Sequence record: NZ_CP090684.1
DNA length: 64,000 nt
DNA from: a plasmid
Direction: 5' to 3' (one strand)
Shown: one piece after another, positions 1 to 64,000 of the stretch
How the letters are laid out: the number at the start of each line of letters is the position of its first letter
Position numbering within the stretch: the first letter of the stretch is position 1
Position numbers and translations under genes: made by a program
The notes under the pieces: model-generated
The model's database searches: none
Told to the model about the DNA's origin: nothing
The model's input: the letters and a program-made list of their open reading frames with translations, nothing else

Positions 1-306
1 GCCGCGCTCGCACACGGCAAACTGGAAAGCGCAACGCCGGCGTCGGGCAGTACCGTCGACGTCGCGCCGGACGCATTGCGCCTGACCTTCAATGAAGACC
101 TCGAGTCGACCTTCAGCTCGGTGAAAATCGCCGATGCTACGGGTGCGCCGGTGACGAAAGAAAAGGCGAAGATCGATGCGTCGAATCCGCGCGTCATGAC
201 GCTCGTCGTACCGAAGCTCGCGTCGGGAGCGTATACGGTTCAGTGGGCCGTCATGACTTCGGACGCGCACAAGACCAAGGGTACGTACACGTTCAAGGTG
301 AAGTAA
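1..306 (+). CDS. copC: Copper resistance protein CopC, periplasmic copper chaperone (5' partial, runs off window start)
   Basis: Frame 1 is open from position 1. C-terminal sequence ...GAYTVQWAVMTSDAHKTKGTYTFKVK is typical of CopC and sits immediately upstream of copD. Confidence 0.8.
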   Translation, partial: AALAHGKLESATPASGSTVDVAPDALRLTFNEDLESTFSSVKIADATGAPVTKEKAKIDASNPRVMTLVVPKLASGAYTVQWAVMTSDAHKTKGTYTFKVK

Positions 307-1247
307 TGAACGACGGGTTCCTGGGCATCCTGCGTCTGATCGCCGTAGCGATCCAGAACGTTGGCTTCGCCGTCATCGTAGGCGCGTTGCTCAGCAGTCA
401 ATGGCTCGCGCGCGGTGACTCCACGTGGCAAGCCGACGTGGGCCGACGGCTCGTCCTGACAGTCCGGATGGCGTCCACGCTTGCTCTGCTCGCGAGCGTG
501 TTGTCGTTCTGGGCACATTGCGCGCTGATGAGTGAGTCAACGTTGCTTGAGGCCGGGCCCGCGGTGTGGTCGATGCTCGTGGGAACCGGCTTTGGACACG
601 CGTGGCTGGTCGCTGCAGTTTTCATGGTTTGCGTGGTCGTGCTGGCATTGCTGCGATCGGGTAGCGATGGGAGTTTCCCGACCGGAATCTGGCTTGCTTT
701 GGCCGCCGTAGCATTGGCACGCAGCAATGGCGGACATCCAGTCGATTCCGGACTCTTCAGCCTTCCGGTGTGGGTCGATTGGTTGCATTTGCTAGCCATC
801 AGCGCGTGGGTCGGGCTCGTTCTCGTGACGACCTACGTCGTCATGCCGCGGCTGCTCGATGCCCCTGGAAGCGAACGGCAGACCAGTGCATCATTCGTGC
901 AATCGCTGTCCGACACCTCGACGTACGCGTTGGTGATTTTGTTCAGCACTGGCGCATACAACGGCTGGCGAGGCGTCAGTACGCCGGCGAATTTGTGGAC
1001 ATCGACGTATGGACAGATCCTACTGCTGAAGTTCGTGCTCGTGCTGGTCGCCGCCGCGCTGGGCGGACACAATCGCTTCTTTGAAATGCCGACGCTAATG
1101 TCGACGCTGAAGAACCCTGCTCAAGAAGTCCCGACCGTGCCGCTTCGACGATTCAGTACGGTGCTTCACGTCGAGTCACTGATTTTGCTTGGTGTCTTGA
1201 TGGTAGCGGCCGTGCTCGTATCGAGCCCGTTGCCGGGAACCACATAA
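306..1247 (+). CDS. copD: Copper resistance protein CopD, inner membrane copper transporter
   Basis: Multi-TM protein starting MNDGFLGILRLIAVA with an ATG overlapping the copC stop (TAATG). The tracked ORF 243-1247 has a spurious upstream extension. Followed by a terminator. Confidence 0.8.
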   Translation: MNDGFLGILRLIAVAIQNVGFAVIVGALLSSQWLARGDSTWQADVGRRLVLTVRMASTLALLASVLSFWAHCALMSESTLLEAGPAVWSMLVGTGFGHAWLVAAVFMVCVVVLALLRSGSDGSFPTGIWLALAAVALARSNGGHPVDSGLFSLPVWVDWLHLLAISAWVGLVLVTTYVVMPRLLDAPGSERQTSASFVQSLSDTSTYALVILFSTGAYNGWRGVSTPANLWTSTYGQILLLKFVLVLVAAALGGHNRFFEMPTLMSTLKNPAQEVPTVPLRRFSTVLHVESLILLGVLMVAAVLVSSPLPGTT

Positions 1248-1324
1248 ATTCGTCGGTCCCTCCGTCCACGCAGGTGGTCTGTCACTCATGTGCGAGTTGC
1301 GCGTGAGCGGGCCATCTCTTTGCA

Positions 1325-1352
1325 GCCCGGCCCTCCAGCCGGGCTCTTTTTT
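1325..1352 (+). terminator. Rho-independent terminator after copCD
   Basis: Stem GCCCGGC/GCCGGGC with a 6-nt loop, followed by TCTTTTTT. Confidence 0.6.
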
Positions 1353-1503
1353 CATTCCGCATTGCGTTTGGTCGACGATTCCAGATGAAGGACGCGTGAC
1401 CAAAAGATCATATTCATGTCACGGCTCGATCAGTGGCTGCTCTCCACAATGACTTTCAATGGAGTCGCATGTGCGGTTCCATGCCTCGCAATGGAGAGAA
1501 AAC

Positions 1504-1836
1504 ATGAAACTTCAAATCGTCGCCGCCCTCATAGTGGTCGCCTGTGCCGCCACGTCCGCGTCTGCATTCGCTGATAGCGGGCACGGTTATCCCGACGTTA
1601 CGCGAAACGGCAGCGTGGTATCGAACGAAAGCGTTGCTGCACCGGCAACGGCGCAAATTGAAAACACGGTATCGCGCGGCAAGACCCGAGAGCAGGTTCA
1701 ACAGGAACTTATTCAGGCTTATCACGATGGTTTGCTGCCAACGAGCAAGCATGACTATCCGCCCAGCGAAGCGACTATCGCGCGCAACAAGGAACTCCAT
1801 CAGTTAAGTGAGCCGAAGTGGGCCGCACAGCATTGA
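1504..1836 (+). CDS. Small secreted protein, DUF4148-like (signal peptide, C-terminal HDGLLP...DYPP motif)
   Basis: MKLQIVAALIVVACAATSASAFA signal peptide. Resembles the Burkholderia DUF4148 family. Start taken at the internal Met with signal peptide. Confidence 0.55.
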   Translation: MKLQIVAALIVVACAATSASAFADSGHGYPDVTRNGSVVSNESVAAPATAQIENTVSRGKTREQVQQELIQAYHDGLLPTSKHDYPPSEATIARNKELHQLSEPKWAAQH

Positions 1837-1946
1837 GGCACGCACCGTTGCGGAAAGCCAGGCGTTGCTCAGCCTGAACGTACACGACTCCGGCCATATT
1901 CCATGTGGAACGTAGGCTCGCCAGACCAGATAGAGGAGTTCACGCG

Positions 1947-2144
1947 ATGAGACCGATACCCGGCATATGGATTTATGTGACGGCGATTACTACGGTCCTG
2001 GCTCTTGATGGATGTGCGAGCGCGACGGGCAATACGGATGGGAAGACGCGGATGCCGGACTCCCGTTCCGCAACGACCCGATTACCGAAGTCCTATCCGT
2101 GTCAAAATCTGCACGTGCGTTCGGCGAATTGCCCGCCGCGCTGA
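1947..2144 (+). CDS. Putative small lipoprotein (hypothetical)
   Basis: MRPIPGIWIYVTAITTVLALDGCAS has a lipobox-like LDGC. Weak; overlaps an antisense ORF. Confidence 0.25.
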   Translation: MRPIPGIWIYVTAITTVLALDGCASATGNTDGKTRMPDSRSATTRLPKSYPCQNLHVRSANCPPR

Positions 2145-2213
2145 CGGCAACGTGTGCCACGCCTCTTGCGTGCGCGATATCACCGACGCCGGGCGTGGCA
2201 CGGAGCTGACCGT

Positions 2214-2543
2214 CTACTGAGCCATCGTCCGGCATTCCTGAGCGCAGCGTCGACAAACTTGTGCGCATTCTTTGCAATGCGCATGTTGATGTTTCTCGCA
2301 TTCGGTTGCGCACGCGTCGCACAAAGTCGCGCAACTCGAGCAAACTGCCTTGACTTGCTTGCTGCCTCGCGCCATCGCTGCGGAAGCGAGGCGGCACAGC
2401 GTGGCGCAATCCAGGTCGAGTTTGATGCAGTCAATAAGCTGGCCGACTTGGGTCTCTTCAAGACACGCGGCCGCGCAATGATCGCAAGCGGTCGCGCAAG
2501 CGTCGCAGGCCGAGATGCATGTCTGGTATTGTTGATGTGCCAT
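2214..2543 (-). CDS. Cys-rich four-helix-bundle copper-binding protein (Csp/DUF326-like copper storage protein)
   Basis: 109 aa from MAHQQYQ. Repeated CxxxC motifs (CDACATACDHCAAAC, CATLCDACATEC, CAQVCRRCAQEC) are characteristic of Csp-type Cu(I) storage bundles. Divergent from the cus operon. Confidence 0.65.
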   Translation of the reverse strand: MAHQQYQTCISACDACATACDHCAAACLEETQVGQLIDCIKLDLDCATLCRLASAAMARGSKQVKAVCSSCATLCDACATECEKHQHAHCKECAQVCRRCAQECRTMAQ

Positions 2544-2704
2544 TTTGACTCTCCTATCGTGGACTGCCCGGATCGGGCCCGACTCGTCGCGCAAGCGTTG
2601 TACCCACATTCCGGATTAGCCCCACGCGGCTCCAGTGGCGGGGACGTTTCAGCGTTGAAACGTCAGTACAATTCCGATGTAATCACCGGCATCGGCGGAC
2701 TATA

Positions 2705-3082
2705 ATGCTGGCTATGAAATTGCTCCGGACCTTCATCCTGTCGCTGCTCTGCGCGGTGCTGCCCATCAGCGGGCTGGCAGCCAGTGGCTTGACCGGTGAA
2801 TGTCCGATGCAGCAAACCATGTCCATGGGCGCGGATGCCAGCATGTCCGGCGATATGCCGGGCTGCGATTTGATGAAGTCCTCGTCCGTCGATAAAGCCA
2901 AGGCCAAGAGCGTGTTCTGCAAAGTGACCGCCCAGTGTCAGTTCGGCAGCCTCTATCATCCAGCCGCCAAGACCGACATCAGCCGTCCCGCTGCGGTCGG
3001 TACGCCCGTCATCTTCCATTACGTCCAGTCTCTTCCGGTCCGTGACCCGAACGGGTTATGGCGCCCTCCGCGTCTCGTCTAA
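2705..3082 (+). CDS. Small secreted Cys/Met-containing protein upstream of cusC (CusD/CzcI-like, hypothetical)
   Basis: Signal peptide MKLLRTFILSLLCAVLPISGLAAS and Met/Cys-rich mature part (CPMQQTMSMGADASMSGDMPGCDLMK). Sits at the cusD position of cusDCBAF clusters. Confidence 0.5.
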   Translation: MLAMKLLRTFILSLLCAVLPISGLAASGLTGECPMQQTMSMGADASMSGDMPGCDLMKSSSVDKAKAKSVFCKVTAQCQFGSLYHPAAKTDISRPAAVGTPVIFHYVQSLPVRDPNGLWRPPRLV

Positions 3083-3172
3083 TCCCTCGCTGACAGGTTC
3101 ACCGCAGTTGCGGTGAGGTTCGTCCTATGCCGGACGTGGAATCCCTATGGGATTTCGCATTGGGGTTAGAAC

Positions 3173-4465
3173 ATGCTATTCATTTTCGGCACGCCGCTGC
3201 GTCGGCGTGTTCCTTGGCGTGCGCACGCGCTTGTTTCTGCGCTATTCCTCGCGGGTGTCGTTCATGCCCAGCAGGCACCGATGACGCTTGATGCTGCGCT
3301 ACAGTCGGCGACCGATCGCTCCGCATCGATGCAGGCTGCGCAGGCGTCCGTCCGCGCCAGTTCCGAGGCGGCAGTCAAAGCCGGCCAACTTCCGGACCCG
3401 ATGCTCAAGGCGGGTATCGACAACCTGCCGATCAACGGTCCTCAGCGCTTCACCGTCGGCCAGGACTTCATGACGATGCGGCGCATCGGCATCGAGCAGG
3501 AATGGGTCTCCGGCGACAAGCGGCGGCTGCGCTCGGCGCTCGCCGACCGAATGGTCGGGCGCGAGCGCGCCGGCTACCTCGTGCAACTCGCGAACGTGCG
3601 GCAGCAAACCGCCACGGCCTGGCTGAACGCCGTGTACGCGAAACAGGCGCTCGCCCTGCAACAGGCGCTGCTCGACCACATGCATCACGAGCTGGCTGCG
3701 ACGAAGGCGTCATATCGCGGCGCCAAGGCCGGCGCGTCTGATGTGGTGCAAGCGCAGGCGATGCTTGCGCAGACTCAGGATCAGGTGCTCAAGGCGCAAC
3801 AGACTTATCAAACAGCGCTCATTGGGCTGTCGCGCTGGACGGCCGCTCCCGTTTCCGAGGTGACTGGCGAACCGCCGGCGCCCGAGTCGTTCGTATCGTC
3901 GCTCCCTCCCGACGAACTGCGCCTGTCGCAGCCAACGCTCGTGGCTGCCGCGGACGACATTTCGGTCGCCGAAGCCGATACGGCAGTCGCCAACAGCGAG
4001 CGCAGCCCGAACTGGACTTGGGAGGTCGCATATCAGCAACGCGGCGGTGCGTACTCGAACATGGTGTCGATCGGCGTCACCATTCCGTTGCCATTGAATC
4101 GGAAAAATCGCCAGAACCGCGACGTCGCGGAGAAAGCCGAGCTCGCCACGAAGGCGCGGTTGATGTACGAGGACGCGCTGCGACAGGTTCAGGCCGACAT
4201 TCGCACGCAATCGGCCACGCTGGCGAGCGGACGCGAACGCATCGCCAATTTGAGTCAGTCATTGCTGCCCGCTGCGGACCAGCGCGTGCAACTCGCCAAC
4301 GCCGCCTATCGCGCGGGAAGCGGCTCGCTCGCGGACACGTTCGCGGCTCGCCGCGCGCAGCTCGAGGCCGAACTGCAGGTGCTCGACCTCAAGCGCGAAG
4401 TGTCCCAGACCTGGGCCCAGCTCGAATATCAAGTGGTGCCGTCCACGATGGCTGCTGCGCAGTGA
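3173..4465 (+). CDS. cusC: Outer membrane efflux protein of Cu/Ag RND system (CusC/SilC, TolC family)
   Basis: Signal peptide plus OEP-family repeats. Directly precedes the membrane-fusion protein and RND pump genes. Confidence 0.85.
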   Translation: MLFIFGTPLRRRVPWRAHALVSALFLAGVVHAQQAPMTLDAALQSATDRSASMQAAQASVRASSEAAVKAGQLPDPMLKAGIDNLPINGPQRFTVGQDFMTMRRIGIEQEWVSGDKRRLRSALADRMVGRERAGYLVQLANVRQQTATAWLNAVYAKQALALQQALLDHMHHELAATKASYRGAKAGASDVVQAQAMLAQTQDQVLKAQQTYQTALIGLSRWTAAPVSEVTGEPPAPESFVSSLPPDELRLSQPTLVAAADDISVAEADTAVANSERSPNWTWEVAYQQRGGAYSNMVSIGVTIPLPLNRKNRQNRDVAEKAELATKARLMYEDALRQVQADIRTQSATLASGRERIANLSQSLLPAADQRVQLANAAYRAGSGSLADTFAARRAQLEAELQVLDLKREVSQTWAQLEYQVVPSTMAAAQ

Positions 4466-4476
4466 AGGAGAACGAT

Positions 4477-6006
4477 ATGACCCAAAAACCACTGGTGCGC
4501 GCGGTGCTGACTGTATTCGCCGGCGCGGCCTTGCTCGCAGCTGGCTATTTTGCGGGCACACGCCATGCAGCAACGCCCGCGGCCGCGGCCTCGACGGTAA
4601 CGGCTTCGTCAGGCGAAAAGATTGACCCGAAGACCGGCAGGAAGGTGCTGTACTGGCACGACCCGATGGTGCCGAACCAGCATTTCGACAAGCCCGGCAA
4701 GTCGCCTTTCATGAACATGCAACTGGAGCCTGTCTATGCGGACGACGGTGGCGGCTCTTCCGGCATCAAGATCGACCCGGGCCTCCAACAGAACCTCGGA
4801 ATTCGCTATGCGACCGTGCGCCGGCAGGAAACGACGGGGGGATTCGACGCGGTCGGCACAACGCAATTCGACGAGTCGCGCTCGGATGTCGTGCAGTCGC
4901 GCGTTACAGGCTACATCGACCGGTTGTATGCCAGTGCGCCGATGCAACGCATCGCGAAAGGTGCGCCGATTGCGTCGTTGTTCGTTCCGGACTGGCTCGC
5001 GCCGCAGGAAGAATATCTTGCGCTCAAGCGCGGCGGCATGGATGCCAGCCTCCTCGAAGCGTCGCGTGCGAGGATGCGCGCGATGTCGATTCCGGACGGC
5101 ATCATCGCGAGCCTCGACCGAACCGGGAGGGCCCAGACACACGTCGTACTGACGTCGCCCGAGGCTGGCGTCGTTAGCGAACTGAACGTCCGTGACGGCG
5201 CGATGGTCGCGCCCGGGCAGACGCTCGCGAAGATTGCCGGCCTGTCGAAGCTCTGGCTCATCGTCGAGATTCCCGAGGCGCTCGCGCTGAGCGTACAGCC
5301 CGGCATGACGGTCGACGCGACGTTCGCCGGTGATCCGGCACAACATTTCGCCGGGCGCATTCGCGAGATCCTGCCGGGCATCAGCACCACCAGCCGCACG
5401 CTGCAGGCGCGCCTCGAAATCGACAACGCCTCGCTCAAGCTGACGCCGGGCATGCTGATGCGCGTGCGCGTTGCCGGTCAGAAGGCTGTGTCGAGACTGC
5501 TGGTGCCGTCCGAAGCGGTCATCACGACCGGCAAACGCTCGGTCGTCATCGTGAAGAACGGTGACGGGCGCCTTCAGCCGGCGACAGTGACCGTTGGCAA
5601 TGACATTGGCAGCGAAACCGAGGTGTTGAGCGGCCTGAACGATGGCGACACGGTCGTCGCTTCCGGCCAATTCCTGATCGATTCCGAAGCGAGCCTGAAG
5701 TCCGTGTTGCCGCGGCTGGAAGGTGGCTCAGGGGCAAGCGCAACCGCGCCGGCGTCCGCGCCTGTCGCCACTGCGCAGACCTATGAGACCACCGGCAAGG
5801 TCGAGAAAGTGACCGCCGCAGACATTACGTTCTCTCATCAACCCGTGCCGGCGCTCGGTTGGGGTGCGATGACGATGGCGTTCAACAAGCCGGCGCCGAG
5901 CGCATTCCCCGACATCAAGGCCGGACAGATGGTGCACTTCGTCTTCAAGCAGTCGGATGAAGGCTACCAACTGACGAAGGTCGAACCGGTCGGAGGCGCG
6001 CAATGA
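4477..6006 (+). CDS. cusB: Membrane fusion protein CusB/SilB with fused C-terminal CusF-like metal-binding domain
   Basis: Start at [21 protein letters not shown] with an RBS (GGAG). The ORF-track extension to 4018 is spurious. N-terminal Met-rich metal site ([22 protein letters not shown]). The C-terminal ~80 aa (MTMAFNKP...) are homologous to CusF. Overlaps cusA by ATGA. Confidence 0.85.
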
Positions 6007-9000
6007 TTGCCCGGCTCATCCGCTGGTCCATCCACAACCGCTTCCTGGTGTTGCTCGCGACCGTGCTCGTAACGGGTTGGGGCCTGTACTCGGTCGCCGA
6101 GACACCGCTCGATGCACTGCCCGACCTGTCCGACACGCAGGTCATCATCAAAGCGTCGTATCCGGGCAAGGCGCCGCAGGTCATCGAGGACCAGGTGACG
6201 TACCCGCTCACGACGACGCTGCTCGGCGTGCCGGGGGCGAAGACCATCCGTGCGTACTCGTCGTTCGGCGATGCGTTCGTCTATGTGCTGTTCGACGACA
6301 AGACCGACCAGTATTGGGCACGTTCGCGCGTGCTCGAGTACCTGAATCAGGTGCAAAGCCGCCTGCCGCAAGGTGCGACGGTCTCGCTCGGTCCGGACGC
6401 GACCGGCGTGGGCTGGGTGTACGAGTATGCGCTCGTCGACAGGAGCGGACGGCATGACCTCGGTCAGCTGCGCGCGCTGAACGACTGGTTCCTGAAGTTC
6501 GAGCTGAAAGCAGTGCCGGATGTCTCCGAGGTCGCCAGCATCGGCGGCATGGTGCGCCAGTATCAGGTCGTGCTCGACCCGGACAAGCTGCGCGCGTACG
6601 GCATCACGCAGGCCGCGGTGGCCGATGCGCTTGGCAAGGCGAATCAGGAGTCGGGCGGCTCGGTGGTGGAGATGGCCGAGTCCGAGTACATGGTGCGCTC
6701 GTCTGGCTACCTGCGCTCGCTCGACGATTTCCGGCATGTCGTATTGCGGACCAACGACGCCGGCACGCCGGTGCTGCTGGGCGACGTCGCACGCATCCAG
6801 ATCGGCCCCGAGATGCGTCGCGGCATCGCGGAGCTGAACGGCCAGGGCGAGGTCGCCGGCGGCGTCATCGTGATGCGCTCGGGCAAGAATGCGCTGAAGA
6901 CCATCGATGCGGTCAAGGCGAAGCTCGCCGACCTGAAGCGCTCGCTGCCACCCGGCGTCGAAGTGGTCACCACCTACGACCGATCGCAACTCATCGAACG
7001 AGCGGTGGACAACCTGAAGGACAAGCTCATCGAGGAGTTCATCATCGTCGGGCTCGTCTGTGCCGTGTTCCTGTTTCACCTGCGCAGCGCGTTCGTCGCC
7101 ATTCTGTCGTTGCCGCTTGGCGTGCTGGCCGCGTTCATTGTGATGCGCTATCAGGGAGTCAACGCGAACCTGATGTCGCTTGGCGGCATCGCGATCGCGA
7201 TCGGCGCAATGATCGACGCGGCCATCGTGATGATCGAGAACGCGCACAAACACCTGGAAGCGTTCGATCATGAGCATCCCGATACACGGATGACCGCCGC
7301 TCAACGCTGGGAGCTCATCGCGACTTCGGCCGCCGAGGTTGGGCCGGCATTGTTTTTCTCGCTGCTCATCATCACGCTGTCGTTCATTCCGGTGTTCTCG
7401 CTCGAAGGACAGGAAGGCAAGCTGTTCTCGCCGCTGGCGTTCACGAAGACCTACACGATCGCGGCGGCGGCCGGCTTGTCGGTCACACTCGTGCCCGTGT
7501 TGATGGGCTATCTGATCCGCGGGCGGATTCCGCACGAAAACGCGAACCCGATCAACCGCGTGCTGATACGGTTGTATCGTCCGTTGCTCGAGGCGACGTT
7601 GCGTCGGCCGTGGACAGCCATTGGTCTCGCGGCGGTTGCCTTGGTGCTCACGATCGTTCCGATTTCGCGTCTAGGCGGCGAATTCATGCCACCACTCGAC
7701 GAGGGCGATCTGTTGTATATGCCGACCGCGCTCCCGGGCATTTCGGCCCAGAAAGCGAGCGAACTGCTGCAGCAGACCGATCGCCTGATCAAGACCGTGC
7801 CCGAGGTCGAGACGGTATTCGGCAAGTCTGGTCGCGCGGATACGGCCACGGACCCGGCGCCACTCGAGATGTTCGAGACCACCATTCAGTTCAAGCCGCG
7901 TAGCCAGTGGCGGCCGGGCATGACGCCGGAGAAGCTGGTCGATGAGCTGGATCGGACGGTCAAGGTGCCCGGTCTGTCGAACGTATGGGTGCCGCCGATC
8001 CGCAATCGTCTCGACATGTTGTCGACCGGCATCAAGACGCCGGTGGGTGTCAAGATTTCCGGGCCGGACCTGACGCAAATCGATCGTATCGCGACCCAGG
8101 TCGAAACGGCCGTCAAAGGTGTGCCTGGCGTGACGTCGGCACTCGCGGAACGGCTGAACGGCGGACGCTATATCGACGTGGATATCGACCGGCTTGCCGC
8201 GGCCCGCTACGGACTGTCGGTGGCCGATATCCAGTCGGTCGTGTCCTCGGCGGTGGGCGGCGAGAACGTCGGCGAGGTAATTGCGGGGCGTGAGCGTTTC
8301 CCCATCAACATCCGTTATCCACGCGAAATTCGCGACTCGCTCGAGAAATTGCGACAGTTGCCGGTCGTCACTGACCGCGGCGCGCAAATCCAGCTCGGCG
8401 ACGTCGCGCACATCACGATCGCCGACGGCCCACCGATGATTCGCAGCGAAAACGCACGGCTCTCCGGATATGTCTATGTCGATATCCGCAACACCGACCT
8501 GCAGTCCGCCGTGAAGGCGATGCAGAAGGTTGTGGCCGAGCAGGTCCAATTGCCACCCGGTTATTCGATTGCGTGGTCGGGCCAGTTCGAGTACCTGGAA
8601 CGCGCGGCGGCCAAGCTGCGCACGGTGGTCCCCGTCACGCTCGTCGTCATCTTCGTGCTGCTGTTCCTGACCTTCAACTCGGCTGCCGATGCGCTGCTGC
8701 TGATGTCGACCGTACCGTTTGCGCTGGTCGGCGGGTTCTGGCTCATCTGGATGCTCGGCCATGCGGTGTCGGTTGCGACGTCAGTCGGATTCATCGCGCT
8801 CGCGGGCGTCGCTGCCGAATTCGGCGTGGTGATGCTGCTGTACCTGAAAGGCGCGCTCAATCGCCGGCTGGAGGATGGCGAGCCGCTCACCGAGGCGCTG
8901 CTGTTCGATGCGATCCGCGAAGGCGCCGTGCTGCGCGTGCGGCCGAAGGCCATGACGGTGGCCGTCGTGCTCGCGGGCCTCATTCCCATCATGGTCGGAC

Positions 9001-9209
9001 ATGGCGCCGGGTCGGAGGTCATGCAGCGGATCGCCGCGCCGATGGTCGGCGGCATGGTGACCGCACCACTTCTGTCCATGTTCGTGATTCCCGCAGCGTG
9101 GTTCCTGTTGCAGCGCCGTCGCGCGCGACAGGCGCCTGCTGCCAGTTTCCCCCAAGCAGTACCTTCCGGCACGAACGTGCCAGTCAACCAAACCGGAGAA
9201 GTCCAATGA
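6003..9209 (+). CDS. cusA: Heavy-metal RND efflux pump CusA/SilA (HME-RND)
   Basis: 1068 aa, 12-TM RND architecture, with the [15 protein letters not shown] region typical of CusA/CzcA. Confidence 0.95.
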
Positions 9210-9556
9210 AGAAGCTCATCGTTGTATCTGCCGCACTCGCAGCCGCTTTCGTCACGCCCGCATTTGCCGGCAACGACATGGCTGGCATGGACATGTCGAC
9301 CAAAGCTTCCGCGATGAAGGCGTCGTCGAACAACGCACTCACCGACGCGGAGGTCAAGAAGGTCGACACGGCGACCGGCATGGTCACGTTGAAGCACGGC
9401 GCGCTCGAAAACGTCGGCATGCCGCCGATGACGATGGCGTTCAAAGCGAAGGATGCCGCGATGGTCAAGCAGATTAAGGAAGGCGACAAGGTCAAGGTGC
9501 GCGTTGAAGAAGTCAACGGCACCCTGACCATCGTGAAACTGGAAAAGCGTTCCTGA
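9206..9556 (+). CDS. cusF: Periplasmic Cu(I)/Ag(I) chaperone CusF
   Basis: [21 protein letters not shown] signal peptide. OB-fold CusF motif ...[13 protein letters not shown]... Start ATG overlaps the cusA stop (ATGA). Confidence 0.85.
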
Positions 9557-9631
9557 CGAAAACATTGGTGCCCGGCGCGCAGGCGTCTGTCCGCGCGCCG
9601 GTACGCCAAAGGGGCGGCCGAGGAGACCAAC

Positions 9632-11503
9632 ATGCGCACGACATCCTCTAACACGTATCGGTACGTCTATCGAACAGCGGACGCGTTGAGTCGCATGCTT
9701 CGCTTCGTCCTTGTGCTGGTGTTCGGACTTGTATCCTTTGCGGCATACGCAGTCAACGAATCCGAATTGCTGGCGCCCGAGCAGGCATTTCCGTTGACCG
9801 TCAGCCTTGCGAGCCATAAGGAGGTCGTGCTCGACTTCAAGACGAAGCCCGGGTATTACCTGTATCGTGACCGATTCAGCTTTGCGGTGAGCGGCGCGCC
9901 GGTAAAACCGGTTGCGATGCCTCCCTCCGAAACCAAGAACGACCCCACGTTCGGTGTCGTGCAGGTCTATCACCAGCCGGTCCGAATTCTTCTTCCGCTG
10001 TCCGCCGCCGTCACGTCAAGCGCCACGCTGACGGTGACATCCCAGGGATGTGCAGACGTTGGTGTCTGTTATCCGCCTCAGACTCGCCGCTTTCGGATCG
10101 CTGCGGACGGTGGGGTGACGCCTGCCGCGCTCGTGGGGAGCGCGAAGGGGGCGGACTTCCCTGTCGCAGAGAAAGACCGGCAGGCCACCGTACTCGGTCT
10201 ACCGCTGCGGCCGGCCAATGGTATCGGCATCGCCGAAATGCTTGGCTTCCTGTTGGCGGGTCTGCTGATGGCGGGTACCGTGTGCATGTATCCGCTCATT
10301 CCGATCGTCACGGCGGTCATTGACGGTACTCGCGAGCGGTTGCCGGTATGGCGCGGGTTCTCGCTGTCGTTGGCCTATGTGCAAGGACTGGCGATCACGT
10401 ATGCGGCAGCCGGAACTGTCGCGGCCGTCATCGGCATTCCGCTCGTGGCGCTGACGCAGAAACCCTGGTTGCTGGCCACGTTCGGCATGCTCATGCTCGC
10501 GTTCGCGCTCGGTATGTTCGGCGTGTTCCGATTGCAACTGCCGACGGGTTGGCAGACGCGGTTTGCGGGATGGAGCAAGCGCTTGCCCGGCGGCCGTGTT
10601 GGGCCCGTGTTCGTGATGGGCATGTTGTCCGCGCTGATCGTAGGGCCGTGTTCCACACCGGCGCTGGCCGGCGCACTGCTCTACATCGCAAACAGTCGTG
10701 ACATCTCAGGCGGTGCGCTGGCGCTGTATCTGATGGGTATCGGAATCGGCATTCCATTGTTGCTCGTCGGTACGTTCGGAACGCGCTTGCTGCCCAAGTC
10801 GGGACACTGGATGGTCGCCGTCCAGAACACGCTGGGGGTCATGCTGTTGGCCGCCGCGCTGTGGTTCGTTTATTCGCTGCTGCCCGCGTGGCTGCTGATG
10901 TCGCTGATCGCGTTGCTGCTCACCGCTTGCGGGACGATGCTGCGGGCGATCGACCCGTTACCGGCGGATGCTACGGGCATCGCGCGAGTCGGCAAAGCGC
11001 TCGGTGTGTTGCTGCTGGTCGCTGGTATTGCCGAGTTTGTTGGCGTCGCATCGGGCAACTTCGACATTTTGACGCCGCTGGGCGGATTGACTCGGACATC
11101 GACGTCGGCGGGCGGCGGCACAAGTGCGGCAACGCAATTCGACACGATAACCTCGAACGCGAAGCTGGACGAGGCGCTCAAGGCAGCACGAGGTCAACCT
11201 GTCATGGTGGACTTCTACGCGGACTGGTGCATCACCTGCAAGGAACTCGAACGCTTCACGTTCACGGATGCGCGCGTGATGAACGAGTTCACGCATTGGA
11301 AGTTGCTGCGCATCGACGTGACGAAGAACACCGAGGCCGACACGGCCATGTTGCGGCGGTTCGGTCTGTTCGGCCCTCCGGCGCTGATCTTCTTCGACAA
11401 GACTGGTCGGCCACAGCCCGATGCGCAATTGATCGGATTTATTGGCGCGGACACGTTCCTGGCCCATCTGAAGCGGTTGCAGTCGGGCGATGTGGCGCAA
11501 TAG
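9632..11503 (+). CDS. dsbD: Thiol:disulfide interchange protein DsbD (protein-disulfide reductase)
   Basis: N-terminal periplasmic domain, central multi-TM domain, and C-terminal thioredoxin domain (WCITCKELE). True start may be an internal Met (MLRFVLVL). Confidence 0.85.
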   Translation: MRTTSSNTYRYVYRTADALSRMLRFVLVLVFGLVSFAAYAVNESELLAPEQAFPLTVSLASHKEVVLDFKTKPGYYLYRDRFSFAVSGAPVKPVAMPPSETKNDPTFGVVQVYHQPVRILLPLSAAVTSSATLTVTSQGCADVGVCYPPQTRRFRIAADGGVTPAALVGSAKGADFPVAEKDRQATVLGLPLRPANGIGIAEMLGFLLAGLLMAGTVCMYPLIPIVTAVIDGTRERLPVWRGFSLSLAYVQGLAITYAAAGTVAAVIGIPLVALTQKPWLLATFGMLMLAFALGMFGVFRLQLPTGWQTRFAGWSKRLPGGRVGPVFVMGMLSALIVGPCSTPALAGALLYIANSRDISGGALALYLMGIGIGIPLLLVGTFGTRLLPKSGHWMVAVQNTLGVMLLAAALWFVYSLLPAWLLMSLIALLLTACGTMLRAIDPLPADATGIARVGKALGVLLLVAGIAEFVGVASGNFDILTPLGGLTRTSTSAGGGTSAATQFDTITSNAKLDEALKAARGQPVMVDFYADWCITCKELERFTFTDARVMNEFTHWKLLRIDVTKNTEADTAMLRRFGLFGPPALIFFDKTGRPQPDAQLIGFIGADTFLAHLKRLQSGDVAQ

Positions 11504-11554
11504 CGCAGCTGCCGGCGGTCGCAGCGGGACTGATCGGCGCCTATACTGGAAATC

Positions 11555-11917
11555 ATGAAATTCTGGGTCAAACTCGTTGCCTGCTTTCTGATTGCGTGGT
11601 TGCCAATGCTCGGTTACCCCGCACAGGCGGCGTTGTGTCCAGAAATGTCGTCGATGCCAGCGGTACAGCATCACATGAAGGCAGCAAGTGCGATCGAAGC
11701 GACCGGATGCACGTCCGGTACGAAGCCTCTCGGTACCAGCGATCGTCCATCTGCGTGCCACGCGGGCATGGGAAGTGCCGTGTGCGGGATGCTGGCTATA
11801 CCGATGTCGCATCGCGTCGGCATCGTCGTTTCTACGGCCGACTATCGGGCCATCACGCCGTTCCTCGCCGAGCAGTTCATTCCTGAGCTGCCAGCACCAC
11901 CCCCGCGTTCGTTGTAA
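11555..11917 (+). CDS. Hypothetical secreted Cys/His/Met-containing protein (possible metal-binding, DUF2946-like)
   Basis: Signal peptide MKFWVKLVACFLIAWLPMLGYPAQA. Motifs CPEMSSMP, ACHAGMGSAVCGM. Confidence 0.45.
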   Translation: MKFWVKLVACFLIAWLPMLGYPAQAALCPEMSSMPAVQHHMKAASAIEATGCTSGTKPLGTSDRPSACHAGMGSAVCGMLAIPMSHRVGIVVSTADYRAITPFLAEQFIPELPAPPPRSL

Positions 11918-12036
11918 CTCTCATCCGTCGACGCTTGCCCAGCGGTTCCGTACCGCGGCCCGAGTTCGCTCGTGGCCCGCGTATTCATCCGGGAAGCGTC
12001 GCATGTTCGATTCTTTGAATGCAGATGGAGATATAC

Positions 12037-12324
12037 ATGAACGCAAGTCATGCACGAATGGCGGTCCTTTCCACACTATTGGTTGCAGCGAGCGCAGTGA
12101 GCTTCGCTGCCACTGGTTCAGCGTCCGGCACGTCGGCGCAAGATCGTGAGCACGGTCACGGCTCGATGATGATGGGCGGCATGATGGGTGGTTGCCCGAT
12201 GATGGGGGGGAGCGCCGGACTGGACTCGAAGACCGCAATGCGAATGCACGCCGAGATGATGCGCGCGATGAGCGACATCATGATGAAGTATTCCGACCAG
12301 GCGGGTGCGGCACCGTCAAAGTGA
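12037..12324 (+). CDS. Met-rich periplasmic copper-binding protein
   Basis: Signal peptide, then GHGSMMMGGMMGGCPMMGGS and MRMHAEMMRAMSDIMM. A Met-rich Cu(I) ligand motif. Confidence 0.55.
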   Translation: MNASHARMAVLSTLLVAASAVSFAATGSASGTSAQDREHGHGSMMMGGMMGGCPMMGGSAGLDSKTAMRMHAEMMRAMSDIMMKYSDQAGAAPSK

Positions 12325-12376
12325 CGCAAGCCAGACCACATGACTCGCATTGAATTCCGCTTGACAAGGACTTCAC

Positions 12377-12604
12377 ATGAAATGCAACTGGAAAACCATG
12401 GTGGCTGTTGGGTCCGCACTGGTCGCCGTCATCGCCCTCGGGTACTGGGCATTTCCTCCGCTCAGAGGCCCGCTTGCAACGCTCGCCGTTATCGCCAGTG
12501 GGTTTATCTGCCCGCTATCGATGATTTTCATGATGCGCGGCATGCAATCTCACGCTGACGGTTCCGGTGTGGACACTCGCCTGACGGACAAAGCCGAACA
12601 CTGA
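12377..12604 (+). CDS. DUF2933-like small membrane protein
   Basis: 75 aa with two TM helices. Commonly linked to cop/cus clusters. Confidence 0.5.
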   Translation: MKCNWKTMVAVGSALVAVIALGYWAFPPLRGPLATLAVIASGFICPLSMIFMMRGMQSHADGSGVDTRLTDKAEH

Positions 12605-12681
12605 GCCCGCCGACTTACGTCGGTACATCGGGCCGGAGCGATGGCATTTGCCACCGCTCCGGTCCGCTTCACGGAGCGTAT

Positions 12682-12843
12682 ATGTTCACTGGGAAACCAA
12701 TCGTCAATTTCATCATTGGCCTACTCGCGGCCATCGGCCTGCTAGCGGTGCTGGGCACGGCCGCGATGTGGGGGATGCATAGCGGGATGATGCACGGCAT
12801 GCTGTCGTGTGGAAGCACGATGTATCCGCGTTCCGGAACCTGA
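12682..12843 (+). CDS. Unannotated 53-aa membrane peptide with Met/His-rich tail
   Basis: MFTGKPIVNFIIGLLAAIGLLAVLGTAAMWGMHSGMMHGMLSCGSTMYPRSGT. One TM helix plus an MxxxH/M-rich tail. Below the ORF-track size cutoff. Confidence 0.35.
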   Translation: MFTGKPIVNFIIGLLAAIGLLAVLGTAAMWGMHSGMMHGMLSCGSTMYPRSGT

Positions 12844-12865
12844 GCGGGAGTTTGGGAGATTGAAA

Positions 12866-13423
12866 ATGAAACGATACAAACGACATCAGTCTGGCAGCGC
12901 CGCCAACGAGCGCTCCGGTCGTGTCGTCAAGGTGAAGTTGAATCTGCTGTCTCTGCTTGCCCTGATTCTCGCGGTATCGACGGCGTTGGTTTGGGGGCCT
13001 TCACTTGTGCATTGGGCCTTTGGTCCAAAAAGCGCTGCGGTCACGCTGGAGAACACGGTCCAGCAGGTACCCGGCTGGCGAGTCGGAATGCTGCGCCCAG
13101 ATGGACTGCGCATCATTTCATCGGGCGTATCGGATGCCTCGCATGTACTGAACCCGGTGCAGTTTCCCGACATTGCTGTGCGGCACGCGTACTGGGTCGC
13201 GACCCAGATCCCCGCGACGCTCAACAAGCTCTACTGCTGGTGCGGATGCGAGAACCGCGGCGAGCATCGTTCGAACCTTCAGTGCTTCGAGGACAAGATG
13301 GCGGTGTCGTGCCCGGTTTGCCAAGGCACAGCCGAAATCGCTTACCAGATGACGCAAGCTGGTGTCCGGGACGCAGCGAAGATTCAAGCGGCAGTCGATG
13401 CAAAGTGGGCGCCGAAGGGATAG
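12866..13423 (+). CDS. PCYCGC-motif domain protein (metal-resistance-associated)
   Basis: Starts MKRYKRHQ. N-terminal TM helix. LYCWCGCE and CPVC motifs. Confidence 0.6.
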   Translation: MKRYKRHQSGSAANERSGRVVKVKLNLLSLLALILAVSTALVWGPSLVHWAFGPKSAAVTLENTVQQVPGWRVGMLRPDGLRIISSGVSDASHVLNPVQFPDIAVRHAYWVATQIPATLNKLYCWCGCENRGEHRSNLQCFEDKMAVSCPVCQGTAEIAYQMTQAGVRDAAKIQAAVDAKWAPKG

Positions 13424-13456
13424 CCGCCGGGCGTTTCAATTTCGAAGCAGGAGGAT

Positions 13457-13768
13457 GTGATGGAACTGAAATGCGTTGTCGCAGTGCTGCGGCCCGAGGT
13501 GCTCACCGCGCTCGAGCAGCGATTGGGTGCGTTGCACATCCATGGAATGACGGTGACCAAGGCAAAGGGATTCGGCGCGCATCCCAACTTCTTTGGCAAC
13601 GACTGGACAACGGAACACATCAGGATCGAAGTCTTTACGGTCGCAGAGAGCGTCGACGCGCTGGTCGAGGAAATTACGACGGTCGCGAACGAACAATCGG
13701 GCGGCGATGGCGTCGTGGCCGTCGTACCGGTAGAACGGTTTCTCCGAGTGCGGTCGGCGACTCCGTAA
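13457..13768 (+). CDS. P-II (GlnB-like) family protein embedded in metal-resistance cluster
   Basis: About 103 aa with the ferredoxin-like P-II fold signature (KCVVAVLRPE...HGMTVTKAKGFG...). Confidence 0.7.
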   Translation: MMELKCVVAVLRPEVLTALEQRLGALHIHGMTVTKAKGFGAHPNFFGNDWTTEHIRIEVFTVAESVDALVEEITTVANEQSGGDGVVAVVPVERFLRVRSATP

Positions 13769-13834
13769 CACCGGTTTGGCGATTGTCGGTTACCGGGAAA
13801 ATGCAATGAGATCAAAGGGATCCCAGCATACGAC

Positions 13835-14272
13835 TTAAACGTCCCTCACAGGGGGCAGAACATGGATCTTTCCAGAAGCTACCGCCTGCAGCGTTGCAAT
13901 CTCCTGACGCAGTGTTTCATTAATCGACGCCAGCGTCGCGACATCAGCCAGTGCAGCGTCTCGCTCCGCGCGGACGGTCTTCAGCTGTTCTCTTACCTTC
14001 TTGACCTCCGCAACCGTGGCGTCGCGCTGCTGCCGAATGCCGCGGCCGACTTGAGTGCGGATCTCTTCGGCGATGTCGGGGTACGTATTGTGAATGAGGC
14101 CGGCGCTTACGCCAGCCTCCGCCGCGACGGAGGAGATGCTCAATTTCAGTCCCCTCGTCTTGACCCGGAGGATCGCCAGCTGTAGCGCTTCGCGCGTCTT
14201 CCCTCTGCTACGGCGCCGGGGCGCCGACCCGGGCCGCGTATCGTCGGGCGAGGTGCCTGCACGGCTGCTCAT
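13835..14272 (-). CDS. Small HTH protein (TetR-like N-terminal helix-turn-helix plus coiled coil), TnpC-position gene of recombinase module
   Basis: HTH at LKLSISSVAAEAGVSAGLIHNTY. Overlaps the upstream recombinase stop by 4 nt. Confidence 0.55.
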   Translation of the reverse strand: MSSRAGTSPDDTRPGSAPRRRSRGKTREALQLAILRVKTRGLKLSISSVAAEAGVSAGLIHNTYPDIAEEIRTQVGRGIRQQRDATVAEVKKVREQLKTVRAERDAALADVATLASINETLRQEIATLQAVASGKIHVLPPVRDV

Positions 14273-16221
14273 GCTCCCTCCAGCGCGGCAGTGTACGCCC
14301 GGGCCCGGTCATCGGTCGGCAGCGCACAGCCGAGATCCCGCAGCACCTGCGTCGAGCGCTCCACCACGCGCCGCGCCTTATCGGCCACTGCGGGACCGCA
14401 GTCGGTGATCGCAGCTAGCCGCAGGTTGTCCAGGTGAATCATCTGCCAGGCAGATGCTTGCCCCTGGTCGATGATGGCCTGCGAGCACCCCGCGCACATT
14501 GATGGGTCGTACACCCCCTGGCCGTGACATCCTCGCGTACCACTGATGCACCACGCGTGTCCGGTGCTGCGCAGTTCGATCGACTCGGCGGTTTGTCTCA
14601 GGAGTTGCTTGAGGTCGCGTGCGGCACGCGTGCGCGTCTGCATGATCTTCTTGCCGGCACCCCCGCTGAGCAGCGCATCGGAATGCGCCCAACTTTCCAG
14701 CAGCCCCAGCCGCGCGTCGGCCATTTCCTCCTCGAACTCGCGATATAGGGCGTGATCCTGGTGCGGGCTGGCAGCGTAGAGCTGCGTCCACGACATCGAC
14801 GCATGTTTGAGTTGCCACTTCAGGAAGACGAGGCCCATTCGGCCCAACCGCGAGTTCGCGACGTTGTACGCGAAGGTGCGGCGGCACTGATGGTTGGCCA
14901 GGTTCCACTCTGTCCCGGCGGCCGCGGCCAATTGCTTCAATTGGTACCCGCAGGATGCTGAACTCAGCACCTCGACCCGCGAACCGGTTCCCAGATGATC
15001 CGAGGCTTTCACGTTCAGTCCTAGAACCAGATGCCGGCCGATCTCTCGCACATGGTTCAGGCGGTGCGCGGCCTCAGCCATTTTCATGCCGTTGCACAGG
15101 TGGCCGGTGAGATCGGGGCCCTGCGCCATCAGGTCTTCGAGCCATCGCGCCTCGCCGACCAACCGTGCTTGGAGCGGTTGGGCGTAGCGCTGCAGGATCT
15201 CAAGCGCGCGAATAGCCTCCGGCGGCACCAGAAAGTCGACCTCGGTTCCGCCGGTCGTCTTGACTTCGCGCGTGCGCACCCAGTGATACGTCACGCCGTT
15301 GCGCTGTTCGGTACGCCAACATCCGCTGGTCACGCCGGTGCTCTCCGAGTTGCGCATTCCGGAGGAGATCTGCAAGAGGTATAGGACCGCATTGCGGATC
15401 GAAGTCATTGCGGGGCGCTTGGGCGCCCCGAGCCCGCCCGCGTCTCGAGCCTGAAACAGCTCGTCCGCCTGCGCAAGACTGGCCTCGCAGTAGGCGAAAA
15501 GTATGCGCTGCACCGACCGCGGGATCACGGGGGTCGTGCCGGTCCGCCCTGACGGCATCCGATTATCTTCATTGCCGCCACATGCATCCCAAAGGGCGAG
15601 CCCCGCCCACGGGTGCTCGAGCAACGGGTGCAGGACTTCCGTATGGAACGTCCAGACCAGGTCGACAATTTGCAGCCGACCACGCACCGACACGGGCTTG
15701 AGCGTACGCCGCAAATCCGCGATGTGGTCAGACAGGTGCAGAGCTCGTACCTGACTGAAGTCGGCCAGCCCCAATTGTGCGAGATATCTCAGAGCCAGGA
15801 CGCCCGAGCGGCCAATATCCGCTATCGAGCTGCCGGACCACTTTCGCCCGTGGGGGCCGCGTCGCTGAGCACAATAGAGTGCCGCCTTGGCATCGTCGAT
15901 CAGTGCTTTCGGTACGTCGTCCGGCCAAACGATCTTCAGGGCCGAACCCTTGCGGTTCTTCGCCTCGATCTCCGGCGCGAGGTCCCAGACCCGATCACCG
16001 AAACGACTCACTGGATGCTCGTGGCCTGCGGCATCGGCCACGGCAGTCACCACGATAGCGTCACGTTCGGCCGGCGGAATGCCGACCAGGCTGATCGGCT
16101 GAGCCGCCAGCAACTCGAAGGCCCGCAGGGCACGTGGGGCGGGCAAGGATGTGGCCGGCACGGCGCGAGCCCCAGATAGCGTTTGGGGCGTGTCAAGGAT
16201 CGAGGCAGAGGTACTTCTCAT
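14269..16221 (-). CDS. Tyrosine recombinase (third of trio, 650 aa)
   Basis: Box I-like SGMRNSES. Box II-like CRRTFAYNV...LKHASMSWTQLYAA. Confidence 0.75.
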   Translation of the reverse strand: MRSTSASILDTPQTLSGARAVPATSLPAPRALRAFELLAAQPISLVGIPPAERDAIVVTAVADAAGHEHPVSRFGDRVWDLAPEIEAKNRKGSALKIVWPDDVPKALIDDAKAALYCAQRRGPHGRKWSGSSIADIGRSGVLALRYLAQLGLADFSQVRALHLSDHIADLRRTLKPVSVRGRLQIVDLVWTFHTEVLHPLLEHPWAGLALWDACGGNEDNRMPSGRTGTTPVIPRSVQRILFAYCEASLAQADELFQARDAGGLGAPKRPAMTSIRNAVLYLLQISSGMRNSESTGVTSGCWRTEQRNGVTYHWVRTREVKTTGGTEVDFLVPPEAIRALEILQRYAQPLQARLVGEARWLEDLMAQGPDLTGHLCNGMKMAEAAHRLNHVREIGRHLVLGLNVKASDHLGTGSRVEVLSSASCGYQLKQLAAAAGTEWNLANHQCRRTFAYNVANSRLGRMGLVFLKWQLKHASMSWTQLYAASPHQDHALYREFEEEMADARLGLLESWAHSDALLSGGAGKKIMQTRTRAARDLKQLLRQTAESIELRSTGHAWCISGTRGCHGQGVYDPSMCAGCSQAIIDQGQASAWQMIHLDNLRLAAITDCGPAVADKARRVVERSTQVLRDLGCALPTDDRARAYTAALEGA

Positions 16222-18119
16222 GCCCTGGGTCCTGCCTGCTGCGTTCCGCGAATCCGCGGTATCGCCGTATCGCCGTGCGAGCCATCAACGCGCAGATCCG
16301 GCGCTGACGCACGGTGTCGTGCGCGGCGGCTCATGGTCATCTGGTGCTGCCAGTAAGGGTGCAAGCCCGAGACGGTCTTGGCGCGGGCCTGCGCGACCCG
16401 GCTGCGCGCGAATTGGCGTTGCGTGAAGTCGTCGATGTAGGGGATGACCACCCGGTATCGGTCGCGCAGGTCCTCAAGCAGTCCGTCGGTCGTGCGCTCC
16501 GGACCCAAGGCTTCGTCAAGGTAGTCGAGTTCGGCCTGCGCGAACATCTGAAAGCTGAACAAGCGCCAGAGTTCGTCCACGGTGCCGACGATCGCGAAGC
16601 TCGAGCAGAACAAGCACATGACGTAGCGATCGCAGTGGCTGCGGCCATCATTCGGCGCATGCTCGCCGCTGATCGAGTCCGAGCATGCGGAGACGGGCGT
16701 CGGGCTTGGCGGGGCGCTTATGCTGCCTTTGCCGACCTTGAAAGGTTCCACTTGCACTGGCCGAATCTCATTCCCCCTCGGAGCCTGTGCTTCGGCCCGC
16801 ATCAAAACGGTATAGTCGCCGTTCATGAAGCTCGCTGCATCGGCCTTGCGCGCCTCATTCATCGACGGGTAATTCACTCCGGCGACCCTCGGTGTGTTGC
16901 CCATCAGGTTGGCGGTGATGGCTATGTCGCCGTCGGCGGTACGCAGAGCACGGTCGAAGCGGCTCTTACGCAGGCGACTCAGGTTGACGCGCAACGGCAG
17001 GCCGCCGTCTCCCAGTAGACTGCGGCGTTCGATGACGCCTTCGATTGCCCTGTTGAGGGACTTGCTGTCGAGGCACGTGATGTTGCCCCTCTTTGTCGAC
17101 CCTGCACTTGCTTCAGCGCGATACAGCCAGATCCGTGTCTTGAACGCGGATGGCGCCTCACCCACCAGTTCGCGGGTGCTTGCGATGGCCTGCTGCAAGA
17201 CTGCGCCCTCGGAGAGGTCGAAGCAAAGGTTCTGCTCGTCAGCTTGCTCGTTCGGTTGATTTGATGCGTGCCGTCCAAGAGCGGAGCGGCCAACATTGGA
17301 ACGAATCTTCTTGCTGCGGTGCTTTGCAGTACGAATTAGGATCGTGCCAGGCAGAAATCCCGGCGCTAAGGCATCGCGGCACATTTCGAGCAGGGGCGTC
17401 GGGTTGAGCCCTTGACGGTGTGCCACCAACAACAGCCTGAGTCCCTGCACGGCACTTTGCTTCAGTTGCAAGCGGCCGTGGTGAACATCAACGAGGTCGG
17501 ACTTGATCGCCTTGGCCAGGCGCTCTTGCTCCGCGTCACTCAGGCTAGTCTGCAGGCTGTCTTCGCTGCTCCAGGGCAACGCGCCGCGCCGGAAGAAGCG
17601 AGAAGGCTCGCCCTCGATGAAGCCCTGCGCGAACATTTCGGCGAGTACGGCCTTGACCCCCCTGTAGGTATTGCGCGTCGAACTCGGTCGCCAGCCTTCA
17701 GCCTGAGCTCGCTTCTGCAACCATCCGATGAAATGCTGGACATGCATCGGGGAAAGGTCCGACGGCAACTTGGGTCGCTGGGGCAGCGGGGTTTGCGAAC
17801 TGCCCGCGAGGTACTCGAACAGGTAAGGCAGCTGCCCGAAGTACGTGGTGACGGAGGCTGTCGCGCGTGCACCCGAGAGCAGCATCGCCTTGAGGCAGAA
17901 GCCCGATGAGCATACCCAGTCGTCGATGCCTCGGCCCAGCCAGTCACGAAGGTCGAGCGTCTTGATTCTCTGAGGAAAGCGTGCCTCGAGCCCCAACAGC
18001 GCGACCATGTCGATGCAGGCGTCGTCGGCGCCGGGCTTCGGCCGTTCGAGTGATGCCGATATGACACCGACCGGTGCGGCGCGATTCTCGCTGACGTTGT
18101 AGTTCTTCTTTCTGACCAT
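16218..18119 (-). CDS. Tyrosine recombinase (second of trio, 633 aa, TnpB-of-Tn554-sized)
   Basis: Degenerate box II LRKSRFDRALRT...LMGNTPRVAGVNYPSM. Size matches Tn554 TnpB (~630 aa). Confidence 0.65.
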   Translation of the reverse strand: MVRKKNYNVSENRAAPVGVISASLERPKPGADDACIDMVALLGLEARFPQRIKTLDLRDWLGRGIDDWVCSSGFCLKAMLLSGARATASVTTYFGQLPYLFEYLAGSSQTPLPQRPKLPSDLSPMHVQHFIGWLQKRAQAEGWRPSSTRNTYRGVKAVLAEMFAQGFIEGEPSRFFRRGALPWSSEDSLQTSLSDAEQERLAKAIKSDLVDVHHGRLQLKQSAVQGLRLLLVAHRQGLNPTPLLEMCRDALAPGFLPGTILIRTAKHRSKKIRSNVGRSALGRHASNQPNEQADEQNLCFDLSEGAVLQQAIASTRELVGEAPSAFKTRIWLYRAEASAGSTKRGNITCLDSKSLNRAIEGVIERRSLLGDGGLPLRVNLSRLRKSRFDRALRTADGDIAITANLMGNTPRVAGVNYPSMNEARKADAASFMNGDYTVLMRAEAQAPRGNEIRPVQVEPFKVGKGSISAPPSPTPVSACSDSISGEHAPNDGRSHCDRYVMCLFCSSFAIVGTVDELWRLFSFQMFAQAELDYLDEALGPERTTDGLLEDLRDRYRVVIPYIDDFTQRQFARSRVAQARAKTVSGLHPYWQHQMTMSRRARHRASAPDLRVDGSHGDTAIPRIRGTQQAGPRA

Positions 18120-18127
18120 GGCGTCGC

Positions 18128-19363
18128 TCAGTGTCGAGGATCGACTGTGGATGCATGCGGCGCCGTGGCCAATGCTTTGCCAACCCCGTAGAGCCGGTCA
18201 AACTCGTCCATCATCGCGAGCGCCTCTGCGCCCAGCAGCCGCTCTATCTGCTGCAAATACACCATGGTGGTCTGGACACTCGCGTGGCCGAGGCGGTCGC
18301 GGACGTACATGAGCGGCTCCATCGGTATCTCGGGACGGCTGCGAAGCAGCAGCAGGGTATGAATCGCGTAGCTGTGGCGCAGCATGAGCGGGCGCACCCG
18401 GAAGCCCACCGTGTTGCTGAGATCGGTGTAGACCTTCACCGCGGATTCCTTGCTGTAGCGTTGCCCGTGAATCGTCAGGATCAGTTCCTTGCGGTCTGCC
18501 GCGTCGGCAAGACCGTTGCGCTCGAATGTCGTATATGCGTACATGTCCTCCATCAGGCTGTATGGCACGTGCACAACGCGGGACTTGTTGAACTTGATCT
18601 CCATGTCCCGTGGGTCGAGGCGCACGTCGATAAAGGTGCCTGGCTTCCAAGCCTTTTGGGTCCGTGGATCAACCACGTACGACAGCGGGAAGGTACGTGC
18701 CTCGACTGAGCGCAAACCCACCCGCGCCATCAGGTCGAACAGCAGCCGCTGCGCTGCAGAGCGAATCGATTGCCGCACGATCTTCAGTTGATCGGCTGTC
18801 AGGAACGCAGGTTCCTTGTTCCACTCGTTGAGCAGCACTGCCGGACGGCTCGACCTCTTCCGACCGCCGGTGATATGAGTCAGGTCATGCTCAATGCCGT
18901 ACACTGCGACGTCGGAACAGGTGAAGGGCAAGCGGTCGATCCGCCCGCGTTCATGTGCCCACCGGTACATTGCCGTGACCAATTCCAACCGGGCGTTGAT
19001 GGTTGCGGGGTCCAGCTTGAGGTCTTGGGCCTGCCAATCGCGGTAAACACTGACGACGCTCTGCCCAACCGACATGAATGGATCGTCCCAACACCATTCG
19101 TTCGCTTGTAGAAATCGAGCGAAATCCCATAGCCGGCGACCGTACGCCTCCCACGTCTTTTGATCAAGCGCCTTTCCGCTCTCAAGCAATCGGTACAGCA
19201 GGTAGTCATGGAACGGTTGCGCCGGCTCCATCGAATCGTCGAGGATCAAGGGGAATCCCGGCCGCGGGCGTCCGGCGAAGACAAACTCATCAGTGGCGCG
19301 TACGTACCTCACGCGCTGGCCTCGCGCAACATCTTCGCTGCTTGCTTGAATGGCACGCGCCAT
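18128..19363 (-). CDS. Tyrosine recombinase (first of trio, 411 aa)
   Basis: Box I VGLRSVEARTF. Box II LRHSYAIHTLL...LGHASVQTTMVYLQ. Confidence 0.85.
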   Translation of the reverse strand: MARAIQASSEDVARGQRVRYVRATDEFVFAGRPRPGFPLILDDSMEPAQPFHDYLLYRLLESGKALDQKTWEAYGRRLWDFARFLQANEWCWDDPFMSVGQSVVSVYRDWQAQDLKLDPATINARLELVTAMYRWAHERGRIDRLPFTCSDVAVYGIEHDLTHITGGRKRSSRPAVLLNEWNKEPAFLTADQLKIVRQSIRSAAQRLLFDLMARVGLRSVEARTFPLSYVVDPRTQKAWKPGTFIDVRLDPRDMEIKFNKSRVVHVPYSLMEDMYAYTTFERNGLADAADRKELILTIHGQRYSKESAVKVYTDLSNTVGFRVRPLMLRHSYAIHTLLLLRSRPEIPMEPLMYVRDRLGHASVQTTMVYLQQIERLLGAEALAMMDEFDRLYGVGKALATAPHASTVDPRH

Positions 19364-19735
19364 TGGCGCATCACGAGGTCGTCGGCACCGTCAGCAATCG
19401 CGCGCGCCGCGAGGCAATGCAGCCGCCCTATTTCCGGATCATCCATAGGTTGCCAAATCTCCCCCGAATTCCATCCCGCTACTCGACTTCAAGAAATTGA
19501 ATAGCAGTACACAGGACGATGTCTGTCAACCCATTTATTACTAACAAAACGAGGTATTCGTACCGATGCATCGTGCCGATCAAATCGTCGAACGTCGACG
19601 CATGGCTGGCGCCGGATCCGTCTCGCCGCGCGCAGCTGCGCGAGATCCTCGCCGATCGCGAACGGCCCTACTACGAGCACCAACTGGCGGCGTAATTCGG
19701 GTAGGGATTGGAGTCGGCATGGGGAATGGCATATA

Positions 19736-19751
19736 CTGTATAAACATACAG
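19736..19751 (+). promoter_or_regulatory. LexA (SOS) box CTGTATAAACATACAG
   Basis: Perfect CTGT-N8-ACAG palindrome 18 nt upstream of the imuA ATG. Confidence 0.75.
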
Positions 19752-19769
19752 TGCCAGAACCCCACGACC

Positions 19770-20486
19770 ATGCAAGCCGCTCTTGCCCATCCTGAAACCA
19801 TCCATCCCGCGCTCTGGCGTGCCAGCCAGCTGGCGCGCTCGAGCTCGCGCGGCGTCGACACGGGGCACGCTGAGCTGACCGCCGAGCTACCCGGCGGCGG
19901 CTGGCCCGCGGGCGCGCTGGTCGATTTGCTGACGCAGCAGGCCGGCATCGGCGAGCTCCGGCTACTCGCGCCTGTACTGGCGCGCTCGAGCGGCCGACCG
20001 ATCATGCTGATCCAGCCGCTGCACGGGCTGCAGCCGCTGGCGCTGTCGTATTGGGGTGTCGATTCGTCCAGCTTCGTCCTGCTGCCTGCCCCGCGCACCG
20101 CCGACGCACTGTGGGCCGCCGAGCAGGTGCTGCGCGCCGGCACGTGCGCGGCTGTCCTGCTGTGGCAGTCAAACGTGCGCGCGGACGCGCTGCGGCGTCT
20201 GAACCTGGCCGCGCAAACCGGATCCGCACTGTTTTTCCTGTTCCGGCCGGCGGCCGCCGCACGCGACGCGTCGCCGGCGCCATTGCGGCTCGCGCTGGCC
20301 CCCAAGCGCGACGGCATCGAGATCACGTTCGTGAAGCGCCGCGGACCCGCGCGCGATACGCCGTTGTTCGTCCCGTTGTCCCCTTCGCCGATTTTGTTGA
20401 ATCGCCATGCAAGTCTGGATCGGCGTGCATCTGCCGCACCTCAACCTCGAAACGTTCCGGCCACGCTCGCCGGCGCCATCGCCTGA
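19770..20486 (+). CDS. imuA: ImuA, SOS-inducible RecA/SulA-like component of mutagenesis cassette
   Basis: Start at MQAALAHPETIHPALWRASQLA. The ORF-track extension to 19566 runs across the LexA box and is spurious. Confidence 0.75.
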   Translation: MQAALAHPETIHPALWRASQLARSSSRGVDTGHAELTAELPGGGWPAGALVDLLTQQAGIGELRLLAPVLARSSGRPIMLIQPLHGLQPLALSYWGVDSSSFVLLPAPRTADALWAAEQVLRAGTCAAVLLWQSNVRADALRRLNLAAQTGSALFFLFRPAAAARDASPAPLRLALAPKRDGIEITFVKRRGPARDTPLFVPLSPSPILLNRHASLDRRASAAPQPRNVPATLAGAIA

Positions 20487-21885
20487 CGATGCGCGCGGTC
20501 TCGTCGTGCTCGAGAGCGGCCGTGTCGTGGCGCTGGACCGTGCCGCGCGCGCGCTCGGCATCGTCGTCGGCATGCGGCGCGCCGGCGTGCTGTCGCTCGC
20601 GCCCGACGCACAGATCCGCGAGCGCGACGTCGTGCGAGAACGCGAACTCGTGCTCGGCGTCGCGTACGCGCTGCTGCAGTTCACGCCGAACGTCGTCGAC
20701 GCTGACGAAGCAGTGGTACTGCTCGACGTGACGGCCAGCCTGCGCCTTTTCCATGGCATTCGCGCGCTGCGCCGGCGCGTGCGCGACGTCGTCGCGTCGT
20801 TCGGCGTCTCCGCGGCAATCTCCGTCGCGTCGACAGGCCCGGCCGCATGGATGGTCGCGCGCGGGCTGCGCGGCGGCCTCGCGCTGTCTGCCCGGTCATT
20901 GCGCCGCGCGCTCGCGCGCGTGCCGCTCGTGGTCGCCCCTGATGCGCGGCGGTACGCGACGTGGTTCGACGAGCTCGGCTGCGAAACGCTGGCGGACCTG
21001 CAGCGCCTGCCCCGCGCCGGGCTCAAGAAGCGTTGCGGCACGCAGCTGCTCGACTGGCTCGACCAGGTGGCCGGCACTGCGCCGGCGGCCTATGACTGGC
21101 TCGACATGCCGCCGTCGTTCGACACGCGCGTCGAGCTGATGGACCGCGTCGAGCACGCCGAGGCGCTGTTGTTTGTCGCGCGCCGGCTGATCCTGCAGCT
21201 GACCGGTTGGCTCACGGCGAAGCAGCTGGACGTCGCAGCATTCGCGCTGCTGCTCGAGCACGAGCGCGGACGCGACGCGATTGCGCCGACCGAGATCGAG
21301 ATTTCGCTGGGCGCCCCCACGCGCTTCGAAGAGCACCTGACCCGGCTCGTCAAGGAGCGGCTTGGCCATGTCGAGCTCGCCGGGCCCGTGATCGCCGTGC
21401 GGCTCGTCGCGCGACGCGTGCAGGAAGCGGCCGCGCCGAGCGATTCGTTGTTCCCGGAACCCGGCGGCACGCCGCAGGATCACGCTCGATTGCTGGAACT
21501 GCTCACCGCGCGCCTCGGCGCAGAGAATGTGCTGGTCCCGGCTCCCATAGCCGACTACCGTCCGGAGCCGGCCGCCCGATGGGTGCCGATGCGCGACGCG
21601 CCGAAGGCGGCACCGCTGCCGGCGGATTTGCCGCGCCCCGCCTGGCTGCTCGCCAAGCCGGTGCCGCTGCTCACGCGCCAACACCGGCCGTTCTACGGTA
21701 CACCGCTGCGCATGGTGTCGCCTGGCGAGCGTATCGAAGGCGGATGGCAGGACGGGCAGACTGTGACGCGCGACTACTTCGTTGCCGAGGACGACAACGG
21801 CATCTGCTACTGGATCTTCAAGGAGCGGCCGACGGCCAGCGACGAAAGCGACTCGCGCTACTTTCTGCACGGCCTGTTCGGTTGA
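20407..21885 (+). CDS. imuB: ImuB, Y-family polymerase-like protein
   Basis: N-terminus MQVWIGVHLPHLNLE matches the ImuB consensus. Lies between imuA and dnaE2. Overlaps the imuA 3' end. Confidence 0.8.
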   Translation: MQVWIGVHLPHLNLETFRPRSPAPSPDDARGLVVLESGRVVALDRAARALGIVVGMRRAGVLSLAPDAQIRERDVVRERELVLGVAYALLQFTPNVVDADEAVVLLDVTASLRLFHGIRALRRRVRDVVASFGVSAAISVASTGPAAWMVARGLRGGLALSARSLRRALARVPLVVAPDARRYATWFDELGCETLADLQRLPRAGLKKRCGTQLLDWLDQVAGTAPAAYDWLDMPPSFDTRVELMDRVEHAEALLFVARRLILQLTGWLTAKQLDVAAFALLLEHERGRDAIAPTEIEISLGAPTRFEEHLTRLVKERLGHVELAGPVIAVRLVARRVQEAAAPSDSLFPEPGGTPQDHARLLELLTARLGAENVLVPAPIADYRPEPAARWVPMRDAPKAAPLPADLPRPAWLLAKPVPLLTRQHRPFYGTPLRMVSPGERIEGGWQDGQTVTRDYFVAEDDNGICYWIFKERPTASDESDSRYFLHGLFG

Positions 21886-21891
21886 TTCGCG

Positions 21892-24800
21892 ATGAGCGCT
21901 GCGAGCTACGGCGCCCTGCCCGCCTATGCGGAGCTGCAGGTCGCCAGCGACTTCTCGTTTCTGCACGGCGCGTCGCGCGCCGAGGAATACGTGGCGCGCG
22001 CGGCACAGCTCGGCTACAGCGCGATCGCGATCACCGATGAGTGCTCGCTCGCCGGCGTCGTGCGCGCGCACGTCGAAGCGAAGGCAGCCGGCCTGCCTCT
22101 GATCATCGGCTCGCACTTCCGGCTGACGGCCGCCGACGGCGCGCCGGCGATCGCGTTCAGCGCGCTCGCGATGAATCGCGACGGCTACGGCAACCTCTGC
22201 GAACTGGTGTCGCTCGGCCGTATGCGCGGCAAGAAAGGCAGCTACCGGTTGGCGCCGCGCGATCTCGAGCAGCCGGACGCGCCATTCACGCATCTGCGCG
22301 GCTTGCCCGACTGCATTGCGATCCTGTCGCCCGACTTCCCGGCCAATGAGCAGCGGCTCGACGCGCAGGTCGAATGGTTCGCGCGCGTGTTCGGCGATCG
22401 CGCATGGGTCGCGCTCACGCTGCATGCGCGTGCGATGGACGATATCCACCGCGGTGTCGTTGAACGCGTCGCCGCGCGCCACGGCGTGCCGGTGGTCGCA
22501 ACCAGCTGGCCGCTGATGCATGTGCGATCGCGCAAACCGCTGCAGGACGTTCTGACGTCAATCCGGCTGGGGCGGCCGGTGTCCGAGTGCGGATACGAGC
22601 TCGCGCCGAATGCAGAGCGGCATTTGCGATCGCGCTTGCGGCTTGCCAACCTCTACCCGGCCGGCGCGCTCGAGGAGACCGTGCGGGTCGCGCGGCGCTG
22701 CACGTTCTCACTCGACGACCTGAAGTACGAATATCCGGACGAGGTGGTTCCAGCCGGCTACGACGTCGCGACCTACCTGCGCGAACAGACGTATATCGGT
22801 GCGCAGCGGCGCTTTCCGGCCGGCATTCCGGTCGACGTGCAGGCGCAGATCGAACACGAGCTGCAGTTGATCGCGGAACTGAACTACGAGGCGTATTTCC
22901 TGACCGTCTACGACATCGTGCAATTCGCGCGTCAGAACGGCATCTTGTGCCAGGGCCGCGGGTCGGCGGCGAACTCCGCCGTCTGCTACTGCCTCGGCAT
23001 GACGGAGGTCGATCCCTCCCGTCAGTCGATGCTGTTCGAGCGGTTCATGAGCAAGGAGCGCAACGAGCCGCCGGACATCGACGTCGACTTCGAGCATCAG
23101 CGTCGCGAAGAGGTGATGCAGTACATCTACCGCAAGTACGGCCGCGATCGCGCGGCGCTGACCGCGGCCGTCAGCACGTACCGACCGCGCAGCGCATTGC
23201 GCGAGGCCGGCAAAGCGCTCGGCGTGGATCCGGCGATCGTCGATCGGGTCGCCAAAAGTCACCACTGGTTCGACTCGCGCGCGGATCTGCTCCAGCGTTT
23301 CGCCGAAGCCGGTCTCGATCCCGAGGCGCCGCTCAATCAGCAGTGGGCCGCGTTCGCCGCTCAGCTGCTCGGCTACCCGCGCCATCTGTCGCAGCACTCG
23401 GGTGGCTTCGTGATCAGCCGCGGCAAGCTCACGCGACTCGTGCCGGTCGAGAATGCCGCGATGGAAGATCGCACGATCATCCAGTGGGACAAGGACGATA
23501 TCGAAGCGCTCGGCATCCTGAAAATCGACGTGCTCGCGCTCGGCATGCTGTCGATGGTGCGCCGCGCGCTCGACATGATCTCGGAGAAGCGCGGCGAAAC
23601 GTTTGAGCTGCAGGACATACCGGCCGAAGACAAAGCGACCTACGACATGCTGTGCGACGGCGACAGCATGGGCGTATTCCAGGTCGAGTCGCGCGCGCAG
23701 ATGTCGATGCTGCCGCGCCTACGGCCGCAATGCTTCTACGATCTCGTGATCGAGGTCGCGATCGTTCGACCCGGCCCCGTGCAGGGCGGCATGGTGCATC
23801 CATATCTCCGCCGCCGGCAGGGACTTGAGCCCGTCACGTTCCCTTCAGACGGCATGGAAAAGGCGCTGAAGCGCACGCTCGGCGTGCCGATCTTCCAGGA
23901 GCAGGTGATGCAGGTCGCCATGCTTGCGGCCGGCTTCTCCGCCGGCGAGGCCGATCAGCTGCGACGTGCGATGGCGGCATGGAAACGCAAGGGCGGCCTC
24001 GAGCCATACCACGATCGGCTCGTGAGCGGCATGCTCGAGCGCGGCTACGATCGCGAATTCGCCGAGGCGATCTTCGCGCAGATCAAGGGCTTCGGCGAGT
24101 ACGGGTTTCCGGAGAGCCATGCGGCCAGCTTCGCGTTGCTCGTCTACTCGAGCGCGTGGTTGCGCCGGCACGAGCCGGCCGTGTTTCTGGCCTCGTTGCT
24201 CAACAGTCAGCCGATGGGCTTCTATACACCATCGCAGCTGCTGCAGGACGCGCGACGCCGTGGCGTTGAAGTATTACCTGTCGACGTGAACGTGAGCACG
24301 TGGGATTCAGTCATCGAGGGGCCGACGACCTCGGCGCCGGTGCGTCTCGGATTCTCACTGCTGCGCGGCATGCGCGCGGACGTCGCCGGCCGCATCGAGC
24401 TCGCGCGCGCGGTGCGGCCGTTCGTCGACGTCGCGGATCTCGCTCGACGGGCGCAGCTCGATCGGCACGACCTGCAGGTACTCGCCCGCGCGAACGCGCT
24501 GCGCTCGCTCGCCGGCGGCAATCGTCGCGCCGCGCTGTGGCTGGCGGCCGCGGCGATCCCCGATCGGGATCTGTTGCGCGGCACTGAGCGTGACGACGCC
24601 GTGCCGGCGCTGCCGCAGGCGTCGGAAGGCAAGGAGATTGTGACCGACTATCGCGCGATGGGCTTCACGCTCGGCCGGCACCCACTGGCGCTGCTGCGCG
24701 ATCGTCTGACGCTCGATCGTTTGCAGTCGGCCGAGCAGCTGGCAACGTTACGCAGCGGCCAGCTCGCGCGCGCATGCGGACTGGTCACCGTGCGACAACG

Positions 24801-25041
24801 GCCGGGCACGGCCAACGGCGTGCTGTTCATGACGCTCGAGGACGAGACGGGCCAGGTGAACGTGATCCTGTGGCCCGGTCTGCTGGAGAAGTTTCGCAAG
24901 GAGGCGCTAGGCGCGGCGCTCCTCGCGGTCTACGGTGTATGGCAGGCCGAGGGGAAGGTGCGGCACTTGATCGCGAGCAAGCTCGTCGACCGGAGCGAAT
25001 TGCTCGGCTCGCTGCCGACGACGGCAAGGGAGTTTTGTTGA
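21892..25041 (+). CDS. dnaE2: Error-prone DNA polymerase DnaE2 (ImuC)
   Basis: 1049 aa. PHP domain (LQVASDFSFLHGAS), Pol III alpha core, and OB fold. Confidence 0.95.
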   Translation: MSAASYGALPAYAELQVASDFSFLHGASRAEEYVARAAQLGYSAIAITDECSLAGVVRAHVEAKAAGLPLIIGSHFRLTAADGAPAIAFSALAMNRDGYGNLCELVSLGRMRGKKGSYRLAPRDLEQPDAPFTHLRGLPDCIAILSPDFPANEQRLDAQVEWFARVFGDRAWVALTLHARAMDDIHRGVVERVAARHGVPVVATSWPLMHVRSRKPLQDVLTSIRLGRPVSECGYELAPNAERHLRSRLRLANLYPAGALEETVRVARRCTFSLDDLKYEYPDEVVPAGYDVATYLREQTYIGAQRRFPAGIPVDVQAQIEHELQLIAELNYEAYFLTVYDIVQFARQNGILCQGRGSAANSAVCYCLGMTEVDPSRQSMLFERFMSKERNEPPDIDVDFEHQRREEVMQYIYRKYGRDRAALTAAVSTYRPRSALREAGKALGVDPAIVDRVAKSHHWFDSRADLLQRFAEAGLDPEAPLNQQWAAFAAQLLGYPRHLSQHSGGFVISRGKLTRLVPVENAAMEDRTIIQWDKDDIEALGILKIDVLALGMLSMVRRALDMISEKRGETFELQDIPAEDKATYDMLCDGDSMGVFQVESRAQMSMLPRLRPQCFYDLVIEVAIVRPGPVQGGMVHPYLRRRQGLEPVTFPSDGMEKALKRTLGVPIFQEQVMQVAMLAAGFSAGEADQLRRAMAAWKRKGGLEPYHDRLVSGMLERGYDREFAEAIFAQIKGFGEYGFPESHAASFALLVYSSAWLRRHEPAVFLASLLNSQPMGFYTPSQLLQDARRRGVEVLPVDVNVSTWDSVIEGPTTSAPVRLGFSLLRGMRADVAGRIELARAVRPFVDVADLARRAQLDRHDLQVLARANALRSLAGGNRRAALWLAAAAIPDRDLLRGTERDDAVPALPQASEGKEIVTDYRAMGFTLGRHPLALLRDRLTLDRLQSAEQLATLRSGQLARACGLVTVRQRPGTANGVLFMTLEDETGQVNVILWPGLLEKFRKEALGAALLAVYGVWQAEGKVRHLIASKLVDRSELLGSLPTTAREFC

Positions 25042-25078
25042 TGGTGCTCTAGCAAGCCAGAGCGCCCGACGCGAAGCT

Positions 25079-25405
25079 TTAGAACAACGACATTTGCCTC
25101 GGGTCGCATTCCGGCCCCTTTGGCGATCGCTTGACCGCCACAGTGCGACGCATCCACGCGACCAGTGGAACGCCCATGCCATCCACGGTAACTGCAAAGC
25201 CGAACGCCTCTTGCCCCTCGCGAGTCCAGTCCGGGAGCTGCTTCCAAGTCGGGCTCCATCCGCGGGCCCTCGCGCACTCCATCAAGCGCTCTTTCGTGAG
25301 ACCCGGCTCGCAGCACGCGACGAATCGGGCAAGGGGTGTCGGCACCAGTTCCTTCGGAAAAGTCCCCGGTAACGAGAATGAAACCAATCGCAACGTCCTC
25401 GCCAT
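25079..25405 (-). CDS. Hypothetical protein downstream of repA
   Basis: 108-aa ORF co-directional with the rep/par module. Confidence 0.35.
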   Translation of the reverse strand: MARTLRLVSFSLPGTFPKELVPTPLARFVACCEPGLTKERLMECARARGWSPTWKQLPDWTREGQEAFGFAVTVDGMGVPLVAWMRRTVAVKRSPKGPECDPRQMSLF

Positions 25406-25469
25406 TTCTACCCTCGACAGGCAGTAAGCAGTTCAATCGCTCGGATCCGGCCGCTACGGCTCGGGCGAA

Positions 25470-26594
25470 CTATGTCCCAGCAATCAGTTCAAGCTGGCCA
25501 ACGTCTCGCGCGTCCGAATCCCAGCGGCGCAGCGCGTAGTACCACTTTGACAGCTTCTTGGCCAGCAACTCACGATGAATGCTCGCTGTGAGTTGCTCGT
25601 CCTGCCGTCGGTTGTCACGGTCGCACCGAAAGAAGACGACCATTGCCTTGTCGTCGTCGAGCGCTATGTGAAATTCCGGCAGTTTGTCCGCTTTCATGGC
25701 CGCAATGAGATCTCTGCGGAAATACTTAAGTGCTTGAGCGGACCCCGACTTGCCGTAGAGCTTTTCAAGGCCGATTTTGAACCACAGCTTGTCACCACAG
25801 TGCTTCTTGGCCAAATCGTAAAGGCGACGCTCAAGACCTTGCCCCAAATCGAAGTAACCCGGATGTAGGGTTAGGATGCGCCGACTCAGCAACAAATCGT
25901 AGGTCCAACTCGACAATACTAGCTCGACCTCCAGCGCCCCTTTCCGATTGGCGGTATACGTGATCACCGAATATTCCTGGATCAACCCGTATCCGCGTAA
26001 GGTCTCGTGGATCCCGGCTTCATTGGCACCCGGGCGCGTCGTATCGAAATTTGTTTCGATGATGGTGCCTTTCAAGCGTCGGCAGCTATCAACGATGCGC
26101 TCATACGAAGCGCCGCCCGTACTGCGTCGGGTGTATTTGAGAAAGTCACGGACCTTGAATCGGATTCGGCGTGAAACCGGGATATCGGAGTCGGCCGCCT
26201 TGCAAATCAGTGTAGCGGCGTAGACGAGCAGATCCTTATCGAAGATATTTGCCGCCCCCACCCCGCTTGGGATGATTCTGACGATTTGTTCGCCGTTGCG
26301 GTAGACGCGAACCCGCGTGTCTTTGCCCTTTTGCAGTGAGAAAAGGGGGAACTCGAGAGAATGAAGGTCCTCGCGGGGCTTCCAGGACAAGTCAAGTTGC
26401 TCGCCGAAAAACAGTTCGAGCTGCTCTGGATCGAACTCGCCCTCGTCCAGTCGAACGACATCATCGCCGTCGGCTGAGTTTTCCGATTGCTCAGCGCCTT
26501 GGCTGCGTGCCAATGGTGGTCGTGCGCCCATCGGCAACTGCGCCGCTCCTGCCCCCCTCAGTGAGTAGCTGTTCTCGGAATTGACTGTACTCAT
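25470..26594 (-). CDS. repA: Plasmid-type replication initiator protein (RepA/RPA family-like)
   Basis: 374 aa. Positioned after the korA-korB-incC-like genes. Resembles 'replication initiator protein A' of Proteobacterial plasmids and islands. Confidence 0.6.
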   Translation of the reverse strand: MSTVNSENSYSLRGAGAAQLPMGARPPLARSQGAEQSENSADGDDVVRLDEGEFDPEQLELFFGEQLDLSWKPREDLHSLEFPLFSLQKGKDTRVRVYRNGEQIVRIIPSGVGAANIFDKDLLVYAATLICKAADSDIPVSRRIRFKVRDFLKYTRRSTGGASYERIVDSCRRLKGTIIETNFDTTRPGANEAGIHETLRGYGLIQEYSVITYTANRKGALEVELVLSSWTYDLLLSRRILTLHPGYFDLGQGLERRLYDLAKKHCGDKLWFKIGLEKLYGKSGSAQALKYFRRDLIAAMKADKLPEFHIALDDDKAMVVFFRCDRDNRRQDEQLTASIHRELLAKKLSKWYYALRRWDSDARDVGQLELIAGT

Positions 26595-26616
26595 TCTCTC
26601 CTGCTTTCCCCGTATT

Positions 26617-27027
26617 TCATTCCAGCTTGCTCGTTTGCGTGCCGAGATGTTTGATCAGGGCAGACACTGCCGACTGGACTTTATTCGTATCTTTCGATCG
26701 TTGTGCCTTCGCAAGGAAGCGCGCGAGCGGTTCGACAAGCGGGCTCGGCACTTCGAATTCCTGCTTTAGCCAGACGATGACCTCCGCACTTCGCAGTTCC
26801 GAGTTCGTCAGGCTCTCGTAGTAGCGCTTCACCAACTGGCTGACGCGTTGTCGAGAAACCCCAAATTCACTCGCAACGTCCGCCGCCGGCCGCCCGTCGA
26901 CGATCACGGCGCGTGCGATATCGCGAGTAGCTTCGTCAAACGGACGTGTCCCGAACTCGCGCGCGTGCTTCCGCATGGCGGAGTCCAATGCTGAAAAATG
27001 CTTCGCTGAAAGGCGGAATGTAGCCAA
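26617..27027 (-). CDS. KorA/TrfB-like HTH transcriptional repressor
   Basis: HTH ADVASEFGVSRQRVSQLVKRY. Located between parB and repA. Confidence 0.5.
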   Translation of the reverse strand: MATFRLSAKHFSALDSAMRKHAREFGTRPFDEATRDIARAVIVDGRPAADVASEFGVSRQRVSQLVKRYYESLTNSELRSAEVIVWLKQEFEVPSPLVEPLARFLAKAQRSKDTNKVQSAVSALIKHLGTQTSKLE

Positions 27028-27089
27028 GATTGCTTTCCGAATAGGTTGACAAGCAACGAACTGGCGCCTGCCCGCCTCGGTCCGTTGCG

Positions 27090-28448
27090 TTACAGCGACC
27101 AGTCGTTCGGCGCCAGAGGATGAATTTCGCGGTCGGTATCGTAACCGAAGTCATCTGGCAGAACGCCGGGTCGCCGGCACGGATGCAATCTGTTCAGCAG
27201 CTCGAGCGGCCCACTCGAATTTATTTCATCATTGAACCTGTTTATTATTTTACCCGCTGTTTCAGTTGGCATGCCAGCAAGCGCCGAGGCAGCCAGGTCC
27301 ACAAAGCAGACCCACAACCTCCATTCGATGTCCTCCGCACGCACGCCAGCCGCCGAAAGGTCGGCGTGCAACCGGCGAACTCTCTCGACGGATCCGGTGC
27401 CGATTTCGTAGATTTCCTCTACGCGCCAAACCGACGTCTCACTCGGATCGGCGGCGGCAGCGTGCAAACGCTTCGCTTTGGGTACTTGCCGCAGCCCCTC
27501 CGGAGATGCCGCCGGGCTCGGAGCTAGGCGAGCGTCCGCCATATTCGGCACATCGGCATCATGTTCTGCGCCGTGGGCCGCCTGACCCTCGAATACAGGA
27601 CCAGGTGACGGTTGTTGGCCATCGTCAATGGACTGCGATGCAGTAGAACCCGGTGCCTCGGCCGGCGCGCTCGAGCGAGCCATAGCAGCTGCCTCGCCGA
27701 CCGCATCTTTCACCGACGGAGCGGCGACCTGCTTCAGCAGGTTCAGTCGCGCATCGAGCGTCAAGCGTCCGAACTTCTTTCCTGCCCGCATGTCCGTTGC
27801 GATTTCGTGCGCAGTCGCGGCACTGCAAGCCTCGATGTCGGCCATTTTGTTGGCCGCTTCGACGTCGTCGAACATGTCCTCATCGAACAAGGCTCGGGTC
27901 GTGGGACCATAACGAAGGAACCGCAAGTGTTTCGAGACCCATGACGCGCTGCGCTCCTTGCCGCTCGGCGCCGCCCAGATGCTGGCTGCTTGCTCTCGCC
28001 CGTACAACTCGACGTCTGTCGCAAGGCCGATAGCCGTCTCTCTCACCGAGAGTTGCTTTCGATCGATGTTCTCGGACACCTGATACATCCGGATTGCCAA
28101 GTCTGACGTCCCGGCGGGGAAAATCTTTGCCTGTATCTCCGGCCAGTCGTTCAAAAGGCTGCCTCGGATGCGCCGCTCGCCGGCGATCAGCTCATACTCG
28201 TCGCTGTCCGAAATTGCTCGCACCAATATCGGCGTGTGCACGTGACCGATCGCCCGAAGCCGCTCGGCGAACGCCTGCACATCGGCGAAATCGTCGCGAA
28301 CTTGAGGTTTGATCCGAACTTTATTGACCGCGATGAACCTCGTCACCGCCCCTGTGGCCTGCTCGATTTCAGCCACACGCGATGCCGCGCTTGCCGCTCG
28401 AGTCAGTGCCGAAATAGAAGCAAACTTCCCGCTTGTCGCCTGCTGCAT
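27090..28448 (-). CDS. parB: ParB/KorB-like partition protein (ParB N-terminal nuclease-like domain)
   Basis: ParB box ELIAGERRIRGS. Downstream of the ParA ATPase. Confidence 0.7.
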   Translation of the reverse strand: MQQATSGKFASISALTRAASAASRVAEIEQATGAVTRFIAVNKVRIKPQVRDDFADVQAFAERLRAIGHVHTPILVRAISDSDEYELIAGERRIRGSLLNDWPEIQAKIFPAGTSDLAIRMYQVSENIDRKQLSVRETAIGLATDVELYGREQAASIWAAPSGKERSASWVSKHLRFLRYGPTTRALFDEDMFDDVEAANKMADIEACSAATAHEIATDMRAGKKFGRLTLDARLNLLKQVAAPSVKDAVGEAAAMARSSAPAEAPGSTASQSIDDGQQPSPGPVFEGQAAHGAEHDADVPNMADARLAPSPAASPEGLRQVPKAKRLHAAAADPSETSVWRVEEIYEIGTGSVERVRRLHADLSAAGVRAEDIEWRLWVCFVDLAASALAGMPTETAGKIINRFNDEINSSGPLELLNRLHPCRRPGVLPDDFGYDTDREIHPLAPNDWSL

Positions 28449-28462
28449 TCAACGACCCCTCT

Positions 28463-29305
28463 TTATGCGTTGCTCACCGAAAGGCCGATGCGCTCCAAAA
28501 TGGAGTCGCACACGGCGTGCATTTCTTTCGCAGCAAGCCGATCACTTTCGCCCCTCCGACGCGCCCACACCGGATGAAAACTTGTCAGGCGGACCCCCGC
28601 ACGATCGCGCAATTCGTGTTCGAGTACTGCGTCGTCGAACGCATTCCGAACAGTCGTCCTCATCGATTGGTCATCGGCGCGTCGCAGATTGACCTTGTTG
28701 AGCAGAACGCCCACCAGCTCGAGATCCGGATTCCATTCGCGCTTGACGAGCTCAAGCTTCTCCGACGTACTGAGAAGGCCCGACATACTGTCAATTCCGA
28801 GATCAGTCGGAATCACGACGTAGTCGGCGCAGATCATCCCGCCCAACACGAGGTTGCTCATCGTTGGCGCGGTGTCGATCACGCACAGATCAAATTGGTC
28901 CGCCAGTGCATCCAAGGATTCCCGCGCCTTCGCCGCTGATTCGAGCGGCCAAGTCATGACGTCCTCGAGCTCCGGCGTCGCGCCGATCATTGCCGCCCCG
29001 TCGACAATTCGCATTGGATTGACGTCCCGTTTGCCCTGGTAGAGCAAGTGCGCACTCGAATTTTCTGTCACATCCGGTAGGCCCAAGTGCTCCCATGTAA
29101 GTGCCGCGCCCATCACCGACGGACCCGACTTCGCGGTCAGCTTTCGGTACAGCATCGACCTTGTCAGATTGCCTTGCGGATCCAGATCCACCACCAACAC
29201 GCGGATCCCTCGCTCGATTGCCGTGTAGACCAGATGCCGAACAATAGTCGTCTTGCCGGTGCCGCCCTTCCCATTCACGATGCTTATCTTCTTCATGGCC
29301 ACCAT
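28463..29305 (-). CDS. parA: ParA/IncC partition ATPase
   Basis: Deviant Walker A KGGTGKTT. Confidence 0.9.
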   Translation of the reverse strand: MVAMKKISIVNGKGGTGKTTIVRHLVYTAIERGIRVLVVDLDPQGNLTRSMLYRKLTAKSGPSVMGAALTWEHLGLPDVTENSSAHLLYQGKRDVNPMRIVDGAAMIGATPELEDVMTWPLESAAKARESLDALADQFDLCVIDTAPTMSNLVLGGMICADYVVIPTDLGIDSMSGLLSTSEKLELVKREWNPDLELVGVLLNKVNLRRADDQSMRTTVRNAFDDAVLEHELRDRAGVRLTSFHPVWARRRGESDRLAAKEMHAVCDSILERIGLSVSNA

Positions 29306-29306
29306 C

Positions 29307-29690
29307 TCATGCGCAGGCCAGTGCTTCGATTGGCTGAAACGAGCGGCCCAACGTATGGAAGACCGCTAGCCAGTTCGCCGCATAAACATTCACGCGCCCG
29401 CTCGCCACACTGAAGTAACCGCCTTGCTCCAGCTGGGTTACGCATGCTGTGCCTCGCATCAGATCTACGTCGAAGCAAATGCGGGATTGGGAACGCCGGT
29501 GGTCACCGGCAATATCCTGTGCAATCTCGATCTCGAGATGGCCGTCAACTCCATCGTCGATCGTGCAATGAACCGCCATATCCCCCGGCACGCGCGGTGG
29601 AGCAAACCGTGTTCGTGATGCGCTCACCCCCAGCTCCGGAATGAGGTCGACAAGAAGTCGGTAGATGCGGGATTGCACGGTGCTCGACAT
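29307..29690 (-). CDS. Hypothetical protein, first gene of par/rep operon
   Basis: Start MSSTVQSRIYRLL with GGAG RBS. 2-nt gap to parA. Confidence 0.4.
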   Translation of the reverse strand: MSSTVQSRIYRLLVDLIPELGVSASRTRFAPPRVPGDMAVHCTIDDGVDGHLEIEIAQDIAGDHRRSQSRICFDVDLMRGTACVTQLEQGGYFSVASGRVNVYAANWLAVFHTLGRSFQPIEALACA

Positions 29691-29777
29691 TTGGTTCTCC
29701 ATCTTTTTTTGGTTGCTCTTTTTCCGGCGTTGGCACACCGCCGGACCTCGTAGTTCTTTCATCTTATTATTAGATAC

Positions 29778-29790
29778 GTTGACGGTCAAC
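29778..29790. promoter_or_regulatory. Perfect inverted repeat GTTGAC-G-GTCAAC in the par/rep operon promoter region (candidate KorA/ParA operator)
   Basis: Palindrome in the AT-rich leader about 90 bp upstream of the first operon gene. Confidence 0.4.
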
Positions 29791-30253
29791 ATATCTAGGT
29801 TGAATGCTGGCGAAATCGTGCGGTCGAACGCTCTGGGCTGTTGAAATTGAACGCTGAGAGCCAGGTCCCCAAGGCGGACAGCATTTCGCTCGCCTGCGAT
29901 ATATAATTTTAATCACTTATCACAGTGATCTATTTTCGCATGCGAAACCGCTTACCTCCAAGCATTCGAGCTGGAGTGCATAGAATGAGCGCTCGAAGTG
30001 TGTTTGCCGCGCCACAAAGCGGCCTGCTCGGGCCGCGCAGATTTCCGACTTCCCCTTTGTCCAACCGACCTGCATCACATTGCGCTGCGTTAAGCCGCGC
30101 CGCATCCTGCATCGGACGGCTCGGTGAAACCGCCGGAGCAAAGAGGCTGGTCCGGTAAAATGGGGCCACATTAAAAACGTAAGCACCCGCAGCGGGATCA
30201 TATCCGATCTAGGTCAAAATGGGATAGCCACTGGAACGGGCGAGCATTCGGAT

Positions 30254-30820
30254 ATGCCCCGGTCCATCCCGATTACCAGTGAGCGCTATCGGCGCCTTCG
30301 CGTTCAACTTGCCACCATGCGCATCCGCGCAGGTCTAACGCAAACTGAACTCGCAAAACGTTTGCACATCGACCAATCGAACCTGTCCAAGATCGAACGA
30401 GGAGAGCGCTACGTCGACTTCCTGACCTACGTCGACTGGTGCCGAGCCTGTGGCGTCTCCCCTGCCACATCAATGAGAAAGTTCTTGGAGCAGGACGACA
30501 GTCCACGACGGCCAGCCGACACCTCGATTCCTAAATCGGCGCGCAGCCAGCCGACGAAGCACGGGCCGCGGCGCGATCAGCAACATAGTCCGCACCGCGT
30601 ACCGCCCGTCAAAGTCGTGTCATCGATAAGCCAGCAGGAATTCTTGAGGTTCGCGAAAGCAACGCTCGGAATGACGTGGGATCAACTTGCAGCAGCTGCA
30701 GAGATCAACGCCCGCGCCCTGAAAACGTACCGCATGCCGGATACGTCGAAGGACTTCAGGCCACTCCCGATGCTTGCGAGAGCCGCAATCGAGAAGCTTC
30801 TTGACGGGCACTCCGCCTGA
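30254..30820 (+). CDS. XRE-family HTH transcriptional regulator (two HTH-like halves)
   Basis: LTQTELAKRLHIDQSNLSKIERGERY is a classic HTH_XRE motif. Confidence 0.7.
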   Translation: MPRSIPITSERYRRLRVQLATMRIRAGLTQTELAKRLHIDQSNLSKIERGERYVDFLTYVDWCRACGVSPATSMRKFLEQDDSPRRPADTSIPKSARSQPTKHGPRRDQQHSPHRVPPVKVVSSISQQEFLRFAKATLGMTWDQLAAAAEINARALKTYRMPDTSKDFRPLPMLARAAIEKLLDGHSA

Positions 30821-31129
30821 ATGGTACGCGGTGCGTACCATTACTATAGACGTCTGCAATGGAAGGCGATCGATGGATGATGCGGCGTCGCGACTCGGCG
30901 CCGGGCCTCGGCGTGTCGGACACATGCCCCCCGCCAGGAACCGTTATGCGTTCCCGTTTCGGATGTCGCGCGTGAACCAAGTCCGGACGCGCCAGTAGCC
31001 GCCCGGGCGCAACGCATCCGGTCGAGTAGCCACAACGGGTGCCCACGGCAACGGTTGCGGTCTCAAGTTGCGGCGCCAATTGCCGATATACGACACATAT
31101 CGGACATCTTTGAGGAGGAATTGAGCCAC

Positions 31130-31498
31130 ATGCGCAAGAAGTTCATTGCATCAACGCTAGTCGCTATAGCCCTTGCTGCTGGTGCGGTTTGCAACGCCAT
31201 CGCGGTGCCAAGCACGCAATTTACCCAAGCCTTCTCACCCGCCGAATACCAAGCGCTTGCGGTCGAACAGCGCCAGATCTACGTTGCAGGAGCGCTCGAC
31301 ACCGTTCGTATTTTCGCGCCGTCCGCCGAGCTCAGAAATTTCTACAATGTGTGCCTCACCCGGACGACCCTCGCTCAAGTGACCGCCGTGGTCGATGCTC
31401 GCGCAAGTCATCCAGAGCCGATCGACCAAGGGCTTATGCCGTTGATCGTGAATAACGCGGTGGCAGCGGAGTGCAATCGGAGCGGTTTCAGGTACTAA
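31130..31498 (+). CDS. Secreted hypothetical protein
   Basis: MRKKFIASTLVAIALAAGAVCNAIA signal peptide. Confidence 0.45.
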   Translation: MRKKFIASTLVAIALAAGAVCNAIAVPSTQFTQAFSPAEYQALAVEQRQIYVAGALDTVRIFAPSAELRNFYNVCLTRTTLAQVTAVVDARASHPEPIDQGLMPLIVNNAVAAECNRSGFRY

Positions 31499-31763
31499 CC
31501 CGGATTGCCGATAGCTGGCCCCACGGCCATCGAGCACCCATCGCCTGCCACGCAGGAATCGATTGCAACATGGGCCTTTCCTAATACCGCGGCATTTACG
31601 TGCTCGGTCCGCCGGAGGATGTCGACGACGTTCAACAGAGACGACAGCGATTCGATGCCGCGCTGCCTTGCAGCACGCGCGAGGCGATGCTTCAGCGATA
31701 GTCTCCGGACCTGGTCGCGTGCCAGAGGCAGCAACCGAGCTGTTGAAATCGGACCGCGACTCT

Positions 31764-32936
31764 TTATTGAGCACCTCGCGTCGGCGCAATCGCGACAGAG
31801 GCCGGTCGAGCCGTGGCGGTCGCGTTTTCGTTTGTCGCGTGGAAGGCTGGAGTCTCGCCGGTAGGCTTATCGAACCATTCCTGCTTCACGTTCACAACGG
31901 CTTGCACTGCGCTTGCAACGGCCGCAACTCCACCCAGGATCATCACCTTGCGCTGCAGTGCCTGGCTGTCAGCGTGTCGGCGCTCCTCGGTCAAGTATTG
32001 ATCGAGCACGCGAACAGCGTTGGGAAGCATTCGGTAAGCCGTGTTCTGTTGCACTACTTCAACGAGCCCCTCGGCAACCAATACGCGGACCAGCGCGCGA
32101 ATCCGCTGGAGCACCTCATCGGCTGCGGGGTGACGAATCCAACCGCGCTGATACAAAAGCGTGGCGATCATCACGGCGTCGATCGTGCGTCCATCTTGGT
32201 CCATCGAAAGCCTGACGATCGCCTGCAAGACGTCCATGCGCTCTTTGCGTTCTAACTGGCGGCGGTTGAATCGACCCTCTCGCCGTTCCTTGCGTCGTGC
32301 AACTCGGCTGTAGTGGCGAGTTCGGACCTTCAGCCAGAACCGAAACGGGTCGCGCTCGATAAACTCAAAGCGGCGAAGGTAGTAGACGAAGGTCGGTTTC
32401 GCCTGCACTGCGCGCGCCATTGGAATATCGACTGCGTCTGGTTGGTATCGACCGTCGTGCCACGGCCGACCCAGTACCCCGGATCTCGACAGGCCGACGA
32501 TCAGCACGTCTCCCTCCCCTTCAATACCGTCGAGTCCCGCGTAGAAATAGTTTCGTTGTTTCAAGCGCTCGTCACCCGTTACCGGGATGCGATCAGGCGA
32601 CGGGTTCTTCTGCACGATTTCGATGGCCTTACGCAGCCACAGCTCGTTCGGAAACATAGGTCGTGTTTTTATCTGGCGCGTACTCGCCGTATTGTTTGGT
32701 TCAGCGTTAAGAGCGTCGCGAAAATTTCCAACCGCGATTTCAATCAAAGCGCTGTTGGAACAGTCGCGTACCGGATAGACTGCTCGATGCCCGCCCCTCT
32801 CGGGGCGGGCTGGCCTTGTCAGTGGAGCATAGGTCCGTACAGTCGACTCAGCCTGATGCTCCAGGACAGCAGTTCGACGCCGGCGGCGGCGCAGTTCAGT
32901 CAGAGAGTCAGCGTTTTGAGTTTCATCCGGGCACAT
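31764..32936 (-). CDS. Hypothetical protein with C-terminal winged-helix-like DNA-binding region
   Basis: Coherent protein-like sequence (...LLYQRGWIRHPAADEVLQRIRALVRVLVAEGLV...). Start uncertain; an internal Met at 32657 is possible. Overlaps + strand ORFs judged spurious. Confidence 0.4.
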   Translation of the reverse strand: MCPDETQNADSLTELRRRRRRTAVLEHQAESTVRTYAPLTRPARPERGGHRAVYPVRDCSNSALIEIAVGNFRDALNAEPNNTASTRQIKTRPMFPNELWLRKAIEIVQKNPSPDRIPVTGDERLKQRNYFYAGLDGIEGEGDVLIVGLSRSGVLGRPWHDGRYQPDAVDIPMARAVQAKPTFVYYLRRFEFIERDPFRFWLKVRTRHYSRVARRKERREGRFNRRQLERKERMDVLQAIVRLSMDQDGRTIDAVMIATLLYQRGWIRHPAADEVLQRIRALVRVLVAEGLVEVVQQNTAYRMLPNAVRVLDQYLTEERRHADSQALQRKVMILGGVAAVASAVQAVVNVKQEWFDKPTGETPAFHATNENATATARPASVAIAPTRGAQ

Positions 32937-33307
32937 CCATTTTCATTTGATGTGCTCCGTATAGGCGTTCAAAGAGACGATGCCCGCGATGCCGGCGCGG
33001 TATGTCGGAAAAACCGAATCGTTCTTCTATTCCTTCTGCTCGCCGTGTCCGGCCCTTCACCCCCGATTCAAACGCGGCCTTATATCTGACGCCAGTACAT
33101 CACACCTATCCGGATGTGTCATCTGGCGTAGTACACCACTGGTTGCCGGCCGGGCTGCGTTTGGGCCGGTCGTCGCATAGCCGTCATTGGCCTACGCAAC
33201 CTGCAGAAGGACGCTCTGATACTTTTCCCATTATCGCCGCCGCGCGCAACGATGTCGGGATGACGAGCAGCTCCTCGAACGATGTCGCCCGATTGCTACT
33301 GCGTCGG

Positions 33308-35620
33308 TCACCACGTCCAGCGCTCACCGGCCACTTCGGCCCACGCCTCGCTCTCCGACGCACACCGATGCTGTTCTGCGGTCATCGCGATCTGAACAAG
33401 CAGGTCATCGACGCGCCGATCGAACGCATCTTGGTTGTCAAATGGCACCTGTAGCACGGTCACACCGTCTCGGATCGGCGTCCGCCCGAACCCGGCCAGT
33501 ACTTCACGTTCGACGCGCTCGAGGACGCGTGCGCGACCACGCCCGCCCGGCCGCTTCGGCTCGACCCGCAGCTTCACGTGCACGGCGACGAGTTGGGCCG
33601 CTGCGCCCGTGTCCGCCCGGGCAGGCGGCGACGCGACCGGCACGCCCATGGCCGCCGGCGGATCCGCGCGATCGAGCGCGGCGTTGAACAACGCCTCGAC
33701 CGACTGGAACTGGCGTACCGCATCCGCCTTTGTATATAGCGTGGTGGTCCCTAGGCTGGCATGACCGAGCAACTCCTGCATGTCTCGTATGTCCGCGCCG
33801 GCGTCCAGGCCATGGTTCGCGAAAGTGTGGCGCAACCAGTGCGTGCTCGCACGGCGCAAGTCCGCCGCCGCGTTCGGATACGTGGCGGCCAACTGATCCG
33901 CCGCCCGCGCAAAAATCCCCTTGTAGAGCCGTCCGACCACGTCCGGATGCAGTGCTTCGCCGGTCACCAGGTTCGCGATGAGCGGCGTATCGGCCGGCGC
34001 GGTTTCGAGCGTCAGCGGAATCGGGCGGGCGCGCAGCTGCGCGCGCAGCGCGTCGATGAGTCGCCGCGGCATCGGCACAGTGCGTGCGCGCCGGCCCTTG
34101 CCCATCACCTTCAGGCTCCACGCATCGTCGAGCGCGCCATCGAGCGCGGTGCGCGTGAGTGCGCCGGTGGTCGCGGCGGCGATTTCAGCCCGTCGCAGTC
34201 CGGTGACGTAGGCAAACAACAGCAGGAACGCGTCGCGCGCGTTTGCAGCCTGATTCGCTGACCGATTCGCCAGTTGGGAGTCGCCGCCATCGAAGGCCGA
34301 CGTAGGGCGCAGCACCGTCTGCAGCACATACTGCCACTGCGCACGCGTGAGCGAGCGCCCGGTCGCGTCGATCGGTACCGAGGGCGCGGCCGGAAGTCCA
34401 GCGAACGGATTCACACGCAGATACTGCTGGGCAACCAACCATTCGCCCATCGCATTCAGGATCCGCCGCGCGGTGTCGCGGCTGCGTTCGGACAGCGGCC
34501 CGACGAACGGTCGCCATGCGGGATCGAAACGCTCGACGCGGCTGCGGCCGATCCAGCGCGCAGCGGGTTGCGGGTCGCGCAGGAACACGTCGAGATATTC
34601 CGCGCAGTCCATCGTATTCAACGACGACAGCGGCTTGCCCTTCGCGACGATCGCCCACAGCAGCAATCGCTCGGCTTCGCGCCGGTACGCGCGGCGGGTC
34701 GCTTCGCTGCGCGCGCCGCGCGTCGCGATCCAGGCATGTACCGCCTGCAGGTCGGTGTTCAGTTCGGCCTGGTGCGCAGGCACAGGTGCACGGTTCAGGC
34801 CGGCCGAGCCGTCGAGGGCGGCTGGCACGCGCAGCGCCTCGAGCGGCGCCACGTCGGCAGCAGCGCCCGGTAGCGGCTGCAGCGCCGGGTGACCCGGTGC
34901 GAAATGCCGACGCGGCGTGACGGCGAGAGGCGAAAGGTACCCAAGCGTGTCCGGGTGTTGCGCAATGAAGTCGGTAATGCGCTGCGCGCCGATCGCGCCC
35001 AGGCGCGGTATCGCGCGGTACCACCGTTGGCGCCGTGTACGCATCAGCGCGAGCAGCTCGGCGAACGTCGTGATGCCGGCCGCCGCGAGCCGTGCGACCA
35101 CGCGCGAGTCGAACCAGCCGTCGAGCGTGTGGTCGGGCCGCGGCGCCTCGACGAGACTGGCCTCCATGCGCGCGAGTGCGGCGTCCTGGCGATCGCGTAG
35201 TCGACGATTGCGCGCGGTCTTGCTATCGAGCGCGGGCGACGACGCCGGCGGGTAGGTCTCGATATACAGCGCGACGAGCTCCCGCTCGCTGTAGAACGCG
35301 TCCGGATCCACCTCGGCCCGGAACTCCTCGAGCGTCGGCACTTCCCGGCCGGCCGCGGCGCCGGCGTGCGCGTCGCGCGGCAGGCTACCAGGTTTCAGGC
35401 GTAGCAGGTGCGCGGCGTCGACGTCGCGCGCGCGCCGCGCGGCGATCGTGAGCGTATCGCGCAGCGTCGCGATCGTGCGGCGCGTCACGCGCACGTCGGT
35501 CCCCGGCACGCCGTAGTGCGCATGCAGCGTCGCTTCGTCGAGCCCTTCGAGGTACGCTCGGTACAGCGCGAAGTGGCCCGGGGTCAGGCGCAGCGTTGCG
35601 CGAGCGGGTGAAGCACGCAC
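33308..35620 (-). CDS. Large tyrosine recombinase/integrase with N-terminal DUF3701-like HhH region
   Basis: 770 aa. Box II HWLRHTFANHGL...LLGHASLGTTTLYTKA. Helix-hairpin-helix region (ITTFAELLALMRTRRQRWYRAIPRLGAIGAQRITDF). Last gene of a coupled operon. Confidence 0.85.
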   Translation of the reverse strand: MRASPARATLRLTPGHFALYRAYLEGLDEATLHAHYGVPGTDVRVTRRTIATLRDTLTIAARRARDVDAAHLLRLKPGSLPRDAHAGAAAGREVPTLEEFRAEVDPDAFYSERELVALYIETYPPASSPALDSKTARNRRLRDRQDAALARMEASLVEAPRPDHTLDGWFDSRVVARLAAAGITTFAELLALMRTRRQRWYRAIPRLGAIGAQRITDFIAQHPDTLGYLSPLAVTPRRHFAPGHPALQPLPGAAADVAPLEALRVPAALDGSAGLNRAPVPAHQAELNTDLQAVHAWIATRGARSEATRRAYRREAERLLLWAIVAKGKPLSSLNTMDCAEYLDVFLRDPQPAARWIGRSRVERFDPAWRPFVGPLSERSRDTARRILNAMGEWLVAQQYLRVNPFAGLPAAPSVPIDATGRSLTRAQWQYVLQTVLRPTSAFDGGDSQLANRSANQAANARDAFLLLFAYVTGLRRAEIAAATTGALTRTALDGALDDAWSLKVMGKGRRARTVPMPRRLIDALRAQLRARPIPLTLETAPADTPLIANLVTGEALHPDVVGRLYKGIFARAADQLAATYPNAAADLRRASTHWLRHTFANHGLDAGADIRDMQELLGHASLGTTTLYTKADAVRQFQSVEALFNAALDRADPPAAMGVPVASPPARADTGAAAQLVAVHVKLRVEPKRPGGRGRARVLERVEREVLAGFGRTPIRDGVTVLQVPFDNQDAFDRRVDDLLVQIAMTAEQHRCASESEAWAEVAGERWTW

Positions 35621-35621
35621 G

Positions 35622-36353
35622 TCACTGGCCTCCGGTCGGCGTCGGGTGCAGCCACGCGGTGCGCCGCGCGATCCAGCCGAGGCCCCAGCTGACGCCCATC
35701 AGGCCAGCGAGGCCGAGACCGAGATGCACGGCGACCAACGCCGGCGCCTCGTGCACGCGCGGCGCGTGATAGATCTTCCACATGACGTCGAGAAACAACC
35801 AGAATCCCGACCCCGCAACGGCGGTGAACCACTGCGGCACCGCGAGCGCGGCCTGGGCGACCTGCTGTCGATAAATCAGCGGCACGAGCACGTACGCAGC
35901 CGTAATCACCCCCATCAGCACCCGCGTGCCCGGATACATCACCGACCCCACGCCGTAGCTCAAGGCGGCCGCGCCGAGCGCGAAGATCGCCCATTGCCAC
36001 GCGACGAACGGTTCGGCGAAGGGTTCAACGGGCCGGTCGCGTCCCGACACGAGCACCGCGTAGCCGACCTGCAGGATCCCGAAGCCGATCAGGGCGCAGC
36101 CCGCACCGGTGGCAGCGTGCTCCAGCGCGGAGAGCGCATCGTGATGGCCGACGGCCGCGCGGACCCATGCGCGCGCGGCGCGCGCGGCAGTGTCCCCGTG
36201 TTGCGCCGCCTTGCGCCATGCGTCGCCGGCGGCCTCGAATGTCGACGCGATCACGATGAGCAGGCCGCCCAGCAACGCGTGATAGAGGATGCGCAGCGGC
36301 TCCGGCCAGTGTTCGATCGACCAGCAGCGGCGCGACGCGCGTAGTTCGCTCAT
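35622..36353 (-). CDS. Polytopic inner-membrane protein of unknown function
   Basis: Start MSELRASRR with ATGA overlap to the upstream gene. About 6 TM helices. Ends 1 nt before the integrase start. Confidence 0.5.
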   Translation of the reverse strand: MSELRASRRCWSIEHWPEPLRILYHALLGGLLIVIASTFEAAGDAWRKAAQHGDTAARAARAWVRAAVGHHDALSALEHAATGAGCALIGFGILQVGYAVLVSGRDRPVEPFAEPFVAWQWAIFALGAAALSYGVGSVMYPGTRVLMGVITAAYVLVPLIYRQQVAQAALAVPQWFTAVAGSGFWLFLDVMWKIYHAPRVHEAPALVAVHLGLGLAGLMGVSWGLGWIARRTAWLHPTPTGGQ

Positions 36354-36658
36354 GCGTGGCCTCCGGTTGCCGAGCGCCGCGGCGCGCCCTCGATGAGGGC
36401 GGCCATGCGCGCCAGCACGTCGCGCATGAACGCGGGTGCCGCGCACTGCGCGTCGGCCGGGTGGAAGATCCGCTCAGAGCGGAACCCGAGGTAGGACAAG
36501 CGCCACGCGCCGTCTGTCTCGAACTGCAGGTGTGCGGGATGGCCGGCGAACAGTGCGCTGAATTTGTTCGTGTCCTGCGCGGCGTGCTGGTCGGCGATCC
36601 AGCGCTGTTGCGCGAACGCGAGAAACCGCGCGCGCACGTAGGTGGTGGTCAGGGCCAT
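36350..36658 (-). CDS. Hypothetical protein (103 aa)
   Basis: Start MALTTTYVRARF, 10 nt after the upstream stop. Confidence 0.4.
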   Translation of the reverse strand: MALTTTYVRARFLAFAQQRWIADQHAAQDTNKFSALFAGHPAHLQFETDGAWRLSYLGFRSERIFHPADAQCAAPAFMRDVLARMAALIEGAPRRSATGGHA

Positions 36659-36668
36659 GAGCAGATCT

Positions 36669-36866
36669 TCAGGGATTAGCGCGCAACGCCAGCGCCGCGC
36701 GCAGGTTCGATTCGGCCAGCGCGAGCCGGCGCTGCAGCGCGTCCTTTTGGTCGACCACGACGGCGAACGCGTCCTCGGTCGCCTCGAGCTCGTGCGCGAC
36801 GTCGAGCAGCGCCTGCACGACATCGGCCGGCAGCGTGCCGCGGTAACGCCGCATGCAGTCTCGCAA
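36669..36866 (-). CDS. Small alpha-helical hypothetical protein (65 aa)
   Basis: Coiled-coil-like sequence. Lies between the protease gene and the 103-aa gene. Confidence 0.3.
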   Translation of the reverse strand: MRDCMRRYRGTLPADVVQALLDVAHELEATEDAFAVVVDQKDALQRRLALAESNLRAALALRANP

Positions 36867-36965
36867 GTGCGCGGGGCTCGGCGAATTCGGTGCGTACAGT
36901 CGCGTCGTCGTTCAGCAAAGCGAGGCGCATGCTATCGGGCTCGCTCAGTGGTGGAACAGGTGCGT

Positions 36966-37886
36966 TCATGCGACACCGCCCGCGGGCGCAGCGGGCGAAT
37001 CCGCCTGCAGACACGAGAAGCCTCGAGCAGCCAACTCGCGCAGCGTCAGTTGCACAACCTGCCCGCCGTCGACTTCGCATGGCAGAGACAGGTCAAACGC
37101 GTCACGGACCTTGGCGATGTACGAGCAGTCCGTGTCCGGTTCCTGGCTCGACACGTTGATGCCAACAACCGCCCCACTGTCGTCAAAGACCGGCCCACCG
37201 CTGGCGCCCCCGTGGAGATGCATCGATGTCTCGAAGCTGGGAAACGGCAGCAAGACGCGATCGCGCATCACCGGATAATGCTCGACGATATGACCGTCGT
37301 AGTAATGTGAGTGGAGGTCAAGCCGAGCGTTCCGTCCTCCTTGTTGAGCCTCGAATACCGCATCGGGAAGCGCAAACGTGAAGACGTGCTCTCCAATCAC
37401 GGGATCGCGGGCACTCAATCGCAGGATCGGGTTAGGCAGCGGCGCACCGGTCACCCGATGAACACTCGGGGCCAGCACGCAGAGCGCGATGTCGGTAACC
37501 GCATGCGTTACAGCATGAACCACGGGTCGACGTTGATACTGGCCGCCGTCCAGGACATGCACGCACCACAGCCGCGGATACCCGTGAGGGTCCGACTCAA
37601 ATGCGACCTGGGCCACATGCGCCGCGGTGATCAACACACCCGGTGCCACGAAGAAGCCCGTCCCGACGATCTCCATCGCCTGGCCATCTTCGGTGCGCCG
37701 AAACATCGACACCACTACGGTCGCCGGATCGGCTGGTCGGCCGTCCGCGAAGCGCGGTTCAAAGAACTCGGGTGCGGCAACGCCGACCAGGGCGGCCGCA
37801 CGGTGTCGGTCCAATTCGGCTTGTTTGCGCGCTTTCGCCTGCTCGACACGTTGTGCGTAAGTGCCGCGTTGCCGTGATTCACTCAT
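36966..37886 (-). CDS. Trypsin-like (chymotrypsin fold) serine protease
   Basis: Catalytic triad context GVLITAAHV (His), TDIALCVL (Asp), GGASGGPVFD (Ser). No signal peptide. Confidence 0.75.
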   Translation of the reverse strand: MSESRQRGTYAQRVEQAKARKQAELDRHRAAALVGVAAPEFFEPRFADGRPADPATVVVSMFRRTEDGQAMEIVGTGFFVAPGVLITAAHVAQVAFESDPHGYPRLWCVHVLDGGQYQRRPVVHAVTHAVTDIALCVLAPSVHRVTGAPLPNPILRLSARDPVIGEHVFTFALPDAVFEAQQGGRNARLDLHSHYYDGHIVEHYPVMRDRVLLPFPSFETSMHLHGGASGGPVFDDSGAVVGINVSSQEPDTDCSYIAKVRDAFDLSLPCEVDGGQVVQLTLRELAARGFSCLQADSPAAPAGGVA

Positions 37887-38037
37887 CTGCGATGCTCCGT
37901 TGGCGGTCGTCGATCAGGACCATAGCAGTGTCTGGGCCGCCACGGAAACGGTGCGTGCCGTGCGGATCCAGGCCGAGCCGTTCCAGCGCGTGGTGGCCGG
38001 CCGCCTCGAGCGCGTGATTGACGACCGCAGCGCTCAT
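37879..38037 (-). CDS. Tiny coupled ORF (52 aa) between unknown 202-aa gene and protease
   Basis: ATG overlaps the upstream stop (ATGA) and the 3' end overlaps the protease start by 8 nt. Coding status uncertain. Confidence 0.25.
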   Translation of the reverse strand: MSAAVVNHALEAAGHHALERLGLDPHGTHRFRGGPDTAMVLIDDRQRSIADE

Positions 38038-38642
38038 TCGCCAAGCCCCGATGGAGGGGCCACGTCGGCCGCCACACGCATCAGCTCCATCACGTAGTCG
38101 GGCATCGTCAGCGCGATCGCCGACGCCTGCTCGAAGCTGACGATGCTCTTCGGCTCGTCGCCATAAGACAGATCCGTGATGGCGAATTCGACTGCCTGCT
38201 TGCCGAGCTTCATGCGCCGCTTCACCGCATAGGTGGCCCTGCCGCCCAGTTCGTATCCGACGATCTCCGCCACGGTCGTGCCGATCACCGCGTGCCAGTG
38301 GGACGCATCGGCCGCGAGCGCGTACCAGGTCACACTGCCGCTGCGACGTTTCGCAAATTCGAACGCGGTCGCCCATGCGAGCGCGTCCTCCGCAGTGGCA
38401 AAGCCGTCCTTGCGGGCAGCCAGCTCGTACAAGCCGGTCGCCCGGACGGTCGCTAGGAACGTTGGAGCGCGTTCATTGGCGCCGGGCCGTTCAACGAGCG
38501 TCACGTCGGGCAGGCGCGGCTCGCCGCTCGGGCTGAGTTCGACCGAGCCGTCGCTCCGATGGAGGAGCATCCAGCTGTAGCCTCCGACGTCGACGGTCGA
38601 ATAGTTCGCCATGGCGGCGAACGAGCTGGGGATCTGGGTCAT
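38034..38642 (-). CDS. Hypothetical protein (202 aa), no recognisable domain
   Basis: Protein-like composition. Translationally coupled to downstream genes. Confidence 0.5.
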   Translation of the reverse strand: MTQIPSSFAAMANYSTVDVGGYSWMLLHRSDGSVELSPSGEPRLPDVTLVERPGANERAPTFLATVRATGLYELAARKDGFATAEDALAWATAFEFAKRRSGSVTWYALAADASHWHAVIGTTVAEIVGYELGGRATYAVKRRMKLGKQAVEFAITDLSYGDEPKSIVSFEQASAIALTMPDYVMELMRVAADVAPPSGLGE

Positions 38643-38673
38643 GTTAGGTCCTGGTCGAGGGTCGAGGTCGGGT

Positions 38674-38994
38674 TCACTTCCAGAACAGCGCGGGCGCGTC
38701 CAGCGTCAGGGCCAACGCTTGGTCGTCTGAAAGCCCGGCGTCGACCTGTTTGCCGTCCTGATCCGTCACGCTCGTCAGGACGAGAAAATCGCGCGTCTCG
38801 GGACCGGCGTCGGTCTGACGGGTCAACGGCCGACCCTCATAAAGCGCTTGGCGCGCCGGCTCGCCCGCAAAATCGTGAGTCAGGCGAAACAGGAGGCCGG
38901 CGGAACCGCCGTACGGCGACAGGCCATCGCGATGAAGGGGCCCGCCTACACAGCGGCAGATGTCTTGGTGGTTCGATGCAGCGAAGCTGGTCAT
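38674..38994 (-). CDS. Hypothetical protein (106 aa)
   Basis: Start MTSFAASNHQ. First ORF after the terminator at 39275-39296. Confidence 0.35.
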   Translation of the reverse strand: MTSFAASNHQDICRCVGGPLHRDGLSPYGGSAGLLFRLTHDFAGEPARQALYEGRPLTRQTDAGPETRDFLVLTSVTDQDGKQVDAGLSDDQALALTLDAPALFWK

Positions 38995-39274
38995 GCCGGA
39001 ATTCCCCGTCAGAGTGGTTGGGGCTCGCGCGCCGCGAGCCGTGTTGGACGCCACGAAAAACGTAGCGCCGATCATTGTGCCGGTCGCGGTCCGAAGGCGG
39101 ACCGACGCCGACGAATCGAACCAGGCGCCCTCGCCGGCCTTGCGCGGCGGGGTCTGGACAAGTATAGGAGAAAATGCGGCCGATCTGACAGCGAAAAGTG
39201 GTCCATCTGATAAGCACAGTTATCAGATGTAGCAGTTTTGCCGCCTGCCCTACTGCACGCTGCCGCCGACCATG

Positions 39275-39296
39275 AAAAAACCCGGCCGGAGCCGGG
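39275..39296 (-). terminator. Rho-independent terminator downstream of vapC
   Basis: On the minus strand: CCCGGCTCCGGCCGGG hairpin followed by TTTTTT. Confidence 0.65.
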
Positions 39297-39337
39297 TGTT
39301 GCTGCACGAACAGATCGACGTGCGCGCTTGCATTTCG

Positions 39338-39745
39338 CTACGCAGGCCGGAGCCAGTTTTCGACGGCGAGTCCTGTAACGCGAGTGAATTCGGCCGTATT
39401 GTCCGTGACCAAGACGGCGTCGACGGCCATCGCGTGGGCAGCGATCAGCATGTCGTTCGCCCCGATCAACTGACCCTGCCTCTCGAGATCGGCTCGCAGC
39501 CGCCCGTAGCACTGATCCGCGTCGGACTGCAGCGGTAATACGGTCAAGCTCGCGAGCAGCTGCTCGACACGCTGGGCGAGCGCCGAGGAGCCGCGCTTAC
39601 AGACGCCGTACCGTAGCTCGGCCGCGACGACGATCGAGGTGCACACTTGCTCGGGCCGCGTTTCCCCGATGCGCGAAGCGCATGCGCCCCGTGGGTCTCG
39701 GATCACGTTCGACAAAATATTGGTGTCGAGCAGATAGAGGCTCAT
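39338..39745 (-). CDS. vapC: VapC PIN-domain toxin
   Basis: MSLYLLDTNILSNVIRDPRG, the PIN acidic residue pattern. Confidence 0.9.
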   Translation of the reverse strand: MSLYLLDTNILSNVIRDPRGACASRIGETRPEQVCTSIVVAAELRYGVCKRGSSALAQRVEQLLASLTVLPLQSDADQCYGRLRADLERQGQLIGANDMLIAAHAMAVDAVLVTDNTAEFTRVTGLAVENWLRPA

Positions 39746-39984
39746 TCAATATCGACCGGTTCAGCGGGGAGGTTTTCGATGTCAGGGAAAGTTTCGTCCA
39801 AGGGCGCCCATTGCGCAAATAGCTCGCGTAGAGACGGCGCTTCGACCGGTTCGATGATTAGGCGCCGGCCTTCACGATGAATAGTGACTTCCGAGACCGG
39901 CAGCTCGAACTCGCGCGGGATCCGCACGGCCTGGCTACGTCCGTTGCGAAATAGGCGTGCGTGGCGGGTGTCATGGGTTGGCAT
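39742..39984 (-). CDS. vapB: VapB antitoxin (AbrB/SpoVT-like)
   Basis: 80 aa. Overlaps vapC by 4 nt. Confidence 0.85.
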   Translation of the reverse strand: MPTHDTRHARLFRNGRSQAVRIPREFELPVSEVTIHREGRRLIIEPVEAPSLRELFAQWAPLDETFPDIENLPAEPVDIE

Positions 39985-40013
39985 AGGGACGGCTCCAGTT
40001 CAATTGCGACGGC

Positions 40014-40029
40014 ATATGCCACAGCATAT
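40014..40029. promoter_or_regulatory. Inverted repeat ATATGC-N4-GCATAT in vapBC promoter (candidate autoregulatory operator)
   Basis: Palindrome 30-45 bp upstream of the vapB start. Confidence 0.4.
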
Positions 40030-40085
40030 ACAAGGTGCAGAAAATTCGCAAATATCCGCCGACATGCGAGCCGGCCGGCGCCCAT

Positions 40086-41117
40086 TTATCTGCGGCTACC
40101 TGCGCCCTTCGGGCTGGCCGGATTTTCGCGGGAAACTGTGCGTGCCGGCTTGTCGGCGCGCAGCCCGCAAAAAGACGGATGCCGTAACCGGCCGGCCGGC
40201 GTCCACTCGAGAAACGCCACTTCGGCGACGAGGTCGGGCTTCAGCCAGTGAAACTCACGATCGACCTCAGGGTCGGGGGCGCTGGCAAACGGCGAGCGTT
40301 TGCGGCCCAACGCCGAGAGCCGACTCTCGAATTCCCGAGCCTGTCGCGGCGTAAAGCTCGGCGCGACGTGGCCGACATAGCGCAGGCGACCACCCTCCTC
40401 GTACACGCCCAACAGCAACGCCCGCACCCCTGCTGTCGCCCCTTTCCGGCGGGAAAACCCGCCGATCACGAACTCCTGGCGTCTGACACATTTCAATTTG
40501 ATCCACCGATCCGACCGTCCGGACCGATACGGTGCGTCGATTTGCTTGCCAATGATGCCTTCGAGGCCGAGCTCACATGCGGATGCCAGCATGGCGGACG
40601 CATCTGCCTCGATCGCCTCGGAAAATCGAACCTCCTCCCGAAGAACTTCACCGATGATTCCCGTTAGAGCGGATCGGCGCTCGTGCCATGGCCGACGGCG
40701 AAGGTCAGTGTCGTCTATCCACATAAGGTCGAAGACCACAAGACATATACCGGTGGTACGCCGACTGTTGAATGCTTCCTGCAGACGGCTGAAGTTAGGG
40801 CGCCCATCGGGGGCGAAACATACGGCCTCGGCATCAAGCCACGCGCGTTGGACCGGTAACCTCTTCAGGACCGCGGTCAGGTGCGGGAGCTTACTCGTCC
40901 AATCGTGGCCATTCCTTGTATAGAGCCGTACGTCACCATCATCGACGCGCACGAGCATCCGGTAACCGTCGAACTTTATCTCGTAGGCCCAATCTCCCGC
41001 CGGCGGCGGCTCGGACATTAGCACGGCCAAGGCAGGCGCAATGAATTCGGACATGCGCGCATTCTTGGCTACGACCACCCCCGCTCGGGTCTTTTGTGCT
41101 GTTGTACGCCGTTGCAT
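40086..41117 (-). CDS. ATP-dependent DNA ligase (LigD ligase-domain type, stand-alone)
   Basis: Motif I EIKFDGYR plus the downstream adenylation/OB region. Start likely at internal Met 41117 or 41054, because the parS palindrome at 41204-41219 lies in the annotated 5' extension. Confidence 0.7.
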   Translation of the reverse strand: MQRRTTAQKTRAGVVVAKNARMSEFIAPALAVLMSEPPPAGDWAYEIKFDGYRMLVRVDDGDVRLYTRNGHDWTSKLPHLTAVLKRLPVQRAWLDAEAVCFAPDGRPNFSRLQEAFNSRRTTGICLVVFDLMWIDDTDLRRRPWHERRSALTGIIGEVLREEVRFSEAIEADASAMLASACELGLEGIIGKQIDAPYRSGRSDRWIKLKCVRRQEFVIGGFSRRKGATAGVRALLLGVYEEGGRLRYVGHVAPSFTPRQAREFESRLSALGRKRSPFASAPDPEVDREFHWLKPDLVAEVAFLEWTPAGRLRHPSFCGLRADKPARTVSRENPASPKGAGSRR

Positions 41118-41203
41118 ACGGCCTCCCTCTTGCCGATCGGAATGCGCGCAATCGAGCGCAATCGATATACCCGACGGCCTTCGCAATTGACCGAGGCTTG
41201 CAC

Positions 41204-41219
41204 CTTGGCTCGAGCCAAG
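41204..41219. repeat. parS-like 16-bp perfect palindrome CTTGGCTCGAGCCAAG (copy 1)
   Basis: Self-complementary 16-mer. Four copies cluster around parAB. Confidence 0.65.
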
Positions 41220-41402
41220 ATCTCGGCGATCCATCGGGGTCAGCTTCCACTGCTTCAGCCGATACTCGATCCTGCTCTGGATTTGCAGGTCTTGCTGGCT
41301 ATCGGCACAAGAGCGAGTCCTTGACGATCTGGCTGGCGCGATACGCTCTTGCAGGTGCCATGTCCGGCTGGCGAGCGACGTTCATTGGAACGTCTTTGCG
41401 GT

Positions 41403-41418
41403 CTTGGCTCGAGCCAAG
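41403..41418. repeat. parS-like palindrome CTTGGCTCGAGCCAAG (copy 2)
   Basis: Identical 16-mer. Confidence 0.65.
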
Positions 41419-41459
41419 ATGCGCGCAGGCAACGCCAATTCAGACGTGGCTGCGGTGAT

Positions 41460-41475
41460 CTTGGCTCGAGCCAAT
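41460..41475. repeat. parS-like palindrome, 15/16 match (copy 3)
   Basis: CTTGGCTCGAGCCAAT. Confidence 0.6.
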
Positions 41476-41610
41476 CGCATAGCGGGCCCGAAGCGTTGTA
41501 GTGCGACCACATTTATAAGTCTTTTTTCGGGATTTTTACTCGGTTGATTGACATAGTTTGTTGGTCGAATGACAATCCGATCGTCGAAACATGCTTCGAG
41601 CGGAGGTTAA

Positions 41611-42282
41611 ATGGTCATCACCATCGGTGCGGAAAAAGGCGGCGTTGCGAAGACACGATTAGCGACGCACATCGCGGCATTAGCTGCGAGCGAGGGAGTG
41701 GACGTGGTTCTTCTCGATACGGACAAACAGGGGTCCGCTATGAGCTGGTCGCGAATTCGAAATGAGGAAGGCGTCACACCTTCCATCCCTGTACTCGCGC
41801 TCCCGGCGAATCCCGCACGCGAGCTAGCGAATCTGGCAAACAAGTACACGCTAGTGGTGGTTGATATCGGGGCGCAAAACTACCGGACCATGCTGGAATG
41901 CGCACTTTTATCCGATCTCGTGCTAGTTCCGTGTGGTCCCGACCAACAGGAAGTTGAATCAACTCTCAACGTTTTTGCGACCCTTAAGGACATGGGGCCC
42001 AGGCACGAGAGTGGGGAAATCCCAGCCTACGTTGTTCTTACGCGAGTTTCGCCGATTGAAGGATCCAAGGCGACGGCGGAACTGAGAAGCTATTTCAAAA
42101 GCGAAGATATCCGGTTGTTTGATTCGCAGATTCCCCAGCGGGAAGCATGGCGCGCGACCGGCAAGACTGGACGCGCGGTTCACGAGCTGAAAGGCCGCGA
42201 TCGTTCCAAAAAAGCGATTGAAGAGATGGAAGCGGTCTACCGGGAAATCATTAAGCGGATCAATGGTGGGGAGGAGGAATAA
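41611..42282 (+). CDS. parA: ParA-family partition ATPase (small type)
   Basis: Walker A GAEKGGVAKT. Confidence 0.85.
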   Translation: MVITIGAEKGGVAKTRLATHIAALAASEGVDVVLLDTDKQGSAMSWSRIRNEEGVTPSIPVLALPANPARELANLANKYTLVVVDIGAQNYRTMLECALLSDLVLVPCGPDQQEVESTLNVFATLKDMGPRHESGEIPAYVVLTRVSPIEGSKATAELRSYFKSEDIRLFDSQIPQREAWRATGKTGRAVHELKGRDRSKKAIEEMEAVYREIIKRINGGEEE

Positions 42283-43247
42283 TGGCTACTTTCCGGAAAA
42301 AGGCGGTTGATATCGAACGAGTGGCAGCCGTCGAGGATGCAGCTTCGTCGGCGCCGATCGTCGGCGACCCTCGCTTGGCACCGACGATGCCCTCAGTTTC
42401 GCAGCGTGAGAGCGGGGCGGTTGGCTCGAGCCAAGACCCTAGGAAGTATGAGGTTGGACACGTATATGAAATCCCGATTGGCAAAATAAGATCAAATTCT
42501 GTCAATCCAAGAGCGATCTACACCGCTTCTGCTGTCTCCGAGATGGCGGAATCTCTCCTCGCGCGGGGCCAAGGTCAAGCCGCGATCGGCTATGTCAACG
42601 ATGACGCAGAGATTGTGCTCATCGACGGCGAGCGGCGGCTTCGCGGCGCTCGGACTGCCGGCCTTTCGACCCTGCGGATCGAGATTCGTCCGAAGCCCGG
42701 AAGCGAGCGCGAGCTTTATGAGGAAGCCCGGGCTGCGAACGTAGAGCGGAAGGATCAAAGCCCGTTGGACGACGCTATCAAATGGAAGGAGTTGATCGCG
42801 CGGAAGATCTATCCCACGCAAGCGGCGCTTGCTAAGGCGCTGAATCTCGGCGAAGACCACGTGAGCCGCACATTGTCTCTCGCCCAATTGCCGAACAAGC
42901 TTGTCCAAGCAGCGGCGGAGCACCCGGAACTTCTTTCTCTCAAAATGCTGAACGCCATTCGAGAGTTCTGGGAAGTGAAGGGGGACGATGAAACTCTCGA
43001 GCTGATTTCCGAGGCTGCGAAGAATGGGCTGGGGTATCGCGACGTAGCCGCTCGCCGTAAGGCCGCTGCAAAAGGACCGGTTCGGCGGCCGCGGTCGACG
43101 CGGGAACAGCTGAGTTTTCGAGGAGCGAAGGGGGAGTTTAAGTCTTTTGAAGAGGACGGCCGGATCGAGTTGAAGCTGAAGGGCTTGGCACCGGACGTCG
43201 CGGCCGAGATCAGTGAAAAAATCTTGGCTCTTTTCCCGAAGGAGTAG
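42282..43247 (+). CDS. parB: ParB partition protein
   Basis: ParB box LIDGERRLRGA. Contains the fourth parS-like copy internally. Confidence 0.85.
   Translation: MATFRKKAVDIERVAAVEDAASSAPIVGDPRLAPTMPSVSQRESGAVGSSQDPRKYEVGHVYEIPIGKIRSNSVNPRAIYTASAVSEMAESLLARGQGQAAIGYVNDDAEIVLIDGERRLRGARTAGLSTLRIEIRPKPGSERELYEEARAANVERKDQSPLDDAIKWKELIARKIYPTQAALAKALNLGEDHVSRTLSLAQLPNKLVQAAAEHPELLSLKMLNAIREFWEVKGDDETLELISEAAKNGLGYRDVAARRKAAAKGPVRRPRSTREQLSFRGAKGEFKSFEEDGRIELKLKGLAPDVAAEISEKILALFPKE
42420..42435. repeat. parS-like palindrome inside parB (copy 4, inner 14 bp perfect)
   Basis: GTTGGCTCGAGCCAAG. Confidence 0.6.
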
Positions 43248-43359
43248 GGGGCGCTGCTGCTTCGCAGCGCAAGCGGGTTACCGACACAGGGGCTAGAGGA
43301 CGTTGAGCTGGGATGTGCTGCGCTGTGCAACTGTGCACGGCTGCAGCATCTGGAAACTA

Positions 43360-43960
43360 TCGGCTCTGGAGCGATGGGTTCTCTTTACATCCTGTAAGAA
43401 AGTCTCGTGCTTGGAGCGATGGTGTATGACGTTCCTCCAGCGATGGTGCAGACGCGGCGGGCTTGAGCGCGAGAGTGTGTGCTCACCTTGCTTTGCGCAT
43501 CTCGGGTCGTTCTTCCAGCGATGCTTCTCGTCGAGAATCGTTCCTCCAGCGATGTTTGTGGGTGACTCGGCGGCCGGTACTGTCGTTCATGGAGCGATGA
43601 GTGACGGATCCACCGTGAGATTGTTGGGCTGCAGGTATCGTGCTTCCAGCGATGGATGACATGATTAGAAAAAGATTAAAGACGATTAGGCTTTGTGGAA
43701 AACATAGGTAGCCCACTGATTGCAAAGAGGTTTTTTGCGGATCGTGCTCGCTGGAAGAACGATAGATGCATCGCTGGCGATACGATGCACGCCTCGCTGG
43801 AGAGACGATGGGCAACGCTGCAGGAACGACAGAGGTTGCACGCTGGAGGAACGAGGAACATCGCTGCAGGAACGACTGCGCCGCGATACCTCGCTGGAGG
43901 GACGATAGTCCCGTAGTTTTTTTGCTGAACCATCGCTGGAGAGACGAGACAAGGGTCTTG
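43360..43960. repeat. Iteron-type origin of vegetative replication (oriV): about 15 direct repeats flanking an AT-rich core
   Basis: Seven copies of (C/T)(C/T)(G/C)(G/C)AGCGATG(G) at 43366-43655. AT-rich segment 43656-43700. Eight about 17-bp iterons CGCTGGAGnnACGAnnG at 43749-43950 with about 21-25 bp spacing. Immediately upstream of the trfA-like gene. Confidence 0.75.
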
Positions 43961-43991
43961 ATGGCGGGACCGACCTACATATACTTCTCGC

Positions 43992-44849
43992 ATGGCAAAT
44001 TCCATCGTCGACCACGTGAAAGCGATTGCGGCCCGCGCTAGCAGCGCGGGCGCTGAAACGCAATCTCATCCGACACAGATTCCGCTGTGGCCGCCGAACG
44101 TTCGTGGTATGCCAAACGCGCTAGCGCGCTCGGCTCTGTTCAACGTCAACAAGTCGAATGCGCCGCGTAGCAGGATGGAGAAAGCGCTGATTGCAAGTGT
44201 TGATGGGGTGGAAATAACGTTCAGTGGGGAAGAGCTTAGACAGGACGATGCGGACGTCTTTCTAGAAGTGCTTCACTTGGCTAGAGACACGCAGCTGAAC
44301 GAGAAGGTGGAATTCACGGGCTACAGCGTACTGAAGTCTCTCGGGTGGGGCACGTCTGTGAAATGTTACGACCGACTCGTGACGACGCTGGAACGACTGC
44401 AGGCAGGGCAGGTGAAAGTGCGTTTCTCCGGCAACAAAAAGGGGTTCGTCGGCTCGTTAATCCGGAAGTTCCTGTGGAAAGAGGGCACTGAAACGGGAAC
44501 TGACGGGAAGACGAGGTGGGTGGCGTACGTAGAACCCGAGATCGTGGCGCTTTTCTCCGATGACGATTACACGCGACTCGCGCGCGAGCAACGCCAACGG
44601 TTGCGATATGAATTGTCGAAATGGCTGCACACCTACTACCACACGCATGCAGTGCCTTACGCGCATTCCGTTCGTTTCCTTCATCGTCAGTGTGGTTCGC
44701 AGACCAAAGAGTTGTTTCACTTTCGCGCGAACTTGAAAAAGGCGCTTGATGAACTTGTAAAGGAAGGCTTCCTGGTGAGCTGGACGATCGACAAGAACGA
44801 TTTGGTCCATGTTGTTCGCGCGTCGGCTCGCGGGGCAATTGCCGCGTAA
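43992..44849 (+). CDS. trfA: TrfA-like plasmid replication initiator
   Basis: 285 aa. Lies downstream of the iteron array. The IPLWPPNVRGMPNALARSALF region resembles TrfA-family initiators. Confidence 0.65.
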   Translation: MANSIVDHVKAIAARASSAGAETQSHPTQIPLWPPNVRGMPNALARSALFNVNKSNAPRSRMEKALIASVDGVEITFSGEELRQDDADVFLEVLHLARDTQLNEKVEFTGYSVLKSLGWGTSVKCYDRLVTTLERLQAGQVKVRFSGNKKGFVGSLIRKFLWKEGTETGTDGKTRWVAYVEPEIVALFSDDDYTRLAREQRQRLRYELSKWLHTYYHTHAVPYAHSVRFLHRQCGSQTKELFHFRANLKKALDELVKEGFLVSWTIDKNDLVHVVRASARGAIAA

Positions 44850-45059
44850 AGAACAGCGCTGTTAGCTCGTTCCACAAGCGCCTTTGAAGGTTCGAATGCC
44901 CCTCGGTGGGCCGGCCGTTTTGTTGGAGACTTCAGGGTGTGGGAGGCGCGGCGGGGCAAACGAGGGCGGATATCGGTTTCGTTGACCGTTAGTTGCACAA
45001 TTCGTGTGGAGTCCCCAAGCAGACCGACATAAACGGGCTTGTAAACGCCTTCGCCTCTC

Positions 45060-45152
45060 GATATACTCGATAAGCGCCTGAGACAGCAGGCGTCGGGTTT
45101 GGCGACCCGTCTAATCAAAGCGCACAAGACCGCGCCCGCGGTCTTTTTTGTG
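45060..45152 (+). ncRNA. Candidate small RNA with intrinsic terminator
   Basis: Promoter-like TTGTAA-N17-GATATACT. Internal hairpin CGCCTG/CAGGCG. Strong terminator AAGACCGCG-CCC-GCGGTCTT + TTTTTT at 45126-45152. No ORF. Confidence 0.35.
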
Positions 45153-45313
45153 CCGAAGGCCTTTGCGCGCCGGTTTCTATGGGCGGGCCAAGGCGGGGAG
45201 ACCTTCGAGTCTGCCGGTTTCTTTGATTTCCGGTTCGCCAACCCTGCCTTGTGCCCGCTCACCCCATTTGGCGATGGGGCGCGGGGAAAATCGCAAATCA
45301 AAGAGGCCAATCC

Positions 45314-46534
45314 GTGAAGAACATCTCGCCTGAATCCGGGCAGGCATTGCCCCGTCGTCTCCCGTACCCTTCATCAAGACTCTTCGGATTGCTGCTCGCG
45401 GTGCTATCGACCGGCACATCCCTCTGGATATCCGTCGTCGCCGGAGAGGAACGCGGGGGATCTTCGATTGAGCGAGGAGTGTGGGCAGCAATCGGGCTAG
45501 TTCTGCTCGTCGCAGCGCACCTTATCCCTGCGGTGACGCGCGGTACGGCCGCTCGTATTCGGTTGCCGGCGTTGCTCCTCTGGGCGGTGTGCATGGTTAT
45601 CACAGGGTACGGCCACGCAACCTTTTTCTTGGCTGCTCAGCGCCATGCTGGCGACGTAAGAGCGACCACGGTTCATCGCAGCAGCCAACTAGCAGAAATT
45701 CGGCAGCCTGACGGCCGCAGCCTAGCCGCAATCGCTCGTGATCAAGCACACGTGAGGCAGCAGCTCGCGGTGGCACGCTATATGAGGTGCTTGAATCGAT
45801 GCGAGCAACAGACCATTCGGCGTGAGACGCTTGCAGCACAACTAGCTGCGTTGGATGTCGAAGCTGGGGAAGCGCGTCGGCGCGAAGAAGCCGCCGACCA
45901 TATCCGCTCTACGATCGAACGTCAGCAAGCGCGCGAAGAGCAGGCCCGAATCGACCCAGTTACGGCTCAAGCCGCACAATTAGTGAACGCTTCTCGCGAA
46001 ACAATCGACCTAATGGTCGCGCTGGTCCATGGCGCGGTGCTCGAGTGCGTGGCGTGCCTCGGCTGGTTACTCGCGCTCCATCCGGGGCGGCGTTATGCTG
46101 AGAGCCACTTGCAGACTTTGGCCGCACTCAACGCCGGCGTTACCGGCCGGAGTAACGTCGGGGGCACGGATTCGCTATTTCCTCAACAGAAACTGCACAC
46201 AACAGCCGAGCAAGGGAAGGCCACTGTCACGCCGCGACGCTCCATCGGTGCGGCCGGGAATGTTTCGCCGAGGGAAGCGTTATCGCGGCAGATTGTGGAC
46301 TCGGATTTCTTCCGCTTAAGTCATGCGATTGCAGAAGGGCGACTTCGTCCGACCGTCAAGGACATTCGTGGTTTCCTGAGATGCTCGCAAGATAAGGCGA
46401 TGCGAATGAGACGACGTCTTCTTGCAGTGATCGAGGGAGGGCCCAGCATTCCGCCGTCCGCAGCCGCGCGCGTACGTGCGGAGCAACGTCCTCGTCTCGT
46501 ACACTCCAGTCCCGACCAGCCATGGGCGGCGTAG
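45314..46534 (+). CDS. Membrane protein with 4 N-terminal TM helices and long coiled-coil/Arg-rich C-terminal region (hypothetical)
   Basis: GTG start with AGAGG RBS. The track's ATG at 45251 is also possible. Confidence 0.45.
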   Translation: MKNISPESGQALPRRLPYPSSRLFGLLLAVLSTGTSLWISVVAGEERGGSSIERGVWAAIGLVLLVAAHLIPAVTRGTAARIRLPALLLWAVCMVITGYGHATFFLAAQRHAGDVRATTVHRSSQLAEIRQPDGRSLAAIARDQAHVRQQLAVARYMRCLNRCEQQTIRRETLAAQLAALDVEAGEARRREEAADHIRSTIERQQAREEQARIDPVTAQAAQLVNASRETIDLMVALVHGAVLECVACLGWLLALHPGRRYAESHLQTLAALNAGVTGRSNVGGTDSLFPQQKLHTTAEQGKATVTPRRSIGAAGNVSPREALSRQIVDSDFFRLSHAIAEGRLRPTVKDIRGFLRCSQDKAMRMRRRLLAVIEGGPSIPPSAAARVRAEQRPRLVHSSPDQPWAA

Positions 46535-46601
46535 GGTACCGCGCAGGTATGTGCGTCGCGTTTAGACCGGCGCCATCGGCTATTGGACGACATGGGAAAA
46601 A

Positions 46602-46949
46602 ATGCGCCGCCCAGTCTACGAGGCAGGTGATGCTTCAAAAATCCTAAAAGCAGTTTCCGGGCAATCGGCCCGCCACCTACGGAGATCCAAATTGATACTT
46701 AAAAGATCCAAGAATCTTGTCGACATTAAGGCCTCCCGGTATGGCCTTCGTCGTGCAATCGCCTTCTTCATTATCTGGTCGATCGCATGCGACTTGATCT
46801 TCACTCGCACACTAGGGTGGTCGACAGCAGCCACCCCTTATAATCTCGCCCGCGCCGGCGTAGTGCTGGCGATAGGCGTTGCCTTCGCTATGATCGTTGG
46901 GCGTCGCGCAGAAACCCGTTTCAAGGCGAAACAGGCTCCCACGCTGTAG
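46602..46949 (+). CDS. Hypothetical small membrane protein
   Basis: Two predicted TM helices. Confidence 0.3.
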   Translation: MRRPVYEAGDASKILKAVSGQSARHLRRSKLILKRSKNLVDIKASRYGLRRAIAFFIIWSIACDLIFTRTLGWSTAATPYNLARAGVVLAIGVAFAMIVGRRAETRFKAKQAPTL

Positions 46950-46964
46950 TATCCGACCGCGGCC

Positions 46965-47348
46965 GTGGCAGAGTGCCGCGGCCAATTTGCACGAACCAAC
47001 CATAGCACTATGGCCGCCCTGGAAATTATCGAGAGTCTCGCGAAGGGAATCGATCCGCGCACCGGTGAAATACTGTCTGAGCATGGGCCGTTTAATGATC
47101 CGTCAGTCATTCGAGCGCTCTTCGAAGCTGCGAATGCACTCCGCACGGCGGGCGCGACGTCTGAGCGAAACGTAGTCGGTAAGCCCAAGCCGACGAACGC
47201 CGGGCGCGCATGGCCACTGGAGGAAGACGTCCGGCTGCTGGCGGATTTCGACGCTGGTGTCACTCCGCAGGAACTCGCGCGGAAGCACGGTCGCTCAACA
47301 GGTGCAATAAAGTCGCGCCTCGTGAAGCACGGGCGAATTGAGCGATAG
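46965..47348 (+). CDS. Hypothetical protein with C-terminal HTH-like segment
   Basis: TPQELARKHGRSTGAIKSRLVKHGRI resembles a sigma-70 region-4-type HTH. Confidence 0.35.
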   Translation: MAECRGQFARTNHSTMAALEIIESLAKGIDPRTGEILSEHGPFNDPSVIRALFEAANALRTAGATSERNVVGKPKPTNAGRAWPLEEDVRLLADFDAGVTPQELARKHGRSTGAIKSRLVKHGRIER

Positions 47349-47420
47349 AGACGCCACGGTGACGGTTCGACTAGCAAGTCTTCAGGGCGTGTTCACCTTC
47401 CGCTTTTCAAGGAAACGGGC

Positions 47421-47924
47421 ATGAACGCCGTTTCCCTCGACCTTGTAGGGGCATGTCTACCTCTGGCGCTCGCGATCGGATATCTACCGCGACTGGTCAG
47501 GTCGCTAGACGCTTGGACCTGGATGTTGCTCGTCGGGTCCCTCGGCATTTCTGCGACCTTCTCCTTCTGCGACAGCAAAGCTGTGCACGTCGTGCCCGGT
47601 ATTTACCTCCTGTGCTTCGTAACATGGTTGCGTCGCGGCCGCGGTCAATGTCGGCGGGTTCCTGCTGCGGGCATTTTCAGCGCCACGATGATCACGATCT
47701 TTCCCGGTGACTTGTATGGCGCTCTCACTTGCCACGCCATCGGTATCGCCCGAATCGGCGGTGGAGGGCATCTTGACGCATTGCTCTTGACGCCCTTACT
47801 GCTGTCGACGATGCACGCGGCCGTCTACTACTTCTGTGAGTTGGACGAACACCGTCGAGTCCCCGTGGGAAGCTTCCTGCGGCGCCAGTTCTCGTTATTC
47901 GAGTATTCCGTTCGAAGTCGCTGA
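47421..47924 (+). CDS. Hypothetical polytopic membrane protein
   Basis: Hydrophobic helices throughout. Confidence 0.35.
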   Translation: MNAVSLDLVGACLPLALAIGYLPRLVRSLDAWTWMLLVGSLGISATFSFCDSKAVHVVPGIYLLCFVTWLRRGRGQCRRVPAAGIFSATMITIFPGDLYGALTCHAIGIARIGGGGHLDALLLTPLLLSTMHAAVYYFCELDEHRRVPVGSFLRRQFSLFEYSVRSR

Positions 47925-48203
47925 CCGATAGCGTACAAACTTCGTAGGCAACCCGCATCAATTCGCGGCACCCGATTTGCGGCATTCTAGCCACGCCCAA
48001 TACTGATCGAAATTCTAATCGAGGGACGCGACCGCTCAAGTTATGGCACGCGTGACCGTAATCTACAGAAGGCGGCAGACCGATTGCCGCCACGCCTAGG
48101 GGCGAGACGTCGGCACCAAATCCTGGCTGCGTCGACCAGTTGCCCCTACGAAAGGTTGAGCGAAATAGACTCACAAGAACATCAGTCACGAGGACATTTG
48201 GAC

Positions 48204-48665
48204 ATGGCCGCCACCCGCTGGACGAACGGAAACACAACGCAAAACGCTCAGGGACTCATCGACGCAATCAACGATCCGAATATCGTCACCGTCACGCTAT
48301 TTGCGAGCCCAACTTCAAAGGATCCATCCTTCTCTGATAGCGACGGCCCGGACACGAACTTGCCGCTGCTTTCCGCCTTGACGCATTCGAATTCGGGAAA
48401 TACGACGGTCTTCGACGGCGTTTTCCTGACCGCGGCCCGCCAGTCTCGATATTTCGAAGTAAGAGATGTACTCGACGCCGCGATTGCGAGCGGGAAAGTG
48501 TACTTCGGCGCCTCTCGAGCGCCGTTCACGTCGGCGTTGACACCATTGGATGCGACACGGTCTCTAAGCGCAGTCGCACCCGTGGAAAAGTTGACCAGCT
48601 CAAGCCGTCCGCGTTTTTTCCGGCTGCTCTCGGGCGTCACCGAAGCAACCCTCGCTGCCCTGTAA
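48204..48665 (+). CDS. Hypothetical protein
   Basis: Start MAATRWTNGN. No recognisable domain. Confidence 0.35.
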   Translation: MAATRWTNGNTTQNAQGLIDAINDPNIVTVTLFASPTSKDPSFSDSDGPDTNLPLLSALTHSNSGNTTVFDGVFLTAARQSRYFEVRDVLDAAIASGKVYFGASRAPFTSALTPLDATRSLSAVAPVEKLTSSSRPRFFRLLSGVTEATLAAL

Positions 48666-48679
48666 GCTTCTGGCCCGTA

Positions 48680-49126
48680 ATGACCTGTCGGACGAGTGCC
48701 AAGCGATGCTGGTATGCGGCTTTCGGACTCTTCTTGATGGAAGCGGCCGGACTTCTAACGATCGCGCCTTCGTGGAAGGGCGGAACGTTGGAAGGCGAGA
48801 TCAACGCGCTTGCCTTCTTGGTCGCCGGGGCGGCCACGACTTTCCTCTTGCTGGCCCGCACGCGCCCCGGCAGCTCGCACGTGACCCAAGGCCTGAGGTA
48901 TCTCTTCGCACTTATGGGCGGCAGCGCGGCGAACTTTCTACTCACGTGGACCGCTTGGGCTTCCGGGTTTGCCGTCTCCAATGGGACGATCAAACGGGGA
49001 ATCATGGGTGAGAACTACTGGCTCGGTCCTACGATGCTCGCATATGCGACGATTTTGTGGCTAGCGTACCGTGCAGCTCTGCACCGTGAGCGCGCTTTCA
49101 ACGACGGGCCCGTCAATCGAATGTGA
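48680..49126 (+). CDS. Hypothetical membrane protein
   Basis: Four predicted TM helices. Confidence 0.35.
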   Translation: MTCRTSAKRCWYAAFGLFLMEAAGLLTIAPSWKGGTLEGEINALAFLVAGAATTFLLLARTRPGSSHVTQGLRYLFALMGGSAANFLLTWTAWASGFAVSNGTIKRGIMGENYWLGPTMLAYATILWLAYRAALHRERAFNDGPVNRM

Positions 49127-49346
49127 TTTGGACATACGGGAAACTGGGCCGAACTTCCCATCTCAATCTTGATACCCCAAAATTCAAAACATCAAAATCG
49201 CTGTTTTGATATAATGAGATCACGGTCAGCGGTACGTAAAAGCCCTGGGAGCAAGGCCCCCGGGGCTATGTCGCCGGCCGTCTGACCATCTGGAGCACTC
49301 GCCCCAGGCAACCGACAACGAAGAACCACAACGAGGAACCAAAAGA

Positions 49347-50528
49347 ATGAAGCGCAACGAGACCACTCCCTGCAGCACCACATCGATCAAGCGTTTGACC
49401 CTCGCCATTGTCGCAGCGTCGATGCTGTCCACACTCGCAGCATGCGGTGGTGGCGGCGGCGATAGCGGGGCGGCCGCCGGCACCCCTTCCAACAATTCGC
49501 AGACGAACGCGAAACTGCAGGTGGTCGCTTTTGGCGACGAGCTCTCCGACGTCGGCACCTACTCTCCGAAGATCCTTCTCGGCTTCGGCGGAGGCAAGTA
49601 CACCACGAATCCCGGCGATGTATGGGCTCAGAAGGTGGCCGCCTCGTACGGCGGGACCCTGAGCCCCGCATATCAAGGTGGGTTCGGGCTACCGTTGGCG
49701 GCCGCAAACGGCCTAGGCTACGCCCAAGGCGGCGCTCGTGTCCAAGAATCGATCGGTATCGGGCATGCCGCCGAGGGGACGCCGGACGCTGACTATGCTC
49801 AAGCGACGACGACGCCCGTGACGCAACAGCTTCAGAACTATCTCCAGGCCCATCAAAGCTTCAACAGTGGCCAGCTCGTCCTGATCAACGGCGGTATGAA
49901 CGATATTCTGGCGTTGGCTCCCGCCTTGCAATCGGCGGTCGCAACCGATGTCGCCGGAGGCATGGATCCGGCAATCGCCGTCCAGAAGGAAGGCGGGGCG
50001 GTTCTAGCGCCGATCGCACAGGCACTTGCAAGCACGGTGCAGCAGATCGTTGCGGCTGGCGCGACCCGTGTCGTGCTGGTGAATGTCCCGGACCTTGGCC
50101 AAACCCCTTACGCCGTCCGATCCGGTGCGGCCGCGCAACAGCTGCTCAGTGGGTTGAGCACGATCTACAACACGTTCCTCGCGCAGTCCGTCCAATCGCT
50201 AGGCATTCCCGCAAGCAAGCTGATCGCCGTCGACCTTGCAGGATGGCAGGATGGCGTCCTTGCGAGCTACAAATCGAACGGGTTCGCGGTCGGCAACACC
50301 GGAACAGCATGCAATATCGATGCGATGATCGGCAACGCGGCGAAAGCGGGCGTCGCAAATCCGCAGGCCTTTGGTTCAGCACTGTTCTGTTCCCCGCAAA
50401 CCTACGTCACGGAAGGAGCCGATCAATCGTACATGTACGCTGACCTATTCAATCCGTCATCGCACCTGCACGCCCTGTTCGCCGACCAGGTGCAGCAGCA
50501 GCTGAAGGCGAGCGGCATGACGAATTGA
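49347..50528 (+). CDS. SGNH/GDSL-family hydrolase lipoprotein
   Basis: Lipobox LAACGG. GDxLSD-type block VVAFGDELSDVG. GG(M)NDIL block. C-terminal DxxH-like ADLFNPSSHLH. Confidence 0.7.
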   Translation: MKRNETTPCSTTSIKRLTLAIVAASMLSTLAACGGGGGDSGAAAGTPSNNSQTNAKLQVVAFGDELSDVGTYSPKILLGFGGGKYTTNPGDVWAQKVAASYGGTLSPAYQGGFGLPLAAANGLGYAQGGARVQESIGIGHAAEGTPDADYAQATTTPVTQQLQNYLQAHQSFNSGQLVLINGGMNDILALAPALQSAVATDVAGGMDPAIAVQKEGGAVLAPIAQALASTVQQIVAAGATRVVLVNVPDLGQTPYAVRSGAAAQQLLSGLSTIYNTFLAQSVQSLGIPASKLIAVDLAGWQDGVLASYKSNGFAVGNTGTACNIDAMIGNAAKAGVANPQAFGSALFCSPQTYVTEGADQSYMYADLFNPSSHLHALFADQVQQQLKASGMTN

Positions 50529-50710
50529 TTCGATGAAAGGCACGGTCGATGCGCGGGCCAAATGCTCCGCATCGGCCATCACCCGGCTTCTCGGCAGGAA
50601 AATCTGCGCAACAGCTCCCCAGCACGCTGACATCTCTGAACTCCCCACTTGGGCGTCGACGCCTCTAGAACGTCGGTCCCCCTCGCTCGAACGGGACTAC
50701 ACGGCCCTCG

Positions 50711-51289
50711 CTAGTGCAACGCGAAGTACGCTGATGCGCTGATTCCAACGATCGCAAGCAGCGGCCAAGATCTTCCAGCTAGCCGCAAATCGGTAGGCGA
50801 CGGCCAAGCTCCAACAAGAAGCTGGGCGAGTCCAAACCAGATCGCGATATCCGACGCCTCTAACGTGGCCAAGGTACGTGTCCGCCACAACGCCGACGCC
50901 GCGGCGATCGGCAAGCTTAGGAGTGGCGCGAGCGCCGCCGGCGCCGCGTTCCACCAACGCACATTTTCGAAGGCGACCATCCCATAAACGTATACCCCAT
51001 TGGGTGACCGATGCGGAAATATAGAGAGCCTCGTTGGGCGAGCCCACACGAGGTGGCCAACGACAAAGTGCAATAATTCGTGCGCAATCGTCGCCGGCAA
51101 GCAAAGTGCAGCGAAGAGGGCGCCGCTCCGCGCGAATTTCAGAAGTAGGGCAGCCCCTGCGATCGGCGGCAGCAGATAAAGCATGGCGGCGCACAGATGC
51201 GTTGAATACAGGACACTCGAGTGGGCCACTTTGGCGAATGGGGATGGAACGATTGCAGATGGAGTGACGAAGCAACGAGCCTTTCGCAT
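50711..51289 (-). CDS. Membrane protein with HExxH motif (putative intramembrane metallopeptidase, DUF3267-like)
   Basis: IAHELLHFVVGH lies within a TM region. Last gene of a 3-gene minus-strand cluster. Start may be the internal Met 51184. Confidence 0.45.
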   Translation of the reverse strand: MRKARCFVTPSAIVPSPFAKVAHSSVLYSTHLCAAMLYLLPPIAGAALLLKFARSGALFAALCLPATIAHELLHFVVGHLVWARPTRLSIFPHRSPNGVYVYGMVAFENVRWWNAAPAALAPLLSLPIAAASALWRTRTLATLEASDIAIWFGLAQLLVGAWPSPTDLRLAGRSWPLLAIVGISASAYFALH

Positions 51290-51308
51290 GCGAAAGGCTC
51301 TGGATGTC

Positions 51309-52538
51309 TTAGGCTGCTTCGGATACAGTGCGGACGCTTGGAGGCGGTAGAACGGGCATCGCGTTACCGGATTCCCACTGCAGATGGTTCATCCTCTCAT
51401 CCGCTAACAACTCCGCAAGCGCGACCTTGTAAGCCTCGGACGCATTTCCGGGCACCATGTAGACAGCGGTATGCTTCCCCTCGGTGTCGTTAAGGACCAC
51501 TGAGGCCAGCGGACGGGTGGATGGCAAGTTATAGCGAAGGCCCTTCACGAATCGACGTCGGTCCGAGACCAGTGTTTCAAGGAAGCTCTTCTCCTCGACT
51601 GTCGAGAACGGAATCCACTGTTCGTTCACGGTCATCAGCGCCATCTCCTCGAGCTCCGCGACTCCCGCAACGTCGACACTGAAGGTGGCAATCATGACGA
51701 GATGAATGTCAGGATACGCGTTCCAGAGGCTTTTCTCGGCCTCAAACACCTTTAAGCGCTTGTTCAGGTCGGCGCTCATCATGAAAAAGAACCCCGGCGC
51801 ATGTTTGAGCTCGATTTTGTGTCCGTACCGCGCTGCAGTAACTGCCTTGATCTCACCGATCGCGATAAACAGCCTCTGTCCACCGCGCCCCGGCTTGTGT
51901 GCCGCCGCGAGCAACGCTCTGCGCCGCTGCTCGATCTCGTGTTTCCGATCGACGTAGAACGGCTCCGGCACGTACAACGTGGACGGCAAATGCATCCCCT
52001 TCGTGAACTTCCCCTGCGCTGCGCGTAACAGGTACTTATGGACGGTGGCCCAGCTACGCCGGCCTTCCATGCCCGGATGCCAATGGGTAAGACGCGCCTC
52101 ATCCCAAAGGTAATGAAGAAGGGACCGTATCGTGAGCTTAGATGTTTCGCCCTTGACGCTATCTTGCTCGGAATCGGTCGGTGTAGGCGGTGCCCGGCCG
52201 GCGATCTTGTTCAATGCGAAATCCAACCGAAGACTCGTCGTTCCGTCGTCGACGTCCTCCTTGATCGCGTGGCCCATGACCTCACCGAGCCCGCTGAGCT
52301 GCGCCGGTGCCTCGTATGACGGGCAGTTCTTCTCGGCCGAATGTAGCGGCCCAGAGTCCGGCATTCTCTTGATCAGATACTGCCCATGAACCTTCGAGAC
52401 GTACATCGGGATGCCGGGCTTCGGATCAACACAAAGGCAGAGCGGACGAATCGCCGAGCCGTGAATTCTCGCGAGTGCACCTTGCAAACCGGGGTCATCT
52501 TCTGAGTAAGTTTTCCCGTCTATCTCAAAGCGAACCAT
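51309..52538 (-). CDS. DUF1173-like protein
   Basis: N-terminus MVRFEIDGKTYSEDDPGLQGALARIHGSAIRPLCLC matches the DUF1173 family N-terminal pattern seen on ICEs/plasmids. Confidence 0.55.
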   Translation of the reverse strand: MVRFEIDGKTYSEDDPGLQGALARIHGSAIRPLCLCVDPKPGIPMYVSKVHGQYLIKRMPDSGPLHSAEKNCPSYEAPAQLSGLGEVMGHAIKEDVDDGTTSLRLDFALNKIAGRAPPTPTDSEQDSVKGETSKLTIRSLLHYLWDEARLTHWHPGMEGRRSWATVHKYLLRAAQGKFTKGMHLPSTLYVPEPFYVDRKHEIEQRRRALLAAAHKPGRGGQRLFIAIGEIKAVTAARYGHKIELKHAPGFFFMMSADLNKRLKVFEAEKSLWNAYPDIHLVMIATFSVDVAGVAELEEMALMTVNEQWIPFSTVEEKSFLETLVSDRRRFVKGLRYNLPSTRPLASVVLNDTEGKHTAVYMVPGNASEAYKVALAELLADERMNHLQWESGNAMPVLPPPSVRTVSEAA

Positions 52539-52587
52539 ATCTTCCCCGTACTTCAACTGCCGCGCCGAACGGGCAGTTGCCTCTCGA

Positions 52588-53820
52588 TCAGGTGTCGGCT
52601 ATGCCGCGCGCTTTCTCATTGACGCCAGGCTGTTTGATTTCTTTTGCCCGCTCAGTGGTGCGCGCCAACTCGTTGGGCTGAAAATTGAGTTGCACATTTT
52701 GTCCCTGGTAGACGTTCCCACTGAGCTCGTCCTTGCTGAATCGCACCGCGTCGGTCCGGCTGGTTTGCACCAGGACCTGCTTGTCTGAGACATCGATCAC
52801 CTTGCCCTGGACGACAACGTCCGGTCCAAGGCTCGTCGATTCGGTAATCCGTAAGCCCGGCGGAACGTGAGTAATGTGACTGCGCGACGGGGGCGCGGTC
52901 AGAAGAGTTTGTCCGCCACTTCTCTCCGCGCCGGCTCGCTCTCGTGCATTTCCTTGATCCCAGTCATGGCCCGCGCGATCCAGTCCGACGCGATCGCGCG
53001 GTGCGAGTCCGAGAGCTTGTCGATAGGCGTCTTCGTCAATTCGTCCGAACTCGCGCTGGTCTTCGACGCGTTGCTGGAGTCGTCTTTGGATGTGTTCATA
53101 GTTACCTTCCGATTTCAATACTTCGATGTTCTCGAAACCCTGCAGCTGAACGGGGTTCGCGCGGTCTCTGACATCAACCACGTCGAGAAGTAGGTTAGGG
53201 CCGAAAACGCTATTGAGCTGCTCAAGCGATTCGGGGAGGCGACCGACGATGTTGGCGATCGTCGCGATGCTTGATCCCCGCCCCTCCTCGTAGAAACGCT
53301 GGAGCGTGTTGTCGAGCGCGTTTTCGACCCGCGCATGTACCACAATGATATGCGCCCGGTAACCAGCATCAAGCACCTGCTGAATTTTGGCGCGACTTGT
53401 CTCGAAGTTGGACATCTGGCCCTCAAACACCATCACCGCGTCGCGCGGCAACTCGCCAGATTTCAGCACCATCGAGGTCTTCCCGGCGCCGGGGGACCCA
53501 GTCAAGAAATAGACTGTATCTCGACCGCTGACACGTGGTCCTGCAAGGTTCTCAGTGAAAAGAGCCGACGATAGGACCGCCGCCGAATTGTGGACCGGAT
53601 TATTGTAGCGATTCCGGGCTTCTCGCGAAGCACTGAAGTCCGGAAACGTCTCCTTGAACAGGTCAGCTGCAACATACCGTCCCTCGAATGACCTCGCGTC
53701 CGCCTTGTACGCGTCGAAGAACTTTCCCGGATCCTTCTTCACCGCCTCAATCGCGTTGTCCTGCACACGCCTGCGATCCGGCTCCTCGAAATTTACGTAC
53801 CGGATATCTTCTAGTTTCAT
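52588..53820 (-). CDS. Zeta-toxin-family P-loop kinase with C-terminal extension
   Basis: Walker A LTGSPGAGKTS in a zeta-toxin/AAA-kinase N-terminal domain, with about 150 aa of extra C-terminal sequence. Confidence 0.65.
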   Translation of the reverse strand: MKLEDIRYVNFEEPDRRRVQDNAIEAVKKDPGKFFDAYKADARSFEGRYVAADLFKETFPDFSASREARNRYNNPVHNSAAVLSSALFTENLAGPRVSGRDTVYFLTGSPGAGKTSMVLKSGELPRDAVMVFEGQMSNFETSRAKIQQVLDAGYRAHIIVVHARVENALDNTLQRFYEEGRGSSIATIANIVGRLPESLEQLNSVFGPNLLLDVVDVRDRANPVQLQGFENIEVLKSEGNYEHIQRRLQQRVEDQREFGRIDEDAYRQALGLAPRDRVGLDRAGHDWDQGNARERAGAERSGGQTLLTAPPSRSHITHVPPGLRITESTSLGPDVVVQGKVIDVSDKQVLVQTSRTDAVRFSKDELSGNVYQGQNVQLNFQPNELARTTERAKEIKQPGVNEKARGIADT

Positions 53821-54081
53821 TGGTTACCCCGGTTTACTGTTGTTCGCATCACCATGTTGCTCTCGGCAACATCACTTCGGTCGGCAACCTGGGCGACGAC
53901 TATTGGGTCCGTCCACGCACGTTGCGAGATTGACTTGTCGCGCGAAGACCCACCGTTAACGCGATGGTTTCGCGGTTGCCGTCGTGCAACGGCGATAGAT
54001 GCATCACGTCGGGAATTAAATTATACTCACCTCGCGGCCTGATACAAGTTTATAACCCGACCAGGCCGGAACGGGGAAACC

Positions 54082-54414
54082 ATGAGGATCGACCACTGCA
54101 AATCCGTCCTCTCGAGATACCGAACACCGAGCCTGCTCGGTGTCGTCGCGGCTCTCCAGATTTTGGATTGGCACAGTACGCTGACCGCTCCGCACACGCG
54201 CGGCGAAACAAACAGGTTGATCAACTGGCTCGTCCAGTGGGTCAGCTTCGAGTCGGCCGTGTCCACCTTCAAGCTGCTTTGCCTAGCCATGCTTCTGTAT
54301 GGCTTCCTGTTCTGGCGCAAGCACAAGGGTCTCTATGAAACCGAGTTCGCCCTTGCGCTTGGTGTCGTCGCCGTCGTGTATGGCGGGGTTGTATTCAACA
54401 ACTACGTTGCATAA
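54082..54414 (+). CDS. Hypothetical membrane protein
   Basis: 110 aa, two TM helices. Confidence 0.35.
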   Translation: MRIDHCKSVLSRYRTPSLLGVVAALQILDWHSTLTAPHTRGETNRLINWLVQWVSFESAVSTFKLLCLAMLLYGFLFWRKHKGLYETEFALALGVVAVVYGGVVFNNYVA

Positions 54415-54560
54415 TCTCACTTTTGATGTTTTGATCACGGCCGTTGCCCAGCCCGTTTCGCCGCGCGAAGCTCGCCAGCGATCAGGGGTCGAGAAGGGGA
54501 GTCGTCAAGCCGCTTTGACACCGTTCGGTATCATTTCGGCATTAACGACTGGAGTAGGGC

Positions 54561-54818
54561 ATGAAAGCTATTGTTGAGCAGGACCTGAAGGAAGCAGCGA
54601 TCGCAGGGACGATCAAGGATTTCATCATCGAGGAAGTGGAAGGCGGGTTCATTCTCCTCACCATCTTTGCCCGGTCGAACGTCGAACACGTTCTCTATAC
54701 GCAGCGCAAGCGCGCGAGAACCTGGGTGAACGTGAACTCGCTGCTCGAATTTATCGTGCAGTACAAACCTGAGTTGCCCGAGGTCCGTGTTCGCCTCATC
54801 CGGCGCTCAAACAATTGA
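54561..54818 (+). CDS. Hypothetical protein at start of transfer region
   Basis: 85-aa ORF with RBS context. Lower GC content. Confidence 0.4.
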   Translation: MKAIVEQDLKEAAIAGTIKDFIIEEVEGGFILLTIFARSNVEHVLYTQRKRARTWVNVNSLLEFIVQYKPELPEVRVRLIRRSNN

Positions 54819-54828
54819 AAGAGGACCC

Positions 54829-55599
54829 ATGCACCGTCTTGCAAAACTTGCTATCAGCATGATCTGCGCCAGCATTGCCACCCTCGCACATGCTGGCTTC
54901 CCGGAAGAGCTCACCAAGCGGTTTCCGGCCGCTCAAGGTGCAAAGATCGAACGGGCCTTCCCCGGCTTTTGGTCAGTCGCGAAGGGGAGCGACGTCTTCT
55001 TTGTGCGAGACGATCTTTCGATACTCATTTCCGGCGAGGTCGTCGACCTCAACCAACATCGCTCCCTCACGCAGTCCGTCCGAGACGCCAATCCTCCGCG
55101 TATCGACGTGGCTCAGCTGAACCTGAAAGATGCAATTAAGTTCGGTAACGGTTCTCGCCGTCTCTTCATCTTCTCCGATCCGGACTGCCCTTACTGCCGA
55201 AAGCTCGAAGGTACGCTGACCAAGCTTCAAGACGTCACCATCTTCATTTTTCCGTTTCCGCTCGCCGGCCATGAGAATGCTGCGGAAATAGCCGAAGGGA
55301 TCTGGTGCCAAAAGGATCGGGCGGCTGCGTGGCGAGCCTACCAAGACTTGACGCTGACCACTCGTGAGCCCGAGCTCCTGTCGGCGTGGCAAGACTATCT
55401 CCGCCAGCACAATCAGCCAGCGCGGCCGACGTGTGCCAACCCAATCGCGCGAAACCTCGAGTTCGGACGCCAGTGGAACATCGCGGGGACGCCGGCGCTT
55501 GTCTTCGAGGACGGAACGCTGATTCCCGGCCTCGTGCCCGCAGCGCGGATCGAGGCACAGCTTGCAAAATCCCATTCCAACTTGGCGGCGTCGAAATAA
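54829..55599 (+). CDS. dsbC: DsbC-like thiol:disulfide isomerase of conjugative transfer region
   Basis: Signal peptide. CPYC active site within a thioredoxin fold. Confidence 0.7.
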   Translation: MHRLAKLAISMICASIATLAHAGFPEELTKRFPAAQGAKIERAFPGFWSVAKGSDVFFVRDDLSILISGEVVDLNQHRSLTQSVRDANPPRIDVAQLNLKDAIKFGNGSRRLFIFSDPDCPYCRKLEGTLTKLQDVTIFIFPFPLAGHENAAEIAEGIWCQKDRAAAWRAYQDLTLTTREPELLSAWQDYLRQHNQPARPTCANPIARNLEFGRQWNIAGTPALVFEDGTLIPGLVPAARIEAQLAKSHSNLAASK

Positions 55600-55600
55600 G

Positions 55601-55849
55601 ATGACGGAAAAATTTCTCGCTTGGCTTGCGGTACACGGCCGACATACCACCATTCACGTTGCTGTAGTCGCGCTGCTCGGGACCGCGGCGTTCATCATTC
55701 TCACTGCCAGTGATCTAGGGCCGATGGGCCCGCTCGTGATTGCACTGGCCTTTTACATGGTAGTCGCCGCTGTAACGGCCGAGGTCGCCCTCGGCATTAC
55801 GGTCGTAGGACGATCGCTCGCTCGGCGGGCTCTGCGGCGCGCAAAATGA
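55601..55849 (+). CDS. Small membrane protein
   Basis: MTEKFLAWLAVHG... with two TM helices. Confidence 0.35.
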   Translation: MTEKFLAWLAVHGRHTTIHVAVVALLGTAAFIILTASDLGPMGPLVIALAFYMVVAAVTAEVALGITVVGRSLARRALRRAK

Positions 55850-56370
55850 CCTTCCGATTTGCGACCATTGCTTTAGTAGTCCTACTCGCCTGCAGCAACG
55901 CGAGCTCGGCCGATTTGAATGCGTGCTTCGAAAATGCTGCCCGCAAGCGGCACATCAGCGTCGACCTGCTCCGAGCGATCGGTCATGTCGAATCCCGATT
56001 CCGACCTTGGGTGACCAACGCTCAATCCGGCGCAATCGGCGTGATGCAGATCATGCCGGTCCATCTCAAATGGCTCAGAAAATACGGTATCGAGCGAGAG
56101 GACCTGTACGACGGATGCACAAATATCAACGTCGGCGCCTTCGTCCTCGCCGACATGATCCGGATGTTCGGCCCGACGTGGCGTGCCGTTGGTGCCTATG
56201 GCGCTGGAATTGCGGCGAATAAGGAACAGGCACGCAAGGAGTACGCCACCCTTGTTCAAGCGTCGCTCGAACAGCTCAAGCGTAGCGGCTCGCCCGCCCT
56301 TCCTCCTGTCAGGGCGCAGCTGATCACGACGCCCGCGGCTCCCTCTCGACCAAAGATGGTGGTGGACTAA
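55846..56370 (+). CDS. Lytic transglycosylase (SLT domain), transfer-associated
   Basis: ES...GVMQI...Y catalytic-region motifs (HVESRFRP, GAIGVMQIMP). Confidence 0.75.
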   Translation: MTFRFATIALVVLLACSNASSADLNACFENAARKRHISVDLLRAIGHVESRFRPWVTNAQSGAIGVMQIMPVHLKWLRKYGIEREDLYDGCTNINVGAFVLADMIRMFGPTWRAVGAYGAGIAANKEQARKEYATLVQASLEQLKRSGSPALPPVRAQLITTPAAPSRPKMVVD

Positions 56371-57038
56371 TGAACCGCATCCCGAAATTGCTCATCGGGC
56401 TCGCAGCCTCGCTGCAACTCTCCATTTCCTATGCCGAGGACCTCGGCACAAAGGCACAAACCTATCCGCTTGATCGCGACGCGGCTGAGCAGATCAAGGA
56501 CATTTTCCGGAGAAAGCAGCAATCAGGCGAACTCGATGCATTCTGGAAGAACTATCGCGATCGCACGATTGAGAGCATCAAGAACCCGCCGTCCCTCGGT
56601 ATAGCCACAAGCTACGGCGTGCGCACCGAGCTGCGCGAACTGCGTTTCCAGATTCCGCAAGACTATCGCGATCACACCGGGAAGGTCATCGTTCGGCGCG
56701 GGACTGTCGTAGAGCCCCTCAAGGTCATGCCGCTGACGAACGGACTTCTGTTCATCGATGGGACCGACGCTCGTCAGGTCGAGTATGCGATCAGGCGCAG
56801 TCAGTCCGAGCGCTTAAAGATCGTATTGACCGCGGGCTCTCCGTATGCGCTTCGCGTGAAGTACGCGAAAGTGCCGTGGCATGGGGGGACGGGTGTTCCC
56901 TTTTACTTCGATCAACGCCGAATGATCATCAGCACGCTGTCCAAGCTGTACAACATCCAGATCAACAGTGTGCCGGCGGCAATTTTCCAACAAGGCGACA
57001 GGCTCGCCGTCCAGTTTGGTATGGAGGGCGCAAATTGA
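56370..57038 (+). CDS. traW: Conjugal transfer protein, TraW-like
   Basis: Signal peptide. About 220 aa. Precedes traU as in F-like/SXT systems. Confidence 0.5.
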   Translation: MNRIPKLLIGLAASLQLSISYAEDLGTKAQTYPLDRDAAEQIKDIFRRKQQSGELDAFWKNYRDRTIESIKNPPSLGIATSYGVRTELRELRFQIPQDYRDHTGKVIVRRGTVVEPLKVMPLTNGLLFIDGTDARQVEYAIRRSQSERLKIVLTAGSPYALRVKYAKVPWHGGTGVPFYFDQRRMIISTLSKLYNIQINSVPAAIFQQGDRLAVQFGMEGAN

Positions 57039-57046
57039 AAAGCTTC

Positions 57047-58060
57047 ATGCGTCTTTGGGCTTCGGTCGTCTTGGCACTTTGCCTCTCTGGTAACGCAAAC
57101 GCCCAAGCACTTTGCAATGGCAGCTTCCCGAACCTTATCACGGACGTCTGCTACGACTGCATTTTCCCGATCTCGATTATGGGCGGGTTCATCAACATGG
57201 GCGTGTCAGGCGACGACTACGACACGGGCGCAAGCCACTTTCCAGTTTGCGTCTGCGCAAACAACTTGGCAGTGGGCACCCCAGTCTCGTTCTGGGAGCC
57301 ACGGTATATGGTCGACACCACGACCAAACCCGGTTGCATGCCGTTGCTCGGTGGCATAGATATCAAGACCCCGTACAACGCAGCTGAGTATGGCGCGGAG
57401 AACGTTACCAACGCGGCAATCAGCGGGAAGCGAAAAGCGGCCTTCATGCAGGTGAATGAATACGTGAACCCGATCATGTCAGCACTCGGCGTGGTCGTGA
57501 ACAATCCGTGCCTGGACAACCGTTCGTTCGACGTCCCTTTCCTCAGCTGGGCCGACCCGACATGGAACGACGATGCACTTTCGCTGATGCTTACCCCATA
57601 CGCATATCCCTTTGCCGGGATTCCGAGCATCGCGGCCGAGTTGCCGGACGCAATCTCCGCGACGTTCGGGTTCCCGATGGAGATTCTTTTCTGGGTGGCC
57701 GGAGCGTGGGGGCCGATGTACCCACTGAACGGCAATGTCGCGATCGCCAACACCCCGGAGCAGGTATCGCACCTGATGATCGCGCGCCTCTTTGCCAAGC
57801 TCCACGCTGCCGGAGCTGCGCAAGCCACCGCGGGAAACGACGCCCTTCAATCGTGTGGCGCGCTGGGGGTCCCTCAGCTCGTGATGGACAAGCGTCAGTA
57901 CAAGACGAACCGTGTCTTTCCGTTTCCCGACAACAAATGCACGCCGATCGGGCGGCCGCTCGCTTTCCAAGAGATAGGCGCCGCACGCCCGCAAGACAAG
58001 GATTACGGATACATCATCTTCCAGCGCAAAGACTGCTGCGCGACGAAGACCATTCAGTAA
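57047..58060 (+). CDS. traU: Conjugal transfer protein TraU
   Basis: Signal peptide plus the conserved Cys pattern of TraU. Alternative TTG start at 57035. Confidence 0.7.
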   Translation: MRLWASVVLALCLSGNANAQALCNGSFPNLITDVCYDCIFPISIMGGFINMGVSGDDYDTGASHFPVCVCANNLAVGTPVSFWEPRYMVDTTTKPGCMPLLGGIDIKTPYNAAEYGAENVTNAAISGKRKAAFMQVNEYVNPIMSALGVVVNNPCLDNRSFDVPFLSWADPTWNDDALSLMLTPYAYPFAGIPSIAAELPDAISATFGFPMEILFWVAGAWGPMYPLNGNVAIANTPEQVSHLMIARLFAKLHAAGAAQATAGNDALQSCGALGVPQLVMDKRQYKTNRVFPFPDNKCTPIGRPLAFQEIGAARPQDKDYGYIIFQRKDCCATKTIQ

Positions 58061-58071
58061 CGGAGAACGTC

Positions 58072-58569
58072 ATGAATCGCTTGATCGTCGCGCTTGCACT
58101 CTTCGCCGCAGCACCAGTCCACGGCGAACCCTCGCTCAGTGAAACGATCGCTGCGCCGTGGAACACATATATCTTCGTTTCGAGCCGAATGCCGCTTCAA
58201 TCGATCATCCAGGTCACGCGCGAAGCGAGTCGAGCTCACGCCGTCATAGTGCTCACGGGTTTTGCAGGTGAGGAGCCGACACTTACCAGCACGCAGCGAT
58301 ACGCAGCTGACATTAATCGGGCTTGCTGCACGACGCAGCCCGCGCGCTGGATCGTCGATCCCGTGCTCACGCGTCGGTACGGCGTAACCGCGGCCCCGTC
58401 ATTCGTAATTGCACACGGAGCGAGCGAAAACCCCGGCGAATTCTCCAAAGTCGCTGGCGACATGAGCCTTTCGCAGGCGCTCAAGTTTTTCGCGCAGAAC
58501 TCGAGATTGCCTTCCGCGCGCGACTATGCGTCGAAGTTGTACTACGCGACCTACGGCACGAAATATTAA
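58072..58569 (+). CDS. Conjugal transfer periplasmic protein (TrbC-like)
   Basis: Start MNRLIVALALFAAAPVHG. The upstream 57508-58071 part of the tracked ORF is an alternate frame of traU. Confidence 0.45.
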   Translation: MNRLIVALALFAAAPVHGEPSLSETIAAPWNTYIFVSSRMPLQSIIQVTREASRAHAVIVLTGFAGEEPTLTSTQRYAADINRACCTTQPARWIVDPVLTRRYGVTAAPSFVIAHGASENPGEFSKVAGDMSLSQALKFFAQNSRLPSARDYASKLYYATYGTKY

Positions 58570-58604
58570 TTGTGATCCTCTCGGCTAGTGATTAAAATTT
58601 AGGT

Positions 58605-59090
58605 ATGAAGACACCTGTTCTCATCCTCGCACTTGCCTCTCTCGTCGCATCTTCGGCATACGCGGTCCCCTCCACCAACGGCGTCGCATTCGACGTCCAT
58701 GGGCCCTACGTCGATGGCGGTGCAATCGTCGAGTCGCCGCAAGGGGGGAGCTACGTCTACTCGAATCAGCTTCCCGATGACGGGCGACGCCCGCAGCGCT
58801 TCATGCTTGGAAAAGCACCGCGCCAGAACTACGACTTATTCAGCGAGAAGGAGGAAGCAGCCCTTTGGAATACACGGGAGTCAATGTTGGCTGCCGAGCG
58901 CACGCGGCTCGCGCGGCATAGCCGGCACACGGCAAGTCGCGGGAAGGCGCGATCCGGGTCGATTCTGAACTGGCCGAAGGTCATCGTGGTTGGCGAGAAA
59001 ACGTGTGTTCCGACAACCGCATTCGCGACTTCTGCTGACTGGCAGAAGCATCTTGTCTGCTGGGATAAGGGGAGTCGCCATGTCGATTAA
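58605..59090 (+). CDS. Secreted hypothetical protein in transfer region
   Basis: Signal peptide MKTPVLILALASLVASSAYA. Confidence 0.4.
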   Translation: MKTPVLILALASLVASSAYAVPSTNGVAFDVHGPYVDGGAIVESPQGGSYVYSNQLPDDGRRPQRFMLGKAPRQNYDLFSEKEEAALWNTRESMLAAERTRLARHSRHTASRGKARSGSILNWPKVIVVGEKTCVPTTAFATSADWQKHLVCWDKGSRHVD

Positions 59091-59457
59091 GTTCCGAATC
59101 CCGAGATACGGCGGGGCAGGGCCCGCCCTGTTTGGCGTGCAGTTCAAGGATACCTACATCCTGATTCTCTCCCTACTTATCGCAGCAGTAGCCGGAAAGT
59201 TCTACGGAACCCCCGCGTACCTGGGAATTCCGTTCGCGGGGTACCACATCAACAAGAAGTACATCGAGTGGTGCAACGAACGGCTAGAAGGCTTTGCCCG
59301 CGTGGCCCTGTTTCGACTCGGTTTGAAAGGCTACGGCCGATTCAAATCTCAGAAGACGCTATATATCGGCGACGCAACCGTGATCAACCCACGCAATAGG
59401 CACCTCATCGAGTCGATTCTTGATCCCAGTTCAAAGGAAAAAGGAAAGTTGGAATGA
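59080..59457 (+). CDS. traL: TraL-like small membrane transfer protein
   Basis: About 125 aa with one TM helix, at the start of the traL-E-K-B-V-A-C ordered block. Confidence 0.45.
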   Translation: MSIKFRIPRYGGAGPALFGVQFKDTYILILSLLIAAVAGKFYGTPAYLGIPFAGYHINKKYIEWCNERLEGFARVALFRLGLKGYGRFKSQKTLYIGDATVINPRNRHLIESILDPSSKEKGKLE

Positions 59458-60053
59458 ATCGCACAGCAAGAGATAAATCGATCGCCGAATACAAGCAGCT
59501 GAACCGATATCTCTCGATCGGGATCGGCTGCTTGGGCATTGCAGTCCTGCTGCTGTCTTTGCGGGTGATCTTCCAGAACGTCATCGTCCAAATGCAGGTT
59601 CCGGGAATGCCAGATGGCGCGAAGATCGAGCGCAACGGGATGGATGTCGGTGCAATGCAAGCGTATGCGTTCGCAGTGACTAATGCTCTCGCATCGGTCA
59701 ATCCGAGTAACGGCGAATCCACGAAACGCTTCGTTCAGCCATTTCTCTCACCTGCGGCGTACACGAAAGTCAGTTTGGCAATCGACCAGAAGATCGAGAC
59801 GCTGAAGTCGCAGCGCGAGCTGGGAAGCTATTACTTTGTTCTGAAGCGCTTCGATGCCGACGAGAAACTTGGGCGCGTGTTCGTCCAAGGTGACGTCCAT
59901 ACCGTCAACGCAGCCAAGGATACCGGGGAGCCATGGGTCTTCGAATACCCGGTCCGCTTTGGCAATTATCGAATGACGATGGACGACGTCATCGCCTACC
60001 CCGGCGACAAGGCTCATACCTCCGAATGGATCAAAGCTCAACAGAAGAAGTGA
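59454..60053 (+). CDS. traE: TraE-like transfer protein
   Basis: 199 aa. N-terminal TM helix. Position and order match F-like traE. Confidence 0.5.
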   Translation: MNRTARDKSIAEYKQLNRYLSIGIGCLGIAVLLLSLRVIFQNVIVQMQVPGMPDGAKIERNGMDVGAMQAYAFAVTNALASVNPSNGESTKRFVQPFLSPAAYTKVSLAIDQKIETLKSQRELGSYYFVLKRFDADEKLGRVFVQGDVHTVNAAKDTGEPWVFEYPVRFGNYRMTMDDVIAYPGDKAHTSEWIKAQQKK

Positions 60054-60058
60054 AGCCG

Positions 60059-61018
60059 ATGAAAACCCGCTACCTTTCCGCCCTTATGGCGGTCTATTTC
60101 GGATCGACACTGTCCACTGTTGCGTTTGCCCAAGGCGCATCAGCGTCCGTGGACTTTGGCGTTGCTACGCCGCCGGCTATTGAATCCGCGGCGACGACGA
60201 CGACGACGACGAAGACGAAGCCGAAGCTCCATGGCCACGTGAAACGGACCCGTGATCCCCTGAAGGTTGATGCGTCAATCGCAGTTAAGAACACACCGCA
60301 GAAGGAAATCGTTCTTCCTGGCGTTTTGACGGTACCCGGCGAGGGCATTGGCGTGCCCGACCCGTCCAATGTCCAGAAGGTCTCCTGGACCAACACAGGC
60401 AACAAAACGGTATACCTGAGCGCAGACGAGCCGAACCGGATTCTGCTGCCGTTCAAGAATGCGTACATTGTCCACACGAGTGACGTTCAAGTCGACAAGC
60501 GTGAGCAAAGCAATAACGTGTACGTCTACTGGACGAACGCTCCTTCGCAAGCTCGCCACCTGTATATCGAGCCGCCCGACGGGGGGTCAGCGCTCGGTCT
60601 CGCTATCGTCCCGAAGAAGATCCCCGCGCAAACAATTCTCGTGACCGACGATACCGGCATTGTATCGGGGCGACGCCCCAAGTCGTCGCCAGGCAGTGAG
60701 TACACATCCCATATTCAGGACTTGATGGCGGCGATCGCTTTGGGAAAGGCGCCGGATGGCTTCTCACAGGTTGACATCCAGTTGCCTCCCATAGCAATGA
60801 ACGGCCTCTCCGCCACCGTTGACACCCGGTACAGCAGCCAAGAGGGCGATCTCTACGTCTATACGGTTCGAAATCCAACGCAGAGCAGGGCCGTGTTGCG
60901 CGAGGAGGAATTCGACGGCCCTGAGGTCATCGCGGTATCGATTTACCCGAAACCGGTACTTCTTCCTGGAGAGAAGACCCGCGTGATCGTGATGGCGCGT
61001 AAGCGCGAGGAGCAGTAA
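60059..61018 (+). CDS. traK: TraK-like (secretin-like) transfer protein
   Basis: Signal peptide. Position between traE and traB. Confidence 0.5.
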   Translation: MKTRYLSALMAVYFGSTLSTVAFAQGASASVDFGVATPPAIESAATTTTTTKTKPKLHGHVKRTRDPLKVDASIAVKNTPQKEIVLPGVLTVPGEGIGVPDPSNVQKVSWTNTGNKTVYLSADEPNRILLPFKNAYIVHTSDVQVDKREQSNNVYVYWTNAPSQARHLYIEPPDGGSALGLAIVPKKIPAQTILVTDDTGIVSGRRPKSSPGSEYTSHIQDLMAAIALGKAPDGFSQVDIQLPPIAMNGLSATVDTRYSSQEGDLYVYTVRNPTQSRAVLREEEFDGPEVIAVSIYPKPVLLPGEKTRVIVMARKREEQ

Positions 61019-62379
61019 TGGCGATGCAATTTAAGTGGCTTGAAGATCGCAAGCAGGAATGGCGGGATATGGAGCCTAAGTTCCGCTACCTGCTGGTCAC
61101 TGTCGCCGTCACGGGGACCGCCTTCATCCTGTACCAGCACTTCACACGAGCACCCAAAGCGGACACCGCGGGCGCTGTTGCACAAGGAGTGGTCGCTCCC
61201 GCGGCCGGCTTGCCGCCTCAACCGGCGCAGCCGGCGCCCGCGCCCCAAGGGTTTGCCGGCACCGTCGGCATTTTGCCGACGTCGAACCGGAACCAGGGCC
61301 TCGAGGACTTGGCGGCACAGGTCGGCTCGCTCCAGCAGCAGGTTGTCACTCTGACAAAGGCGGTTTCCGACGGCAAGGCTGGCGGCGCACCAGACGCATC
61401 GAAGCTGACGACGACATGGACGCCGGCAAGCGCGCCTTCGGCATCGACGCCCACGCCGTCCGACGGTTCGAATAACAGTCCGCTGGGCAAGGATCTCCCT
61501 GACGCTGTGAACTTTGATCAACCGGGAAATCGTCCGTCCAGCGCATCGGGCAGTATCGCAGGGACCGCGGCGGCCGACCCCGCGGCCTTCGCCGCCGCTC
61601 GACCGGCAGAGCCGCCGGCGCCGGCGCGCCCGACCTTAGTCGTGGACAAGCCAGCACCGTCGACTGCAAGTGCCGGAAACCCCAAACCGGACCCGACTTT
61701 CCCGATCTATTCGGGCATCGAGGCAGTCATGCTCTCCGGCTTCAACGCGCGCCAGGGCGGGTCGAACGGTGGTCCAGCCGGCGCCGTCACGAAGGCGATC
61801 GACGTCGGCGCACCGTTCGTGTCCCGAGTGAAGGGGGCGACGATCATGCCGAACTCGTGGAAGTCTTCCGACCTCGAGAACTGCTTCATCGGCGGCTCGG
61901 CTACTGCCGTCCTGTCCGCCGAGCGCGCGTACGTTATCTCCGACAAGATCAGCTGCGTCTTCAAGAACGGGGAAATCTATGAAGGTGACATTGTCGCGTA
62001 CGGACTGGACGTCGACGGCAACCTAGGTCTCGCCGGAAAGGTCGTGAATAAGCAGGGCTCCATGCTGATGCAAGCCGCGCTGACGGGCATGGCCGCCGGC
62101 CTCGGGTCGGCACTCGCTCCGACGGCTGTCTCTAGCTACAACAGCAACGTGAGCGCCGGCTCGACTGGCGCCTATACCTACCCGAGTCCCAGCTTTCTGC
62201 TCGGCACCTCGGTTGGTACCGGTGTGAATAAGGCCGCAACGGAGCTCTCGCAGTTTTACCTGAACTTCGCCAAGGAAACGTTCCCGGTCATCGAAGTAAC
62301 CGCGGGTACTCGAGTCACCTGGATTCTCAAGCAAGCGCTCACCCTGAAGCGCAAGACGCCCCCCAAGGACCAACGATGA
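61018..62379 (+). CDS. traB: TraB/VirB10-like transfer protein
   Basis: N-terminal TM helix. Pro-rich linker. C-terminal VirB10-like domain. Confidence 0.6.
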   Translation: MAMQFKWLEDRKQEWRDMEPKFRYLLVTVAVTGTAFILYQHFTRAPKADTAGAVAQGVVAPAAGLPPQPAQPAPAPQGFAGTVGILPTSNRNQGLEDLAAQVGSLQQQVVTLTKAVSDGKAGGAPDASKLTTTWTPASAPSASTPTPSDGSNNSPLGKDLPDAVNFDQPGNRPSSASGSIAGTAAADPAAFAAARPAEPPAPARPTLVVDKPAPSTASAGNPKPDPTFPIYSGIEAVMLSGFNARQGGSNGGPAGAVTKAIDVGAPFVSRVKGATIMPNSWKSSDLENCFIGGSATAVLSAERAYVISDKISCVFKNGEIYEGDIVAYGLDVDGNLGLAGKVVNKQGSMLMQAALTGMAAGLGSALAPTAVSSYNSNVSAGSTGAYTYPSPSFLLGTSVGTGVNKAATELSQFYLNFAKETFPVIEVTAGTRVTWILKQALTLKRKTPPKDQR

Positions 62380-63092
62380 ATCGCTCCTCAAGAAATCTCG
62401 GCATGATGATTTTGCCGGCCATCGCTGTTTCGCTCGCCGCTTGCTCGTCCGCATTCAATCCGATCGGGAGCAATACGTACGACTGCAATCGAAAGCAGGA
62501 TCCGACGAGCATCTATTGCCATAGTTTCCGCGCGGTTGAAGCTTCGACCAATGGTCGACTGCCTGATAGCCGCTTCGATACCGAGCTGAAATTTAGCGAG
62601 TACGACAAGGCAACTGACATCGCCCCGCCGAATCGTCGCGACTTGACCGCTCCCCCGCTACTGACTGCCGGCGGACAACCGGTCCAGCTTGGCTCGGGTG
62701 GAGCGGCGTCCCAGCCTGCGCCGGCCGATGCGACGCCTCTGCACGCAGAGATGCCCGTCCGTATGGGTCCGGTAATCCAGCGGACCTGGATCAAGCGTTT
62801 CGTCGACGAGAACGACATGTGGACGAGCGACCTCACCGTGCTCAAGGAAATCGCGCCATCTCGATGGACAGGATTCGACGGTGGCAACCCCGCACGGGCG
62901 GCCGGTGGCGTCTATCCGCACAAGGTTGCCGACACGCCTCAAGACCCGTCTGCTGGCGCGGTCGCCTCGGCGCAAAGCGCGCCTCCGGCTGCTGCCCCGC
63001 CGACGACCAACGATTTCATCCAACCCGGCGGACCCGCGCCGGGCGGTGAAAACCCCGCTGGCATCCCGATGCCAATGTCAATGCCACAGTAA
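62376..63092 (+). CDS. traV: TraV-like outer-membrane lipoprotein
   Basis: Lipobox LAACSS. Follows traB. Confidence 0.5.
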   Translation: MNRSSRNLGMMILPAIAVSLAACSSAFNPIGSNTYDCNRKQDPTSIYCHSFRAVEASTNGRLPDSRFDTELKFSEYDKATDIAPPNRRDLTAPPLLTAGGQPVQLGSGGAASQPAPADATPLHAEMPVRMGPVIQRTWIKRFVDENDMWTSDLTVLKEIAPSRWTGFDGGNPARAAGGVYPHKVADTPQDPSAGAVASAQSAPPAAAPPTTNDFIQPGGPAPGGENPAGIPMPMSMPQ

Positions 63093-63104
63093 ACGAGGAA
63101 ACCA

Positions 63105-63494
63105 ATGAAACAGAAAGCAGCTGCAACCCTGACCGCCACGCCGACCTGGTCGCCGAAGGCGGCAATGGTGATGGCCGTCGGGATGGGCATCATGCTCATC
63201 TCGATCGGCGCCCTTAATGGCGGAACCGCGCTGACCGGTAGCGCATGGGATTCGATCCAGACCACGATCAAGGAGATGCTGAGCAGCACGTATGTGATGT
63301 TCGCCATTCTGCTGACTTTCCTCGTGACTATCTGGCAGCTCGCGCACGGGCAGGGCTATCGCAACCTCGCGGTTGTCCTCGGCATCCTTGCAACGGCGTT
63401 GATCGGCCCGAGCATCGTCCAGACGGTCGCAACAGCTAACGGGCCTGCACCGGCATCCAGCAACACCGCGCCCGACTACGGACTCGCGCACTAA
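63105..63494 (+). CDS. traA: TraA-like propilin / small ICE membrane protein
   Basis: 129 aa. Leader followed by two hydrophobic segments. Immediately precedes traC. Confidence 0.45.
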   Translation: MKQKAAATLTATPTWSPKAAMVMAVGMGIMLISIGALNGGTALTGSAWDSIQTTIKEMLSSTYVMFAILLTFLVTIWQLAHGQGYRNLAVVLGILATALIGPSIVQTVATANGPAPASSNTAPDYGLAH

Positions 63495-63516
63495 ACAACC
63501 GTCCCCGTCGAGGATC

Positions 63517-63540
63517 GGGGCGCGCCGAACGCGCGCCCCA
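63517..63540 (+). promoter_or_regulatory. GC-rich hairpin GGGGCGCGC-cgaac-GCGCGCCCC between traA-like and traC (attenuator/partial terminator)
   Basis: Perfect 9-bp stem with a weak downstream T-tract (ATCCGTTTC). Confidence 0.4.
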
Positions 63541-63568
63541 TCCGTTTCAAGTCGAAAGAGAGTTCATC

Positions 63569-64000
63569 TTGACCGCCACCACCCTCAAAGTCCGACGATC
63601 ACCGGCGAGCGATATTCTCAACATCGAGACCTACACGTCGGATAGCAACCTCGTGATCTCGAAGGCGCCAGGCGCCGAACGGCCGCTAATCGGCGCCGTC
63701 TACAGGATGAGTCCGCTCGCTGGAGGCGGTGGCGAATTCAGCACAGTCGTTCAAAACGTGTTCAAGGCCGTGCCCGACCAGTCGGTGATCCAGGTTACTC
63801 TGGTAATCCACCCTGACCACGACGCGCCGGATACCTATTTGAAGGGCAAATTGTATGGCGGCCCTGTCGTGCAAGACCTGATCAAGCGGCAGGCGGACCT
63901 CTATCGCCGCGGACTCGCGAGTGGCGAGCTACCTGATCTCCCTGGCATCAATAAGCGGACGGTCTACGTTTCGCTCGCAGTGCCGCATCGGAAAGCCGAC
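63569..64000 (+). CDS. traC: TraC-family conjugative transfer ATPase (VirB4-like), 3' partial, probable TTG start
   Basis: Open frame to the window end with no ATG. N-terminus ...ISKAPGAERPLIGAVYRMSPLAGGGGEF... resembles ICE/F-like TraC N-terminal regions. Confidence 0.5.
   Translation, partial: MTATTLKVRRSPASDILNIETYTSDSNLVISKAPGAERPLIGAVYRMSPLAGGGGEFSTVVQNVFKAVPDQSVIQVTLVIHPDHDAPDTYLKGKLYGGPVVQDLIKRQADLYRRGLASGELPDLPGINKRTVYVSLAVPHRKAD

Follow-up and report, generated by a model that had tools for sequence, protein, structure and literature searches.

What kind of genetic unit is formed by tandem genes for three tyrosine recombinase-like proteins and a small protein of 145 aa? The window, that is the whole stretch of 64,000 nucleotides of plasmid record NZ_CP090684.1 that we analysed, carries such an array, which a first-pass annotation had taken for a possibly distinct or hybrid family of transposable module inserted right after a copper island. 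We believe that at positions 13835-19563 a Burkholderia plasmid very probably carries the core-gene end of an inserted SE (strand-biased circularizing integrative element), a type of element known from the work of Nonaka, Idola, Yano and colleagues (PMC9345347, PMC10214605). The support for this assignment is in silico and lies in the homology of four proteins, the exact ends, the empty targets, the near-identical copies in divergent plasmids and the pattern of hexamers at the junctions.

The module comprises four co-directional open reading frames whose sizes of 411, 633, 650 and 145 aa were correctly given in the first pass, and all four lie on the minus strand:

18128-19363, minus strand: intA, up to 411 aa, tyrosine recombinase of ordinary size (RefSeq start 19249)
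16218-18119, minus strand: tfp, 633 aa, predicted tyrosine-recombinase-fold protein, active site degenerate, Cys4 cluster invariant
14269-16221, minus strand: intB, 650 aa, large, predicted catalytic tyrosine recombinase with a C-terminal His/Cys cluster
13835-14272, minus strand: srap, 145 aa, matched to the Srap protein of plasmid pPME5

The GC3 values of the four frames (0.71-0.76) are of the coding type. Stop and start codons had been described as overlapping throughout, and they do so by 4 nt (ATGA) at the 633/650 junction (16218-16221) and, as also described for the small gene and the last recombinase, at the 650/145 junction (14269-14272); at the 411/633 junction, however, the TGA stop is followed by a gap of 8 nt and then by the ATG. 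The order intA-tfp-intB-srap is kept in nine of nine Burkholderiales genome loci that have the whole module on the contig, and the genes present at three further loci, which are ended by a contig edge, follow it too; these 12 loci come from a contig scan with two peptide patterns and speak for presence in the Burkholderiales rather than for frequency.

In blastp comparisons all four proteins match, collinearly and with E values from 2e-107 to 2e-27, those of the SE on Pseudomonas mendocina plasmid pPME5, our reference SE, whose tfp and srap appear among the entries of Additional file 3 of the SE paper (PMC10214605). With such orthologue-level matches to all four core proteins the locus reads as a member of the SE family and not as a distinct or hybrid one, while its description as a site-specific mobile recombinase module holds good. 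IntA (43.5% identity to pPME5 IntA, E 2e-107) matches Pfam Phage_integrase with 35 bits, above the cut-off, and gave no match in a PDB sequence search. Its 411 aa represent the longest possible reading frame, RefSeq calling 373 aa, and the alignment with its homologues begins at residue 18 of this frame. Alignment with XerD assigns the catalytic positions to R218, L326, R329, H360 and Y369, with L326 standing for the His of the HxxR motif; Leu occupies this position in 10/10 betaproteobacterial IntA copies, whereas the Pseudomonas copies have His. IntB (38.8% identity to pPME5 IntB, E 5e-140) scores 25.8 bits with Phage_integrase, just below the cut-off of 27.1, and its best match in a PDB sequence search reaches only E 0.1. 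Among 26 homologues R290, K321, R447, H473 and Y482 are invariant and H444 is nearly so, and the HxxR...H...Y pattern aligns to that of XerA (5hxy), so that IntB is predicted to have the full set of catalytic residues.

The 633-aa protein, Tfp, shares 30% identity with pPME5 Tfp WP_010794484 (E 2e-81), has no Pfam, NCBIfam or PDB sequence match and shows no pairwise similarity to IntB detectable by blastp. Profile comparison with SE Tfp by hhalign gave a probability of 100% (E 8.6e-76), and Foldseek matched its AF2 model (pLDDT 65.9) to XerH, Tn1549 Int and Cre with a probability of 1.0. On these grounds Tfp is predicted to be a recombinase-fold protein. At the R-H-R-H-Y positions, assigned by motif alignment as opposed to structural superposition, it has Asn-Ser-Arg-Asn-Tyr, with Asn239 for Arg I, Ser381 for His II, and Arg384 and Tyr417 kept; it further contains an invariant Cys4 cluster. 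This agrees with the published description of Tfp, in which a recombinase fold goes with a catalytic set that is incomplete (PMC10214605). More speculatively, the invariant Arg-Tyr pair and Cys4 cluster might mean that Tfp is no inert scaffold but acts as a third recombinase with partial activity. The label of three tyrosine recombinases accordingly suits the 411-aa protein, narrowly misses the Pfam threshold for the 650-aa protein and is a matter of fold prediction for the 633-aa protein. As to the R-H-R-Y residues, by which the first-pass annotation had proposed to judge its own reading, these are lost in Tfp and, through the change of His to Leu, in part in IntA, and the set is complete in IntB. 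Such loss is the known SE pattern and is not evidence against mobility. Finally, the 145-aa Srap shares 50.5% identity with pPME5 Srap WP_008567186 (blastp, E 2e-27). What speaks for the earlier call of a helix-turn-helix protein are sub-threshold Pfam matches, which recur in Srap orthologues (TetR_N in 5/5, DUF6262 in 4/5), and the RefSeq name "TetR family".

Where, then, does the element end? The whole element measures 49,346 bp, the last 19.5 kb of which lie in the window. That its ends could not be defined there, as had been stated, is because one end is located about 29.8 kb before the window start. The full element is annotated in NZ_CP143553.1, a record from which positions 1-19700 of the window differ by 3 nt. 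The copper genes are not neighbours after which the recombinase genes were inserted, as first proposed, but cargo inside the same 49,346-bp element. Within the window, the remainder of the element and its surroundings are laid out as follows:

1-13834: proximal 13.8 kb of element cargo, with CopD, DUF4148, cus-type RND, DsbD, a PCYCGC protein and a P-II protein (Pfam)
3173-9209: cus-type RND efflux system with OEP, MFP-CusF and AcrB-type pump (Pfam)
19364-19563, minus strand: intA-proximal non-coding end, from junction alignments with empty sites and other copies
19538-19563, minus strand: terminus, motif C, read inward from 19563 as GTACGAATACCTCGTTTTGTTAG
19564-19569: CGATGC, the 6-bp crossover spacer at attL, on the side of intA, and the middle hexamer of the target CACGAC-N6-ATCGTG
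19570-19695, plus strand: 3' remnant of a gene for an SOS-response-associated peptidase (SRAP/YedK-type), last 42 codons and stop
19736-19751: LexA-box-like CTGT-N8-ACAG outside the element, the sole such motif in the window
19771-20487, plus strand: imuA, outside the element (Pfam, RefSeq)
20407-21885, plus strand: imuB, outside the element (Pfam, RefSeq)
21892-25041, plus strand: dnaE2, outside the element (Pfam, RefSeq)

Beyond the window start the annotation of NZ_CP143553.1 adds czc-type RND, P-type ATPase, ars and cop genes to the cargo; no mobilisation genes were seen among the annotated genes of the element. Its G+C content is 63% as compared to 61% for the surrounding plasmid. At the intA-side end TTTTGTTAG is conserved in the Burkholderia relatives that were aligned or read. 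A scan of 19200-19850 for promoters and terminators found none; just inside the terminus there is a conserved TTGACA, after which no -10 hexamer is acceptable by the rules of the tool.

The insertion lies within the SRAP peptidase gene, a short way upstream of the SOS-regulated imuA-imuB-dnaE2 cassette; the replicon is an F-type conjugative plasmid of B. multivorans, and the window is 100% identical to B. multivorans plasmids over 6.3 kb. RPA, KorA and ParAB genes had raised the suspicion of a Tn4371-type ICE context, which was ruled out, the surroundings being those of the conjugative plasmid. The 5' part of the target gene lies beyond the distal end of the element in NZ_CP143553.1, and in the element-free plasmid NZ_CP090750.1 the gene is intact and 915 bp long. 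Empty CACGAC-N6-ATCGTG sites are present in this and at least four other Burkholderia plasmids; element-free plasmids keep the target gene intact, and one of them has a backbone of 97% identity. In six plasmids the boundaries of the element fall at identical points. The copy in B. vietnamiensis differs by 3 nt (99.994% identity over 49,346 bp) while its flanks are only 78-83% identical, and relatives with other cargo occupy the same site, namely CBASS in B. ambifaria MC40-6 and opine-type genes in JP2-270. Comparison with relatives that lack the insertion, which had been suggested as a check, has thus yielded empty sites, ends and target, and the module does not consist of fixed genes.

Both the split attB and the 6-bp spacer can be clearly recognised at the junctions. 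In a spacer table of six plasmid copies and the window, the distal (attR) hexamer is CGATGC in every copy, whereas the intA-side (attL) hexamer is CGATGC, AGGTGT or CGTTGC and tracks the local target allele. An attL of AGGTGT or CGTTGC together with an attR of CGATGC is found in B. vietnamiensis, B. aenigmatica, IDO3 and MBR-1. This pattern fits the SE/Tn554 footprint; the polarity rests on three to four informative insertions, which are perhaps not all independent and all have the same polarity, and the distal CGATGC, being constant, might also be an invariable piece of the element itself. In MC40-6 the two spacers, TGGTGT and CGGTGC, differ from each other and are silent on polarity. In SEs the joint forms imperfect inverted repeats around the 6-bp spacer. 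The terminal inverted repeat seen here is weak: 12 of 23 positions match (blocks GAATAC and GTTAG), with P ~0.005 in a single register, and a displacement of GTTAG by 1 nt puts the MC40-6 copy out of register. We do not use it as main evidence because of the weak match and this shift.

By analogy with the Vibrio SEs (PMC10214605), attL would be recombined with attR on one strand by IntA and IntB, with Tfp (non- or semi-catalytic) and Srap, a small DNA-binding protein, as helpers. The product would be a nicked double-stranded circle carrying the 6 bp that flank the intA end, and this circle would insert site-specifically and leave the carried 6 bp at the distal junction. The donor site would never be left empty in such a copy-out/copy-in cycle, and spread from cell to cell would occur by hitch-hiking on the conjugative plasmid.

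But could the same proteins not drive a classical island, which is cut out and pasted in as are lambda or ICEs, free of strand bias and with spacers that differ through segregation of a heteroduplex? Heteroduplex segregation would give an attL of target and an attR of element origin in about half of the progeny per event, the informative insertions number only three to four, and some GInts do restore empty sites (PMC5385486). Nevertheless, all informative insertions have the same polarity, and in the Vibrio SEs, which are homologous, strand bias is strict and no empty site is left (PMC10214605). We regard a classical mode as improbable.

A GInt (Bardaji et al. 2017, PMC5385486), the ginABCD type of genomic island with its three integrases, would likewise have its four-gene recombination operon at one end and its cargo after the small gene, insert site-specifically and be flanked by short direct repeats. 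GInts are reported in Betaproteobacteria, with direct flanking repeats of 10-11 nt and an AT-rich far end, and circular forms are known for the family (PMC5385486); here, an identical 11 bp, ACCGATGCATC, lies at both junctions in B. multivorans. Moreover, the SE paper reports ginC-ginD blocks in 69 betaproteobacterial replicons (PMC10214605), and the Burkholderia loci described here could be among those. Against this, blastp with GinA-D of E. coli Sakai, the one GInt compared, gave no significant match (best E 0.058), and the Tfp profile matched that of E. coli GinC with a probability of 1.2%. The degenerate protein is third in GInt operons and second here, and protein sizes of 401/437/543/132 aa contrast with the 411/633/650/145 aa of our locus. 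A GInt is, in our opinion, very unlikely.

Even less credible is a transposon of the Tn554 family (TnpA/TnpB/TnpC) that acquired an extra recombinase. The first-pass annotation was right in seeing a Tn554-like architecture: Tn554 and its kin from Staphylococcus, Enterococcus and Actinobacteria also combine an ordinary and a ~630-aa tyrosine recombinase with a small auxiliary protein, insert site-specifically and carry 6 bp from the previous site, a 6-bp sequence at one junction being listed by the SE paper among the features shared with Tn554 (PMC10214605), and Srap has its weak DUF6262 matches. It was equally right that the third large protein is foreign to Tn554, which has three genes only, resides in Gram-positive hosts and, by its published description, has no Tfp counterpart (PMC10214605). 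Tfp, in contrast, is conserved in every relative examined, and its gene is an ancient family-wide component, not a recent addition. The equation of the 411- and 633-aa proteins with TnpA and TnpB therefore fails: the 633-aa protein is no TnpB counterpart, because its active site is degenerate, and the catalytic large recombinase would be the 650-aa IntB. In a tblastn search with IntB of 72,556 plasmids (E <=0.01), moreover, neither Staphylococcus nor Enterococcus was among the 10 commonest genera or the 40 matches listed. A RIT element, as known from Cupriavidus and others and common in Betaproteobacteria, or a fixed, non-mobile plasmid recombinase set such as a multimer-resolution system resembles our locus in that a plasmid bears three recombinase-like genes, co-directional and briefly overlapping, but its probability is negligible, since RIT elements encode proteins of 315-410 aa, all with the catalytic Tyr and a complete motif, have 34-bp terminal repeats (PMC10214605, Table 1), lack a small fourth gene and have no cargo in the descriptions of them that we consulted, whereas two proteins here exceed 630 aa and one is degenerate, an inverted-repeat search between the two element ends found no 34-bp terminal repeat, and element-free plasmids with intact target and identical copies in divergent flanks refute a fixed set.

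Like SE-6283, SE-6945 and SE-PaeBT2436 (PMC9345347, PMC10214605), the Burkholderia element has at one end the four core genes, identically ordered and oriented and with short overlaps, no mobilisation genes seen among those annotated, a Srap with a TetR-like N-terminus and a coiled-coil C-terminus, site-specific insertion with a 6-bp spacer in which attL has the target hexamer and attR the carried one, and resistance cargo in a length of 49,346 bp, within the published range of 6.4-58.5 kb. Different from published SEs are its host, a betaproteobacterium, the Leu for the HxxR His of IntA, the target, an SRAP peptidase gene upstream of imuABC, the G+C content, which is not below that of the plasmid, and the weak terminal inverted repeat.

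What had been noted as a possible new family of recombinase trios is thereby recast as a defined element with ends, target and cargo. The SE paper found no Tfp or Srap homologues outside Gammaproteobacteria, including in Betaproteobacteria (PMC10214605). For Tfp and for IntB alike we find more than 150 relatives, and every one with a named organism is from Burkholderiales or a Burkholderiales-type metagenome bin; such relatives are common in Burkholderiales and form a large clade there. The Burkholderia host is read as an extension of the published SE host range, which describes distribution and is no criterion of mechanism. The published confinement to Gammaproteobacteria is contradicted. Plain BLAST ties the Burkholderia Tfp to a listed Pseudomonas Tfp (E 2e-81), and arguments for host dependence and a marine origin of the SE family would need to be revisited. 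A 49-kb island of heavy-metal and arsenic resistance, moreover, is passing with hardly any change (3 differences over its length) from plasmid to plasmid among different species of the Burkholderia cepacia complex. Its carriers include cystic-fibrosis isolates. With the natural insertions into targets of differing central hexamers, the 6-bp footprint rule can readily be put to the test in a new host.

Why would an SE insert next to genes of the damage response? In the Pseudomonas plasmid relatives pGRT1 and pPME5 the insertions occupy the position of umuC, adjacent to umuD. Copy-out of an SE is believed to require removal of covalently bound recombinase, that is processing of a DNA-protein crosslink, and SRAP proteins are DNA-protein crosslinking enzymes. 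Insertion in an SRAP gene might couple the activity of the element to the host damage response, or protect it from that response. A joint reading, in which a missed Burkholderiales clade of SEs shares with its Pseudomonas relatives a preference for SOS and translesion-repair genes, perhaps with coupling to the damage response and a partly active Tfp, is speculative and, taken as a whole, rather doubtful. If it is true, the targeting of SOS and repair genes would be more than the use of a convenient conserved landing site on plasmids.

Four-gene recombinase operons have been described in two families: the GInt islands with ginABCD (PMC5385486) and the SEs, or strand-biased circularizing integrative elements, with intA-tfp-intB-srap (PMC10214605). 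By homology, architecture, the character of its Tfp protein, target structure and junction pattern, the element on this B. multivorans plasmid is an SE. Its four co-directional core ORFs, with coding-type GC3 values of 0.71-0.76, are:

18128-19363, minus strand, IntA, 411 aa
16218-18119, minus strand, Tfp, 633 aa
14269-16221, minus strand, IntB, 650 aa
13835-14272, minus strand, Srap, 145 aa

ATGA overlaps join tfp to intB and intB to srap, and at the intA-tfp junction a TGA stop is followed by an 8-nt gap and then an ATG. In Pfam and NCBIfam, IntA gives Phage_integrase and XerC/D-type matches above cut-off, IntB a match to just the C-terminal half of the integrase domain, slightly under cut-off, Srap sub-threshold DUF6262 and TetR-type matches, and Tfp no match in either collection. 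As SE reference we used the element of P. mendocina plasmid pPME5 (tfp and srap in Additional file 3 of PMC10214605), to which all four proteins match in collinear order.

Blastp matches of the four core proteins to the pPME5 SE
411 aa to IntA: 43.5% identity, E 2e-107
633 aa to Tfp: 30% identity, E 2e-81
650 aa to IntB: 38.8% identity, E 5e-140
145 aa to Srap: 50.5% identity, E 2e-27

Against GinA-D of the E. coli Sakai GInt (Additional file 10 of PMC10214605), the one GInt compared, blastp of the same proteins gave no significant match. Likewise, a Tfp profile of 29 relatives matched the full length of pPME5 Tfp (probability 100%, E 8.6e-76) and gave no match to Sakai GinC (probability 1.2%). 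The pPME5 matches, the profile match and the lack of a Gin match therefore identify the element as an SE. Identities as a GInt, a Tn554-type transposon (TnpA/TnpB/TnpC) or a recombinase-in-trio (RIT) element were tried by membership tests and rejected.

Within IntB, R290, K321, R447, H473 and Y482 are invariant in 26 homologues and H444 is nearly so, and the HxxR...H...Y segment aligns with XerA. The catalytic positions of IntA are R218, R329, H360 and Y369 by alignment with E. coli XerD, in which R148, K172, H244, R247, H270 and Y279 fell as expected; the His position of HxxR is occupied by Leu326. This residue is Leu in 10 of 10 betaproteobacterial copies and His in both Pseudomonas SE copies, and the exchange is a clade-wide active-site substitution. 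For Tfp, an AlphaFold model of moderate confidence (mean pLDDT 65.9) finds its best PDB matches in XerH, the Tn1549 integrase and Cre (probability 1.0), and motif alignment places Asn239, Ser381, Arg384, Asn408 and Tyr417 at the R-H-R-H-Y positions. Tfp thus has a recombinase fold and, in agreement with the published description, an active site that is incomplete, although it keeps its Tyr; both Arg384 and Tyr417 recur in each of the eight Tfp sequences compared, two of them from Pseudomonas. Since the active site of Tfp is incomplete and the set in IntB complete, the first-pass annotation was wrong in pairing the 411- and 633-aa proteins with TnpA/TnpB; of the large proteins, it is IntB (650 aa) that is the catalytic enzyme. 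The C-terminal extension of each large protein also holds a Cys-rich cluster that is invariant (C479, C496, C502 and C505 in Tfp; H555, C558, C565, C576 and C579 in IntB), that of Tfp being kept between Burkholderiales and Pseudomonas sequences. These clusters suggest zinc-binding modules, of which we found no mention in the available portions of the SE (PMC10214605) and GInt (PMC5385486) papers.

The limits of the element emerge from comparison with related plasmids. Two B. multivorans plasmids match window positions 13400-19700 at 100% identity, and plasmids of B. vietnamiensis, B. aenigmatica and two Burkholderia sp. do so at 99.6-99.7%; in 11 other Burkholderia plasmids the match starts only at 19562-19582, inside a gene for an SOS-response-associated peptidase (SRAP). 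The element-free NZ_CP090750.1 has an intact SRAP gene of 915 bp between an H-NS gene and imuA-imuB-dnaE2, and in element-carrying plasmids the 5' part of the gene is found about 49 kb away. Alignment of the empty and occupied sites in B. multivorans reveals the same 11 bp (ACCGATGCATC) at both sides of an insert of 49,346 bp end to end, which carries beside the core genes czc-type and cus-type RND pumps, a P-type ATPase, an ars operon, cop genes, dsbD and more. Window position 1 is position 30135 of the 50-kb element locus, and therefore only the final 19.5 kb of the element lie within the window. As the element extends past the window start, the "copper island", previously regarded as a separate neighbour, is cargo of this same element.

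The remaining window is plasmid backbone with RPA and TrfA replication genes, ParAB, a LigD-type ligase and F-type transfer genes, and is 97% identical to the backbone of an element-free B. multivorans plasmid. Its two unrelated replication initiators (RPA-type, 25470-26594; TrfA-type, 43992-44849), each with ParB-type genes nearby, together with the LigD-type ATP-dependent ligase (40086-41234) suggest a cointegrate or multi-replicon backbone. A segment at 33308-36446, with a G+C content of about 70% against roughly 60% in the neighbouring plasmid, encodes a 770-aa integrase (DUF3701 and Phage_integrase) adjoining a 274-aa ORF without Pfam match and may represent a further module for mobility or recombination.

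For the 49-kb element, junction hexamers were tabulated from its six plasmid-borne copies.

Junction hexamers (attL, intA-side junction; attR, distal junction)
B. multivorans copies: attL CGATGC, attR CGATGC (both ends in one plasmid; second plasmid and window, attL only)
B. vietnamiensis, B. aenigmatica and Burkholderia sp. IDO3 copies: attL AGGTGT, attR CGATGC
Burkholderia sp. MBR-1 copy: attL CGTTGC, attR CGATGC

At attL the hexamer varies with the divergent flank of the host, and at attR it stays constant. MBR-1 has G as the host base following the spacer but ATC at the distal junction, so that the distal terminus of the element falls at ATCTGAATAC... and the spacer measures exactly 6 bp. 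A common core, CACGA[C/T]-N6-AT[C/T]GT[G/C], is present in the empty target sites of five plasmids, the central hexamer being CGATGC in B. multivorans, AGGTGC in B. cenocepacia J2315 and B. pyrrocinia, and AGGTGT in B. cenocepacia CMCC. The terminal inverted repeat is weak (12/23 positions, with GAATAC and GTTAG blocks).

How might this polarity have arisen? It is read from only 3-4 informative insertions, and an unbiased heteroduplex model would yield the observed polarity half the time per event; the constant CGATGC at attR may also be a fixed terminal hexamer of the element. For SEs and Tn554, according to the SE paper, experiments have shown that attL receives the hexamer of the target, and attR a hexamer from the intA-side flank of the donor (PMC10214605), and judged by sequence the hexamers here follow the same pattern. 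If they were indeed passed on as in SEs and Tn554, the B. multivorans-type site would be the donor for the other plasmids. The predicted circular joint would read ...GTATTCAGAT-N6-GTACGAATAC..., and movement may proceed by the strand-biased copy-out mechanism proposed from Vibrio SE work. The B. vietnamiensis and B. multivorans copies differ at 3 of 49,346 nt, whereas their flanks are 78-83% identical; the movement of the unit was therefore recent and independent of the DNA around it.

The same SRAP site is taken, with different cargo, by relatives of about 86% identity: one of about 11 kb in B. ambifaria MC40-6 carries CBASS genes and one of about 14 kb in JP2-270 opine-type genes. The MC40-6 element (pBMC401, 2900-13700) encodes a CBASS oligonucleotide cyclase and an ImmA/IrrE-HTH pair and no metal-resistance genes; SEs of this clade therefore also move anti-phage defence cargo. 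The SE paper reports having found no Tfp or Srap homologues in Alpha- or Betaproteobacteria, and it counts 69 betaproteobacterial "GInt" replicons, among which Burkholderia SE loci may be included (PMC10214605). Searching plasmids with Tfp by tblastn returned 80 records from Pseudomonas, 12 from Burkholderia, 10 from Paraburkholderia and 7 from Cupriavidus, with Polaromonas, Diaphorobacter and Acidovorax among the matches listed. In a large protein database, relatives with E up to 1e-5 numbered 177 for Tfp and 160 for IntB, those named coming from Burkholderia, Caballeronia, Paraburkholderia, Trinickia, Cupriavidus, Ralstonia, Polaromonas, Variovorax, Acidovorax, Pelomonas, Azohydromonas, Piscinibacter and Albidiferax. 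All 12 representative-genome loci are from Burkholderiales, and the order intA-tfp-intB-srap is found in 9/9 loci whose contig spans the whole module. A search of one literature collection for the SE term together with Burkholderia found no paper. New here are the class of the host, a target that is defined, the large cargo of metal-resistance genes and the IntA His-to-Leu change.

Some replicons hold more than one such module. Azohydromonas lata NZ_BCTC01000016.1 (57205-92392) has two different SE core modules, separated by about 16 kb and oriented alike, whose Tfp proteins are 55% and 37% identical to that of the window; these could be SEs in tandem or one nested in the other. Burkholderia sp. 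IDO3 plasmid p1 (NZ_CP028965.1) matches Tfp in three places, among them the 49-kb element, here interrupted by an IS21 insertion, and another SE, whose IntB at 77326-79275 is 87% identical; a single replicon can therefore accumulate SEs.

The target SRAP gene lies upstream of the SOS-controlled imuABC cassette. The insertion truncates this gene by 42 codons and leaves the LexA-type box and imuA-imuB-dnaE2 intact. The box (CTGT-N8-ACAG, 19736-19751), 20 nt upstream of imuA, is the only one in the 64-kb window. The nearest Pseudomonas plasmid SEs directly follow umuD, at the expected position of umuC (pGRT1 locus, 3101-3767; pPME5 locus, 7747-10284). A 49-aa polymerase fragment is left at that position in pGRT1, an SRAP peptidase gene adjoins the SE site in pPME5, and one of the Azohydromonas SEs (L025) adjoins a dnaE2 fragment. 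SOS and translesion loci thus look like recurrent landing sites of SEs.

Follow-up and report, generated by a model that had tools for sequence, protein, structure and literature searches.

A putatively LexA-controlled imuA-imuB-dnaE2 operon carried by a conjugative plasmid of Burkholderia, with a probable SE inserted in the adjoining SRAP gene

In Betaproteobacteria, B. multivorans included, imuA-imuB-dnaE2 is part of the core LexA regulon (PMC3323433). A plasmid version, imuA2B2C2, has been described from the symbiotic plasmid pRalta of Cupriavidus taiwanensis, in which it has the same type of box upstream and is LexA-dependent and mutagenic (Remigi et al. 2014, PMC4151985); Cupriavidus plasmid cassettes are phylogenetically near those of Burkholderia (PMC4151985). 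Published SEs, in turn, carry an intA-tfp-intB-srap core at the left end with the cargo after srap, insert site-specifically, have imperfect inverted repeats as termini, and leave asymmetric 6-bp hexamers that are target-derived at attL and carried in at attR. The tmexCD-toprJ units (int1-int2-hp1-hp2; PMC9769766), treated as SEs in a preprint (10.1101/2022.09.22.508988), combine the same kind of recombinase module with RND efflux cargo and occupy a conserved site in divergent alleles of an SOS translesion toolkit gene. GInts (ginABCD; Bardaji et al. 2017, PMC5385486) have a four-gene recombinase operon at the island 5' end, a large adaptive cargo, and an insertion point near the 3' end of the target gene with short flanking repeats.

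The 64,000 nucleotides of NZ_CP090684.1 analyzed here (the window) come from a conjugative plasmid, which encodes replication initiators of the RPA and TrfA families, ParA/ParB, and transfer proteins (TraU, TraK, and TrbI-type), and are collinear with Burkholderia multivorans plasmids (Table 1). Very probably, two unrelated units abut at ~19563, namely, an SOS mutagenesis operon (19696-25041) and a separate metal-resistance transposon of the SE type, inserted in the gene of an SOS response-associated peptidase (SRAP). The first unit is of a known kind, the SOS mutagenesis cassette under LexA repression, which Burkholderiaceae plasmids commonly carry; judged from its sequence, the copy in the window is an ordinary LexA-controlled operon for an error-prone polymerase.

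Table 1. Features of the imuA-imuB-dnaE2 locus and its surroundings (positions in the window)
Feature	Position	Strand	Evidence
SE cargo in window	1..13834	.	Pfam: CopD, CusB/CusF-like, RND pump, DsbD, PCYCGC protein
srap-like small gene, SE accessory protein, 145 aa	13835..14272	-	hhalign vs SE Srap 94.6%; weak DUF6262 match
intB, large tyrosine recombinase, 650 aa	14269..16221	-	HQCR...KH...Y motifs conserved; hhalign vs SE IntB 97.3%
tfp-like gene, 633 aa	16218..18119	-	hhalign vs SE Tfp 95.8%
intA, tyrosine recombinase, 411 aa as called	18128..19363	-	Pfam Phage_integrase 35 bits; hhalign vs SE IntA 97.4%
Small ORF, 45 aa	19308..19445	-	Overlaps and precedes intA; RefSeq homologues WP_009692939.1
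Promoter-like element in SE, upstream of intA (inferred)	19501..19529	-	Conserved in L009, L010
SE left terminus, motif C side	19550..19563	-	GTACGAATACCTCG on minus strand
Target-derived hexamer adjoining SE left end	19564..19569	.	CGATGC (+), GCATCG in intA orientation; cross-plasmid junction comparison
SRAP 3' remnant	19564..19695	+	Residues 262-304, RCIVPIKSS...HQLAA, and stop codon
SRAP-imuA native intergenic region (imuA promoter region)	19696..19769	+	Near-identical in the empty-site plasmids L001, L006
LexA (SOS) box	19736..19751	.	CTGTATAAACATACAG, palindrome ACTGTATAAACATACAGT, conserved 12/12
imuA	19770..20486	+	NF033429 ImuA_translesion 217.7 bits, cut-off 150; RefSeq homologues annotated imuA
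imuB, Y-family-like polymerase homologue	20407..21885	+	Pfam IMS 36.6 bits
dnaE2 (imuC), error-prone C-family polymerase	21892..25041	+	NF004225, 1516 bits, cut-off 939
RepA (RPA), KorA/TrfB-like, ParB, ParA backbone module	25470..29305	-	Pfam; collinear with NZ_CP090706.1

Profile matches and RefSeq lengths bore out the sequence-only reading, which had seen imuA followed by imuB and dnaE2 after a LexA box, with recombinase genes on one flank (minus strand, 13835-19363) and rep/par genes on the other. The three reading frames are all intact, with the lengths of their RefSeq-annotated homologues (ImuB included). As called, imuB overlaps imuA by 80 nt, and the acidic DxD..E motif is missing from the N-terminus of ImuB, MQVWIGVHLPHLNLETF. 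DnaE2 has PHP, DNA_pol3_alpha, finger, HHH_6, and OB domains, and the profile that it matches is that of an 'error-prone DNA polymerase'. The mechanical ORF list gave imuA as 19566-20486, from an upstream in-frame ATG without an intervening stop; this extension, which crosses both the SRAP remnant and the LexA box, is an artefact, and the start in RefSeq homologues is equivalent to 19770.

Like pRalta imuA2B2C2, the operon is a three-gene unit on a betaproteobacterial plasmid, with the same gene order and families and a CTGT-N8-ACAG box; ImuA identity to the sampled Cupriavidus plasmid copies is ~60%. LexA dependence and mutagenesis were shown for pRalta, whereas for the window copy they are predicted. 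Unlike pRalta, the window and most Burkholderia plasmid loci examined have an SRAP gene before the cassette and H-NS upstream, with the SRAP gene of the window interrupted. The cassette is a plasmid module with the native order H-NS, SRAP peptidase, imuA-imuB-dnaE2, and is carried by >300 Burkholderiaceae plasmid and megaplasmid records, while the SE lies beside it in only ~9 of the plasmid records examined here.

The recombinase 'trio' of the sequence-only reading proved to be a four-gene SE core, in which catalytic recombinase motifs occur only in IntA and IntB. Using hhalign, we compared the four proteins with their positional counterparts in the SEs of pBT2436 and pAQU1 and with the four proteins of one GInt, that of E. 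coli Sakai. Probabilities of 94.6-97.4% were obtained with the SE counterparts for all four proteins, the best value against the GInt being 29%, and pairwise identity to the reference SEs was ~21-28% over partial lengths. The tfp-like protein had no Pfam, NCBIfam, or PDB match and no detectable catalytic recombinase domain. The srap-like small gene, annotated in RefSeq as a 'TetR family' regulator, is distinct from the SRAP peptidase. In IntA, whose RefSeq homologue starts at the equivalent of 19248, the R and Y are present and a Leu replaces the His of HxxR, a departure from published SEs, so this copy may no longer be active. A further difference from published SEs is that relatives have an additional small ORF before intA; by comparison with L009 and L011, the 45-aa ORF of the window has an internal deletion relative to a 96-aa ORF that relatives conserve. 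The promoter-like element before intA (-35 TTGACA, 19529 to 19524; 17-nt spacer; TGCTAT, 19506 to 19501) lies below the thresholds of a consensus scan.

The SE cargo in the window comprises copper and silver resistance genes and runs leftward past the window edge. Positions 1-25042 are collinear with NZ_CP102461.1 at 99.5% identity, and the complete SE copy in that record measures 49,342 bp, adds arsenic and Czc-type efflux genes, and ends in the 5' part of the SRAP gene, 49.3 kb off across the cargo. The window plasmid would thus carry a complete SE, to judge from this copy over the shared 25 kb. At 49 kb, the window-type SE compares with an SE median of 15.7 kb.

Insertion into the SRAP gene is, on the sequence comparisons, site-specific with an SE-type 6-bp footprint. 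The SE termini are imperfect inverted repeats, as in published SEs, and the ends are 100% identical in six other plasmids, in four SRAP alleles at the same SRAP codon. The left boundary lies at 19561-19563 (2-bp ambiguity), and the left terminus is identical in the window, L002, L003, L008, L031, and L032, with a different adjoining flank. Across five junctions read, the hexamer at the intA end varies with the target (GCATCG, GCAACG, or ACACCT), and that at the distal end is GCATCG in 6/6 plasmids. In L005 and L009, this SRAP position is taken by diverged SEs (86-88% identity) with different cargo. The target sets the window SE apart from published SEs, and from the tmexCD-toprJ units, which are reported to use umuC-like genes in Gammaproteobacteria hosts (PMC9769766); the ORFs flanking the pBT2436 tmexCD-toprJ copy gave no IMS match.

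The recombinase module could alternatively represent a RIT element or a GInt, the latter being a ginABCD genomic island that has three integrases. Several features fit published descriptions of GInts, which are also on record from Betaproteobacteria (PMC5385486, PMC10214605): the recombinase operon has four genes and lies at one end of the island, the cargo is large, the insertion point is near the 3' end of the target gene, and an 11-bp direct repeat flanks the window-type insertion. We nevertheless consider this assignment improbable. The window order of catalytic, non-catalytic, catalytic, and small proteins is that of SEs, whereas in GInts the non-catalytic protein is the third; profile similarity favors the SE proteins, although it was measured against a single GInt reference and GInts are diverse; and a constant distal hexamer with a target-dependent proximal one is the SE pattern. 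RIT elements have three recombinases of ~315-400 aa and a layout different from the window module.

The SE reading also accounts for the junction. The SRAP remnant has 43 codons, and from its start, 19564, the sequence is homologous to the SRAP genes that are intact in L001 and L006, the empty-site plasmids; the same SRAP residues, 262-304, were matched by tblastn in the equivalent locus L009. In both NZ_CP090706.1 and NZ_CP090750.1, imuABC are accompanied by H-NS and by a SRAP gene that is intact (304 aa, Pfam SRAP 64 bits), and homology to the window begins at 19562. As NZ_CP090706.1 has the same near-identical backbone with the SRAP gene intact and no recombinases, it represents the empty site. 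Between intA and imuA lie 406 bp, and between intA and the box 372 bp. This 'divergent intergenic region' is therefore not one regulatory unit but a composite, in which the left end of the SE (19364 to ~19563), the SRAP remnant, and the imuA promoter region (19696-19769) follow one another.

The sequence-only reading had taken the cassette for mobile-element cargo and suggested that the divergent region could place the recombinases under SOS control. The cassette does lie on mobile DNA, the conjugative plasmid; the empty-site backbone, and the presence of the element beside the cassette in only ~9 of the plasmid records examined, indicate that the element with the recombinases does not carry it as cargo. 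That imuABC are such cargo and share their LexA box with the recombinase operon is very unlikely. The two sets of genes are physically adjacent and divergent, a palindromic box might in principle serve either direction, and in the MAG relatives L011 and L012 a LexA-like box with one mismatch lies across the SE promoter-like region, making SOS control of some SEs conceivable. However, the SE boundary falls between the recombinases and the box, cassette and box stand in the same place in all SE-free cassette loci examined, out of hundreds of plasmid records with the cassette, and in L002 and L008 a 100%-identical SE adjoins SRAP remnants without box or imuA 5' end. The 19736-19751 box is unlikely to place the recombinases under SOS control because it is outside the SE, facing away, ~200 bp upstream of the SE promoter-like TTGACA, and equally placed before imuA with or without the SE. 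The sequence-only reading had suggested a search for further LexA half-sites near 19364-19500; LexA-type sites other than the box were absent from 19000-20000, the SE segment 19364-19563 included, even with one mismatch allowed. An ACAG-N8-CTGT sequence at ~19511-19526 has its half-sites reversed relative to the LexA order.

The scan recovered the perfect CTGT-N8-ACAG box, 18 nt before the imuA ATG, as the sole perfect match in the 64-kb window. By itself, this pattern of 8 specified bases is not significant (0.4 expected by chance; at least one match in 36/100 shuffles). Extended to ACTGTA-N6-TACAGT (19735-19752), the palindrome is unique, and 0/100 shuffles reached it even with one mismatch allowed. 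A LexA box 29-43 nt before the imuA ATG is kept in 12/12 related loci from Burkholderia, Mycetohabitans, Cupriavidus, Paraburkholderia, and Ralstonia (ImuA identity 43-98%), within flanks that have diverged and are otherwise unalignable. A candidate imuA promoter read by eye (-35 TTGGAG, 19709-19714; -10 TATACT, 19732-19737) would overlap the box; its hexamers are weak, and the consensus scan, at its thresholds, found no imuA promoter. That the box is a chance palindrome before a constitutive or silent plasmid cassette is barely credible: the chance expectation for the bare pattern and the lack of a strong sigma-70 promoter in the scan would allow it, but the shuffles of the extended palindrome, the constant box position across five genera, and the LexA dependence of the related plasmid cassette (PMC4151985) speak against it.

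Given this gene content and box conservation, repression and induction of the operon would be expected to follow the family and the pRalta precedent. Host LexA is expected to repress by binding the operator, which would overlap or abut the imuA promoter; DNA damage, by activating RecA, would lead to LexA self-cleavage and transcription of the operon; and ImuA, ImuB, and DnaE2 would then carry out error-prone lesion bypass, raising mutation rates. The SE, with its core and metal-resistance cargo, very probably integrated site-specifically in the SRAP gene that natively precedes imuA, within the DNA encoding ...H-D-R-C|I-V-P..., truncating SRAP and leaving the imuA promoter intact. On this reading, the recombinases lie beside imuABC because of the target choice of the SE rather than through shared regulation or a cargo relation. 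In the published SE study, homologues of Tfp and Srap turned up only among Gammaproteobacteria, whereas the window host is a Burkholderia (Betaproteobacteria); what is new here, modestly, is a putative Betaproteobacteria SE clade that targets SRAP.

The genes of the imuA-imuB-dnaE2 cassette were adjacent and on one strand, in the order in which the sequence-only reading had placed them after the LexA (SOS) box, and profile matches to NF033429, Pfam IMS and NF004225 bore out each assignment. ImuA scored 217.7 bits against NF033429 (cut-off 150), with weak SulA-family matches, as expected. ImuB matched Pfam IMS at 36.6 bits over profile positions 23-147 only; it is Y-family-like, and the acidic DxD motif is absent from its N-terminus (MQVWIGVHLPHLNLETF). 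The dnaE2 product scored 1516 bits against NF004225 (cut-off 939) versus 620 bits against the replicative DnaE model NF004226 (cut-off 1002), and is predicted to be a DnaE2-type error-prone polymerase, not a replicative DnaE. A longer ORF for imuA (19566-20486, 306 aa) was rejected as an in-frame upstream extension across the box; homologues begin at the equivalent of 19770. The G+C content of imuB and dnaE2 (window 20001-24000) was 66-70%, with a GC3 of 0.84-0.86, versus 57-63% G+C in the surrounding plasmid and element DNA, which would fit an origin of the cassette from a high-GC chromosome. The cassette is an ordinary, already known type of plasmid SOS mutagenesis cassette, and in itself not surprising.

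Features of the cassette, the adjoining SE (metal-resistance element) end and the plasmid backbone in window coordinates
Feature	Position	Strand	Remark
intA	18128-19363	-	Phage_integrase domain, 411 aa
Small ORF upstream of intA	19308-19445	-	45 aa, internal deletion
SE left end	19364 to ~19563		piece 1 of 406-bp region
SRAP remnant	19564-19695		piece 2 of 406-bp region; codes for SRAP residues 262-304 only
Native imuA promoter region	19696-19769		piece 3 of 406-bp region
LexA box	19736-19751		CTGTATAAACATACAG
imuA	19770-20486	+	NF033429 equivalog
imuB	20407-21885	+	Pfam IMS
dnaE2	21892-25041	+	NF004225 "error-prone DNA polymerase"
Replication initiator, RPA type	25470-26594
ParB-family gene	27090-29305
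Tyrosine recombinase	33308-35620	-	770 aa, DUF3701 domain
Partner ORF of this recombinase	35622-36446		conserved
ATP-dependent DNA ligase	40086-41234	-	DNA_ligase_A_M and DNA_ligase_A_C
ParB-family gene	42282-43247
Replication initiator, TrfA type	43992-44849

The perfect CTGT-N8-ACAG box that had been claimed 18 nt before the imuA ATG was confirmed, and is the only perfect site in the 64-kb window. Chance alone would give 0.4 matches to this bare pattern, so the match by itself is weak evidence. Its extended form, the palindrome ACTGTA-N6-TACAGT (19735-19752), was likewise unique in the window and was never reached in 100 shuffles, even allowing one mismatch. We compared the 120 nt upstream of imuA in 12 loci with ImuA identities to the window of 43-98%: the window itself, three B. 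multivorans plasmids, Burkholderia sp. JP2-270, B. metallica, B. glumae, B. cepacia, Mycetohabitans, Cupriavidus necator, Paraburkholderia phymatum, and a Ralstonia megaplasmid. All 12 carried a perfect CTGT-N8-ACAG, starting 29-43 nt before the imuA ATG (at -34 in the window), within flanks that could not be aligned. This phylogenetic footprint is the main sequence evidence that the box functions, and the site is a beta/gamma-type LexA operator, the class of the host. On pRalta, the same type of box lies upstream of imuA2B2C2, which is LexA-dependent and causes hypermutagenesis (PMC4151985), and an analysis that included B. multivorans counts imuA-imuB-dnaE2 in the core LexA regulon of the Betaproteobacteria (PMC3323433). 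From the footprint and these precedents, we infer with high confidence that the window cassette is repressed by LexA and induced by DNA damage. A candidate imuA promoter, TTGGAG-17-TATACT, overlaps the box; its hexamers are weak and were read by eye. A consensus promoter and terminator scan of 19200-19900 found none, and an Rfam scan of 13000-27000 found no RNA family.

Comparison with plasmids lacking the recombinases showed where the cassette locus is interrupted. Their homology to the window started abruptly at 19562, and in two of them, NZ_CP090750.1 and NZ_CP090706.1, an H-NS gene and an intact 304-aa gene for an SOS response-associated peptidase (SRAP; Pfam SRAP 64 bits) preceded the cassette. 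Because the right-hand backbone of NZ_CP090706.1 is the same as that of the window, this plasmid represents an empty site. In NZ_CP102461.1, the SRAP 5' part (264 aa, ending ...HDRCI*) lay 49,342 bp away, with copper, silver, arsenic, and Czc-type resistance genes in between. The attB reads ...GACACGACCGATGCATCGTGCCG..., the proximal junction ...GGTATTCGTAC / CGATGCATCGTGCCG... and the distal junction ...GACACGACCGATGC / ATCTGAATACT.... Pfam SRAP profile positions 167-197 are lost through the insertion. The SRAP 5' half was sought inside the window and was absent; the far end of the element is therefore outside it. The 406-bp "divergent intergenic region" between intA and imuA is thus a composite of three pieces with separate origins.

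The cassette does not belong to the cargo of the recombinase element. Of the earlier proposal that it is mobile-element cargo, the part that stood is its location on a conjugative plasmid; as cargo of the SE it failed, the boundary preceding the box and NZ_CP090706.1 providing the empty site. The adjacency of recombinases and imuABC arises because the element prefers the SRAP gene, which happens to precede imuA. Upstream of the intact SRAP gene in NZ_CP090750.1 we found no LexA box, so SRAP in plasmids of this type does not appear to be LexA-controlled. The SRAP-imuA association recurs in other arrangements: in a B. cepacia plasmid (L024), SRAP and imuA (669-1424 and 1601-2317) are divergent with the LexA box in the shared 177-bp spacer, and in P. 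phymatum pBPHY02 (1601-3321) SRAP is directly downstream of imuA, with imuB and dnaE2 not adjacent.

It had also been suggested that a 370-bp divergent region could place the recombinases under SOS control. This region is composite. The box, which has the orientation of the imuA promoter, is situated beyond the SE end and ~200 bp upstream of the promoter-like TTGACA inside the SE (19524-19529, minus strand). Further LexA sites near intA, which the sequence-only reading had raised, did not turn up: allowing up to one mismatch, 19000-20000 held none besides the imuA box, and none inside the SE end. An ACAG-N8-CTGT at ~19511-19526 was discarded because its half-sites are in the wrong order. In addition, the identical SE in the B. 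vietnamiensis and IDO3 plasmids (L002 and L008) adjoins SRAP remnants at loci from which the box and the 5' half of imuA are deleted. On these grounds, SOS control of the window's recombinase operon through the imuA box is very improbable.

In the same two plasmids (L002, 15709-16273; L008, 5070-5414), decayed fragments of the imuA 3' part and of imuB, with 75-80% identity to the window, come directly after the SRAP remnant. In two MAG relatives, L011 (~7700-7760) and L012, a one-mismatch LexA-like box (CTGGATTAATATACAG and TACTGGATTAATATACAGT) precedes a small ORF and intA, inside the SE left end; it overlaps a -10-like TAATAT, 17 nt after a -35-like TTTACG. No such box was present at the aligned position in the window's SE. 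Some SE relatives might therefore be SOS-regulated, which we regard as a lead and not a finding.

The supposed recombinase trio proved to be a four-gene SE core, with recombinase motifs in only two of its proteins. The minus-strand genes encode proteins of 411, 633, 650, and 145 aa: IntA; a Tfp-like protein with no match in Pfam, NCBIfam, or PDB; IntB, with conserved HxxR...H...Y motifs; and a small protein annotated in RefSeq as "TetR family". Their order at the left end of the element, intA-tfp-intB-srap, is that of SEs (srap is a small SE gene distinct from the SRAP gene). We used as SE references pBT2436 and the experimentally active pAQU1. In hhalign comparisons, the positional counterparts matched with probabilities of 97.4% (IntA), 95.8% (Tfp), 97.3% (IntB), and 94.6% (Srap), with cross-matches of at most 10.6%. 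Pairwise identity to the reference SEs is very low, so the window element represents a distant SE clade. SEs have IntA and IntB with RHRY catalytic residues and Tfp without, and show strand-biased circularization with no empty donor site. They carry imperfect terminal inverted repeats (13-19 bp), which would flank a 6-bp spacer in the circular joint; here, the left end GTACGAATACCTCGTTTTGTTAG and the reverse complement of the right end ATCTGAATACTATTAGCCGTTAG have GAATAC and GTTAG in common and in register, a weak match found by eye.

A competing identity was a GInt, in which the non-catalytic protein is third (PMC10214605, PMC5385486). GInts have catalytic GinA and GinB, with non-catalytic GinC beside GinD, whereas the non-catalytic protein of the window element is second; against GinA-D of E. 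coli Sakai, the one GInt reference used, hhalign probabilities reached at most 29%. On gene order, protein sizes, this profile comparison, and the asymmetry of the junction hexamers, a GInt was rejected. On the same four features we rejected a RIT, which has three consecutive ordinary-size tyrosine recombinases between long inverted repeats, unlike the four genes, two with recombinase motifs, found here.

Among the residues mapped, IntA of this SE clade retains R and Y, and Leu replaces the His of HxxR (motif PLMLRHSY), as it does in the 77%-identical L013 homologue; the His is retained in Vibrio and reference SE IntA proteins. Present activity of the window's SE copy is uncertain because of this substitution, although the occurrence of 100%-identical copies within four alleles of SRAP speaks for recent mobility. 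A 96-aa ORF (...GADWELLVDGARFFDTRERKGGGGAVDLVMHLWRVPFKQAVKMLREAGA) overlapping the intA start is conserved in relatives (B. metallica L009, 2001-2291; L011, 7765-8055) and has a shortened counterpart in the window. This small ORF had no Pfam match and is a possible fifth core gene of SEs. Among the gammaproteobacterial relatives of the SE core that we found, the closest, on the Vibrio parahaemolyticus IncC plasmid pVb1282-tet (3736-8762), has the same four-gene layout at 24-35% identity, and directly adjoins a class 1 integron with blaVMB-1 and dfrA1.

The distal 498 bp of the element was 100% identical in six plasmids, always abutting an SRAP gene. Read in intA orientation, the junction hexamer at the left terminus (GTACGAATAC...) was GCATCG in the window and NZ_CP102461.1, GCAACG in MBR-1, and ACACCT in IDO3, B. 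aenigmatica, and B. vietnamiensis; at the right terminus (...AGTATTCAGAT) it was GCATCG in all six. The left hexamer tracks the local SRAP allele, and the right one is constant despite four different SRAP sequences beyond it. L002 has a different SRAP allele from the window, with mismatches concentrated in the remnant. The hexamers match the known SE pattern, in which the central 6 bp of the target remain at attL and the 6 bp borne by the circular form are deposited at attR. They imply that the element integrated independently at this codon at least four times, and suggest that the donor was of the B. multivorans type, like the window. At the same SRAP position, JP2-270 and B. metallica have diverged SEs (86-88% identity), the JP2-270 copy with opine-catabolism cargo.

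The target DNA codes for ...G-H-D-R-C/I-V-P-I..., codons which we take to correspond to the conserved HDRMP motif holding the catalytic histidine of E. coli YedK. Conservation of this motif would explain targeting across SRAP alleles that are only ~78-80% identical. More distant IntA relatives were not found in SRAP: those of 71-77% identity, from Burkholderiales MAGs, sit downstream of FtsX-type permease genes, so target choice differs between clades; the context of a 64% relative was uninformative.

By megablast against plasmids, the window belongs with Burkholderia multivorans-type plasmids; positions 1-25042 are collinear with NZ_CP102461.1 (99.5%) and 19562-40592 with NZ_CP090706.1 (~97%). 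Its right half encodes RPA-type and TrfA-type replication initiators, ParA, ParB, a zeta toxin, an ATP-dependent DNA ligase, and F-type transfer proteins (TraU, TraK, TrbI-like). By this gene content the plasmid is predicted to be conjugative, which places the cassette on mobile DNA. The cassette is common on such DNA, with an ImuA relative encoded in 371 PLSDB records, among them 149 from Burkholderia, 135 Ralstonia megaplasmids, 26 from Paraburkholderia, and 22 from Cupriavidus. The doubled replication initiators and ParB-family genes suggest a multi-replicon or cointegrate plasmid. A gene with this type of ligase domains carries the annotation NHEJ ligase in NZ_CP102461.1, and the backbone has several DNA-damage-tolerance functions (SRAP, imuABC, and the ligase). 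The DUF3701 recombinase and its partner ORF, unrelated to the SE, also occur in NZ_CP090706.1 and JP2-270.

All carriers of this SE clade were Burkholderia or Caballeronia plasmids, or Burkholderiales MAGs. The clade departs from the reported SE hosts, Gammaproteobacteria, a range that is descriptive and not defining; a 2023 SE survey recorded Tfp and Srap homologues in Gammaproteobacteria only. Burkholderia did not appear as an SE host in the titles and abstracts of the SE papers searched, nor did it or the element's protein accessions appear in the parts of the SE paper supplements covered. In the literature we found no SRAP gene reported as a target of integration. The closest parallel is the insertion of tmexCD-toprJ units in umuC-like genes (PMC9769766). 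The ORFs flanking the pBT2436 SE copy gave no IMS match when searched for a umuC target, so this parallel comes from the literature only.

The SE side result is modestly new: at the least, these would be the first SEs described from outside Gammaproteobacteria, and a coding motif would be their new target. From natural sequence alone, it documents a recently mobile 49-kb SE with copper/silver, arsenic, and Czc-type efflux genes in plasmids of Burkholderia; several of these plasmids come from cystic-fibrosis or other clinical isolates. It extends the SE host range to Betaproteobacteria, adds DNA coding for the conserved HDR motif of SRAP peptidases as a target, and reproduces the SE-type 6-bp footprint over at least four independent insertions. 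The cassette finding is useful for annotation and the SE context is the more useful result, showing how an insertion junction, seen as a recombinase "trio next to X", can be mistaken for a functional unit.

In single-stranded DNA, SRAP proteins such as E. coli YedK and human HMCES protect abasic sites against error-prone processing. Insertion of the SE truncates SRAP just after the conserved HDR motif and leaves the LexA-controlled, error-prone imuABC intact, so that a metal-resistance island could also raise the damage-induced mutagenesis of its host. It seems unlikely that SEs as a class preferentially home to plasmid-borne SOS/translesion modules (SRAP of SRAP-imuABC, umuC-like genes for tmexCD-toprJ) and rewire them. 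If such homing were general, the spread of resistance islands would be linked to plasmid mutagenesis toolkits.

Follow-up and report, generated by a model that had tools for sequence, protein, structure and literature searches.

A probable core replication, partition and control operon of F-type Burkholderia plasmids and its exchangeable second replicon cassette

The DNA analysed here (the window) is a stretch of 64,000 nucleotides from plasmid record NZ_CP090684.1. It contains two replication and partition units, which probably belong together. We favour the reading that the first, the RepA operon, serves as the core operon for replication, partition and control in a family of conjugative F-type plasmids (MOBF/MPF_F) from Burkholderia, Paraburkholderia and Caballeronia, and that these plasmids combine by design a fixed RepA replicon with an exchangeable second cassette, rather than resulting from a recent fusion.

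The RepA operon and its plasmid family

A preliminary description of this DNA reported a module of RepA, KorA-like, ParB and ParA genes. The module is indeed present, as five co-oriented genes at 25470-29792 on the minus strand, in the order small ORF, ParA, ParB, KorA/ArdK-like repressor and RepA. RepA (25470-26594, minus strand, 374 aa) is a replication initiator of the RPA family, which matches profile PF10134 over its full length (positions 1-228 of 228; 2.8e-56, 191 bits, cut-off 27). It is 100% identical in CP048444, and 70-89% identical in pBPSE01, pOLGA2 and B. contaminans p1. The gene is intact, and its dN/dS of 0.05-0.08 indicates strong purifying selection.

The gene before repA (26617-27027, minus strand, 136 aa) is predicted to encode an HTH repressor of the KorA/TrfB/ArdK family (PF16509, 5e-9, 36.6 bits, cut-off 26.7). 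The best-matching solved structures are ArdK (7bbq, 5.7e-8) and RK2 KorA (7e-5). ParB1 (27090-28448, minus strand, 452 aa) has a chromosomal-type ParB N-terminal and HTH region (ParB_N, 4.6e-7), and its residues 31-189 match Noc/Spo0J/ParB structures; no KorB or KorB_C domain was matched in Pfam. The motif GERRIRG, read from its sequence, conforms to the GERRxR motif of CTP-binding-type ParB proteins. ParA1 (28463-29305, minus strand, 277-280 aa) is a short ParA-type ATPase lacking an N-terminal HTH (AAA_31, 2.5e-28; CbiA, 2e-19; ParA_partition, 5e-23), and the deviant Walker A motif KGGTGKT is found in its translation. ParA1 and ParB1 together have the features expected of ParABS genes, namely a deviant Walker A ATPase and a ParB N-terminal domain with GERRxR.

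The first gene of the operon (29307-29792, minus strand) encodes a small protein which has no match in Pfam or NCBIfam, but which occurs in the equivalent position in all eight related loci, with 51-76% amino acid identity. Its true start is probably internal, near 29702 or 29690, since the promoter occupies the initial 30 nt of the long ORF. It is annotated with shorter starts in pBPSE01 and L023.

The five-gene order is kept in each of these eight loci and also in P. dioscoreae pI, and on this comparison the operon is the conserved part of the backbone. Comparison with plasmid databases, which had been proposed in the preliminary description, gave 87 DNA matches, all of them to Burkholderia plasmids. 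CP048444 covers the 25-64 kb part of the window at 97-99% identity. Contigs with the exact RepA are all of 2-200 kb (59 blocks, none larger), and complete records with the RepA operon are plasmids. Judged by these matches, the window derives from a large conjugative plasmid of Burkholderia, an F-type plasmid of the B. multivorans type. We found no literature on this plasmid family.

Several neighbouring genes belong to the same picture. The two integrase systems, VapBC and type IV secretion system (T4SS) listed in the preliminary description were all located: a recombinase trio (14269-19363), a 770-aa tyrosine recombinase with DUF3701 and Phage_integrase domains (33308-35620, minus strand), VapBC (39338-39984) and an F-type T4SS from about 54.5 kb. 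Copies of the 770-aa integrase, 62-85% identical, lie a few kb from the RepA operon in pBPSE01, pOLGA2 and L003-L006, and this integrase accompanies the operon throughout the family. An Xre-type HTH gene (30254-30820, plus strand; HTH_31/HTH_3 at 1e-13) is divergent from the operon, and has homologues in the equivalent position in L002-L005 and pBPSE01. On the other side, an imuA-imuB-dnaE2 mutagenesis cassette (19770-25041, plus strand; assigned from the annotation of 99.5% identical DNA and an IMS domain) is convergent with repA. Between repA and dnaE2 is a doubtful small ORF, orf108 (25079-25405, minus strand), which the preliminary description took into the module by starting it at 25079, outside the five-gene operon. 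It has no family match in Pfam or NCBIfam, shows 54% amino acid identity to L002 only, and is annotated as a gene on a single metagenome contig. The spacer between dnaE2 and orf108 carries an ISBmu23 or IS1356 insertion in CP048444 and CP090706, and tolerates IS insertions in these sister plasmids.

Candidate control sites and the RepA-type origin of relatives

The operon promoter, TTGACC-17-TAAGAT (29761-29789, minus strand), is one of only two sigma-70-like matches in the 24.9-30.4 kb region. The promoter block is nucleotide-invariant over six loci whose proteins share only about 50% identity. Overlapping the -35 box is an inverted repeat, GTTGACGGTCAAC (29778-29790), which is invariant in the alignment and has its sole exact copy in the window here. 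ArdK/KorA family proteins bind TTGACA-type repeats at promoters (PMC9723621). By analogy, the inverted repeat is a candidate operator of the KorA/ArdK-like repressor. The -35 box falls within the invariant sequence GTTGACNGTCAAC, and a repeat operator at the repressor's own promoter, as is typical of the KorA/TrfB/ArdK family, is thus predicted from sequence. The repressor would then autoregulate the RepA operon at this site.

About 145 bp upstream of the promoter is a 14-bp perfect palindrome, TTTCGCATGCGAAA (29934-29947), which is kept invariant upstream of the RepA operon in every related locus. A second exact copy (51282-51295) forms part of a longer perfect palindrome of 24 bp (51277-51300), a short way downstream of the DUF1173/zeta-toxin genes, and there is an equivalent site in CP048444. 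Exact copies are scattered on the backbones (two in the window, four on pBPSE01), and none is present on the unrelated plasmid L011. This palindrome is a candidate ParB1 site, serving as centromere or operator. We hypothesise that ParB1, with its CTP motif, is loaded onto the scattered palindromes. These would act as the centromere and possibly as silencing sites, and ParA1 would segregate the plasmid.

RepA itself would fire an iteron origin of the type found in relatives, where 8-11 copies of CGTCTATCNNNCCACC accompany a DnaA box. They come immediately after repA, on its downstream side, in pALIDE201, pIPM3H3-GES5 and pI, but stand apart from it in pOLGA2, L003-L006, pBPSE01, CP048444 and CP090706. 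The distance from repA to the iterons is 1-15 kb in seven relatives including CP048444; where they stand apart, cargo insertion appears to have moved the iterons away from repA. There are no RepA-type iterons anywhere in the 64-kb window, and neither a RepA-type iteron nor another repeat cluster was found within it up to 25 kb on either side of repA. The iteron side of repA is filled here by imuABC and a 19.7-kb metal-resistance/recombinase island, so that imuA-imuB-dnaE2 stands between repA and the position of the iterons in relatives. The absence of iterons from the window says little, because in relatives the origin can be more than 15 kb from repA. The origin would lie beyond the window or have been lost, and RepA-driven replication of this plasmid is a candidate function. 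In pIPM3H3-GES5 (37 kb) the RepA-type module is the sole annotated replicon.

The TrfA cassette and its slot

The second unit had been described as a TrfA/ParAB replicon on the strand opposite to the RepA operon, about 14 kb away. Profile matches identify ParA2, ParB2 and TrfA on the plus strand, and the two operons are 11.8 kb apart, the start of trfA being at a distance of 14.2 kb. The replicon is complete (41.2-44.85 kb), with four parS palindromes, ParA, ParB, about 15 iterons and TrfA. Repeat analysis places three copies of the parS sequence CTTGGCTCGAGCCAAG upstream of parA2 (41204-41477) and a fourth within parB2 (42420-42437). An upstream parS cluster together with an internal parB site has been described for a B. 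cenocepacia plasmid Par system (PMC4948915). The partition genes are parA2 (41611-42282, plus strand, 223 aa; ParA_partition, 6e-37) and parB2 (42282-43247, plus strand, 321 aa; parB_part, 1.4e-22), both also with Pfam matches. The oriV (43353-43947) lies directly upstream of trfA and is made of about 15 iterons TCGTTCYTCCAGCGATG, 7 forward and 8 reverse, which form two clusters of opposite orientation, and is by far the strongest repeat cluster of the entire window. TrfA (43992-44849, plus strand, 285 aa) matches PF07042 at 2e-34 (119 bits, cut-off 22), which with the adjoining iterons identifies a TrfA iteron replicon; its gene is ~83% identical in nucleotide sequence to B. cenocepacia TrfA plasmids.

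The two modules were called unrelated and complete. At the family level the first word is fair: RepA and TrfA align by BLASTP with E = 0.8, and ParA1/ParA2 and ParB1/ParB2 have only core motifs in common (about 30% over 60-105 aa). TrfA does however match the RPA profile weakly (4.9e-5), so a remote superfamily link between TrfA and the RPA family is likely. The word complete applies to the TrfA unit, which has its cis sites, and to the genes and candidate operators of the RepA unit, but not to a RepA-type iteron origin in the window.

The TrfA unit occupies a slot of about 4.5 kb (40593-45075), delimited by the ends of the match to CP090706 and by the annotated genes and the repeats of L016. 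On both sides of the slot CP090706, a near-identical sister plasmid, matches the window at 93-96% identity, but inside it has another cassette, parS-ParA-ParB-iteron-RepA324, and the boundaries are sharp at 40593 and 45075. This comparison indicates that the TrfA unit spans only about 4.5-5.5 kb and is a short cassette, with no second plasmid backbone. It forms a self-contained second iteron replicon with its own ParABS, in a slot used by other par-rep cassettes. A third type, with type-Ia ParA/ParB and a 'RepO-like' gene, is the second unit in pBPSE01, pOLGA2, pI and Caballeronia contigs. Every relative with enough flank has a second par-rep cassette of one of the three types (TrfA, RepA324, RepO-like). 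Because relatives and sister plasmids carry such varied second cassettes, the two-unit design appears to be family-wide, with exchange at the second unit. Among the Burkholderiaceae, no relative turned up in which the RepA operon was the sole par-rep unit, and RepA therefore may not suffice alone in this family of bacteria. The exchangeable cassette probably sets incompatibility or host range.

A stronger version of the proposal is possible, and we put it forward tentatively: the family would be obligately two-replicon, with an invariant RepA/KorA-like/ParAB control replicon whose origin has been displaced by cargo over distances of up to 15 kb or more, and a slot through which near-identical backbones exchange whole parS-parAB-iteron-rep cassettes (TrfA, RepA324, RepO-like). 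Through the scattered copies of the 14-bp palindrome, the control replicon would be linked to operons of the backbone, and in pOLGA2-type members also to the second cassette. If this is true, cassette exchange would allow incompatibility escape or a change of host range.

Alternative origins and comparison with known systems

The preliminary description argued for a cointegrate or mosaic element, such as a captured plasmid or ICE within another replicon. We do find a mosaic mobile element that has two replication and partition units; the cointegrate part is quite unlikely, the TrfA unit being a short cassette within a RepA-family backbone. Nor does capture agree with matches that are all to plasmids, with an operon that is conserved backbone and with so short a TrfA unit. 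Low GC at 41-49 and 54-64 kb had been offered in its support. The segments at 41-49 and 54-60 kb have a GC content of 0.56-0.60, but that of the RepA module is just as low (0.57-0.60), and the outliers are the high blocks of imuABC (19-25 kb, 0.66-0.71) and the integrase region (33-38 kb, 0.67-0.71). The argument is thereby inverted, because both maintenance units share the backbone GC.

A recent fusion of independent RepA-type and TrfA-type plasmids, with the window spanning the joint, would agree with two replicons of different families on opposite strands, with the ~83% identity of the vapBC-ligD-parAB-trfA block to B. cenocepacia TrfA plasmids, and with the two relaxases, MOBF and MOBP, assigned by MOB-suite to the closest relative, CP048444. 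However, the DNA in common with TrfA plasmids amounts to only 5.5 kb (39352-44852) and stops at the trfA stop codon. The cassette is flanked on one side by RepA-family backbone as in pBPSE01 (h202, integrase), and likewise on the other (Tat427, SGNH, DUF1173, zeta toxin, F-type T4SS); no IS or res-site pair brackets it in the window, and CP090706 holds a different cassette in the equivalent slot. Instead of two substantial joined backbones there is thus 4.5-5.5 kb of TrfA-plasmid origin between two flanks of the RepA family, and we regard such a fusion as quite unlikely. Given the MOBF and MOBP typing of CP048444, some past fusion may have occurred elsewhere on the plasmid.

It is also rather doubtful that the RepA operon has ceased to be a replicon, leaving a central control and partition unit with an originless RepA on a plasmid replicated by TrfA alone. 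The lack of RepA iterons in 64 kb would fit this, as would the replacement of the H-NS/SRAP side, the route to the iterons in relatives, by the metal island and recombinase trio, and the constant company of a second rep cassette in the family. Against it, repA is intact, under strong purifying selection, and identical to that of CP048444, which keeps about 10 iterons and the DnaA box, and the distance of the origin in relatives has been noted above. Some ICE families are known to carry RepA/ParA/ParB modules, and integrase genes are nearby, but an ICE or genomic island with such a stabilisation module, chromosomal or plasmid-captured, is very improbable here: the exact RepA occurs only on contigs below 200 kb, complete records with the operon are plasmids, and the operator motif of the operon is integrated with the remainder of the plasmid backbone. 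A fixed RepA replicon with an exchangeable second cassette therefore remains the preferred reading.

The closest known systems are pBPSE01 (B. pseudomallei), pOLGA2 (P. phytofirmans) and pI (P. dioscoreae). They have the five-gene operon (RepA 70-78% identical), the promoter and operator motifs, the Xre gene, the large integrase and dispersed TTTCGCATGCGAAA, and share one RepA-iteron type. pBPSE01 additionally has the F-type transfer backbone and the repA|dnaE2 junction (dnaE2-imuB-imuA). They differ in their RepO-like second unit, where the window has TrfA; it lies directly beside the RepA operon in pOLGA2 and pI, and tblastn found no TrfA, ParA2 or ParB2 on complete pBPSE01. More distant are the rep_cluster_1864 RPA-type replicons of betaproteobacterial F-type plasmids, pALIDE201 (Alicycliphilus denitrificans) and pIPM3H3-GES5 (P. 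aeruginosa), which have the same order (small ORF, ParA, ParB, TrfB-related, RepA), the iteron core of the family (TCGTCTATC...CAC) and a DnaA box; pALIDE201 is also of the MOBF/MPF_F transfer type. Their RepA is only 47-50% identical, a RelE/ParE toxin-antitoxin pair separates repressor and repA, the origin abuts repA, and there is no second replicon cassette.

IncP-1 plasmids RK2/RP4 are controlled by a KorA-family repressor, ParA/ParB homologues and palindromic operators scattered on the backbone. The window resembles this system (korA-incC-korB, trfA/oriV) in its control logic, its KorA-family match and the presence of a TrfA iteron replicon. It differs in that the korA-like gene is downstream of parB and does not overlap parA, ParB1 has no KorB-domain match, the operon has its own RPA-family initiator, and trfA is 14 kb off with a separate ParABS. 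Without KorB-specific domains, a korA/parA overlap or linkage to the trfA operon, IncP-1 membership is rejected.

Of the TrfA plasmids of the B. cepacia complex, B. cenocepacia HI2424 plasmid 1 (rep_cluster_1467) has vapBC-ligD-parA-parB-trfA at ~83% nucleotide identity, and the J2315 plasmid has the parS cluster and internal parS in parB. In HI2424 imuABC also adjoins the rep gene, but it is trfA that is convergent with dnaE2, the position held by repA in the window, and there is no RPA operon in the 23 kb examined. Multi-replicon plasmids are an already known kind: the IncF mosaics (FIA/FIB/FII) carry several replicons per F-type conjugative plasmid and exchange modules between similar backbones. 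The window differs from these in its unrelated initiator families, and its plasmid family in that one unit, with the regulatory and partition genes, is invariant and only the other is exchanged.

The RepA operon as part of a Burkholderia plasmid backbone

All DNA matches of the window in the plasmid collection are to Burkholderia plasmids. One of these, B. multivorans CP048444 (162 kb; MOBF/MOBP, MPF_F), matches 25–64 kb at 97–99% identity and contains both maintenance units. Contigs encoding exactly the RepA of the window (59 blocks) are all shorter than 200 kb, and mostly have the window's arrangement. The window is therefore plasmid DNA, and mosaic.

ORF listing and profile searches confirmed the RepA/KorA-like/ParB/ParA module where the preliminary description had placed it. 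The genes are on the minus strand and encode RepA (25470–26594; 374 aa; PF10134 RPA, 2.8e-56), a KorA/TrfB-like HTH protein (26617–27027; PF16509, 5e-9), ParB1 (27090–28448; ParB_N, with GERRIRG in its sequence), ParA1 (28463–29305) and a small ORF without a family match (29307–29792). The module start proposed earlier, 25079, is that of a doubtful ORF, orf108. A comparison of RepA with solved structures gave no match.

The same five-gene order is found in pBPSE01, pOLGA2, pI, B. contaminans p1, Caballeronia and other contigs. RepA is 89% identical to that of the window in B. contaminans p1, 78% in B. pseudomallei pBPSE01, and 70% in both P. phytofirmans pOLGA2 and P. dioscoreae pI, and repA is under strong purifying selection (dN/dS 0.05–0.08). 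The window and pBPSE01 also have in common the junction of repA with dnaE2-imuB-imuA, a 770-aa integrase, a Tat-signal protein, an SGNH hydrolase, DUF1173, a zeta toxin and the entire F-type transfer region; TrfA, ParA2 and ParB2 were not found by tblastn in the complete pBPSE01. The RepA operon is thus backbone rather than cargo.

Within the operon transcript, the first codons of repA (26569–26589) have a 21-nt inverted match (19/21) inside parA (28786–28806). Two of the four differences in B. contaminans p1 are matched on both sides, a partial covariation in one relative, and a motif search for the parA half found nothing in the six remaining family loci. This could be a long-range RNA pairing across the repA start, or chance.

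The TrfA cassette and the exchangeable slot

Profile searches recovered the TrfA-type unit on the opposite strand, with ParA2 (41611–42282), ParB2 (42282–43247) and TrfA (43992–44849; PF07042, 2e-34), all on the plus strand. The description of the two units as unrelated is fair at family level: RepA and TrfA have no pairwise similarity, and the two ParA and the two ParB proteins have only core motifs in common. TrfA weakly matches the RPA profile (4.9e-5). The cis elements of this cassette are complete. CTTGGCTCGAGCCAAG occurs four times, with one copy within parB2 and the others upstream of parA2, in the layout reported for a B. cenocepacia plasmid Par system (PMC4948915), and about 15 iterons lie at 43353–43947.

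B. cenocepacia TrfA plasmids, HI2424 among them, share DNA with the window only over 39352–44852 (vapBC, ligD, parAB and trfA), at about 83% identity. The B. multivorans sister plasmid CP090706 is 96% identical to the window up to 40593 and 93% identical again from 45075. Between these points lies a different cassette, with six ATCTCCACGTGGAGAT palindromes, genes for ParA, ParB and a RepA of 324 aa, and CGCATAnnTTGGGGCG iterons in at least 14 copies. A third type, found in pBPSE01 (locus L010, 12578–16365), pOLGA2 (locus L017, 45578–49280), pI and four contigs, encodes a type-Ia ParA, ParB and a protein of 395–422 aa annotated as 'replication protein O'. It occupies the window's slot in pBPSE01, and directly adjoins the RepA operon in pOLGA2, pI and the four contigs. 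The 395–422 aa protein has no Pfam or NCBIfam match and its cassette has no visible iterons; the second module of pBPSE01, with its 395-aa protein, is called a replicon because the pOLGA2 homologue carries this annotation. Every relative with enough flank has a second par-rep unit in addition to the RepA operon, and the two-unit design is therefore family-wide. The second unit is the variable part of that design.

An Rfam search of the window gave no match in either replicon, and two sRNA matches at the cassette edge only. These are isrK (45074–45148, plus strand, 60.6 bits) and C4 antisense RNA (45175–45266, plus strand, 70 bits), both above the gathering score and in tandem just upstream of the gene for a 427-aa Tat-signal protein. 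The isrK match starts at the exact point where homology with CP090706 sets in again, on the right-hand border of the slot.

Candidate regulatory sites and the RepA origin

The cis elements of the RepA operon were read from an alignment of the upstream regions of six loci. A block that is nucleotide-invariant in all six holds the promoter TTGACC-17-TAAGAT (29789–29761), which was also picked independently by a promoter scan, and the inverted repeat GTTGACNGTCAAC encloses its −35 box. Also invariant upstream of the operon is TTTCGCATGCGAAA, a perfect 14-bp palindrome at 29934. It has an exact second copy in the window at 51282 and four exact copies on pBPSE01, adjoins the second cassette in pOLGA2-type loci, and is absent from an unrelated plasmid. 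Some dispersed copies are nested in longer perfect palindromes with differing outer arms (24 bp at 51277–51300; 30 bp in pBPSE01, locus L014, 19232–19261), which suggests a hairpin or terminator-like context for a protein-binding core.

Noc/Spo0J-type ParB proteins bind palindromes of 14–16 bp, and since ParB1 resembles them, we infer that it may use TTTCGCATGCGAAA as a candidate centromere and operator. The best structural relatives of the KorA-like repressor are ArdK and KorA; because these bind TTGACA-type repeats at promoters (PMC9723621), the KorA-like protein probably autoregulates at GTTGACNGTCAAC, the candidate operator. The promoter/operator pair and the dispersed palindrome are regulatory sites open to direct test, with TTTCGCATGCGAAA and GTTGACGGTCAAC as candidate binding sequences for ParB1 and the KorA-like protein.

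A module of this type is the sole annotated replicon of the 37 kb plasmid pIPM3H3-GES5. There and in pALIDE201, the operon order is as in the window, RepA is 47–50% identical, and eight iterons (TCGTCTATCGGCGTACA or a variant) surround a TTATCCACA box immediately 3′ of repA. Family members have iterons of consensus CGTCTATCNNNCCACC downstream of repA at a variable distance: 11 copies immediately adjacent in P. dioscoreae pI, nine at 2.9 kb in pOLGA2, four at about 8 kb, past imuABC, in pBPSE01, and about 8–10, with a perfect DnaA box, at about 15 kb in CP048444 and CP090706. The family loci L003, L005 and L006 have seven copies at 1.1 kb, eight at 7.3 kb and eight at 8.2 kb, respectively. The candidate oriV of CP048444 lies at 1250–1950 of locus L001. 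No cluster of this consensus, learned from the relatives, occurs anywhere in the 64-kb window; k-mer cluster scans, over 24.9–33.4 kb and over the entire window, detected no iterons near the RepA operon, and a repeat-family search of 24.9–31.2 kb gave only chance-level families. The downstream side of repA is here occupied by imuABC and then by a 19.7 kb metal/recombinase island. The RepA origin of this plasmid therefore lies outside the window or has been lost. AT-rich dips in the operon were considered as an origin. Those that stood out were the promoter region and, at the 3′ end of parB, a patch driven by codons; neither is convincing.

Mobile cargo and the two-replicon reading

Positions 1–25000 (copper/silver efflux genes, DsbD, three recombinase-like genes and imuA-imuB-dnaE2) are 99.5% identical to another B. 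multivorans plasmid, whose backbone diverges immediately after dnaE2. Plasmids of three other Burkholderia lineages (B. vietnamiensis, B. aenigmatica and Burkholderia sp. IDO3) match the first 19.7 kb at 99.9% identity, and this island has therefore moved recently. Related contigs show it continuing leftward for over 10 kb and reaching genes for arsenic resistance. The imuA-imuB-dnaE2 genes are convergent with the initiator gene in both plasmid lineages (19770–25041; comparison loci L015, 15452–21707, and L008, 4310–10573), adjoining trfA in B. cenocepacia HI2424 and repA in pBPSE01 and the window.

The two integrase systems, VapBC and T4SS noted previously are all present, as the three adjacent recombinase-like genes (14269–19363, two matching Phage_integrase), the 770-aa integrase, VapBC and an F-type T4SS. 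The 770-aa tyrosine recombinase (33308–35620, minus strand; DUF3701 and Phage_integrase) forms a high-GC block (0.67–0.71) with its downstream genes. All family members have this block together with the RepA operon, and many other Burkholderia plasmids have it too. The recombinase may serve multimer resolution or plasmid-specific recombination, and not be the integrase of a mobile island. In the interval from the RepA operon to vapBC, two minus-strand genes (31764–32936 and 36966–37886) were without a tblastn counterpart in all related loci. One encodes a 390-aa protein (CP048444 has a different, HEPN-annotated gene there) and the other a trypsin-like peptidase; near the conserved integrase, they appear to be variable accessory slots.

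The preliminary description read the window as a cointegrate or mosaic, such as a captured plasmid or ICE, and counted lower GC at 41–49 and 54–64 kb among its arguments. The element is indeed mosaic and mobile and has two replicons; capture of a plasmid or ICE is unsupported. The GC argument is inverted: both maintenance units have the GC content of the backbone (0.56–0.60; GC3 about 0.6–0.7), and it is imuABC and the integrase region that deviate, by their high GC. Neither replicon is marked as foreign by composition. The best reading is of a naturally two-replicon F-type plasmid, in which the RepA/KorA-like/ParAB operon would be the unit for control and replication that stays fixed across the family, and the TrfA unit would enter as a swapped-in cassette.

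Plasmids of this family are in circulation among B. multivorans from cystic fibrosis and in B. pseudomallei, and bear error-prone polymerase cassettes and metal-resistance islands. Distinguishing the fixed from the exchangeable unit is useful for plasmid typing, for predicting incompatibility and host range, and for choosing plasmid-curing targets; MOB-suite types CP048444 by its TrfA-type rep_cluster_1467 only, and assigns no replicon cluster to pBPSE01 or pOLGA2. We found no account of this architecture in the literature on pBPSE01, pTGL1/pBMUL01, and Burkholderia TrfA and multi-replicon plasmids. Plasmids that have several replicons and exchange replicon modules are well known, and the novelty is therefore only in the layout of this family and in the regulatory motifs defined here. 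Rather than a new kind of system, the finding is an extension of a known theme, that of mosaic plasmids with multiple replicons.
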